DNA of 37,107 nucleotides, from contig JACRKZ010000120.1 of NCBI GenBank assembly GCA_016235455.1, positions 1 to 37,107 on the forward strand, written 5' to 3'. Made by a program: the position numbers and the translations under genes. The stretch comes from Armatimonadota bacterium (GTDB lineage Bacteria > Armatimonadota > UBA10988). Below, piece by piece: positions 1-37,107 of the stretch; within the stretch, counting starts at the first letter, position 1; every line of letters starts with the position of its first letter. The notes under the pieces were generated by a model. It did no database searches, had not been told where the DNA came from, and worked only from the letters and a program-made list of their open reading frames with translations.

Positions 1-117
1 GGCCAGCGGGTCAAGGGCGCGGGCATGCGCTGGAGCCGCGAGGGGCTCAACGCGGTGTTGGCCGTGCTGGCCAACGACCTGTCCGACCCCGTCGTGCGTT
101 GGAAGGCGGCCGCGTGA
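1..117 (+). CDS. C-terminal fragment of a Mutator-like DDE transposase (ISKra4/ISLre2-type); gene starts before the window
   Basis: Frame 1 reads GQRVKGAGMRWSREGLNAVLAVLANDLSDPVVRWKAAA*. R-x-K-x-x-GMRWS-x-x-G is the characteristic C-terminal motif of these transposases. Too short for the ORF track. Confidence 0.75.
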   Translation, partial: GQRVKGAGMRWSREGLNAVLAVLANDLSDPVVRWKAAA

Positions 118-140
118 GTCCCGCAGCGTGACTCGCACCC
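1..140 (+). mobile_element. Right end of an insertion sequence (probable terminal inverted repeat ending ...GACTCGCACCC)
   Basis: The transposase stop at 117 is followed by 23 bp ending in CACCC (reverse complement GGGTGCGAGTC). GGG termini are typical of ISKra4-type elements. The left end is outside the window, so the IR and target duplication cannot be confirmed. Confidence 0.55.
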
Positions 141-156
141 CGCGCCACCATAGGCT

Positions 157-186
157 TTGACTCCCCCGCCACCCAAGGAGTAATGT
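157..186 (+). promoter_or_regulatory. Putative sigma70 promoter of argD
   Basis: TTGACT (157-162), 18 bp spacer, TAATGT (181-186). SD AAAGGAG at 224-230. Confidence 0.55.
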
Positions 187-236
187 GAGACTCCCACGGG
201 GCCAACCCCGGGGCCGAGGCTTGAAAGGAGCCACTC

Positions 237-1442
237 GTGATGGACCTGGCCGAAAACCGGCGACTGGATGAGGCCTTTGTCGTGCAGAACTATGGTACGC
301 GCCTGCCAATCGCGTTCGTGAAGGGCGAAGGCTGCTACCTGTGGGACAGCGAGGGGCGTCGTTACCTCGACTTCCTGGCGGGCATCGCCGTCTGCACGCT
401 GGGGCACTCTCATCCGCGTCTGGTGGCCGCCATCGCCGAGCAGGCTGCCACACTGCTGCACACCAGCAACTACTTCCACATCGGCCCGCAAGCGCGGACC
501 GCGGAGCTGCTCGTCCAGGCCTCCGGCTTGGACCGGGTGTTGTTCTGCAACAGCGGCGCCGAGGCCAACGAGGCGTTGCTGAAGGCCGCGCGACGCTGGT
601 CGGCCGGCCGGTGGGGCGAAGGTGTGCGGCCCACGGTGATCACTTGCCTCAACTCGTTCCACGGGCGCACCCTGGCCACCTTGACCGCCACGGGCAACCC
701 CAAGGTCAAGGACGGCTTCGCGCCGCTGATGCCCGGGTTCCGGCACGTGCCGTTCAACGACCTGGCGGCGGCCGAGGCGGCCATCGACGACACCGTCTGC
801 GCCTTCCTGGTGGAGCCGGTGCAGGGCGAGGCCGGCATCATCGTGGCCGATGACGCCTATCTGCGGGGCCTGCGCGCCCTGTGTGACGAGCGCGGCATCC
901 TGCTGCTGCTCGACGAGGTACAAAGCGGCGTCGGCCGCACGGGCACGCTGTTTGCCTTCGAGCAGTACGGCATCCGGCCCGACGGCGTCTCGTTGGCCAA
1001 GGGCCTGGCCGGTGGCGTGCCCATTGGCGCGGCCATCTTCAACCAGGCGCTGTCCGACGCGCTGCCCGCGGGCACCCACGGCACCACGTTCGGCGGCAAC
1101 TTCCTGGCCACGCGCGCCGCGCAGACCACGCTGGAGGTAATCGCCGACGAGCAGGTGCTGGAGAACGTGAACGACGTGGCGCCGTACCTGCGCGCCGAGC
1201 TGGACAAGCTGGTCGACCGGCACGAACTGCTCGAGGGCGTGCGCGGGCGCGGCTTCATGCTGGCCATCGCCTTGCGCGAGGAAGTCGCCAACGTCCTGCG
1301 CGACGCCTGCGCCGAGCGCGGACTGGTGGTCAACGCCGTGCGCCCCAACGCGCTGCGCCTCCTGCCGCCGCTGACCATCGGCCGCGCCCAAGTGGACGAG
1401 GCCGTGGCCATCCTGGACGCGGCCATCACGTCTCTGGCATAG
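237..1442 (+). CDS. argD: Acetylornithine aminotransferase (class III PLP aminotransferase)
   Basis: Motifs YLDFLAGIAV, NSGAEANE, SFHGRT, EPVQGEAG, DEVQSGVGRTG, SLAKGLAGG (PLP Lys) and HGTTFGGN. Start is GTG 237 or ATG 240 after AAAGGAG. Confidence 0.92.
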   Translation: MMDLAENRRLDEAFVVQNYGTRLPIAFVKGEGCYLWDSEGRRYLDFLAGIAVCTLGHSHPRLVAAIAEQAATLLHTSNYFHIGPQARTAELLVQASGLDRVLFCNSGAEANEALLKAARRWSAGRWGEGVRPTVITCLNSFHGRTLATLTATGNPKVKDGFAPLMPGFRHVPFNDLAAAEAAIDDTVCAFLVEPVQGEAGIIVADDAYLRGLRALCDERGILLLLDEVQSGVGRTGTLFAFEQYGIRPDGVSLAKGLAGGVPIGAAIFNQALSDALPAGTHGTTFGGNFLATRAAQTTLEVIADEQVLENVNDVAPYLRAELDKLVDRHELLEGVRGRGFMLAIALREEVANVLRDACAERGLVVNAVRPNALRLLPPLTIGRAQVDEAVAILDAAITSLA

Positions 1443-1452
1443 CCAATAGGAC

Positions 1453-1519
1453 TCCACAGATTACACAGATTGCACAGATTGAAGACCTGGCCATCTGTGT
1501 AATCTGCGTAATCTGTGGA
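1453..1519. repeat. REP-like palindrome built from 9-bp units (CACAGATTA x3 per arm)
   Basis: Arms TCCACAGATTACACAGATTGCACAGAT (1453-1479) and ATCTGTGTAATCTGCGTAATCTGTGGA (1493-1519): 27 bp, 25/27 complementary, 13-nt loop, AT-rich against the background. Confidence 0.9.
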
Positions 1520-1542
1520 TCTTTGCAGCTTAGGGGACCCAG

Positions 1543-2613
1543 ATGATGCGTGGGAAGCTGGCCATCCTTCGTCCTTGGCTCATCCTGGGCGTGGTTTGTG
1601 CCGGCTTCTCGCTGCATCCGGGGTTTCTGCATACCTTCTGGACACGGGCCTATCTGCCCAACATTGCCCAGCAGGCGGCCAGCAATGTCATCCTGGCCGT
1701 GGGCATGACCTTCGTCATCCTCACCAGCGGCATCGACCTGTCTGTCGGCTCGGTGCTGGCGCTGTGCGGCGTGGCGCTCGGCATGACCGTGACGCAAGGG
1801 CCGCCGCTGTTCATCGCCGCACTCATGGCCGTGCCAGCGGGCGTGTTGGCGGCCGCACTGTTGCGCCGGCGCGGCGCCGTAGCCTCGGTCGCGGGCGGCG
1901 CGCTGGGCTGGCTGGCGGCCGCGGCGGCCATCGTCCTGGCCACGCGCGGCGGCTTGCGGCTGGAGGGCGCCCTGCTCCTCTGCCTGTGCTGCGGCCTGGG
2001 CTGCGGCCTGATCAACGGCCTGACCGTGACCCTCGGCCGCGTGCCGCCGTTCGTGGTGACGCTGGGCATGCTGACCGCCGCGCGCGGGCTGACGGTCTTC
2101 GCCACCAACGGCCAGAGCGTGTCGGGCCTGCCGCCACGGCTCGGGCTGCTGGGCGAGGGCGCGCCGCTGGTGGCGCTGGCGGCGCTGGTGGTGGTCGCGG
2201 GGTCGATGCTGCTGACGCGCACGCGCATCGGCCGCTACCTGGTGGCGGTCGGCGGCAACGAGGAAGCGGCACGGCTATCGGGTCTCGATCTGGTGGCCAT
2301 CAAGACCACGGCCTACGCCCTGAGCGGTCTGGCCGCGGCGGTGGCGGCCATCGCCATCACCGCCAAGTTCGCCGTGGCCGACACCGGCGCGGGCACCAAC
2401 GCCGAACTCAACGCCATCGCAGCCGTCGTGATCGGCGGCACCAGCCTGAGCGGCGGCAAGGGCAGTGTCGTGGGCAGCCTGGTGGGTGCGCTGACCATCG
2501 CCGTACTCAATGCCGGGCTGGTACTGGTCGGTGTGCGCGATACGCTGCAGGGCGTGGTCATCGGCACGGTCATTGTAGCGGCGGTCATGCTGGATCAGGC
2601 GCGCCGACGGTAG
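1543..2613 (+). CDS. Sugar ABC transporter permease (RbsC family)
   Basis: GMTFVILTSGIDLSVGS, PPFVVTLG, GGNEEAARLSG, ELNAIAAVVIGGTSLSGGKGS; highly hydrophobic. Confidence 0.92.
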   Translation: MMRGKLAILRPWLILGVVCAGFSLHPGFLHTFWTRAYLPNIAQQAASNVILAVGMTFVILTSGIDLSVGSVLALCGVALGMTVTQGPPLFIAALMAVPAGVLAAALLRRRGAVASVAGGALGWLAAAAAIVLATRGGLRLEGALLLCLCCGLGCGLINGLTVTLGRVPPFVVTLGMLTAARGLTVFATNGQSVSGLPPRLGLLGEGAPLVALAALVVVAGSMLLTRTRIGRYLVAVGGNEEAARLSGLDLVAIKTTAYALSGLAAAVAAIAITAKFAVADTGAGTNAELNAIAAVVIGGTSLSGGKGSVVGSLVGALTIAVLNAGLVLVGVRDTLQGVVIGTVIVAAVMLDQARRR

Positions 2614-2722
2614 TGCGCGACCGCGCCGCCGTCTTTCGGGCCGGTCGGACTCGTCGGACGGCCCCGCGGCATGCGGCAGGTGTCCGCTGCCCAGCAGCCA
2701 ATACCCGCGCCGGGAGCCTGTC

Positions 2723-3760
2723 ATGTCCAAGCGTCTCATCGGTTTGCTGTCCCTGGTTGGTTGCCTCATGCTGGCCGGCTGCGGCAAGGAGCCGCAAGCC
2801 CAGTCGGACGCCACCAAGCCACCGCCCGTGCCCAAGATGGTCGAGCCGGCCAAGACGGCCGCGCCGGCCATGGAGGCCATCTCCACCGCCGACCTGGACC
2901 AGGTGCCCAAGTCGCCCAAGGAACTGAAGCTGGCGCTGGTGGTCAAGACGCGCAACAACCCCTTCTTCACGCCGATGATCGAAGCCGCCGAGGCCGAGGC
3001 CAAGAAGCTCGGCGTCAAGCTGGACGTGCAGGCGCCGCCGCAGGAATCCGACAAGGAGCGCCAGTTCGCGCTGTGTCAGGACGTGGTGGCCAAGGGCGTC
3101 GATGCGCTGCTCATCGCCCCGGCGGACAGCAAGGCCATCGTGCCCGCGCTCAAGGCCGCCGCGGAGAAGGGCGTGCTGGTGGTCAACGTGGACAACCGCG
3201 TGGACGCCGCTGCCGCGCAGGCCGCCGGGCTGAACCTGGGCGGCTATGTCGGCGCCGACAACGAGGCCGGCGGCAAGCTGGCCGGCGAAGCGTTGGTCGC
3301 CAAGCTCGGTGGCAAGGGCAAGATCGCCATCCTGGAAGGCATCCGCGGCGCGGACAATGCCGAATCGCGCAAGCGCGGCTGCGAAGCGGCGGTCAAGGGC
3401 AAGCTGGAGGTGGTGGCCACGGAGAGCGCCGAGTGGGACACCAAGCTGGCCTATGACAAGATGCAGTCGATCCTGGCCAAGCACGCCGACCTGGCCGGCG
3501 TGTTCTGCGCCAACGACAAGATGGCGCTCGGCGCCGTCAAGGCCATCGCCGAAGCCGGCCGCAAGGGCCAGATCGCGGTCGTCGGCTACGACAACATCGC
3601 CGACGTCAAGCCGCTGCTGAGCAGCAACCAGATGGCCGCCACCATCGAGCAGCACCCCGACCTCATGGGCAAGTACGCCGTGCGCATGGCCGTGGGCATG
3701 TTGTCCGGCGGGTTGCCCAAGGGGCGCGAGAATCTGGTCAAGCTCGACGTGGTCAAGTAG
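2723..3760 (+). CDS. Sugar ABC transporter substrate-binding lipoprotein (RbsB-like)
   Basis: Lipobox LAGC; KTRNNPFF, VGADN, GVFCANDKMALGA, VVGYD, ATIEQHP motifs of the periplasmic binding protein type I fold. Confidence 0.9.
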   Translation: MSKRLIGLLSLVGCLMLAGCGKEPQAQSDATKPPPVPKMVEPAKTAAPAMEAISTADLDQVPKSPKELKLALVVKTRNNPFFTPMIEAAEAEAKKLGVKLDVQAPPQESDKERQFALCQDVVAKGVDALLIAPADSKAIVPALKAAAEKGVLVVNVDNRVDAAAAQAAGLNLGGYVGADNEAGGKLAGEALVAKLGGKGKIAILEGIRGADNAESRKRGCEAAVKGKLEVVATESAEWDTKLAYDKMQSILAKHADLAGVFCANDKMALGAVKAIAEAGRKGQIAVVGYDNIADVKPLLSSNQMAATIEQHPDLMGKYAVRMAVGMLSGGLPKGRENLVKLDVVK

Positions 3761-3812
3761 CCGGAAGGTGAGCTGGTAACGGCCGTCGAATGGCGCGGTC
3801 GGAGCCGTGCCC

Positions 3813-4358
3813 ATGCGTCGTGTCGCCCTTGTGCTGCTTGCCCTCGCCCTGCCCGCCGCCGCTCAGGATCTGGCGTCGGGGTTCGCCAGCCCGCCGCCAT
3901 CGGCGCGGCCGCAGGTGTGGTGGCACTGGCTCAACGGCAACGTGACGCCCGCGGGCATCACCGCCGACCTGGAGGCGTTCCGGCGCGTCGGGCTGGGCGG
4001 CGGCACCATCGCCAACATCCCGTATGCCAATGTCGGCCCCGCGCCGTTCAACTCGGTCGCCTGGCACGCGGCGGTGAAGCACGCCGCCGCCGAGGCCAGG
4101 CGTCTCGGCCTGGAGCTTGGCTTCTTCAACTGCGAGGGTTGGAGCAGTTCGGGCGGACCGTGGGTCAAGCCGGTCGACGCGATGCAGATGCTGGTCTGGA
4201 GCCAGCGGCGTGTGGCCGGTCCGGCGCCGGTGACGGTGCCCAGCCAGCCACTGACGCGGCTCGGCACGTACCGTGACGCGCTACTGCTGGCCTTCCCCAC
4301 GCCGAGCGACGAGCGGCTGCCCCGGGCGCGGTGTGGGTACGTGGTCAGATGGAGCTGA
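3813..4358 (+). pseudogene. GH106 alpha-L-rhamnosidase-like glycoside hydrolase, N-terminal fragment
   Basis: Signal peptide MRRVALVLLALALPAAA, then FASPPPSARPQVWWHWLNGNVT..GITADLE and NCEGWSSSGGPWV. Similarity ends near LLAFPTP (about 4300) and the frame closes at 4358. SD GGAG at 3801. Confidence 0.8.
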
Positions 4359-7117
4359 GCCAGTCGGCCGACGGGCAGACCTTCACCGCGGTGGTGCGCG
4401 CCGAGCTGCCTAGCTCGTTCCTCGACATCGGCACCGACTGGCTGGTGGACAAGCGCTTCGCCGGGGTCACGGCACGCTTCTACCGCCTGACCTTCGAGCC
4501 CCAGGGCGGTGGCGGCCAGACCATGCAGATCGCCGAACTCGATCTGATGCCGCCGGCCGGCCCCGAACCCATTGATCCTGACAGCATCGTCGACTTGACC
4601 GGCCGCACGCAGTGGCAGGCACCCACCGGCGACTGGACACTGCTGCGCCTGGGCTACACGCCGATTGGCAAGAAGAACCACCCGGCCACGGAGTTTGGCA
4701 TCGGGCTGGAGTGCGACAAGCTCAGCCGCACGGCGCTGGAGCACCACTTCCGCGACGGCATCGACCCGCTGCTGCGCGAGCTGGGCCCGCTGGTGGGCAG
4801 TTCGATGCGCTACAGCCTGATTGACAGCTATGAGTGCGGTGAGCAGAACTGGACCGCCAACCTGCCGGCCGAGTTCGCCAGCCGGCGTGGTTACTCGCTG
4901 GCCGCCTGGTTGCCCGCGCTGACCGGCCGGCAGGTGGCCAGCGCGGCGCGCAGCCAGCGCTTCGAGCAGGACTTCCGCCGCACGGTCGCCGACCTGTGGA
5001 ACGCGAACTACTACGGCGCCTTCGCGGATCTGTGCCATGCCCGCGGCCTGAAGTCCTCGGCCGAAGCCTACGGCTGCCGCCTGTTCGATGAGTTGCGCGC
5101 CGGCGGGCTGAGCGACATGCCCATGAGCGAGTTCTGGCTCGGCAACCTGGACGACGGCGGCATCAGCAAGCAAGCGGCCTCGGAAGCGCACACCTATGGC
5201 CGGCCCATCGTCGGCGCCGAGGCATTCACCTCGGGCGATGCCTACAACTTCGATCCGGCGGGCATGAAGGCCCAAGGCGACGCCATGTTCGCCGCCGGAG
5301 TCAACCGCTACTACTTCCACAGCAGTGCCGGCCAGCCAGACCCGAGCCGGAACGGGCCTGGCATGGTCTGGGGCAACGGCATCCACCTGACGCGCAACCT
5401 GACCTGGTTCGAACAGAGCCGCTCGTGGCTGACCTATCTGGCCCGCTGCGAGTACCTGCTGCAGGCCGGGCAGAGCCAGGTCGACCTGCTGGCGCTGCAA
5501 CAGGACGACAGCCGGCCGGGCCGCAACCTGCCCGCCGCCTGGGACCACGACAGCATCGACCCGTACCTGCTGCGCGACGCGCTGCGCGTGGTCGACGGCC
5601 GCCTGGTCCTGCCGTCGGGCGCCACCTACCGTGTGCTGGTGCTGCCCGAGGCGCCGTTGGCCGTGGCCACGCTGCGCCGCGTGGCCGAACTGGCGCGGGC
5701 CGGCGCGGCGGTCTTCGGGCCACGGCCGACCCAGGCGCTCGGCCTGACCGACTACCCGGCCTGCGACGCCGAGGTGGCCGGGCTGGCCGCGGAGCTGTGG
5801 GGCAATATCGACGGAGCCAAGGTCATCCGCCACGATGTGGGCCGGGGCCGGGTCTACTGGACCGGCTCAGCCGCGCGCGTGCAACCGATGCTCGACGATC
5901 TGCGGCTGCCGCCCGACCTGATCACCACGTCGCCCGACGACGGACTGCGCTGGATCCATCGGCGTAACGCCGAGGCGGACTGGTACTTCGTGGCCAACCC
6001 CGACCGCCGCCGGCTGACCACCACCTGCGTGTTCCGCCAGACCGGCCGCCGGCCCGAACTGTGGCAGGCCGAGACCGGACAGCGCCGGCCGGCGCCGGCC
6101 TGGCACCCCCTGCCCGACGGGCGCACGGCGGTGACCATGACCTTCGACCCGACCCAGTCGTGGTTCGTGGTCTTCCCGCGCGCCGCCGCGCCGGCCGATG
6201 GCCACTTGACCGACATCGTCTGCCAGACCCCGCGGCCGCGCCATGACATTGTGATCAAGAGCGCTGTCTATGCCGCCATCGACGGCACCGGCGCGAGCAT
6301 CGACCTGACCGCCAAGGTCGCGCCCACGCTGGCGGCCGGTGAGGCGCTGGCGCGCGTCGGCAACGAGACCGCCGGCGTCGACCCGTCACCGTTCCACGTC
6401 AAGCAACTGCGCTTGGAGTACGTGTTGGACGGCCAGCCCGGCGTGAGCGTCTTCCGCGAGAACGACCGCGTGCGTCTGCCCGAACGCGAGCCGGCCGACG
6501 ACCTGCCCGACTGGGACCTGACGCTCGACGACCGGGGCCAGCCGCGGCTGACCGCCTGGCGCGATGGCCAGTGGCAACTGCACCGGCCGGCCGGCCCGCC
6601 GCTCACACGGCGCGCCAGCGTGCCCGAGCCGCTGACGCTGGACGGTCCCTGGACCGTGCGGTTCGACCCGCGCTGGGGCGGACCGGCCGAGGCGCTGACC
6701 TTCGACCGCCTGACCGACTGGACCCAACGGCCCGAGGATGGCGTGCGCTACTACTCGGGCACCGCGGTCTATGAGGCACGGTTCGACCTGCCGGCCGAGT
6801 GGGTCCGCGGGCCGCTGTGCCTTGACCTGGGCGGCCTGTCCAACCTGGCCGAGGTAGCGCTCAACGGCCGCGACCTGGGCGTGGTGTGGAAGGCGCCATG
6901 GCGCGTCGACTTGGCCGGTGTGGCCACGCCAGGGCGGAACCGGCTGACCGTACGGGTCACCAACCAGTGGACCAACCGGTTGATCGGCGACCGACGGCTG
7001 CCTGAGGCACAACGCCTGGCCAAGACGTCGCACTACCCCTACGAGGCCACGTCGCCCTTGCAGCCGTCGGGCCTGTTCGGGCCGGTGAGGGTGCGCGCGG
7101 GCGTGGTTGTGCGCTGA
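4331..7117 (+). CDS. GH106 alpha-L-rhamnosidase-like glycoside hydrolase, C-terminal remainder (different frame from the N-terminal fragment)
   Basis: GLECDKLS, LIDSYE, PMSEFW, IVGAEAFT, GVNR, YYSGTAVY, VTNQWTNRLIGD, PSGLFGPV. No signal peptide of its own. Confidence 0.85.
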   Translation: MWVRGQMELSQSADGQTFTAVVRAELPSSFLDIGTDWLVDKRFAGVTARFYRLTFEPQGGGGQTMQIAELDLMPPAGPEPIDPDSIVDLTGRTQWQAPTGDWTLLRLGYTPIGKKNHPATEFGIGLECDKLSRTALEHHFRDGIDPLLRELGPLVGSSMRYSLIDSYECGEQNWTANLPAEFASRRGYSLAAWLPALTGRQVASAARSQRFEQDFRRTVADLWNANYYGAFADLCHARGLKSSAEAYGCRLFDELRAGGLSDMPMSEFWLGNLDDGGISKQAASEAHTYGRPIVGAEAFTSGDAYNFDPAGMKAQGDAMFAAGVNRYYFHSSAGQPDPSRNGPGMVWGNGIHLTRNLTWFEQSRSWLTYLARCEYLLQAGQSQVDLLALQQDDSRPGRNLPAAWDHDSIDPYLLRDALRVVDGRLVLPSGATYRVLVLPEAPLAVATLRRVAELARAGAAVFGPRPTQALGLTDYPACDAEVAGLAAELWGNIDGAKVIRHDVGRGRVYWTGSAARVQPMLDDLRLPPDLITTSPDDGLRWIHRRNAEADWYFVANPDRRRLTTTCVFRQTGRRPELWQAETGQRRPAPAWHPLPDGRTAVTMTFDPTQSWFVVFPRAAAPADGHLTDIVCQTPRPRHDIVIKSAVYAAIDGTGASIDLTAKVAPTLAAGEALARVGNETAGVDPSPFHVKQLRLEYVLDGQPGVSVFRENDRVRLPEREPADDLPDWDLTLDDRGQPRLTAWRDGQWQLHRPAGPPLTRRASVPEPLTLDGPWTVRFDPRWGGPAEALTFDRLTDWTQRPEDGVRYYSGTAVYEARFDLPAEWVRGPLCLDLGGLSNLAEVALNGRDLGVVWKAPWRVDLAGVATPGRNRLTVRVTNQWTNRLIGDRRLPEAQRLAKTSHYPYEATSPLQPSGLFGPVRVRAGVVVR

Positions 7118-7118
7118 G

Positions 7119-10100
7119 TCAGGCCACCAACTCGCAGTCGGCCAGCACAGCGTCGATCGACTCCGGCGGGATCGGGCGCAGTTCGGCGGTCCGCAGCGGC
7201 TCCACCCAGCGCTCGTCGCACGGGCGCCGGGGCACGCCCTGGTGGCTCCGTTGCTGGTCGCTGGCGGTGATGTAGCGGGCCGCGCGGTCGGGCTGTCCCT
7301 CCACGGCGGCGGCGCGCGCCAGGTCGTCCAAGCAGGCCAGCACGCCGCGCCGGTCGTCGTAGCGGGTGAACCAGTGCAGCGCGTCGACCAGCTCGGGTCG
7401 GGCTTCCTCGGCGCGGCCGAGCGCCAGCAGCGCCTCGCCGAGGCCCTTGCGCGCGGCCGTCTCGAGTTGCTCATCGCCGCGCTCGCGGGCTGCGGCGAGG
7501 AGGCTGCGGAAGGCGACTTCAGCGCGGTCGGCGTGACCGGTGGCGATGGCCAGGTCGGCCAGGTTGAGCCGTGCCACGAGCACCGCGCGCGTGTCGCCGA
7601 GCTCGTCGAAGCGCTCCAGCGCCTCGGCGTAGCGGGTCTGGGCCAGTTCCACCTCGCCCATGGCCGCGGCGATGTCGCCCAGGTTGAGCAGTGCCATGGC
7701 CTCGCCGCGTCGGTTGCCGATGGCCGTCTGCGCCTCGTAGCCCTCGCGATAGAGACGGCGCGCCGTCTCCCACTCGCCCTGCTCAAAGGCGATGATGCCC
7801 AGGTTGTTGAGCGTCAGGGCGATGCCCCGCTGGTCGCCCAACTCGCGCTGGGTGGCCAGCGCCTCGGCGTAGCGCGCGCGCGCCGCGACCAGGTCGCCGG
7901 TGGCCAGCAGCAGCGCGCCCAGGTCGCTCAGCGAGCTGGCCACGCCGCCGGTATCGCCGGTCTCGCGCCGCAGCGCCAGGCTGGCCTCGAAATGCTCTCG
8001 GGCCTCGTCCAGCCGGCCGGTGTTGAAAGCGACCACGCCCAGGTTGGCCAGCGAGCCGGCCATGCCGCGCCGGTCGCCCAGCTCGGTGCGCAGGTCGAGG
8101 CTGGCGCGCAGCCACGCCCCGGCCGCCGCGAAGTCGCACTGCGCCGAGGCCACGCTGCCCAGGTTGCCCAGCGTGGCGGCCTCGCCCCAGCGGTTGCCCG
8201 TGGCGCGCCGCGCAGCCAGGCTCTCGGTGTAGAACTCACGGGCCGCGGCATAGTCGCCCTGCCCCCAGGCCACCTTGCCCAGTTCGTTGAGCGCATTGCC
8301 CGCGCCGGCCAGGTCGTCCAGTTCGCGGCTGAGCGCCAGGCAGGCATCCAGGTGCGCGCGCGCGCCGTCGTAGTCGCCGCCGCGGTAGGCCAGATGACCG
8401 GCGCGTGCCAGCACCCGCGCCCGCAGGTCGGCCGGCGCGTCCTCCGCCCGAGCCAGCGCCGCGGTCATCGCGGCACGCCCCTCGGTCCAGTAGCCCCGTA
8501 CCATCCAGAAGCGCCAGAGCGCGCCCGCCAGCCGCAGACCCTGGCAGGGATCATGCTCGGCACACCAGTCCAGCGCCCGGCGGAAGTTCTCGCGCTCGGC
8601 CTCCAGCCGAGCCAGCACAGCCGGGTCCTCGCCGGCTTCAAGATGGGTTTGCATCGATTCTGCCAGATCGACGAAGAAAGCGGCGTGCCGGGCCTGCCAG
8701 ACCGGCTCGTCGCCGTGCGCGGCCAGGCGCTCAGCGGCGTAGGCGCGCAGTGTCTCCAGGCAGCGGTAGCGCACGGCCTCGCCGACCTGCTCGGCGACCA
8801 GCAGCGAGCTCTCGCGCAGCAGGGCCAGATCGTCGAGCGCCAGCGGGTTGTCGCAGACGGCCTCGACCGCCTCCAGGCTGCAGCCGCCGGCGAAGACCGA
8901 GACCCGCGCGTAGAACGCCTGAAGCTCGGGGTCGAGCAGTTGGTAGCTCCACTCCACCGCGGCGCGCAGAGTGCGATGCCGTTCGGCGGTGTCGCGCCGT
9001 CGACTGACCAGCAGGTCGAGCGGCTTGCCCAGGCGTTCGAGCATCTGTTGTGGCGTGAGCACCTGAGCGCGGCTGGCCGCCAGCTCGATGGCCAGCGGAA
9101 TGCCCTCGAGCCGCGCGCACAGCTCGGCCACCGCCGGTGCGTTGGTGGCAGTCAGGGCGAAGTCGGGCCGCACCGCCTGGGCGCGGTCGACGAACAGCTG
9201 CACGCTCTCGCAGCGCGACAGCAGTTCGGGCTCGGTGGTGCCATGCGGCGTGGGCAGTGGCGGCACGGCGAACTCGTGCTCGCCGGCCACAGTCAGCCGT
9301 TGGCGCGACGAGACCAGACAGCTCACGGTGGGAATGCGTTCCAGCAGCGCATGGACGGCCAACGCGCCGGTCTCCACGAGCTGCTCATAGTTGTCCAGGA
9401 TGAGCAGGCTCTGGTGGCCGGCCAGTGCCTGGCTCAGCGCCTCCAGCGGCTCGCGCTCGGGCGGTCGGGCCACGCCCAGGCTGGCCAGGATGGTGTCGTG
9501 GACCAACTCGGGGTCCCACACGTCGGCCAGCGGCACGAACCACACCGAGCCGCCGAACGGGTCGAGCAGCCGGTGTCCGGTCTCCAGGGCCAGGCGCGTC
9601 TTGCCGGTGCCGCCGGGGCCGGTCAGCGTGACCAGCCGCGCACGGTCGTCCAGCAGCAGGCCTTCGACGCGGTCCAGTTCGGCGGCGCGGCCGAAGAAGC
9701 GGGTGATCTGGTGGGGCAGGTTGCCGCTCTGCCCTGCCTCGGCGCGCAGCGGCGGGAAGCTGTGCTCGGGCAGATCGGTGGCGTCGACCTGGCTCACGCG
9801 CATGGGTCGCGCGCCCGGCGCCAGACGGTAGAGCCCGAGATCGACGAGCCACACGCCCGGTTGCAGGTCACGCCGCAGCAGCGCCGCGGCCGGCTCGGAG
9901 CAGAGGATCTGGCCGGGATGGCCGGCCAGCAGCAGGTGCTCCGCGACGCGAGCCAGCGGTCCCTGGTCCTGCTCCTCGCCCACCTCACCGGTGTGCAGCG
10001 CGATGCCCAGTGGTTCGCCGCCCGATCGCACCAGGGCCAGCGCGCAGTCAAGCGCATCGGTGGTGCGGCCAAAGACGGCGGCGCCCGGCCGGGTCAGATG

Positions 10101-10991
10101 CCCGCCGTGGCTCAGTACGCGTTCGATGGTGCCCGGCCAGTCGTTGGCCGGCTCGAAGCGCAGCATGGCCAGCGTGCCAGCCAGCGCCCCGGCCAGCGGC
10201 AACGGCGGCGGTGTCTCGCTGGTCGAACTCGTCAAGGCTGGCGCAGCCTGCACCTCGACGCCGGCCAGCAGCGCCCGTGCCGCGGCAGAGGGAACCTCGT
10301 CGACAGCGGCCAGTTCGCGTTCGAGCTGCTCGAACTGGCGTGTGGCGGCGGACACCTCGCCGGCCGCCAGGTACAGCGCCATGAGCCGCGTGTGACTGGC
10401 TTCGGCGCTGGGCTCATCGACCACCAGCCGCTGCGCGTAGGGCAGCGCGCGCGCCGTGTCACCGATGGCCATGAGACGGTCGACCAGTTCGCTGAGCGCC
10501 CACGACCGGCGGCCGGCGATGCGCAGCTGCTCGGGCAGCAGCCAGTCCTCCACGTAGCCGTCGAGGAGTTCGCCGAGGGCCAGATCGGCCGCCTGGCTGA
10601 GCAGCTCAATGCACTGGCCGGGCCGTTCGGCGGCTTGCGCCTCGGTCAGCAGCCGCTCAAACTCGACCAGATCGCAGCAGACGGTCTCGGCCCGCAGCAG
10701 AACGGTCAGGCGGTCGGCCACCAGCACGGAATCCTTGGGTGTACCGGGCGGTTCGAGCTGGCCACGTAGGCTGGATAGCGCCACACTAAGGCTATTGCGG
10801 GCGGCGGCCTCGTCGGAGTCGGGCCAGAGCAATTCGAGCAGGCGTGCGCGGGTGATCGCCCGGCCCAGGTTCAGGGCCAGCACGCCAAGAAGGGTGCCGG
10901 TCTTCTGCGTACGGAACCGTGTGATGACACGGTCTTCACCCGACACGCGCAAGCCGCCCAACAGCTCGATGCGCCAGAGCTTGCCCGCCAT
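7119..10991 (-). CDS. AfsR/SARP-type regulator: wHTH + BTAD + degenerate cyclase-like domain + STAND ATPase + TPR repeats
   Basis: N-terminal IELLGGLRV...LLELLWPD, BTAD region, Walker A GPGGTGKT, Walker B LILDNYE, LEGIPLAIELAA, and many 40-aa TPR-like repeats (NLGxxA..GD). Confidence 0.9.
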   Translation of the reverse strand: MAGKLWRIELLGGLRVSGEDRVITRFRTQKTGTLLGVLALNLGRAITRARLLELLWPDSDEAAARNSLSVALSSLRGQLEPPGTPKDSVLVADRLTVLLRAETVCCDLVEFERLLTEAQAAERPGQCIELLSQAADLALGELLDGYVEDWLLPEQLRIAGRRSWALSELVDRLMAIGDTARALPYAQRLVVDEPSAEASHTRLMALYLAAGEVSAATRQFEQLERELAAVDEVPSAAARALLAGVEVQAAPALTSSTSETPPPLPLAGALAGTLAMLRFEPANDWPGTIERVLSHGGHLTRPGAAVFGRTTDALDCALALVRSGGEPLGIALHTGEVGEEQDQGPLARVAEHLLLAGHPGQILCSEPAAALLRRDLQPGVWLVDLGLYRLAPGARPMRVSQVDATDLPEHSFPPLRAEAGQSGNLPHQITRFFGRAAELDRVEGLLLDDRARLVTLTGPGGTGKTRLALETGHRLLDPFGGSVWFVPLADVWDPELVHDTILASLGVARPPEREPLEALSQALAGHQSLLILDNYEQLVETGALAVHALLERIPTVSCLVSSRQRLTVAGEHEFAVPPLPTPHGTTEPELLSRCESVQLFVDRAQAVRPDFALTATNAPAVAELCARLEGIPLAIELAASRAQVLTPQQMLERLGKPLDLLVSRRRDTAERHRTLRAAVEWSYQLLDPELQAFYARVSVFAGGCSLEAVEAVCDNPLALDDLALLRESSLLVAEQVGEAVRYRCLETLRAYAAERLAAHGDEPVWQARHAAFFVDLAESMQTHLEAGEDPAVLARLEAERENFRRALDWCAEHDPCQGLRLAGALWRFWMVRGYWTEGRAAMTAALARAEDAPADLRARVLARAGHLAYRGGDYDGARAHLDACLALSRELDDLAGAGNALNELGKVAWGQGDYAAAREFYTESLAARRATGNRWGEAATLGNLGSVASAQCDFAAAGAWLRASLDLRTELGDRRGMAGSLANLGVVAFNTGRLDEAREHFEASLALRRETGDTGGVASSLSDLGALLLATGDLVAARARYAEALATQRELGDQRGIALTLNNLGIIAFEQGEWETARRLYREGYEAQTAIGNRRGEAMALLNLGDIAAAMGEVELAQTRYAEALERFDELGDTRAVLVARLNLADLAIATGHADRAEVAFRSLLAAARERGDEQLETAARKGLGEALLALGRAEEARPELVDALHWFTRYDDRRGVLACLDDLARAAAVEGQPDRAARYITASDQQRSHQGVPRRPCDERWVEPLRTAELRPIPPESIDAVLADCELVA

Positions 10992-11134
10992 GGTCGTTCA
11001 CGCCGCCCGGGAGCCCATGAGACTCCAATGACTCTATCGGCAGGGCGCTGCCGGACTTTACCAAGATGTCACGTACAATGGTCGGCCCCGGACGACAGAG
11101 CCGCTTCCTGGGACCGGCAATGGGAGGTAGCGCG

Positions 11135-11785
11135 ATGGTAGAGACCGAGGACCAAGGCAGAGTCACGACAGCGACGGCACTGACCCGCCTGAAGGAAGGC
11201 AATGCGCGGTTCGCCGCCGGTACCCCGGCGCACCCGCGCCAGGACCAGGCGCGCCGTGCCGCCGTGTTGGGTGAGCCCTTGCCGTTCGCGGCCGTGGTGA
11301 GTTGTTCAGACTCGCGGGTGCCCACGGAGATCGTCTTCGACCAGGGCATCGGCGACGTGTTCTGCGTGCGCACGGCGGGCCATGTCGTCGACGGCGCCGC
11401 CACTGGCTCGCTGGAACTGGCGGTCACGCTGTGGCGAGTGCCGTTGGTCGTGGTCCTGGGCCACACCGGCTGTGGCGCGATCCAGGCTACGCTGGAGCAC
11501 GTCCGCTCGCCCGGTCAGTTGCCAGGCAGTGTGAGCGCGGTGGTCTGGGCCATCTCGGATGTGGCGCGCCAGGCCGCCGCCAGCCTGACCGACGACCCGC
11601 TCGGCCTGGCGGTCGAACTCAACACGCGGGCCACGGTGGCCCGACTGTCCGAGTCACGTCCGATCCTGTCCGACGCCACAGCGAGCGGCGCGTTGGCCGT
11701 GGTGGGCGCGGTCTATGACCTGCGCACGGGCGTGGTACGCTGGTTGGAGAGCGCCGCGCCGACTCCCCGCGCGGGCGCTGTGTAG
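11135..11785 (+). CDS. Beta-class carbonic anhydrase
   Basis: LKEGNARF, Zn ligands CSDSRV and GHTGCGA, VRTAGH, GAVYDLRTG. ATG 11135 follows SD GGAGGT (the ORF track extends to 11066). Confidence 0.92.
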   Translation: MVETEDQGRVTTATALTRLKEGNARFAAGTPAHPRQDQARRAAVLGEPLPFAAVVSCSDSRVPTEIVFDQGIGDVFCVRTAGHVVDGAATGSLELAVTLWRVPLVVVLGHTGCGAIQATLEHVRSPGQLPGSVSAVVWAISDVARQAAASLTDDPLGLAVELNTRATVARLSESRPILSDATASGALAVVGAVYDLRTGVVRWLESAAPTPRAGAV

Positions 11786-11790
11786 GCTAT

Positions 11791-11810
11791 GTGACATGGC
11801 CATGTGTCAC
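11791..11810. promoter_or_regulatory. Palindromic operator-like site GTGACA-N8-TGTCAC upstream of the Clp-like gene
   Basis: Inverted repeat in a short intergenic gap, just downstream of a TAGGCT -10-like hexamer (11783-11788). It also contains the 12-bp palindrome ACATGGCCATGT. Confidence 0.35.
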
Positions 11811-11852
11811 CCCGGGCGCACAATGGGGAACTAGGATCTAGAGAGGCAGTGC

Positions 11853-14084
11853 ATGTCGAGCCAGTCACCCGAACTCAGCGACCTGACCCCGTGGGCGCGA
11901 CGCTTCGTGCAGTCGGTCCATAGCGTCTGGCTGCGCGAGCCGCCGGTGACCCTCGGGCTCAACCACTGGCTCAGCGAACTCGTCGCCCAGGCGCCGCGCC
12001 TGGCCGCCGCGCTGGTGCCCGAGGCGCCGCTGGCGGACCTGGCCGAACAGGCTCGTGCCGCCCTGGCTGCCGGCGAGGCCGGCGATCCGCTCGACGTGGG
12101 CCAGGTCATCACTGTCGCCGCCGAACTCGCGGAGGCCAAGGGGCAGGCCCTGGCTTCAGCGGAGTGCGTGGCCCGCGCCATCCTGACCGCCGCCGGTCTG
12201 CCCGCCGTGAGCGACCCGGCCGACCTGTCGACCATTTTGGCCGCCATGGGCGCCGCCGAGGCCGCGCCGCCCCGGCGCTGGGACGCCGAAGACGGCGACG
12301 AGGACGACCCGCGCCACGGTCTGGCGCACGAGGCCGGTAGCCGCAAGCGACGTGGCGGCACACTGGCCCAGTATGGCCACGACCTGACCGCCGCCGCCGC
12401 CGCGGGCCAACTGGCGCCCGTGCTCGGCCGCGAGAGCGAAGTGCAGATGGTCGTCGAGACCCTCTGCCGCCGCACCAAGCGCAACCCGGCGCTCATCGGC
12501 CCTGCGGGCGTGGGCAAGACCGCCATCGCCGAGGCCCTGGCCCAGCGCATCCATGCCGGCGACGTGCCGGCGATGCTGGCGGGCAAGCGTGTCATCGCCC
12601 TGCCGGCCAGTTCGCTGGTGGCCGGCGCGGGTGTGGTCGGCGAACTCGAGCAGCGCATGGAGAAGCTGCTCGAGGAGGCCAAGCGCCAGAACGCCATTCT
12701 CTTCATCGACGAGCTGCACACCATCGTCGGCGCCGGCTCGTCGAGCACGCACCGCTCGGGCGATGTGGCCAACATGCTCAAGCCGGGCCTGGCCCGCGGC
12801 GACTTTGCCTGCATCGCCGCCACCACCGACGACGAGTACCGCCAGTACATCGAGCCCGACAGCGCCCTGGAGCGCCGGTTCCAGCCGATCCGCATCAATG
12901 AGATGACGCCGGCCGAGACACTGGCCATCCTCGACAGCCTGGCCACCCAATTCCAGAAGACCCACGCGGTCACCGTCGACCGCACGCTGCTGAGCTGGCT
13001 CGTCGATTTCGCCGGCCGCTTCATGCACAATCGCTTCTTCCCCGACAAGGCCATAGACCTGCTGGAACAGTGCGTGGCCCACGCCACCGCCGCCGGCCAG
13101 ACCACCGTGGACCGCGCCGTGGCCGAGACCGTGGCGCAACGCATGGTGGGCATGCCGCTGGACCTCGATAACCGACTGCGCGACCTCGTCGCCCGACTGT
13201 CGCAACGCGCGCTGCTGACCGACCCCGAGGTCGATGCACTCTATCGCCGGCTGGCCGTGACGCTACGCGGGCTCGACATCCGCCCCAAGCGGCCCAACGC
13301 CGTGCTGCTCCTGCTGGCCGATGCCGCCGCCGCCTCGGAGAGCATCGCCTCGACCATCGCCGAGGCGCTCTACGGCGCGCCCGACCGGGTCGTGTCCATC
13401 GATCTCAGTTCGTATGTCGACCCCTCCCACGTCTCCATGCTGGTCGGCTCGGGGCCGGGCTACGTCGGCTACCAGGACACGCTGCCCTTGCATCGCGTGG
13501 CGCAGACGCCATGGTGCGTACTGCGCTTCGACCACATCGATGCCTGCCACCCGAGCGTGCGCGAGGTCATCCGCCAGGGCGTGTCCGACGGATTCCTGAC
13601 CCTCGGCGATGGCAAACGCCTCTATCTGAGCGACACGGTGGTGCAGATGACCGCCGCGCTGAGCCCCGAGGGCCGGCGCACCGCCGGCTTCCGCCACACG
13701 GCCGACTCCGACCTCGATGCCGCGCGCGCCCGCGGGCTGGCCACGCGCATGCTGGGCGAGGCATTGGTCGAAGAGGTCGACGTACTGGCCTTCAACGGCC
13801 CGCGCGGCCAGAACCAACGCCGCCGCTGGTTGCGGGAGCAGATCCTGCCCGAACTCACCCGCCGCTACCACGAACGCCGGCTCAACGTGGCCTGGGATGA
13901 CGGCGTACTCGACTGGCTGGTGAACAAGGGCCACACGGGCGATCTGCGTGACTGGGAGCGCCTGGTGGAGAACCAGGTCGCCCCCCTGCTCATCCCCTAC
14001 CTGCCGCAGGCCGACGAGGGCGAGGTCAGCCTGACCCTGGCCGTCGGTGCCGACGGCGATCCCAGCGTCGAGGTCGCCTCCTGA
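11853..14084 (+). CDS. ClpA/ClpC-family AAA+ protein with intact NBD1 and degenerate NBD2
   Basis: LCRRTKRNPALIGPAGVGKT, ILFIDELH, ALERRFQ, RFFPDKAIDL. NBD2 keeps PGYVGY but lacks Walker A and the Walker B glutamate. Confidence 0.88.
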   Translation: MSSQSPELSDLTPWARRFVQSVHSVWLREPPVTLGLNHWLSELVAQAPRLAAALVPEAPLADLAEQARAALAAGEAGDPLDVGQVITVAAELAEAKGQALASAECVARAILTAAGLPAVSDPADLSTILAAMGAAEAAPPRRWDAEDGDEDDPRHGLAHEAGSRKRRGGTLAQYGHDLTAAAAAGQLAPVLGRESEVQMVVETLCRRTKRNPALIGPAGVGKTAIAEALAQRIHAGDVPAMLAGKRVIALPASSLVAGAGVVGELEQRMEKLLEEAKRQNAILFIDELHTIVGAGSSSTHRSGDVANMLKPGLARGDFACIAATTDDEYRQYIEPDSALERRFQPIRINEMTPAETLAILDSLATQFQKTHAVTVDRTLLSWLVDFAGRFMHNRFFPDKAIDLLEQCVAHATAAGQTTVDRAVAETVAQRMVGMPLDLDNRLRDLVARLSQRALLTDPEVDALYRRLAVTLRGLDIRPKRPNAVLLLLADAAAASESIASTIAEALYGAPDRVVSIDLSSYVDPSHVSMLVGSGPGYVGYQDTLPLHRVAQTPWCVLRFDHIDACHPSVREVIRQGVSDGFLTLGDGKRLYLSDTVVQMTAALSPEGRRTAGFRHTADSDLDAARARGLATRMLGEALVEEVDVLAFNGPRGQNQRRRWLREQILPELTRRYHERRLNVAWDDGVLDWLVNKGHTGDLRDWERLVENQVAPLLIPYLPQADEGEVSLTLAVGADGDPSVEVAS

Positions 14085-14093
14085 GGCACCCGC

Positions 14094-14104
14094 TGTGCTA
14101 GGCT
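14094..14104 (+). promoter_or_regulatory. Putative extended -10 promoter of the cysteine synthase gene
   Basis: TGTG-C-TAGGCT, 23 bp upstream of the ATG; SD GAGGAG at about 14115. Confidence 0.4.
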
Positions 14105-14127
14105 AGTGTGCGCCGAGGAGTGCCACG

Positions 14128-15060
14128 ATGCCTGTTGGGTCGACTGCACCTGTGCTCGCGACCATTGGCCACACGCCGATGCTCCCGCTGCGGTTCGAAC
14201 CCGAAGGGCTGACCCTATGGGCCAAGGCGGAGTACCTGAACCCCAGCGGCAGCATCAAGGACCGGCTGGCCGCGGCGGTGGTGGCCGACGCCGAGGAACG
14301 CGGTCTGCTGCGGCCCGACAGCGTCATCCTCGAATGCACCAGCGGCAACACCGGTATCGCGCTGGCCATGGTCGGCGCGGCGCGGGGCTATGGGGTGACC
14401 ATCCTCATGTCCGAGGGCGCCAGCGCCGAACGGCGCTACCTGATGCGGCAACTCGGGGCCGAGGTCATCCTCTTTCAGTCTACCAACGGCTACCGCACGG
14501 GCATCGACCTGTCGCTGGCAATGGCTGAGCGCGACGACCGCTACTTCCTGCCGCGCCAGTTCGAGAACCCGCTCAACGCCGAAGACCACAAGCTGTCCAC
14601 CGGGCCGGAGATCCTGGCCCAGGTGCCCGGTCCCATCGCCGCGTTCGTGTCGGGCTACGGCACTGGCGGCACGCTGGCGGGCGTGGGCGCCGCCCTCAAG
14701 GCGGCCTGGCCCAGCGTGCGCATCGTCGCCATGGAGCCCAGCGAGGCGGCCATGCTGGCAGGCGAAATGCCTTGCTGCCACAGCATCGAGGGCATCGCGG
14801 GCGGGTTCGTGCCGCCTCTGCTGCGCCAGGCGCCGCTGGACGAGCACCTGGAGGTGTCCAGCGCCGACGCCCGCGCCATGGCCCAGCGCTTGAGCCGCGC
14901 CTACGGCCTGCTGGTAGGCACATCCAGCGGTGCCAACGTGTGCGCCGCGCTCCGCGTAGCGCGCGAGGTGGGCGGGGCCGGCGCCGTGGTCACCGTGCTG
15001 CCCGACCGGGCAGAGCGTTACTTCAGCACCGCGCTATTCGGCGCGGCCGGCATCGAGTAG
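14128..15060 (+). CDS. PLP-dependent cysteine synthase family protein (CysK/CysM-like)
   Basis: IGHTP, KAEYLNPSGSIKDR (PLP Lys), TSGNTG, QFENPLN, GTGGT, GTSSGAN, PDRAERYFST. Confidence 0.9.
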   Translation: MPVGSTAPVLATIGHTPMLPLRFEPEGLTLWAKAEYLNPSGSIKDRLAAAVVADAEERGLLRPDSVILECTSGNTGIALAMVGAARGYGVTILMSEGASAERRYLMRQLGAEVILFQSTNGYRTGIDLSLAMAERDDRYFLPRQFENPLNAEDHKLSTGPEILAQVPGPIAAFVSGYGTGGTLAGVGAALKAAWPSVRIVAMEPSEAAMLAGEMPCCHSIEGIAGGFVPPLLRQAPLDEHLEVSSADARAMAQRLSRAYGLLVGTSSGANVCAALRVAREVGGAGAVVTVLPDRAERYFSTALFGAAGIE

Positions 15061-17262
15061 TCGGCGTACGGCCTCGACCAGCGCCGTGGGGCTGAACGGT
15101 TTCTGCAGGAAACTGGTAGCCAGACCCGCCAGGTCCACCGCATCGGTGCTGGGCCGCACGTAGCCGGAGACGAAGACCACGGGGAAGTCGTGGCCGCGGC
15201 CAGCCAAGGTCCTGGCCAGTTCCGGCCCGCTGAGCCCCGGCATGACCACGTCGGTCACGAGCAGGTCGATGGGCAACTCGCTCTGCGCCACAAGCTCGAG
15301 CGCGGTTTCGGCGCAATCCGCGGTCAGCACCGTGTAGCCGTGGCGTCGCAAAGCTCGCCAGCAGAGCGCCCGGAGCCCCTCTTCGTCTTCCACCACCATC
15401 ACCGTCTCGGTGCCCGCAAGCGGACCCACCGGAACCACCGGAGCGTCCTCGTCGCCGCTCGCGCCGTCGATGCGGGGCAGCAGCACCCGGAAGGTGGTGC
15501 CTCGACCTGGCGCACTGTCGCACTCGATCACGCCGTGGTGCTGTGAGACGATGCTGAAGGCCGTGGCCAGTCCGAGGCCCGTACCCTCACCGACGCCGCG
15601 CGTGGTGAAGAACGGCTCAAAGATGCGTGTCTGCGTGGCGGCGTCCATGCCGACGCCGGTATCGCTCACCGTCACCTGCGCATAGGCGCCTGGCGAGAGC
15701 GCGGGTGTGGCTTGTGCCTGGGCGGCATCAACCACCGCCGGCCTGGTCATCACAGTCAGCTGCCCGCCCTCGGGCATCGCCGACTTGGCGTTGGCGACCA
15801 GGTTCATCAGCACCTGGTCGACTTGGCCGCGGTCGGCCCACACGTGCCCCGCGTCAGGCGCGAGGTCGACCGTCAGGCGCACATCCTCGCCAATGAGCCG
15901 GCGCACCATGGGTTCGATGTCGGTGACGACCGCGTTGAGGTCGACCACCCGCTGGTGCGTCACCTGCCGGCGGCCGAAGGCCAGCAACTGGCGCGTGAGT
16001 GACGCCGCGCGCTCGGCAGCCTTGAGGATCTCACCCATGTCCGCGCGCAGTTCGCTGTCTTCGTCGAGGCTCTCGTCAACGAACTCGGCGAAGCCCGTGA
16101 TGGCCGTGAGCAGGTTGTTGAAATCGTGCGCGACACCGCCGGCCAGACGGCCCACCGCCTCCATTTTGCCGGCCTGGAGCAGGCGCTCCTCCAGCCGCTC
16201 ACGGCGCACCTCGCCGCGATGCCGCTGGATGGCCAGCCCGTACAGCTCGGCGATCTGCACCAAGGCGTCGATATGCCGGTCGGTATACGGCTCCTCGCCG
16301 TCGGTGACGGCCACATGGCCCACCCGGTCGGCGCCCAGCCAGACCGGCGCCAGCAGCGCCTCGGCAGCACCCAGCGACAGAGGCGTCTCGGCCACCGCTG
16401 GCCGCCCTACCCAGACAGTCTCGCCGCCCAGGTCGACCGGCGGCGAAGGCACGCCATCGAGGCACAGCCGGCACTGTTCCGACGGCGATTCGCACACGCA
16501 GGCGGCGCGCATCTGCGGCGTGGCCGCGCGCAGATGACGGGTGCCATCGTCGGCCTGCTCGACCACCCCGCCGTGCCGTGACCGAGTCACCGCCAGAGCC
16601 GACTCCAGGGCCACGCGCGCCACCTCGTCCATGCTGAGGCTCGGCTCGCCGAGTGTCCGCGCGACCGCCGCCCAGGCCTGGTTGACCTGGAGCTCCCAGC
16701 GCATGGCTCGCTCGGCCACCTGGCGCTGCTCAATGGTCTGCGCCTGGGCCTCGATCAGCAGCGCTTGCCGCAGCAGCACCGTGACGATCGGCGCCACGCG
16801 CTGCTGGGCCGCCATCACGGCTCGCAGGAACGGGTCGGGTGACACATCGAGTGCGATCAGGCTGGCGAAGGGCTTGTCAGCCAGCCTCAGCGGCACGCAC
16901 ATGCAGGAGGCGTACCCGGCGTCGGCCAGCAGCGTGGGCACACGGCCTGTCGCGTCTTCGCTGGTCCACAGGGCGGCGCCGGTCAGGCCATGCCCCTGCG
17001 CCGCGACGGCGCGGAACCACGGCTCGGCGGCCACGGCGGCGCGGCGTATCGGTTCGCACCGGACCACATCATAGGCATCCGGCTCGGCGTCGGGCCGCCA
17101 GAGAACGAGCACCACCAGGCGCGCACCGGCCCACTGCCGCAGGTAGTGCGTGATGTAGTGCGTCGCCGAGGCGGGGTCATCGGCACGGCCGATGAGGCTG
17201 CCGACGATGTCGAGAGCCATCGCCACGGTCGCCGGGTCATGCTCACTGGCTGGCCGGATCAT
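15034..17262 (-). CDS. Soluble hybrid sensor histidine kinase (two GAF-like domains, HisKA, HATPase, receiver)
   Basis: H-box GGVAHDFNNLL, N-box QVLMNLVANA, DTGVGM, IFEPFFTT, GTGLGL; receiver VEDE / TDVVMP / QKPF; no transmembrane helices. Confidence 0.92.
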   Translation of the reverse strand: MIRPASEHDPATVAMALDIVGSLIGRADDPASATHYITHYLRQWAGARLVVLVLWRPDAEPDAYDVVRCEPIRRAAVAAEPWFRAVAAQGHGLTGAALWTSEDATGRVPTLLADAGYASCMCVPLRLADKPFASLIALDVSPDPFLRAVMAAQQRVAPIVTVLLRQALLIEAQAQTIEQRQVAERAMRWELQVNQAWAAVARTLGEPSLSMDEVARVALESALAVTRSRHGGVVEQADDGTRHLRAATPQMRAACVCESPSEQCRLCLDGVPSPPVDLGGETVWVGRPAVAETPLSLGAAEALLAPVWLGADRVGHVAVTDGEEPYTDRHIDALVQIAELYGLAIQRHRGEVRRERLEERLLQAGKMEAVGRLAGGVAHDFNNLLTAITGFAEFVDESLDEDSELRADMGEILKAAERAASLTRQLLAFGRRQVTHQRVVDLNAVVTDIEPMVRRLIGEDVRLTVDLAPDAGHVWADRGQVDQVLMNLVANAKSAMPEGGQLTVMTRPAVVDAAQAQATPALSPGAYAQVTVSDTGVGMDAATQTRIFEPFFTTRGVGEGTGLGLATAFSIVSQHHGVIECDSAPGRGTTFRVLLPRIDGASGDEDAPVVPVGPLAGTETVMVVEDEEGLRALCWRALRRHGYTVLTADCAETALELVAQSELPIDLLVTDVVMPGLSGPELARTLAGRGHDFPVVFVSGYVRPSTDAVDLAGLATSFLQKPFSPTALVEAVRRLLDAGRAE

Positions 17263-17855
17263 GGCCCCTCCAGCGCCGCCGACGCGGCGTCAAGCAGAAC
17301 CACGAACCGGTCGAGGGACACCTCCCTCACCTCGCAGGGCAGACCGAAATGCGCGGCGCAGTCCTGGATTTCCGCCAGAGGGGCGGCATCGGTGCCTGTG
17401 TCCAGGTAGACCAGAGCCCGGTGGCTGTCGCGGATCAACTCGGCCGTGAGGTCCACACCCAGTCCCGGGATATCGGCCAACACCTCGCGCCATCGTCGTG
17501 CCCACTCAGGAAGCAGTGCGCAGGCGTGCTCGCGGATGAGTTGCTGGTAGCCTTCGGGTCCGGCGAAGGCCTCGGCACAGTTCTCGCACGGCACCACATG
17601 CACGCGCGGGTCATGCTCGCCCGGATGCTCGCCCGCGCAGTCGCCAAACAGCACGACGACCCGCGCGCCTTCAGCCAGGGCGGACTTGACCTCGACGGCG
17701 ATGGCGGCGATGAGCCGCTCGGGGTGCATATGCAGCGCGGAATCCAGGTAGCGAACCGACCAAGCGCTGCCCGTGCGCGCGTGCCACCACTCCAGTTCGG
17801 GCTGGAAGGCCGAACAAGCGACACAGACCACGCGCGGGTCGCTGCTCAGCGGCAT
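17259..17855 (-). CDS. DUF1638-like Cys-rich protein
   Basis: The real start is ATG 17855, in a TAATG overlap with the upstream stop (the ORF track over-extends to 18332). Motifs VACSAF.PEL, YLDSALHMHPE, FGDC, CENC, LLPEWARRW, LVYLDTG. Confidence 0.75.
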   Translation of the reverse strand: MPLSSDPRVVCVACSAFQPELEWWHARTGSAWSVRYLDSALHMHPERLIAAIAVEVKSALAEGARVVVLFGDCAGEHPGEHDPRVHVVPCENCAEAFAGPEGYQQLIREHACALLPEWARRWREVLADIPGLGVDLTAELIRDSHRALVYLDTGTDAAPLAEIQDCAAHFGLPCEVREVSLDRFVVLLDAASAALEGP

Positions 17856-18868
17856 TATGACTCCTCGACCACGGCATCGTGCAACGCCGCAACCACCTCC
17901 ACGGGCGTCTGGGGTTCGATGTCGGCCGCGGTGGTGCCCAGCACGAAGCGCGGGTCGTCGCGGCGATCCAGGAGCATCGCCCGACACATGGCCAAAGCAC
18001 TCTCGCGGCTGGTGTGGATGAGCCGCGGCCCTTCGGGACCCGAGGCCAGCACGGCGGTGTCGCCGAGGATGGTGCGGGCCTCGGCCAGGTTGTCGCGCGC
18101 ATCCATGATCTGGCCGATCACCGGCTGCAGCCCGGCGGTGAGCCGCGGCTTGGCACCCGATGGAGAGCCGCCGTGGTGCAGCATGACTGGGCCTTGGACC
18201 TGCGCCAGGGCCTGCCGCAGGACGGGCAGAGTCACGGCCTCGGCGAGCTCCGGAGGCGCCAGCGTGGGGCCCATGAAGCAGGACAGCACGATGATCAGGT
18301 CGGCGCCATCTGCCAGCAACGCGTTGGCCCATCGGCCGAAGTGCTGCAGGCAGAGGTCGAGCAGCCGCTGAGCATCGGCCCGGTGGAATAGCAGTGTGTC
18401 GAGCCAGCCCTCGATGCCCATGATCATCAGCGGCAGGTCGACCGGGTCGAGCACGCCGACGGCGATGACCCGGTCGGTGCCGTGCGCCGACGCGATGGCG
18501 CGGGTCGCCTCGCGGAAGTAGAGCAACGACGGCGAGGAATCGATGTCCGGGGGCGCCAATCCCGCGATGGCCTGCCGCGAGGGCGCCGCCGGCTCGATGA
18601 ACATGGGCGCGCCCTTGTGGCTGTAGCGCAGCGTGCTGCCCCAGGCCTCACCTTCCTTGGTGACGGCAAACGGGCCCAGCACCAGGTCAGGATCGAACCG
18701 CTCGACCACCGCGGCCTGACCTTCACCGTAGGCCGTACCGCTGTGGAAGTACTCTGGCAGTGGACAACCAGTCAGATGGGCGCCGTAGAGACTGGCGATG
18801 AGGAAGAACGGCACGCGGTCCTTGGGCGCTCCGGCCAGTGTGGCGAACACACGCTCCCGGCCGGTCAT
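17855..18868 (-). CDS. Uroporphyrinogen decarboxylase / MtaA-CmuA methyltransferase-fold protein
   Basis: MTGRERVFATL...DRVP N-terminus, EGEAWG, GIEGWLDTLL, ALLADGAD; 337 aa; adjacent to a corrinoid protein gene. Confidence 0.82.
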   Translation of the reverse strand: MTGRERVFATLAGAPKDRVPFFLIASLYGAHLTGCPLPEYFHSGTAYGEGQAAVVERFDPDLVLGPFAVTKEGEAWGSTLRYSHKGAPMFIEPAAPSRQAIAGLAPPDIDSSPSLLYFREATRAIASAHGTDRVIAVGVLDPVDLPLMIMGIEGWLDTLLFHRADAQRLLDLCLQHFGRWANALLADGADLIIVLSCFMGPTLAPPELAEAVTLPVLRQALAQVQGPVMLHHGGSPSGAKPRLTAGLQPVIGQIMDARDNLAEARTILGDTAVLASGPEGPRLIHTSRESALAMCRAMLLDRRDDPRFVLGTTAADIEPQTPVEVVAALHDAVVEES

Positions 18869-19536
18869 GAGGTCACCGCAACGGCCTCGGCGGCCTGCCG
18901 CAAGCGCGCGAACAGGTCCGGCGCGCCGACCGCATGGTCGACCGTGCCGTCACCGCCGACGAGTTCCACCAGTTCGGGCCGCAGTCTGAAAACCGCGCCG
19001 CCAACCGCCAACTGGATGCGGCCGGTCAGGCCGCGGTCATCAAGCGCCGCGCGCACCGCGCGGATGTTGTCCGCCGTTCGGAAGAGCATGGCCGACACAC
19101 CGATGACGGGCGCTCCCACGCGGACCGCCGCGTCGACGAAGTCGAGCGGAGGCACATCGATGCCCAGATCGTGGACTGTCCACCCGGCCGATCGCAGGAA
19201 TACGCCCACCAGCCGCCGGCCCAGCGCATGGCAATCATCCTCGATGTTACCGATGACGGCCACGCCCGCGCCCTGTCCGCTGCCCGGTTGGGCGGCGAAG
19301 GCCTCGCCGAACTTGTCGAGCGCGTCTTCCACCACCTTGGAGGCCACGTACACCTGCGCCAGCGGGTAGGTACCATCCGCTGAGCGGCTCTCATCGAGCC
19401 GCCGCAGCAGCGGGCCAAACAGATCGGCGACGACCCGCCCGAAGCCGTGCTGCGCAGCATACTCAGCCACCAAGGCGCCAGCGCCGTCGCGGTCGCCGGC
19501 AGTGACCAGATCTGTAAGGTGCGCCAGTACTTGCAT
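18865..19536 (-). CDS. Corrinoid (cobalamin-binding) protein with cap and Rossmann B12 domains
   Basis: DxHxxG motif DCHALG (19219-19236), DLGIDV, IGVSAM, VGGA; cap motif LAQVYVASK. ATG 19536 preferred because a promoter lies at 19561-19589. Confidence 0.9.
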   Translation of the reverse strand: MQVLAHLTDLVTAGDRDGAGALVAEYAAQHGFGRVVADLFGPLLRRLDESRSADGTYPLAQVYVASKVVEDALDKFGEAFAAQPGSGQGAGVAVIGNIEDDCHALGRRLVGVFLRSAGWTVHDLGIDVPPLDFVDAAVRVGAPVIGVSAMLFRTADNIRAVRAALDDRGLTGRIQLAVGGAVFRLRPELVELVGGDGTVDHAVGAPDLFARLRQAAEAVAVTS

Positions 19537-19560
19537 CGCGGTACCCAATACGACACCCGT

Positions 19561-19589
19561 AGTCTGCCCGCACCCCACAGCGGAGTCAA
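19561..19589 (-). promoter_or_regulatory. Putative sigma70 promoter of the corrinoid/kinase operon
   Basis: Minus strand TTGACT, 17 bp spacer, CAGACT, ending 24 bp upstream of ATG 19536. Confidence 0.5.
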
Positions 19590-19652
19590 ACCGCATCTAC
19601 CCGACGACCGTCACCTGCGGTTCACATTGACCAGAGTCCGACGCTACCGGCC

Positions 19653-19695
19653 AAAACGCGCCACGGGCGCGAGCCGTTGCCAACTCGCGCCCGTG
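19653..19695 (-). terminator. Probable intrinsic terminator of the DUF1080 gene
   Basis: Perfect 12-bp stem CACGGGCGCGAG / CTCGCGCCCGTG (19662-19673 / 19684-19695), 10-nt loop, followed on the minus strand by GCGCGTTTT; 20 bp after the stop. Confidence 0.65.
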
Positions 19696-19715
19696 CGGTG
19701 GTCTGGTGCCGGAAG

Positions 19716-20750
19716 CTAGGGCAGCTTCTCGATCCAGATGTTGCGGAACTGCACGGGGTTGCCGTGGTCCTGCAGCTTGATCGGGCCGGGCGTGCCTTCC
19801 TTGTCATCGATGGCGCCGCCGGTGACCTTGGGCAGCTCGATGTTGTTGTGGATGGTCACACCGTTGTGCACCACGGTCAGCCGCGCATTGGCGGTCTTCT
19901 GGCCGTTGGCGCCCAGCTTGGCGGCCGTGAAGGTGATGTCGTAGGCCTGCCAGGCCAGCGGCGGGAAGCACATGTTGGCGTCCGGTCGAGCGATCTGGTA
20001 GATGCCGCCGCACTCATTGTCAGCGCCGTCGAGACCGTAGCTGTCGAGCACCTGGACCTCATAGCGGCCCTGCTGATAGACGCCGCTGTTGGCGCGGCCC
20101 TGGCCGGAAGCGAACGGCATGTAGGGCAGCCGGAACTCGATGTGCAGTCGGTAGTTGGTGAAGCTCTCCTCGGTCTGGCTGTCGCCACCATTGACCTCGA
20201 CCGCACCACCGTCCACCAGCTTCCACGGCGCCGCGACGGTCGGCTTGCCCACCGGGCACCAGGCGTCGAGGTTCTTGCCGTCGAACAGCGTGGTCGCGCC
20301 GGCCGGCGCTTCCATCTCCAGCGTCGGCGACTTGCGCGTGCTCTGCTTGATGCTGAACGTGCCCTTGCGGCTGCCGGCCACAGTGCCGACCACGGCGCCG
20401 TCCTTGAGACCACCCTTCCACAGCGAGGCGTTGACCACCACCCCGTCGTCGGTGGCGCGCAGCACGGTACCGGGCTCGAACGGCACGGCGTCGAGGAGCG
20501 TGAACTGCTCGCCGCCAATGTTACCGGCCAGCCGGTAGAGCATCGGCACGCGCTTGTTGAACTCGCCGAACAGGCGAGCCTCATAGCGGCCGTTGCCCTG
20601 GGCGATCATGTACACGGCCACGGGCTGGTCAGGCTTGCCCTCGATCTTCAGGCTACCGGCCCAGTCGCCCATGAAGGCATCCTGCGCCGCCGCCGGCCAG
20701 CACGCCGCCAGCGTGGCCGCTGCTACCAAAACTCTGCTGATTCTCACCAC
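19716..20750 (-). CDS. Secreted DUF1080 (3-keto-disaccharide hydrolase-like) domain protein
   Basis: Signal peptide; LFDGKNLDAW, LHIEF, GRANSGVY, YEVQVLDS, WQAYDITF, LQDHGNPVQFRNIWI; extra N-terminal beta domain; SD AGGAGA. Confidence 0.88.
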   Translation of the reverse strand: MVRISRVLVAAATLAACWPAAAQDAFMGDWAGSLKIEGKPDQPVAVYMIAQGNGRYEARLFGEFNKRVPMLYRLAGNIGGEQFTLLDAVPFEPGTVLRATDDGVVVNASLWKGGLKDGAVVGTVAGSRKGTFSIKQSTRKSPTLEMEAPAGATTLFDGKNLDAWCPVGKPTVAAPWKLVDGGAVEVNGGDSQTEESFTNYRLHIEFRLPYMPFASGQGRANSGVYQQGRYEVQVLDSYGLDGADNECGGIYQIARPDANMCFPPLAWQAYDITFTAAKLGANGQKTANARLTVVHNGVTIHNNIELPKVTGGAIDDKEGTPGPIKLQDHGNPVQFRNIWIEKLP

Positions 20751-20895
20751 CGTCTCCTATCCGTAGTCAGATGGCTATTCTGCACCCGATGGCTATAACC
20801 TTCAACCGCTCGCCCCACGCCCGCGCGCGTTGCCCCTTGCACCGGCGGCCTATCTCAGGTACACCTAACCATGGTAGTTTTTTGAGACAGCCACC

Positions 20896-23136
20896 ATGCC
20901 GGTTGACGTTCCACCTGGTCCCAGTGACTCGTTACGCGTGGCCGACCTGCGCCGCCGCGTGCGCGCGGCCATGGACGCGCCAATCGCGCGTTGGGCCTGT
21001 CCCGAACGGATCGACTCGATGTATCTCGGCGAGCCGCTGGCGGTACGCAAGGCTCGCGCGGTGGCCTGCAAGCTCGCCGCCATGCCCACCGACCTGTGGG
21101 CCGGTCAGCTCCTGGCTGGCTCGATGACGCTGGAGTCGCCCCGTCTGCACGCCGAGTGGGGCTTCCCCGACTACGTCACCGATGCTGAGCGCGACGCGGC
21201 CCGCGCGCGGGGCATGAGCATCCACTCGGTGTTCGGCCACATCGTGCCCGACTACCCGACTCTTCTGGCCCGCGGCCTGTCGGGCCTGCGCGCCGCGGCC
21301 GAGGCGCAGCGGCCCGGCTGCCAGTCGGCCGACGAGACGGCCTTCCTCGACTCGGTCTGTGTCGCGCTCGACGCCGTGGCCGACTTCGCCGCGCGGCTGG
21401 CGCAACGCTGTGACGACGAGGCCGCCGCGGCGCCCGAGCCGCGCGCCGCGGAACTGGCGCAGATGGCCGCCAACCTGCGCACCGCACCGGCCGGGCCAGC
21501 GCAGACCTTCTGGCAGGCGCTGCAGGCCGTGTGGCTACTGCACATGGTCTTCCACAGCACCATGGACGGCAATGCGCTGGGCCGCGCCGACCAGTATCTG
21601 TGGCCCTATCTGGAAGCCGACTTGGCCGCTGGCCGCCTCGACTGGGACCGTGCGGACGAGTTGGTACGCTGCTTCACGCTCAAGTTCAACGAGCGCGCCA
21701 AGACCACCGACGACCAGCGGCCCGAGAACCGCGAGCCAGAGCCCGAGGTCAAGCTCGGCGGCACGCGCCACCACACCTCGTCGCAGGTGGGCACCCGGCG
21801 CGACGGGCTCGACGCCACCAACCACTGGCTGCAGAACATCGTGCTCAGCGGTCTGACGCCCGACGGCGCCGACGGCACCAATCCGCTGACCTACCTGCTG
21901 CTGGCCGCCTACGACGCGAACCAGATGACCAACCCGCTGCTCACCGTACGGCTGCACACGGGCAGCCCTGAGGCGCTGGTACGCGAGACGGCACGGGTGC
22001 TGCGCGGCGGCGGCGGCATGCCGGCGCTGTTCAACGACGAAGCTCTGGTGCCGGCACTGGAGCGGCTGGGCATTCCCACGCCCGACGCGCGCGACTACAC
22101 CAACGACGGCTGCTGGGAGGTCATCATCCCGGGCCGTACCGACTTCGGCTTCCTGCGGCTGAGCCTCATGCTGCCGCTTGAGCGCGTTCTGGCCAGTGGG
22201 GCGGCCTACGCCACCTTCGACGACCTGTTCGAAGCCTGGCGCGCCGAACTCGACGAGGTCATCGGCGCCACCGTCGAGCGCGTCGTGGCCGGCATCGACA
22301 ACCGCTCGCTGATCGCGCCGGTACCGCTGCTGTCAGCGCTCATCGACGGCAGCATCGCCAGCCGGCGCGACCTGACCGCGGGCGGCGCCAAGTACCGCAC
22401 TTTCGCGTTGCTGGCCGAAAGCGCCGCACATTGCATCGACTCGCTGGTGGCCCTGCGCCGCGTCGTCTTTGGCCAGCGGATCTGCTCGCTGGCCGAACTG
22501 CGCGAGGCGCTGGCCGCCGACTTCGTCGGCCATGAATGGCTGCGACGGCATCTGCAGGCCGCGCCCAAGTATGGCAATGACAACGACTCCGCCGACGCCA
22601 TGGGCCAGCAGGTCATGCAAGCCTTCATCGACTCCGCCGCGCGGCACGGCGAGGCCCATCGCCAACGGCTGCTGTTCCCCTGTGGCGTGGCCACCTTCTC
22701 CTGGTACGTGGGCATCGGCGAAGGGCTTGCGGCCTCGCCCGACGGGCGCCGCGCCAAGGCGCCGGTGTCCAGTAACTTCTCCCCAGCGCTTGGCGCCGAC
22801 CACGACGGCTTGCCTTCGGCCATCCTGTCGTACGCCAAGATGCACCACAGCCATCTGCCGGCCGGCGGCCCGCTGGACCTGCGGCTGGCGGCGCGTCTGG
22901 TCGCCGGCGAGGACGGCATCGACCGCATGGTCGGGCTGATGCGCGGGTTCGTCGACACCGGCGGCTCGATGCTGACTTTGACCGTGGTAGATACCGAGGA
23001 ACTGCGCGCGGCCCAGCTCGAGCCCGAGCAGCACCGCTCGCTACGCGTGCGCATGGGGGGCTGGAGCGCCTATTTCACGATGCTCTCTCGCGAGCAGCAG
23101 GACCACCATATCCATCGCCAGGAGAGCCGGCCATGA
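20896..23136 (+). CDS. Glycyl radical enzyme (PFL-family fold), substrate unknown
   Basis: GHIVPDY, TFWQALQ, LGRADQYLWP, Cys loop NDGCWE, PKYGND, ASPDGR, Gly-radical loop VRMGGWSAYF. Confidence 0.92.
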   Translation: MPVDVPPGPSDSLRVADLRRRVRAAMDAPIARWACPERIDSMYLGEPLAVRKARAVACKLAAMPTDLWAGQLLAGSMTLESPRLHAEWGFPDYVTDAERDAARARGMSIHSVFGHIVPDYPTLLARGLSGLRAAAEAQRPGCQSADETAFLDSVCVALDAVADFAARLAQRCDDEAAAAPEPRAAELAQMAANLRTAPAGPAQTFWQALQAVWLLHMVFHSTMDGNALGRADQYLWPYLEADLAAGRLDWDRADELVRCFTLKFNERAKTTDDQRPENREPEPEVKLGGTRHHTSSQVGTRRDGLDATNHWLQNIVLSGLTPDGADGTNPLTYLLLAAYDANQMTNPLLTVRLHTGSPEALVRETARVLRGGGGMPALFNDEALVPALERLGIPTPDARDYTNDGCWEVIIPGRTDFGFLRLSLMLPLERVLASGAAYATFDDLFEAWRAELDEVIGATVERVVAGIDNRSLIAPVPLLSALIDGSIASRRDLTAGGAKYRTFALLAESAAHCIDSLVALRRVVFGQRICSLAELREALAADFVGHEWLRRHLQAAPKYGNDNDSADAMGQQVMQAFIDSAARHGEAHRQRLLFPCGVATFSWYVGIGEGLAASPDGRRAKAPVSSNFSPALGADHDGLPSAILSYAKMHHSHLPAGGPLDLRLAARLVAGEDGIDRMVGLMRGFVDTGGSMLTLTVVDTEELRAAQLEPEQHRSLRVRMGGWSAYFTMLSREQQDHHIHRQESRP

Positions 23137-24032
23137 GCGTCGAGGGGCTGGTCTTCGACCTGGACACCTTCGCCGTCCACGACGGGCCGGGGCTGCGGCT
23201 GGCCGTCTACCTCAAAGGCTGCCCGCTGTCCTGCGCCTGGTGCCACAGCCCGGAGTCGCGCCGGCCGCAGACGGAACTGGTCTTCCTGGCCGACCGCTGC
23301 GTGCTCTGCGGGCTGTGCGCCACGGTCTGCCCGAGCGAGGGCCATGGCTTCGACGACCGCGGCCACACCATCGCGTTCGAGCGCTGCGAGCTGTGCGGCG
23401 CCTGCCTGGACACCTGTCCGGAAGGCGCCCTGACCACGCGCGGCTACACCACCACCGCCGACGAGGTCGTCGCCCGTGCCGTGCGTCTGCGACCGTTCCT
23501 GGAGCACTCCGGCGGCGGCGTGACGCTGACCGGCGGCGAGGTGACGCTGCAGACCGAGTTTGCCCACGCGGTGCTCAGCGGCTGCCGCGCGGCGGGGCTG
23601 CACACCGCCATCGAGACCAGCGGCGCCTGCGCCTGGGACCGGCTGAAGCTGCTGGCCGACGCGTGCGATCTGATTCTCTACGACCTCAAGCTCATGGACG
23701 ACGGCGAACACCAGCAGTGGTGCGGCGCCTCCAACCACCAGATCCTGGACAACCTGGAGCGGCTGGCCAGCGGCGGCTACCCGGTTGAGGTGCGCGTGCC
23801 GCTCATCCCCGCCATCACCGACACCGATGCCAACCTCATGGCGCTGTTCGGCTACATGGTGCAGGTTGGTCTGTCGCGCGTGACGCTGCTGCCGTGTAAC
23901 CCCAGCGCCGGCGCCAAGTGGCAGTGGCTCGGGCGAGACTGCCAGCTTGACCTCACACCACAGACGCCCGAGCGCCTGGCCGAACTGGTCGAACTCGGCG
24001 AGCTGCTGGAACTGGCGGTACGGCACCTGTAG
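23133..24032 (+). CDS. Glycyl-radical enzyme activating protein (radical SAM with ferredoxin insert)
   Basis: HDGPGLR, KGCPLSCAWCHSPE (CxxxCxxC), two CxxCxxCxxxCP motifs, GGVTLTGGE; ATGA overlap with the GRE. Confidence 0.93.
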   Translation: MSVEGLVFDLDTFAVHDGPGLRLAVYLKGCPLSCAWCHSPESRRPQTELVFLADRCVLCGLCATVCPSEGHGFDDRGHTIAFERCELCGACLDTCPEGALTTRGYTTTADEVVARAVRLRPFLEHSGGGVTLTGGEVTLQTEFAHAVLSGCRAAGLHTAIETSGACAWDRLKLLADACDLILYDLKLMDDGEHQQWCGASNHQILDNLERLASGGYPVEVRVPLIPAITDTDANLMALFGYMVQVGLSRVTLLPCNPSAGAKWQWLGRDCQLDLTPQTPERLAELVELGELLELAVRHL

Positions 24033-24045
24033 CCGCGGCGGCGCG

Positions 24046-26562
24046 TCACGGCTGCGGTGCCTTGACGATGCCGGTGGTCAGGCCCTGAGCGTCCACGGCG
24101 AACTCATAGACCCGCCCGCCACCCAGGTCGATACGGTCGATGCAGCCCTGCGGCGTGCGGTGCACCTGGGCGTAGCGAAAGACCTGATTGTTCGCGTTGT
24201 CGTTCTCGCAGAAGCGCACCTTGTCCAGGCCCACCGACCAGAGGTCGAGCATCAGCAGGACCTGGTCGACATTGCCGCGGAACCCGCGACGGAAGCGGTC
24301 GATGGCCACCTGCAAGCGGCCTTCGGTGGAGTTCCAGTGCTGATTGCCCTGTGTGGCCAGGCTCTCCTGCGGGGCGCCCAGGAACCAGTCGATGCCGCCA
24401 CGCATGAACCCGAAGTCGCGCTGGGCCTTGCCCGCGGGGCTTTCCCACCAGGCCTTGAGCGCGGCATCCCAGTGGGCGGCGTCGCCGTCCCACAGACCGG
24501 CCTCCTTGAAATGCTCGCGGGTCGCATCCCAGCTCAGCCAGCCGCTCCGGCCAGCGCGGAAGTGTGGGCCGGCCGCCTGCACGAGCATCTGGCCCCAGCG
24601 GCGATTGAGGTCGGGCCGCGTGCGCACGTAGGCGTCGCAGTCGTGGCAGACCTCGTGCTTGACCACGGTCATGAACCAATTCTCGCTGCCCCGATCACCG
24701 ATGACCGCCTTGGCGTCCGGGCCGAAGGCGTACTCGCCACCATCCACGGGCGCGCCGTTGAAGGTGTTCTTCAGGTGCCCGCGCACCAGGTAGACCTTGC
24801 CGCCCAGCCAGTCGGCCGCGGTGATGCCGGTACCGGGATAGACCTCGCGCGGGATCGTGCGCAGCCACTGCCAGATGGCCTCGGCGCCGCGCGGGTTCTC
24901 GTTGTTCTCGATGTAGATGACGCCGACATCCTCCAGCAGTTTGGCATACGCGCCGTCGAACCCGGCCACCTGGGCGAGTTGCTTGCGCACCGCGGGGTCA
25001 TCGGGGCCCGTCATCAACATGGTCAGCCAGACCTGCGCGGCCAGCGACGGGATGCCCGGCTGCGCCTTGACATCGAGCTTCTGGCGCCGCAGGTACTGCG
25101 GGAAAGCCGCGATCAGCTTGGCCAACTCATCGCGCAACTGCTCGCGCTGGCTGGGCGTAGCGAAGCTGACCACATAGTCGTACAGCGCACCCATCAGGGT
25201 TTGGAGCCGGCCCTTGTCGGCCTCGTTCGCCCGATCGGCCAGGTAGGTACCCAGGTCCAACGGGTGGGCGCCGATCAGCAGCACGGTGTCGCGCACATAG
25301 CTCGCGGCGCTGCGTCCCCAGGCCACGCGGACACGCCCGCCGACCTCGCCGCCCATGACCAAATCAGCGGCGCCATCGCCGTTCAGGTCGCCCAGGTCCA
25401 CGATCGGGCCGTCAGTGAGGTTGTGCAGGTCGACGGGGGCGCCCTTGGCGCCCGCCACGGCGAATGTGCCCGTGCCGGGCAGGGCCGGCTTGGCCGCCGT
25501 GCCAGTGTTGATGCGGAAGTTGATGTTCCCCCAGTTGTAGGAGTCGACCAGGTCCGGAATGCCGTCCAGGTTCACATCCATCACGCGCACATTGAGGTTG
25601 TAGGAGCCGCCCATGCTGCGGCCCTCGCTGTCAATCTCGATCACCGGCGCGGCGAACGTGCCGTCGGGCTGCCGGTAGCGGACCTTCACATCGCCCGAGC
25701 GCGACCCGGTGATCAGGTCGGGCTGGCCGTCGCCGTTCCAGTCAGCGACTTCGCAGCGGATGTCGTCGACCACCAGGGCGGCGCCACCCGTGGCCTGGAG
25801 CGCGACGGGCGCCGCCAGTTGCCCGCCTGAGCGCCTCAGCCAGCGTGGCGTGCGGTCGGTGGCGTTGGTCACCACGAGGTCGACCTGACCATCGTGGTCC
25901 ATGTCGGCCAGCGACAGCGCCATGCGGTCTTTGCCCGACGACAGCGGCGCCTGCCCAGCCCGCAGCCGCTGGGCAGCGCCAAACGCCGGCGCGGTCGTCG
26001 TGCCCACGTTCGGGTACAGCCACACGCCGCCCTCGGCACCGACCAGCAGGTCGAGCCGGCCGTCGCCGTTCCAGTCGAGCAGCCGCGGCACCGTGGTCGC
26101 GTTGCCGCCGCCAATGGGCTGCCCACCTGCCTGCAGTTCGGTCAGGTCGGTGAAGCTGGTGGTGGCCCACTGCCCGCTGGGCTTGACCACCCGCACTCGC
26201 ATCGTCGCCGTGCCCTGGCCGCCGCGCCCGTCGGTCAATGTGAACGAGAAGGCGTCCGCGCCCACGTAGCCGGCCGCCGGCGTGTAGCCGAACGTGCCGT
26301 CGGCGTGCAGCGTCGCCTGGCCATGCGCCGGTTGCGTGAACGACTGCACCTGCAACGGGTCGAGTTCGACATCGTACTGGCCCAGCAGCGCGCTCGGCGT
26401 CCGACCCGGACGTCCCGCCTCCACCGCCGCCTCGCGATCGGTCACGCGCGGCGCGCAGTTGGGGAACGGGTCAGGCAGCGTGGTGGTCGTCACACCCGGT
26501 GGCGTCTGCGCCAGGAGCGGCAGCACAACCAGTAGCAGGGACACGGCAACAGCGTGTTTCAT
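24046..26562 (-). CDS. Secreted multidomain protein: Ig/cadherin-like domain, five FG-GAP/VCBS repeats, C-terminal HExxH domain
   Basis: Signal peptide; QPAHG...DGTFGYTP..GYVGADAFSFTLTDGRGG; repeats DWNGDGRLDL, DMDHDGQVDL, DWNGDGQPDL, DVNLDGIPDL, DLNGDGAADL; HEVCH at 24643-24657. Confidence 0.82.
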   Translation of the reverse strand: MKHAVAVSLLLVVLPLLAQTPPGVTTTTLPDPFPNCAPRVTDREAAVEAGRPGRTPSALLGQYDVELDPLQVQSFTQPAHGQATLHADGTFGYTPAAGYVGADAFSFTLTDGRGGQGTATMRVRVVKPSGQWATTSFTDLTELQAGGQPIGGGNATTVPRLLDWNGDGRLDLLVGAEGGVWLYPNVGTTTAPAFGAAQRLRAGQAPLSSGKDRMALSLADMDHDGQVDLVVTNATDRTPRWLRRSGGQLAAPVALQATGGAALVVDDIRCEVADWNGDGQPDLITGSRSGDVKVRYRQPDGTFAAPVIEIDSEGRSMGGSYNLNVRVMDVNLDGIPDLVDSYNWGNINFRINTGTAAKPALPGTGTFAVAGAKGAPVDLHNLTDGPIVDLGDLNGDGAADLVMGGEVGGRVRVAWGRSAASYVRDTVLLIGAHPLDLGTYLADRANEADKGRLQTLMGALYDYVVSFATPSQREQLRDELAKLIAAFPQYLRRQKLDVKAQPGIPSLAAQVWLTMLMTGPDDPAVRKQLAQVAGFDGAYAKLLEDVGVIYIENNENPRGAEAIWQWLRTIPREVYPGTGITAADWLGGKVYLVRGHLKNTFNGAPVDGGEYAFGPDAKAVIGDRGSENWFMTVVKHEVCHDCDAYVRTRPDLNRRWGQMLVQAAGPHFRAGRSGWLSWDATREHFKEAGLWDGDAAHWDAALKAWWESPAGKAQRDFGFMRGGIDWFLGAPQESLATQGNQHWNSTEGRLQVAIDRFRRGFRGNVDQVLLMLDLWSVGLDKVRFCENDNANNQVFRYAQVHRTPQGCIDRIDLGGGRVYEFAVDAQGLTTGIVKAPQP

Positions 26563-26607
26563 GGCACCTCAGCTTCGGAGCAATCGTTTAGCAGGACGTT
26601 GCCCGAT

Positions 26608-26636
26608 AGGATCGCGATCAGCTGAGGCGATGTCAA
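26608..26636 (-). promoter_or_regulatory. Putative sigma70 promoter of the FG-GAP protein gene
   Basis: Minus strand: perfect TTGACA (26636-26631), 17 bp spacer, GATCCT (weak -10). Confidence 0.4.
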
Positions 26637-26707
26637 GGCCAGCGACGACGTGTCTTGACGCCGACGCAGGGCAGACGCCGCGCCGCGCTGGTGGCATCAT
26701 AGTCACC

Positions 26708-28405
26708 ATGGCCGACGACCTGCTCTTCGCCGTGGACCAAGTACTCGAGGCGCTCGACAGCACGAGCCTCGCCGACGAGGCTGACGCCGAGCGCCTCGCC
26801 GCGCCGCTGGTGGCCGCCCTGCGCGCACTGACCGCGAGCGCCAAGGGGCCCGACTGGCGCGAGCAGAGCTGGGACAGCTATCGCTACGACCTGTTCGAGC
26901 TCGAAGGCTGGTGCGTCACGGTGCCGTTCGCCGCGCTGAGCCAGGCCCGCTCCGCCGTGGTGCCCGTGGCCGCCGCCGAGCGACTGCTGGCGCTGCCCGA
27001 CCGGCCGCGCGAGCACCCCTGGGACCGCCGTGAGCCGGGCCGCGCCTATCGGCGGTACTGGGTGCGCGACAAGCGATTCCTCATGTTGGTGGCCGAGATC
27101 GCCGCGCGCTGGCCGGCGGAGAGCGCGCACCTGGTCGCGGAGTTGCGACGCCTGCTGGGTCGCATGCCCGCGCGCGACAGCGGGCCCGTGGCCTTGGCCT
27201 GCGCCACGCTGGGCCTGCTTGACGGCGACCCGCTGGCCCTGGCGCGCGACGTACTGGACAATGCGGCCGCCGACGACCTCGGTGCGCGCGGCGAGTTGGT
27301 GCTCCAAGCGTTGCGCGGCACCGACGCGATGTCGGGCCACCGGCGCGCCGACCTGCTGCGCCAGGCCACGGCCGTGGCTCGCCGCACCACCGCGTTCGTG
27401 GCCAGCAACCCCTTCGCCGCTTGCGTGGAGGCGCTATCCGAGGCCGCCGTCGATACCAGCGCCGAACTGCTGGAACTGGTAGAGCGTGCCGTGCGGGTCA
27501 AGCTGCTGGACTGGGAAGGCTGGCAGACCGCGCTGCACGCCGCCGGCCGCGCCACCACGCATCTGGCCGCGGCGCTCGGGCCGGATGTGGTGGGTGAGGT
27601 CATCGCTGGCCTGCGCCGCTGGGAGCGCTGGCTGCCCGGCCTTGAGCCGTGGATCCTGGTCGCCGGCGCGCGCGGGCTCAGCGGCCGCGACCAGTCCGAC
27701 GCCTTGCGGCGCGCGCTGTTCGCCGCACGACGAGCCACCACCAGCACCTACGGCCTGCGCGCCGAGGCCGCCGCCGTGCGCCTGCTGCTGGAGGTCGGCG
27801 CCGAAGGTGCGGGCGATGAACTGAGCTTCATGCTCAAGCGGCTGACCGCCATGCCGTCAGGCCGCGTGCAGCAACTGGGACTGATGGCGGCCGTGGGCGA
27901 ACTGGCCATCCTCGGCGCGGCGCACTGGGCCGACGCCGCGCGCCTGGCCCAGCGGCTGCGCGCGACCGACTTGCGCTGGCTGGCCTGGGCGCTGCTGGCC
28001 AGCGCTGACGGCCCGGCCGACCCGCGACGCGAGGCGTTGGCTCGCGCTGGGCAGGCGGCCCGGCGCTGGCGACTGCGGCCGCCACCGTTTGATGTGCTGG
28101 TGCCGCTCTGGCAGCAGCTGGGAGAGCGCTTGCCGGACGACTCACCGGCGCTGGCCCGCGTAGTCGAGCTGTCGCGGCAGGCGCGGCTGCATGAGCAGCC
28201 CGGCCCGGCCTTCGCCGCCGAGCTGATGGCGCTCGGCGAACACCTGGCCACGCCGCCGGCGCTGCGCGCCGTCGCCCAGGTGGCGCTCGGCTCGGCCGAC
28301 AACTGGTGGCGGCTGCCGCTGCTGGCCCTGCTGGCCGACGGCGCCATGGCCTGCCTGCTGGCGCGCCTCGGTGTAACGGCGGCCGGAACCGGGGTACACT
28401 GCTAA
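26708..28405 (+). CDS. Hypothetical Ala/Leu/Arg-rich, probably all-helical repeat protein (565 aa)
   Basis: ATG 26708 (MADDLLFAVDQ). Host-like GC3 bias; fills the gap between neighbours. The ORF-track extension to 26294 overlaps the divergent gene. No recognisable motif. Confidence 0.6.
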   Translation: MADDLLFAVDQVLEALDSTSLADEADAERLAAPLVAALRALTASAKGPDWREQSWDSYRYDLFELEGWCVTVPFAALSQARSAVVPVAAAERLLALPDRPREHPWDRREPGRAYRRYWVRDKRFLMLVAEIAARWPAESAHLVAELRRLLGRMPARDSGPVALACATLGLLDGDPLALARDVLDNAAADDLGARGELVLQALRGTDAMSGHRRADLLRQATAVARRTTAFVASNPFAACVEALSEAAVDTSAELLELVERAVRVKLLDWEGWQTALHAAGRATTHLAAALGPDVVGEVIAGLRRWERWLPGLEPWILVAGARGLSGRDQSDALRRALFAARRATTSTYGLRAEAAAVRLLLEVGAEGAGDELSFMLKRLTAMPSGRVQQLGLMAAVGELAILGAAHWADAARLAQRLRATDLRWLAWALLASADGPADPRREALARAGQAARRWRLRPPPFDVLVPLWQQLGERLPDDSPALARVVELSRQARLHEQPGPAFAAELMALGEHLATPPALRAVAQVALGSADNWWRLPLLALLADGAMACLLARLGVTAAGTGVHC

Positions 28406-28420
28406 CTGGAGCGTGTGGGC

Positions 28421-29062
28421 ATGGACCGAGCATTCCTCTGGGTGGCATGGAACCTGTTCCTGGCGGTCCTGCCCGTGCTGTTCGCGCGGCGGCTGGCCAC
28501 GCAACTGACCCGCGCGCGGGGCGGCAAGCCGCACCTGTGGCCGGCGGTGGCCCTGTGGTTGGCGCTCTGGCTGGCCTTCCTGCCCAACACCTGCTACCTG
28601 CTCACCGAGTGGCGACACTGGTTCGACCTCATGCATGGCGAGCAGTACTGGGTCCGCTGGGCGAAGCACGGCAGCCTGTCGGACTTCATGGCGCTCGCGC
28701 AATGGACCCTCTTCTTTGCCAGCTTCTCGGGCGCGGGGGTGATAGCCTTCTGGGCGGCCATCCGGCCGCTCGGCCAGGCACTGAGCGACTGTCGCTGGCG
28801 ACCTTGGCTGGGCGCGCTGCTGTTCTGGCTCAACGGGCTGGGCGTCTACCTTGGGTTGGAGTTGCGCTTCAACTCGTGGCAGGTGGTCTCACAGCCCGCC
28901 GCCATCGCCCGTCAGGCCCTGACCGCGCTGAGCCATCCGGTGTTCATTGTGCTGGTGTCGGGCTTCGCGCTGTTGCTCTGGGCGCTCTATGAGATCGTCG
29001 AGACGTTCGCCGCCGGGATCCGCTACAGGTTGGCGGCCCGGAAGGGTTCCGACCCGGCCTGA
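28421..29062 (+). CDS. DUF1361-family membrane protein
   Basis: WNLFLAVLP, WLAFLPNTCYLLTE..H, GVYLG..LRFNSW; several transmembrane segments. Confidence 0.82.
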   Translation: MDRAFLWVAWNLFLAVLPVLFARRLATQLTRARGGKPHLWPAVALWLALWLAFLPNTCYLLTEWRHWFDLMHGEQYWVRWAKHGSLSDFMALAQWTLFFASFSGAGVIAFWAAIRPLGQALSDCRWRPWLGALLFWLNGLGVYLGLELRFNSWQVVSQPAAIARQALTALSHPVFIVLVSGFALLLWALYEIVETFAAGIRYRLAARKGSDPA

Positions 29063-29087
29063 CGAATTGCGCCAGCGGAGCCCGCTC

Positions 29088-31049
29088 ATGTTCCGATGCG
29101 CCGCTGTCGTCGCGTCTCTCGTCCTGGCCCTCGCGGCTCAGGCGGCCGAGACGGTCTACCTGGAGACCCTCGATCTGACCAAGATGCGCCAAGGCTACGG
29201 CCAGGCGCAGGTCAACCAGTCGATCCGCGAGAAGCCCCTGGCCATCGCCGGCAAAGCCTTCGAGCACGGCGTCGGCAGCCATGCGCGGGGCGAGCTGTGG
29301 GTCGCCCTCGACGGTGGCTCCGACCGCTTCTCGGCCAGTGTCGGCATCGATGACAATGCCGGCGGCGCCGGCACCGTCGTCTTTCAGGTGCTGGTCGACG
29401 GCAAGTTGCGGTTCGACTCGGGAGTCATGAAGCCCGGTCAGGCCGCCAAGGCCATCGACGTCGACCTGCGCGGCGCCAAGCTCCTGCTCCTGCTGGCCGA
29501 GGATGCCGGCGACGGCATCGCCTACGACCACGCCAACTGGTGCGACGCGCGCTTCGCCGTCAGTGGCACGGCGCCCCGCGCAGTCGACCCGCCCGACGAC
29601 CAGAAGGTAATTCTCACGCCCAAGCCCGGCCCGCAGCCGCGGCTCAATGGCCCGCTGACCTATGGCTGCCGGCCCGGCAACCCGTTCCTCTATCGCATCC
29701 CCTGCCAGGGCACGCGGCCCATCACCTTCAGCGCCGACGGCCTGCCCGCCAGCCTGCGGCTCGACGCGCGGACCGGCATCATCAGCGGCACCGCGCCGGC
29801 CCGCGGCGAGACGGTGGTGACGCTGCACGCCGAGAACGCGGCCGGCCGGGCGCAGCGCAGCCTCAAGATCGTCGCCGGCGACAAGCTCGCACTGACCCCG
29901 CCGCTGGGCTGGAACCACTGGTATGCGCACTACGACCGCATCACCGACGCCATGATGCGTCAGGCGGCCGATGTGCTGGTCAGCAGCGGCCTGGCCGATG
30001 TCGGCTACAGCTTTGTGAGCATCGACGACTGCTGGATGAACGCCGAGCGCCAGCGCGACCCGCTACGCGTCGGCCCGCTGCGCGACGACCAAGGGCGACT
30101 GCTGCCCAACAAGCACTTCCCGGACATGAAGGCGCTGACCGACTACATCCATGCCAAGGGCCTCAAGGCCGGCATCTACACCTCTCCCGGCCCACGCACC
30201 TGCGCCGGGTTCTGTGGCGCCTGGCAGCATGAGGCGCAGGACGCTGGGACCTTCGCTGACTGGGGCTTCGACCTGCTCAAGTACGACTGGTGTTCGTATG
30301 GCGAGGTGTGTCGCGACGAGCAGGAGCCCGAAAAGCTGATCAAGCCCTACCGGCTGATGGCCGATCTGCTGGCCAAGGGCCCGCGCGATATCCAGCTCAA
30401 CCTCTGCCAGTACGGCATGGGCAAGGTCTGGGAATGGGGCGCCGGCATCGGCGGCCAGAGCTGGCGCACCGGCGGCGACCTGGGCTTCGAACTCAGCCGC
30501 ATCTTCGAGATCGCCCTGCGCAACTGCGAACTGCGCGCCTGGAACGGGCCCGGCGGGTGGAACGACCCGGACTACGTGCAGATCGGCAAGATCGGCAACG
30601 CCGGTGCCATGGGCGAGCCCAAGGACGGCCCGCTGAGCCCGAATGAGCAGTACAGCTTCGTCTCGCTGTGGTCGCTCATGGCTTGCCCTATCTTCTACAG
30701 TGGCGACATGGCCAACCTCGATGAGTTCACGCTGAACATCCTGGGCAACGCCGAGGTGATCGACATCAACCAGGACCCGCTGGGCCAGTGCGCGGCCGTG
30801 TCGCCCATCGACGACCAGTCGTTCCTGATGGTCAAGGACCTGGCCGACGGCACCAAGGCCGTGGGCCTGGCCAACCGCGGCCAGTTCCCCAAGACGCTCA
30901 CCGCACCCTGGCGACTGCTCGGCGTGGGCGGCAAGCAGACCGTGCGCGACGTCTGGCGCCAGAAGGACCTGGGCGCGTTCGAGGATGGCTACACCACCGA
31001 AGTGCCACGCCGCAGCGTGCTGCTGCTCAAGGTAGCGCCGACCCGCTAG
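29088..31049 (+). CDS. Secreted GH27 alpha-galactosidase with NPCBM/NEW2 and putative Ig domains
   Basis: Signal peptide; FEHGVGSHA...DHANWCDA (NPCBM); LALTPPLGWNHW, IDDCW, LKYDWC (nucleophile Asp), SWRTGGD, WNDPD, INQDPLG. ATG 29088. Confidence 0.92.
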   Translation: MFRCAAVVASLVLALAAQAAETVYLETLDLTKMRQGYGQAQVNQSIREKPLAIAGKAFEHGVGSHARGELWVALDGGSDRFSASVGIDDNAGGAGTVVFQVLVDGKLRFDSGVMKPGQAAKAIDVDLRGAKLLLLLAEDAGDGIAYDHANWCDARFAVSGTAPRAVDPPDDQKVILTPKPGPQPRLNGPLTYGCRPGNPFLYRIPCQGTRPITFSADGLPASLRLDARTGIISGTAPARGETVVTLHAENAAGRAQRSLKIVAGDKLALTPPLGWNHWYAHYDRITDAMMRQAADVLVSSGLADVGYSFVSIDDCWMNAERQRDPLRVGPLRDDQGRLLPNKHFPDMKALTDYIHAKGLKAGIYTSPGPRTCAGFCGAWQHEAQDAGTFADWGFDLLKYDWCSYGEVCRDEQEPEKLIKPYRLMADLLAKGPRDIQLNLCQYGMGKVWEWGAGIGGQSWRTGGDLGFELSRIFEIALRNCELRAWNGPGGWNDPDYVQIGKIGNAGAMGEPKDGPLSPNEQYSFVSLWSLMACPIFYSGDMANLDEFTLNILGNAEVIDINQDPLGQCAAVSPIDDQSFLMVKDLADGTKAVGLANRGQFPKTLTAPWRLLGVGGKQTVRDVWRQKDLGAFEDGYTTEVPRRSVLLLKVAPTR

Positions 31050-31066
31050 ACCCGAGGAGGATCGCC

Positions 31067-32317
31067 ATGTCCATCAGCGCAGCTGACCGCGGGATCATCC
31101 GCCGCCTGGCCGGCGAAGTGGCCGAGATCGCCGCCCTGCCCTGTCACCAGCAGACCGCCGACCTGTGGCGCCGGCTCAACGACCGCCAGCCCGTGCGCCC
31201 CATGGTCTGGATCAACGAGCTGCCCTGGCACGAGCTCAACGTCGACGACGAGCTGACGCTGTGCTGTGAGGACAGCTTCTGTCGCGGCGTCGAGGGGCAG
31301 TTGCGCGCCACGCTCTATGAGTGGCGCCATCTGCCCGCGGACATGATCGTCGAGCCGTGGTTCGCCAACCCGCTGGTCATCCGCGACAGCGGCTTCGGCA
31401 TCCATCAGGAAGGCCGGCTGCTGTCGCAGGGCGAGGCCGGCGCCATCTACAGCCATGAGTTCGCCAAGCAGATCCACACGCTGGCCGACGTGGCCAAGAT
31501 CCGCGACCCCGAGCTGAGCCTGGACGAAGAGGCCACCGCCCGCGGCCACGCCGCGCTCGACAGCCTGCTGGGCGACCTGCTGCCGGTGCGCGACCTGGGC
31601 GTGGTGCATGTCTGGTTCGCGCCGTGGGACGAGCTGATCCGCTGGTACGGCGTGGAGCCGGCCATGCTCGACCTGGCCATCAACCCCGAGCTGGTCCACG
31701 CCTGCATGGACCGCCTGGTAGGCGCCTACCTGTCGCGCCTGCGCCAGTGGCGCGAACTGGGCGTGCTCGACCAGACCGCGGGCAACTACCGCGTCGGCTC
31801 GGGCGGGCTGGGCTACATCTCCGGCCTGCCCCAGCACGCCGGCCCGCGACAGGTCGTGGGCACCCAGGACCAATGGGGCTGTGCCACGGCCCAGATCTTC
31901 TCCGAGGTCTCGCCGGCCATGCACGAAGCCTTCGCGCTGCAGTACGAGCGGCGCTGGCTGGCCGAGTTCGGCGTGACCTACTACGGCTGCTGCGAGCCGC
32001 TGCACCTGAAGCTGGGCATCCTCGACAGCGTGCCCAACCTCCGCAAGATCAGCATGAGCCCGAAGGCCGACATGGCCTCCGCGGTAGACCAGGTGGGCGA
32101 CCGCTACGTGCTGAGCCACAAGCCCAACCCCGCGGTCTTCGCCTGGGACCACTGGGACCTGGACCAGGCCCGGCGCGCCTTGACCGAGGAGCTGGCCAAG
32201 GCACAGGGCGTGGCGGTGGAGATCATCATGAAGGATGTGTCCACGCTGCGGCATGAGCCGCGGCGGGTGTGGGAATGGGCGCGGATGGCCAAGGATGTGG
32301 CGGAGGGGCTAAGCTAG
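31067..32317 (+). CDS. Conserved hypothetical protein, UroD/methyltransferase-like fold suspected
   Basis: ATG 31067 after SD GAGGAGG; SEVSPAMHEAF, YYGCCEPLH, PNLRKISMSP, VEIIMKD motifs. Confidence 0.72.
   Translation: MSISAADRGIIRRLAGEVAEIAALPCHQQTADLWRRLNDRQPVRPMVWINELPWHELNVDDELTLCCEDSFCRGVEGQLRATLYEWRHLPADMIVEPWFANPLVIRDSGFGIHQEGRLLSQGEAGAIYSHEFAKQIHTLADVAKIRDPELSLDEEATARGHAALDSLLGDLLPVRDLGVVHVWFAPWDELIRWYGVEPAMLDLAINPELVHACMDRLVGAYLSRLRQWRELGVLDQTAGNYRVGSGGLGYISGLPQHAGPRQVVGTQDQWGCATAQIFSEVSPAMHEAFALQYERRWLAEFGVTYYGCCEPLHLKLGILDSVPNLRKISMSPKADMASAVDQVGDRYVLSHKPNPAVFAWDHWDLDQARRALTEELAKAQGVAVEIIMKDVSTLRHEPRRVWEWARMAKDVAEGLS
32213..32317 (+). repeat. 105-bp direct repeat, copy 1 (3' end of the 31067-32317 gene)
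   Basis: GCGGTGGAGATCATCATGAAGGATGTG...GGGGCTAAGCTAG; 100/105 identical to 32899-33003. Confidence 0.95.
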
Positions 32318-32322
32318 AGAGC

Positions 32323-32637
32323 ATGGAACAGGCCATGACCATCGACCGGCTCCGCCAGACCCTGGAGGAGCACGGCCCGGAGTTGGCGGCGCTCGGCGTG
32401 GCGCGCCTGCAGGTCTTCGGCTCCGTGGCGCGCGGCGAAGCGCGGCCCGACAGCGACGTGGATCTGCTGGTCGAGCTTAGCCGCCGCGTCGGCCTGTTCG
32501 AACTCGTCGGTATCGAGCAGCACCTGGAGGACCTGTTGGCCTGCGAGGTCGACATGGGGCTGTTCGACACGCTGCGCGAGTGGATGAAGCCCGACGTGGA
32601 AAGGGACCGAGTCGATGTCTGGCGAGCCGTGGCGTAA
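32323..32637 (+). CDS. Minimal nucleotidyltransferase (MNT) antitoxin, MntA-like
   Basis: VFGSVARGEARPDSDVDLLV (GSx10DxD), LEDLL..EVD; about 100 aa; start ATG 32323 or 32335. Confidence 0.9.
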   Translation: MEQAMTIDRLRQTLEEHGPELAALGVARLQVFGSVARGEARPDSDVDLLVELSRRVGLFELVGIEQHLEDLLACEVDMGLFDTLREWMKPDVERDRVDVWRAVA

Positions 32638-32845
32638 CTGGGCGCGGGACATGCTGGCGGGCAACGACGAGGACGGCTTCCGCGATGCGCATCCCTCGAT
32701 CCCCTGGCGAGCGATTCGCGGCGCGCGCAACAAGGCAGTGCATCAGTACTGGGGGACAGACGCCGGCGTGCTGTGGCTCACGGTGACGCAGAGCCTGCCG
32801 GCGCTGCGGGCAGAGCTGCTGGCGGCGTTGGAGGAGGCGCCCTGA
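32615..32845 (+). pseudogene. HEPN/DUF86 (HepT-like) RNase toxin, apparently with an internal deletion
   Basis: HPSIPWRAIRGARNKAVHQYWG (Rx4HxY) and a typical N-terminus WRNWARDML, but only 76 aa; the central helices of about 110-aa DUF86 proteins (IIGEA region) are absent. Overlaps the MNT stop. Confidence 0.75.
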
Positions 32846-32898
32846 ACGGCGACCATGGAGCGCGCTACCCGTGGATGCAGCCGAATGTGGCAGGCTGC

Positions 32899-33003
32899 GC
32901 GGTGGAGATCATCATGAAGGATGTGTCCACCGTGCGGCATGAGCCGCGGCGGGTGTGGGAATGGGCGCGGATGGCCAAGGATGTGGCGGAGGGGTTGGGC
33001 TAG
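32899..33003 (+). repeat. 105-bp direct repeat, copy 2 (orphan duplicate of the gene 3' end)
   Basis: Encodes AVEIIMKDVSTVRHEPRRVWEWARMAKDVAEGLG*; its TAG overlaps the stop of the convergent NACHT gene in CTAG (33000-33003). Confidence 0.95.
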
Positions 33004-36000
33004 GCGCCCTCGTCTTCCGGCCAGATCTCCTCGATGGGGATGGGCGGCTCCATCTCCTCCAGGTAGGGCAGCTCCTCGCCGAGCAGGTCGTCGAGCGTGA
33101 CGACGCTACCGTCTCCCATCCACACGTCGCCGCGAACGGTGTACTTGAGGCCCCATTGCACCTCGTCGGGCAGGTCCGTGGGTGGGTTCTTGGCGCAGCC
33201 GACGAGGTAGGCCCGGTCGTCGGCCGTGGAGATGCCCGCGATGTGATTGGCCAGGGCGTGCCACATCGGATGCGCGACCCGCAGGGCGACCGCGATGCAG
33301 TCATCTGCTCGGCCCAGGCCGACTCGCTCCAGAGTGGTCTGGCCGAACCGCTTGGCACAAGCCGAAGCTACAAGATCCGCTTCGCCAGAGGAGCAGTGCT
33401 CTGCCGGCAGGCCCGCGCAAAACGCGTGAACCGACATGGCAATCGGCCCGCGCGCCAGTATGGCCAGGGCATCGTAGGTGCCGCGCCACTCGCCCAAGCC
33501 CCCCAGAATCTCGGAGCTCCACCTGGACCGTAGCGTACCGTCGGCTTGGCCTCTGATGGCCCCTGCACGGGTTAGGGCCCATCGCGTAACATCATCAGCG
33601 ATGCCAGCGGTCTCGTAGTCCGAGGTGATCTCCAGCGCGATCAGCGCCGCGTAGTCCTCTAGCACAGTGAGATCGCGAGATGGCCAGATCAGCCTGCGCA
33701 TGAACGGCTCACGGCGAAGACACTCTGATAGTCTGCGGACTCGGTCGAACTGGTAGGGGCGTCCGGGTCCTGGGCGCCACCCAAGTATGTCCCCGGGCTC
33801 TCTTGTGTCAAAAGGCAGCAGTCTCTCCACACCGATGCGCTGGCTATAGCGAGCGACGCATTCGGTTACGTTGCGCGGTGCACCAAGCGAAGCCACGACC
33901 TGCGCGGCCAGCCCTGCAGTTCTGCGACTCGACGGCCAGGCCTGCAGAAGGCCAGCGTTGCCGTTGGGCCACATCGGCGCAAAGAACGCGAGCGTTCGAC
34001 CGACGGCCAAAGACTCCTCCGAAGGGCCAGCGCCATCCAGGTCTCGTCCCGCTCTGACAACGAAGGACCACGTTGGCGGCGGCTCAAGGCCGAGCCCCAG
34101 GGCTTCTCGGCACCACTGCGCAACCCTCTGCCACGCGAGCCATGTCATTCTATGCGCTCGATGAGAGAGTGTGTTGCCAACCAATGATCGGCGTCGGGTC
34201 TGCACGCTAGCAGACCACGCAGCCGCGCAGTACTCGGCCCCAGCCGGCCAGCCGTCGTTCAGTTCGCGCACCCACTCGTCCACCCAGCACGCCAGGTCTT
34301 GATGCGTGCCGGCACCGTCGGCCAGGATCGCACCGAAGAGCGCTCGCTGCTCCGGAAGCTCCGAGCCCAGCGAACTCACTCGGCCCACGCTGGTTCTGTT
34401 CATGATCCCGGCCCACAGGCGTAGCGTCTCCCACCAGTCCATGTTCTCAGCCAAATGGCGGAACGCCGAGCCGCGAGCCGCCGCGCCGTCATGGGCCGCG
34501 TTGAGATGAACTGCCGTAAGGTACTCCTGGAAACCAATGTGGGCGAAATGGAGCGCTCCATCGGGGCTGTCGGCGAGTATGCCCGCCCGCTCGACGAGCC
34601 AGCAGACGAAGCGTTGGCATTGGCCGGCGCTCCAGCCTAGCAAGGATAGATGCCGAGTAACGACATCGGGCGAGCTCATCACGTGCCGTCTGGAAGCACC
34701 CCGGTAACCATCAGTCTGCAGTCCGTAGGCGAGCATCGCCGTCGCGCGCAGTCGCTCTTCCGCGTCGTCCGGCCGCCAATACCGGCCGCTGGGCGTCCGA
34801 ACGCCCTCAGAGCCATACTCGGCGGGCAGCGCATTGAGAAGGCTCGCGACGCACGTCTCGTAGAGCGCGACGCGTGTATCAGGGAGCGAGTGGTATCGCG
34901 CATACGTCAGCGCCAACGTGAGCGTGAGTGGTCTGCGAGAGAGGCCGGTCACGGCAGCTGATGCCGTCTGTACAGCCTCAAACCGCGCGATAAACGCGCA
35001 TCGGCCGTCTTCGTCGTCGGCGTAGAGCGCAGCCGCACTTCGCTTCGTGAGAGAGTCAACCTCCTCGTTGTTTAGGGGCATCACCTCCCGGACATCGAAG
35101 ACGTGCGGATCAAAGCAGAGTTGGCTGACGGCTGTCCGGCTAGTCACCACAACCCGCAGACGTGGACAGCGCTTCATGAGTACGTGCAAGGCTTCGAGCA
35201 CTTCGGCGCTCAACTCGCCCAGTTCGTCCCACCCATCGGCGAGCAAGACCGGCACGGGGCCGGTCTCGGCTCGCAGCGCAGTCTCGACAAGCTCGGACAG
35301 TCCTGGGCCGGCGTACGCACTGACCCAGTCCCGCAGCCAAGAGGACAGGTCTCGGATCGGGTCCTCGGCTGTGCGGTCCCAGCGGGCAGCCACACTGCGT
35401 AGTTCGAGTAGCATCGGTAGGCAGCGCTCGTCACGAAGGAGCTGTCGGAACGTGTAGCGAGCCCACGTTGTCTTCCCACTGCCGGCAGGCCCCACGATGA
35501 GCAGGTGGCGTTCGAGGTCGAGCACACCGCCCGGCAGCAGGACTGAGCCACCGTCACCTTTGGCGCCGCCACCGCCGTCGCTTAGGCGCAGGGGCACGTA
35601 CATCCTGTCGAGTCGTGCCTCTACTTGCCCCGATGCTGCATCACCGGCCGACTCGGAGCCCAACGGCAACCTGACGAACTCCCCGTAGCCGCCCAGGCGG
35701 CGCCGGTACTGTGCCAACCACTCGCCGCTTGTGTCTGCGGTTGTGACGGGCCGGCCGCTGGCCGGCTCCGGCGAGGTGGGCGCCGAAGGAACGGCTATTG
35801 CCACCCGGCTCTCGCTACGAGCCGATGGTGCGGTGGCCAGCAGGGCCTCGGTCTCGCCTCGTTGGTAGCCCCCTCGGCGGACATCCACCGTGGTGCTGAG
35901 CAGCGGATTGTAGCAGAGCGGCAGTCGCCGGCATCGCGACGTTGCGCGATCGAGGTGAATAACGTGGAACGTGTGCTCTGCTTTCAACGCCAACTCATCT

Positions 36001-36908
36001 CTGCCCCCCGTCAGCCTACCAGTGCCGAGCATTTGCAGCACACCAGGGCCGTCCTGCCAGTTCCATGGCACAGCGCTGGACTGGTGCTGGTGCCCATGTA
36101 GCACCAACTGCGCCCTCGCTTGGCCGACGACTTGCAGCAAGTAGTCTGCGTTGTCTATGCCCACCAAGTCAGCGACGAGCTTCGCGCGCTGCTCTTCGCT
36201 CAGCTGGCGCTGACACAAGTCGGCGGTCATCTGGCCCCTCAGGGGCTCTGGTACCGACGCCGGATTGTGGTGGAGCGCCACCAAGCGCACCGTCTCCTCG
36301 TTCCGACCCACCCAGTTGTCGAGCAGCGCCTGCATCTGCTGCTCGGAGACCGAACCGACGTGGTCGCCGTCCATGTGCGTCTCGCGTTCGCAGGAGTTCA
36401 CCAGCGCAACGCTCAGGCCCAAGTCGTCGAAGGCCACTACCTTGCCGCCCGACGGCAGTTCCGACTGGACAGCCCACTGTTCGCGACCGAGGAAGGAGGC
36501 GAGAAACACATCATATTCGCCGAACTTGCGCGCAGAAAGGTCTGCGCGCACCTTGTCCTCAGTGGATCTGTCGTAGGTAACATCCACCCAGGCGCGTGCG
36601 CATTCGTACCAGGACACATCGTGATTCCCAGGAACAAATACAAACTTTCCTCGCGACAACTTCCACCTACCAGCCAACTCCTCGTAGAACTCCTTGGCCT
36701 GCATGTATTCGGAACGATTGCTGGTCATGGCGACATCGCCGGTGGTGACCACGATGTCCGGCAACTGGACACCAAGCTCGCGGCACGCCCCGGCAGCGGC
36801 GTCGGCAACCAGCTTGCCAAGGACCCCCGGCGCATGCCCGGTCTGTGTATCCATGCCCCCGAAATGCAGATCCGAGAGATGCAGTATCGTGATGTCCGGC
36901 CGTGCCAT
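33000..36908 (-). CDS. Metallophosphoesterase-NACHT (STAND/NLR-like) protein, candidate antiphage defence
   Basis: All five calcineurin-like motifs (LHLSDLHFG, TGD, VPGNHD, LHHNP, LHGHQH), then MYVPLRL, Walker A GPAGSGKTT, Walker B LLADGWDE, VVVTSR, FAHIGFQEYLTA; long C-terminal region. Confidence 0.88.
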   Translation of the reverse strand: MARPDITILHLSDLHFGGMDTQTGHAPGVLGKLVADAAAGACRELGVQLPDIVVTTGDVAMTSNRSEYMQAKEFYEELAGRWKLSRGKFVFVPGNHDVSWYECARAWVDVTYDRSTEDKVRADLSARKFGEYDVFLASFLGREQWAVQSELPSGGKVVAFDDLGLSVALVNSCERETHMDGDHVGSVSEQQMQALLDNWVGRNEETVRLVALHHNPASVPEPLRGQMTADLCQRQLSEEQRAKLVADLVGIDNADYLLQVVGQARAQLVLHGHQHQSSAVPWNWQDGPGVLQMLGTGRLTGGRDELALKAEHTFHVIHLDRATSRCRRLPLCYNPLLSTTVDVRRGGYQRGETEALLATAPSARSESRVAIAVPSAPTSPEPASGRPVTTADTSGEWLAQYRRRLGGYGEFVRLPLGSESAGDAASGQVEARLDRMYVPLRLSDGGGGAKGDGGSVLLPGGVLDLERHLLIVGPAGSGKTTWARYTFRQLLRDERCLPMLLELRSVAARWDRTAEDPIRDLSSWLRDWVSAYAGPGLSELVETALRAETGPVPVLLADGWDELGELSAEVLEALHVLMKRCPRLRVVVTSRTAVSQLCFDPHVFDVREVMPLNNEEVDSLTKRSAAALYADDEDGRCAFIARFEAVQTASAAVTGLSRRPLTLTLALTYARYHSLPDTRVALYETCVASLLNALPAEYGSEGVRTPSGRYWRPDDAEERLRATAMLAYGLQTDGYRGASRRHVMSSPDVVTRHLSLLGWSAGQCQRFVCWLVERAGILADSPDGALHFAHIGFQEYLTAVHLNAAHDGAAARGSAFRHLAENMDWWETLRLWAGIMNRTSVGRVSSLGSELPEQRALFGAILADGAGTHQDLACWVDEWVRELNDGWPAGAEYCAAAWSASVQTRRRSLVGNTLSHRAHRMTWLAWQRVAQWCREALGLGLEPPPTWSFVVRAGRDLDGAGPSEESLAVGRTLAFFAPMWPNGNAGLLQAWPSSRRTAGLAAQVVASLGAPRNVTECVARYSQRIGVERLLPFDTREPGDILGWRPGPGRPYQFDRVRRLSECLRREPFMRRLIWPSRDLTVLEDYAALIALEITSDYETAGIADDVTRWALTRAGAIRGQADGTLRSRWSSEILGGLGEWRGTYDALAILARGPIAMSVHAFCAGLPAEHCSSGEADLVASACAKRFGQTTLERVGLGRADDCIAVALRVAHPMWHALANHIAGISTADDRAYLVGCAKNPPTDLPDEVQWGLKYTVRGDVWMGDGSVVTLDDLLGEELPYLEEMEPPIPIEEIWPEDEGA

Positions 36909-36935
36909 GAACCATCGCCCCCGCTAGCCAGCGCG

Positions 36936-36946
36936 ATGGTAGCACA
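36936..36946 (-). promoter_or_regulatory. Putative extended -10 promoter of the NACHT gene
   Basis: Minus strand TGTG-C-TACCAT about 28 bp upstream of the ATG, overlapped by the 8-bp inverted repeat ACCATCGC / GCGATGGT (36911-36940). Confidence 0.45.
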
Positions 36947-37050
36947 ACCAGATGCGCCGCGCACACCCCCCAACAACACGAACCGGACCGGCCGACGCAG
37001 CGCGTCGACCAGCCCGGCTCGGTCTATATCGGTCTGTAACCGCTAGCGGG

Positions 37051-37107
37051 TCACAGGGCCTCGCTGTCGGCCTCACCCGTGCGGATGCGGACGATGCGCT
37101 CGAGAGG
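37051..37107 (-). CDS. P-II family nitrogen regulator (GlnB/GlnK), C-terminal fragment; gene starts beyond the window
   Basis: The minus strand reads PLERIVRIRTGEADSEAL*; RIRTGE followed by a terminal AL is the P-II C-terminal signature. Confidence 0.85.
   Translation of the reverse strand, partial: PLERIVRIRTGEADSEAL

Follow-up and report, generated by a model that had tools for sequence, protein, structure and literature searches.

Four overlapping genes in a 37,107-nucleotide stretch of Armatimonadota DNA (contig JACRKZ010000120.1; hereafter, the window) may together encode one cytoplasmic device that senses the state of a corrinoid, a reading to which we assign a probability of about 0.6 from comparisons of sequences and gene neighbourhoods. 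The original prediction, that a methyltransferase-like module has been repurposed as a sensor feeding a kinase, is supported by these comparisons. No published description of this cassette was found in the literature, and it looks like a widespread, undescribed bacterial route from B12 chemistry to a cellular signal. The genes lie on the minus strand and encode a corrinoid protein (C; 18865..19536, 223 aa, PF02607 and PF02310), a URO-D-fold, MtaA-like protein (U; 17855..18868, 337 aa, PF01208), a DUF1638 protein (D; 17259..17855, 198 aa, PF07796 at 75.6 bits) and a hybrid histidine kinase (15034..17262, 742 aa, assigned by its Pfam domains). Translational coupling of the four was confirmed, and all three start/stop overlaps are as originally described: the stop of C (TGA, 18865-18867) overlaps the start of U (ATG, 18866-18868) in an ATGA, the stop of U (TAA, 17855-17857) overlaps the start of D (ATG, 17853-17855) in a TAATG, and the stop of D (TGA, 17259-17261) overlaps the start of the kinase (ATG, 17260-17262) in a second ATGA.

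Relatives of the cassette are consistently associated with signalling proteins. At 80 loci from 14 named phyla, chosen via one DUF1638 motif with 80 of 121 confirmed matches kept and therefore representing the window's DUF1638 subfamily and not all DUF1638 proteins, a GAF domain that we call X was encoded directly downstream of DUF1638 in every case. Genes for C and U were directly upstream of D at 74 loci; five of the other six had too little upstream contig, and the last (L109) had U with no C detected. D and X are fused in 10 loci, U and D are fused in 4, and the proteins are split as in the window in 66. A signalling output was present at 70 loci, comprising 67 histidine kinases (50 HisKA-type and 17 HisKA_2-type), two HD-GYP proteins and one GGDEF-EAL protein; 7 of the 10 loci with no output seen are cut by a contig end. 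The type of output switches at least six times on the DUF1638 tree. These counts bear out the expectation of a conserved trio beside interchangeable outputs with a common GAF-like domain at their N termini. The opposite expectation, that such trios would mostly sit beside metabolic methyltransferases, was not borne out, as no metabolic methyltransferase, pterin enzyme, MT1 or activase recurs beside the 80 cassettes; beyond the cassette and its outputs, only a lone receiver protein turns up repeatedly nearby (18 of 80 loci).

Fusions point in the same direction. The window's DUF1638 subfamily has 158 representatives at E <= 1e-30, and 35 of the top 150 are long proteins. DUF1638 is N-terminal in 22 of these 35, with kinase, GGDEF or HD-GYP outputs in 15 of the 22, while the remaining 13 join URO-D to DUF1638, 10 of them at full length and 3 as fragments. 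According to Pfam scans, C is never the fused part in the 74 corrinoid-containing cassettes.

The first domain of the window's kinase is the link to these fused proteins. The kinase consists of X (residues 5-185; 16708..17250, minus strand), GAF_2 (209-346), HisKA (371-433, with the H-box VAHDFNN), HATPase_c (477-597) and a receiver (621-733). Pfam detects a weak GAF match (24.3 bits versus a cut-off of 22.4) in addition to GAF_2, HisKA, HATPase_c and Response_reg. From end to end, the kinase is collinear with that of a Vulcanimicrobiota cassette (L092; E 1e-92). Its description as membrane-free holds on a crude Kyte-Doolittle test because the maximum 19-residue mean is only 1.41, with no hydrophobic stretch, and neither an Hpt protein nor a response regulator was found in its gene neighbourhood in the window. 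X terminates in a long signalling helix, and its AF2 model (pLDDT 92.5) gave GAF matches in Foldseek (probability 1.00, TM 0.53-0.61). In the fused DUF1638-output proteins, the segment immediately after DUF1638 is homologous to kinase residues 5-185, and X there stands ahead of kinase, GGDEF, GGDEF-EAL or HD-GYP outputs; BLASTP with these residues matched 17 of 22 post-DUF1638 segments at E <= 1.1e-5 (best 5e-22), and they are the only strong X match in the window's own genome. We therefore regard the window's DUF1638 protein and kinase, on this homology, as the split form of a DUF1638-GAF input.

D matches DUF1638 in Pfam (E 5.5e-21). Its AF2 model is a two-lobed alpha/beta protein (pLDDT 95.1), and a structure search with it found no clear relatives. 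D has a conserved four-ligand site formed by C14, H42, C73 and C93 (Cys3His), which we predict to be of a metal-binding type; a sister DUF1638 clade carries Cys in place of H42, giving Cys4, and the three Cys positions are common to the non-signalling DUF1638 paralogues of the window's genome. Genetics from another system links DUF1638 to corrinoid protein function. In Phaeobacter inhibens, a split B12 methionine synthase depends on the DUF1638 protein PGA1_c13340, methionine rescues the mutant, and the family tends to occur together with a RamA-like activase in other bacteria (PMC5764234); for SPO2162 of Ruegeria pomeroyi, a role in cob(II)/cob(I) recharging has been predicted (PMC12478193). 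Like D, these proteins belong to PF07796 and are encoded beside a B12-binding protein, but the enzyme they serve is metabolic and they lack a signalling partner. Lower-scoring DUF1638 proteins of the window's phylum adjoin RACo, CbiA-like NTPases, SAM methyltransferases, or MTTB with a corrinoid protein, which are metabolic or maintenance contexts. Unlike such stand-alone proteins, the window's subfamily is tied to URO-D and GAF output proteins and is often fused to one.

It is conceivable, if rather unlikely, that the sensing element is the DUF1638 metal site itself (Fe-S or zinc, responding to redox or O2), or else cobamide supply, read as apo versus holo C, with C and U as accessories or clients. 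The Cys3His/Cys4 site is kept across the whole DUF1638 family, including its non-signalling members, the part fused to outputs is DUF1638 and not C or U, and DUF1638 adjoins RACo in the window's phylum and tracks RamA/RACo-type reductive activases in other bacteria (PMC5764234). The metal site is, however, predicted from sequence. C and U are kept in 74 of the 75 loci with enough upstream contig, and the 13 fusion representatives above join U covalently to DUF1638, which argues that C and U belong to the sensing step. A further point against this reading is the lack of any B12 riboswitch, B12 transport gene or B12 synthesis gene beside the cassette.

The corrinoid protein is recognizable by its Pfam matches to B12-binding_2 (E 4.3e-5) and B12-binding (E 4.2e-18). 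It combines a cap helix bundle with a Rossmann B12 domain bearing a DxHxxG motif (DDCHALG), in which D101, H103 and G106 are invariant among 80 corrinoid family members, and its closest solved relatives are 1y80 and 4jgi. The window's C has Arg at a cap-domain position that is Trp in at least 90% of the family, and this copy could therefore be atypical. In CarH/LitR and AerR/PpaA, protein-bound cobalamin serves signalling and not catalysis. The cassette might likewise be a light sensor, in which light cuts the Co-C bond of a photolabile alkyl-cobamide on C and D-X reports the event; U, by re-methylation, and D, by re-reduction with RACo, would regenerate the dark state, which would account for a methyltransferase-like protein and a DUF1638 protein travelling with a chromophore protein. 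We consider this possibility quite improbable. CarH-type regulators use B12-binding domains as photoreceptors, such domains have been predicted to sense light in partnership with kinases and GGDEF proteins, and a photoglobin-B12 'light-sensing bundle' linked to two-component proteins has also been predicted (PMC8717448). C also weakly matches 8j2w, 8j2x and 8j2y (E 7e-5 to 1e-3), cobalamin-binding proteins deposited with a GGDEF protein. Unlike CarH/LitR, AerR/PpaA and the photoglobin-B12 proteins, however, the cassette has neither a MerR or other DNA-binding domain nor a photoglobin, and, unlike in CarH, its B12 protein is a chain of its own, accompanied by DUF1638 and a methyltransferase-like protein. 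On C, the CarH model reaches 29.6 bits versus a cut-off of 400. The cap-domain motif used for comparison with light sensors is Trp-x9-Glu-His, and this pair is missing from the cap-domain family consensus of C. Named carriers of the cassette are largely from anaerobic groups of sediment, groundwater or gut (Geobacteraceae, Syntrophaceae, Desulfobacteraceae, Treponemataceae and Bacteroidales); such habitats, as judged from taxonomy, would offer little support for a light sensor. No photolyase, carotenoid or other light-linked neighbour recurs beside the cassettes.

U matches URO-D in Pfam (PF01208, E 7.1e-35), and its only solved relative by sequence is MtaA, the URO-D-family methylcobamide:coenzyme M methyltransferase of methylotrophic methanogens (4AY7/4AY8). 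The cassette resembles MtaC/MtaA and MtbC/MtbA in pairing a cap-plus-Rossmann, DxHxxG-bearing corrinoid protein with a URO-D-fold protein from the adjacent gene. Unlike those pairs, it always has DUF1638 and a GAF signalling protein next, has no MT1 or activase, and scores far below the curated cut-offs: the best NCBIfam matches of C, MtbC and pyl_corrinoid, reach 72.8 versus 350 and 68.6 versus 215.3, and U reaches 57.5 bits versus 400 for MtaA_Meth. In an alignment to 4AY7, U has no Cys at the MtaA 'HICG' zinc site, where the window sequence is LHHGG. None of 92 U family members has Cys at this zinc-ligand column, and no alignment column reaches 50% Cys among them. U may be catalytically dead or active on some other substrate.

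The least plausible reading, and a very doubtful one, is that of an ordinary corrinoid methyl-transfer operon with partners encoded elsewhere that is merely co-transcribed with its regulatory two-component kinase: C most resembles MtbC/MtaC-type proteins, U most resembles MtaA-type proteins and other DUF1638 proteins occupy metabolic contexts, but the covalent fusions of DUF1638 to URO-D as well as to kinase, GGDEF and HD-GYP outputs, the cassette-specific X at the start of the kinase, the low C and U scores, the missing zinc Cys and the lack of recurrent MT1, pterin methyltransferase or activase genes at the 80 cassettes all argue against it. The claim that metabolic partners are absent stood for the window, where no MT1 (MTTB/MtaB), pterin-binding methyltransferase or RACo/RamA activase was found among the 29 of 77 ORFs scanned (at least 150 aa), but not for the genome, which has one RACo-like gene on another contig (C62) and further B12-binding proteins encoded away from the cassette, both points in favour of the metabolic reading. 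A precedent for the metabolic reading is the mec dichloromethane cassette, which groups the histidine kinase MecA with a corrinoid protein, an MtaA/CmuA-family member and a protein of unknown function (bioRxiv 10.1101/2021.08.30.458270). Unlike our cassette, it also has an MtrH-type methyltransferase, the activase MecH and a transporter, and the input of its kinase is a PocR domain in place of a DUF1638-linked GAF domain; no such metabolic partner is present or recurrent here.

If the four proteins do form a corrinoid-state sensor, C would carry the cobamide base-off/His-on and U would dock on C as MtaA docks on MtaC. Free thiols such as coenzyme M would not be methylation substrates of U, because the zinc-thiolate site of MtaA has been lost. 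D, two-lobed and with its Cys3His metal site, would probably sit between U and X at the N terminus of the kinase. The state of the bound cobamide would be set by U, by some methyl donor or acceptor and by cell redox, and the state read may be Co(I), Co(II) or methyl-Co(III), or merely the engagement of C with U and D. D-X would relay this state through the long helix of X to GAF_2 and on to the HisKA/HATPase core, altering autophosphorylation and phosphotransfer to the kinase's own receiver, in whichever direction. As a first guess, the physiological signal may be redox or methyl-donor status in anoxic cells, with a ligand or light as other candidates.

Modelling of the complex, which had been proposed as a check, was positive but only weakly so. 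A predicted contact between C and D scored 0.43 (runs of 0.43, 0.46 and 0.35) versus 0.00 for the best of three controls, with the runs agreeing in at least 94% of contacts and partner pLDDT of at least 82. Of 157 solved complexes, 116 reach the mark of this tool, as do 2 of 215 mismatched pairs, and passes at or below 0.60, which include 18 of the 157 solved complexes and both passing mismatches, count as weak; these counts hold only roughly here because our own alignments were used. The model is, therefore, weak evidence that C contacts D.

The cassette is not unique within the genome or the phylum. A second copy in the window's genome, on contig C74, encodes a fused DUF1638-PAS-HATPase-REC protein of 853 aa (also as the 851-aa P0046), and the phylum sample contains 8 cassette loci in 6 of 401 genomes, with signalling outputs at all 8. 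RACo is present in all 6 of these cassette genomes versus 230 of 401 in the sample overall, which counts as weak support for the corrinoid-sensor reading because the background is 57% and the six genomes are related.

Upstream of the operon, some details differ from those first proposed. An end at 19589 had been suggested, but there is no in-frame start at this position; the in-frame ATGs are at 19536, giving the 223-aa protein that fits homologue lengths of 214-225 aa, and at 19596, giving 243 aa. A promoter of its own was not confirmed for the operon, as a consensus scan limited to the sigma-70 type found no site in 14900-19900 (shuffles average 0.2). The strong upstream hairpin is real. On the minus strand it occupies about 19659..19697, with UUUU next (about 19653-19656); the folding energy of the 76-nt stretch 19640-19715(-) is -46.5 kcal/mol (z = -4.66), a value that none of 200 shuffles matches. 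We read the hairpin as terminating the upstream gene for a DUF1080/3-keto-disaccharide hydrolase (19716-20750) and insulating the operon.

Comparison across genomes supports the view that the window carries the commonest, split form of a widespread corrinoid-based input module of two-component and c-di-GMP signaling. On the minus strand, from 19536 (or 19596) to 15034, four head-to-tail genes encode in order a corrinoid protein (B12-binding_2 plus B12-binding), a URO-D-like protein, a DUF1638 protein and a hybrid kinase (a weak GAF, GAF_2, HisKA, HATPase_c and Response_reg). The original prediction of four coupled genes with this domain content is borne out by the Pfam assignments and by the junctions, which read as start/stop overlaps at ATGA 18865-18868, TAATG 17853-17857 and ATGA 17259-17262 (minus strand). 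The kinase had been called soluble, and it has no hydrophobic segment. The operon had also been credited with its own promoter and with insulation upstream. The second part stands, as the DUF1080-type gene upstream (19716-20750) ends in a hairpin and then UUUU, and the 76-nt stretch with this hairpin, 3' of the gene, folds at -46.5 kcal/mol (z = -4.66); for the first, a consensus scan found no sigma-70-type promoter for the operon. Metabolic partners were said to be missing from the window, and no substrate-specific methyltransferase (MT1), pterin-binding methyltransferase or activase was indeed found in the 29 of 77 long window ORFs scanned. No Rfam family matched the window, and hence there is no cobalamin riboswitch there. 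Downstream, a convergent PALP gene overlaps the end of the kinase gene.

The kinase scores above the cut-offs of PF00512, PF02518 and PF00072 and has an H-box reading VAHDFNN. Its residues 1-195 are modeled by AF2 (pLDDT 92.5) as a GAF fold ending in a 49-residue helix. The first GAF domain (residues 5-185; referred to here as X) matches Pfam GAF at 24.3 bits versus 22.4 and, in Foldseek, resembles solved GAF domains (3k2n, 5w10, PDE5/PDE2 and bilin GAFs; probability 1.00, TMq 0.53-0.61). A word-based search with the window DUF1638 returned only 3 relatives; hence, an exhaustive profile search was used, which returned 2164 at E <= 1e-3 and 158 at E <= 1e-30. Among the top 150 there are 100 stand-alone proteins (185-215 aa), 22 long proteins with DUF1638 at the N terminus and 13 URO-D-DUF1638 fusions (10 full length, 3 fragments), a breakdown that leaves out 15 others. 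Fifteen of the 22 N-terminal fusions have HisKA/HisKA_2/HATPase, GGDEF or HD-GYP outputs, while seven have only PAS, GAF or nothing. The stretch behind DUF1638 is homologous to kinase residues 5-185 in 17 of these 22 fusions at E <= 1.1e-5 (best, 5e-22), with weak or no match in the representatives P0046, P0050, P0060, P0169 and P0188. This homology indicates that the DUF1638 and kinase genes of the window are two halves of what is elsewhere one protein, with the split falling exactly at the ATGA junction.

A survey of the genome collection by the motif [FY]xDSMLHMxP, covering the DUF1638 subfamily members that carry it, gave 124 matches; 121 were confirmed, and the best 80 of the 121 were kept and scored with local profiles built from sequences of this analysis. 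These 80 loci are from 14 named phyla (Thermodesulfobacteriota, 30; Spirochaetota, 14; Bacteroidota, 6; Verrucomicrobiota and Planctomycetota, 4 each; Myxococcota and Vulcanimicrobiota, 3 each; Pseudomonadota and Acidobacteriota, 2 each; and five phyla with 1 each), with 7 loci having no phylum name. The original prediction envisaged a conserved trio beside interchangeable outputs with a common GAF domain, and this is the arrangement recovered. Domain X is directly downstream of DUF1638 at all 80 loci, and the corrinoid and URO-D genes are directly upstream at 74; five of the other six have too short a contig, and the sixth, L109, has a URO-D gene and no corrinoid gene. DUF1638 and GAF are joined in one frame in 10 loci and URO-D and DUF1638 in 4, with 66 split like the window. 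By Pfam, the GAF-bearing frames comprise 67 kinases (50 HisKA type and 17 HisKA_2 type), 2 HD-GYP proteins and 1 GGDEF-EAL protein; the output domain is absent from 10, of which 7 are truncated where the DNA runs out and three (L076, L079 and L096) end at a stop. A quick tree of DUF1638 requires at least 6 changes of output label (minimum possible, 3; shuffled mean, 18.6). When 779 neighboring ORFs were clustered, a lone receiver was the sole further recurrent gene (18 loci, often right after HisKA_2 kinases), and neither an MT1 nor a methyl acceptor enzyme was recurrent in the 80 neighborhoods. At one locus from a Verrucomicrobiota MAG (L077, 4136-6526), the GAF protein of the cassette carries PocR between PAS domains. 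PocR is otherwise a domain of regulators of B12-dependent diol metabolism. It also occurs in the mec kinase MecA, according to part of a preprint (bioRxiv 10.1101/2021.08.30.458270).

The URO-D-like protein has the URO-D fold (PF01208, E 7.1e-35, residues 3-334 of 337), and MtaA (4AY7) is its sole solved sequence relative. Tested for membership of the MtaA/CmuA methylcobamide:CoM methyltransferases (TIGR01463, NF040654), the protein scored 57.5 bits versus a cut-off of 400 for MtaA_Meth, 44.7 versus 235.4 for mtaA_cmuA and 52.3 versus 244 for PRK06252. We take the zinc site of MtaA, which activates the thiol substrate, to be His-x-Cys ... Cys, its position being given by the alignment of 4AY7 'LHICG' with 'LHHGG' of the window. 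Among 92 members of the URO-D subfamily, the zinc-site Cys column holds Gly (41), Thr (32), Ala (10), Ser (5), Val (3) or Asn (1) and never Cys, and no column is Cys in 50% or more of them; thus, the protein is missing a zinc-thiolate site like that of MtaA.

DUF1638 may have a metal site of its own. The window protein matches PF07796 at 75.6 bits (gathering score, 27; profile positions 2-158 of 161) and is predicted to be a two-lobed alpha/beta protein (pLDDT 95.1). C14, H42, C73 and C93, each conserved in at least 90% of 101 subfamily members, look like a candidate four-ligand metal site, with the His42 position being Cys in a sister clade. In the model these residues lie at the C-terminal ends of strands 1-4, a placement suggestive of a common site. 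A complex model of DUF1638 with the corrinoid protein was a weak pass (score 0.43; best control, 0.00), on a scale where the mark is reached by 116 of 157 solved and 2 of 215 mismatched pairs and passes up to 0.60 are weak; runs agreed in at least 94% of contacts, and the partner pLDDT was at least 82. Relatives of the LacI/periplasmic-binding or Asp/Glu-racemase type were rejected as a generic resemblance at most, one that gives no function. The best Foldseek match in the PDB had a TMq of 0.43 (3lft), and a single match at E <= 0.001 had a TM of 0.22; the best VIA-align Z score among 48,161 chains was 8.4 (1yco_B, 99 residues aligned, rmsd 3.1; next, 8.2), within the range common for models without relatives. 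By the account in parts of PMC5764234, the split B12 methionine synthase of Phaeobacter needs a DUF1638 gene, and this gene tracks a RamA-like activase. In PMC12478193, a Ruegeria homologue is predicted to help cob(II)/cob(I) recharging.

The fusions put DUF1638 in the middle, with the URO-D protein on one side and the GAF-output protein on the other, and a corrinoid protein is the constant companion of DUF1638, in the cassette and in metabolic systems. Together with the DUF1638 genetics, these observations lead us to read the cassette as a cobamide-state sensor. Comparative sequence evidence supports this reading, in which DUF1638-GAF would read the state of a protein-bound cobamide, as we infer the signal to be, and relay it to the output. 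The URO-D-like partner would determine this state together with a methyl donor or acceptor and with redox. As to how, DUF1638 might provide in trans the metal-thiolate site lost by the URO-D-like protein and serve as a methyl switch or a cobalt-redox relay, to which we give roughly one chance in eight. As a methyl switch, the corrinoid protein would dock on the URO-D barrel and donate the methyl group of its methyl-Co(III) to a Cys of the DUF1638 Cys3His/Cys4 site; alternatively, this site may be an Fe-S center that trades electrons with cobalt. The covalent or redox mark on DUF1638 would then flip the attached GAF domain and hence the kinase, GGDEF or HD-GYP output. If so, protein S-methylation (an Ada-like 'methyl switch') or a cobalt-redox relay would be wired to two-component and c-di-GMP signaling in at least 14 phyla. 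It is also conceivable, but unlikely, that DUF1638 senses redox through its metal site or that the cassette senses cobamide supply; the corrinoid and URO-D genes that accompany DUF1638 at most of the surveyed loci speak against this.

The corrinoid protein bears on a further alternative. It has the cap (B12-binding_2, PF02607) and Rossmann (B12-binding, PF02310) domains and a DxHxxG loop reading DDCHALG, whose D, H and G are invariant in 80 sequences. Among methyltransferase-cognate corrinoid proteins (TIGR02370; MtaC/MtbC/MtgC), it is nearest to the MtbC/MtaC type, far under the curated cut-offs, with scores in bits of 72.8 versus 350 for MtbC, 68.6 versus 215.3 for pyl_corrinoid and 66.9 versus 370 for MtgC. 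In CarH, a Trp-x9-Glu-His motif of the cap domain sits over the adenosyl group. The consensus of the 80 family members, inspected without an aligned CarH sequence, shows no such pair. The match to TransRegCarH is 29.6 bits versus 400 and involves only the B12 part, and there is no DNA-binding (MerR-type) domain in the 223-243 aa protein. We regard a light sensor equipped to regenerate its own dark state as improbable. The use of B12 for signaling is common to the cassette and to the CarH-type and photoglobin-B12 systems, whose architecture, as far as the relevant part of PMC8717448 describes it, differs. Slightly less probable still is a metabolic operon with its regulator: the core of the cassette is like the MtaC/MtaA pair but departs from it in family score and zinc site and lacks MT1 and activase partners, and the mec cassette, which does place a kinase beside metabolic corrinoid genes, has a kinase with its own PocR input and a complete metabolic set (parts of bioRxiv 10.1101/2021.08.30.458270).

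What most bacterial kinases and c-di-GMP enzymes sense is unknown. In the cobamide-sensor reading, a whole three-protein corrinoid module (B12 carrier, methyltransferase-like barrel and metal-site DUF1638) seems to have become the input part for outputs of several types, across many lineages that are mostly anaerobic. If true, this would be a new chemical principle of signal transduction, in which the signal is a protein-bound cobamide's state or else a methyl or redox mark that arises from that state. It would also provide a role for DUF1638 and open a way to study how anaerobes report their methyl-donor or redox status. The idea is directly testable because there are cultured carriers, namely, Malonomonas rubra DSM 5091, Geomonas sp. 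Red32 and Geomesophilobacter sediminis. The module is apparently undescribed in print: no description of the cassette was found in the full-text literature, a search outside which subscription journals and supplements lie, and the parts of PMC5764234 and PMC12478193 that concern DUF1638 do not treat signaling.

Within the phylum of the window, a DUF1638 match of some kind is present in 98 of 401 sampled genomes, and context was examined at 16 loci in other genomes and two in the window's own genome. The cassette is found at eight loci in six genomes. Four separate genes are seen in the window and at one locus of genome G302 (L038); DUF1638 and output fused in one protein, behind the corrinoid and URO-D genes, are seen on contig C74 of the window's own genome, at a second G302 locus (L039) and in G094, G264 and G270, the outputs of these five being PAS-kinase-REC, PAS-GGDEF-EAL or HisKA-HATPase. 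In G195, a DUF1638-GGDEF protein is encoded where the contig ends. Lower-scoring DUF1638 loci adjoin RACo, CbiA-like NTPases and SAM methyltransferases (G227, G278 and G114), OsmC with a SAM methyltransferase (G105), OsmC only (G168), MTTB with a corrinoid protein (G186) or aldo-keto reductases (G351 and G210); in G193, there is no Pfam-annotated ORF at the site. With 8 candidates scored per genome, strong matches to the X profile (E <= 1e-15) occur in 3 of the 401 genomes; two are full length, both in cassettes (the window and G302), and one is partial (G254). The reductive activase RACo is encoded in 6 of 6 cassette genomes versus 230 of the 401 sampled, a co-occurrence that is weak because the cassette genomes are kin. 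The only RACo/RamA-like match of the window's own genome is on contig C62 (42291-43061, minus strand; RACo_C_ter, E 4.2e-74), and the match contains a single in-frame TAG. An activase of the kind used in three-component corrinoid systems is thus available in this genome, outside the window operon. Many RACo matches of related genomes likewise contain a single internal stop.

The second cassette of this genome (contig C74, L005, 3753-8066, plus strand) encodes a corrinoid protein of 241 aa, a URO-D-like protein of 376 aa and a fused DUF1638-(GAF-like)-PAS-HATPase-REC protein of 853 aa. It is divergent from that of the window, and its DUF1638 clade has Cys at the window's His42. Two more URO-D-like genes lie just upstream (84-977 and 980-1936). 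The DUF1638 paralogues on contigs C158 and C97 were rejected as cassette copies, as they are without corrinoid or URO-D neighbors. On C158 (L007, 8471-13123, minus strand), a metabolic-type DUF1638 gene (248 aa) is directly downstream of a REC-PAS-HisKA gene and is followed by genes for a xylose-isomerase-like TIM barrel, an Rrf2 regulator and a radical SAM/DUF3463 protein. On C97 (L006, 10133-11701, plus strand), DUF1638 is fused to the N-terminal region of a hydantoinase/ASKHA-type ATPase. When longer DUF1638 proteins were sought, 34 of the 35 matches were such fusions (~940 aa), among them some from Brocadiia and Armatimonadota; the fusion may be a DUF1638-linked ATP-driven activase. At another of the lower-scoring loci, genome G336 (contig C43, L053, 6592-9128) encodes a 486-aa protein with a DUF1638-like N terminus (profile positions 49-194), MEDS and zf-HC2 (an anti-sigma zinc finger), with a URO-D-like gene divergently adjacent; it is possibly another signaling use of DUF1638.

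On sequence grounds, the window copy is itself an outlier of its family. The cap domain of its corrinoid protein (18865-19536) has Arg where at least 90% of the 80 family members have Trp, and its DUF1638 is on a very long branch of the family tree (1.9 substitutions per site). Genes for a glycyl-radical enzyme (PFL-like plus Gly_radical, 746 aa) and its radical-SAM activase (299 aa) lie on the opposite strand (20896-24032, plus strand), 1.3 kb upstream of the operon, and the enzyme points to an anaerobic or facultative lifestyle. Elsewhere in the window, two genes encode very large STAND-type regulators, a 1290-aa BTAD/Trans_reg_C-NB-ARC-TPR protein (7119-10991, minus strand) and a 1302-aa metallophosphoesterase-NACHT protein (33000-36908, minus strand).
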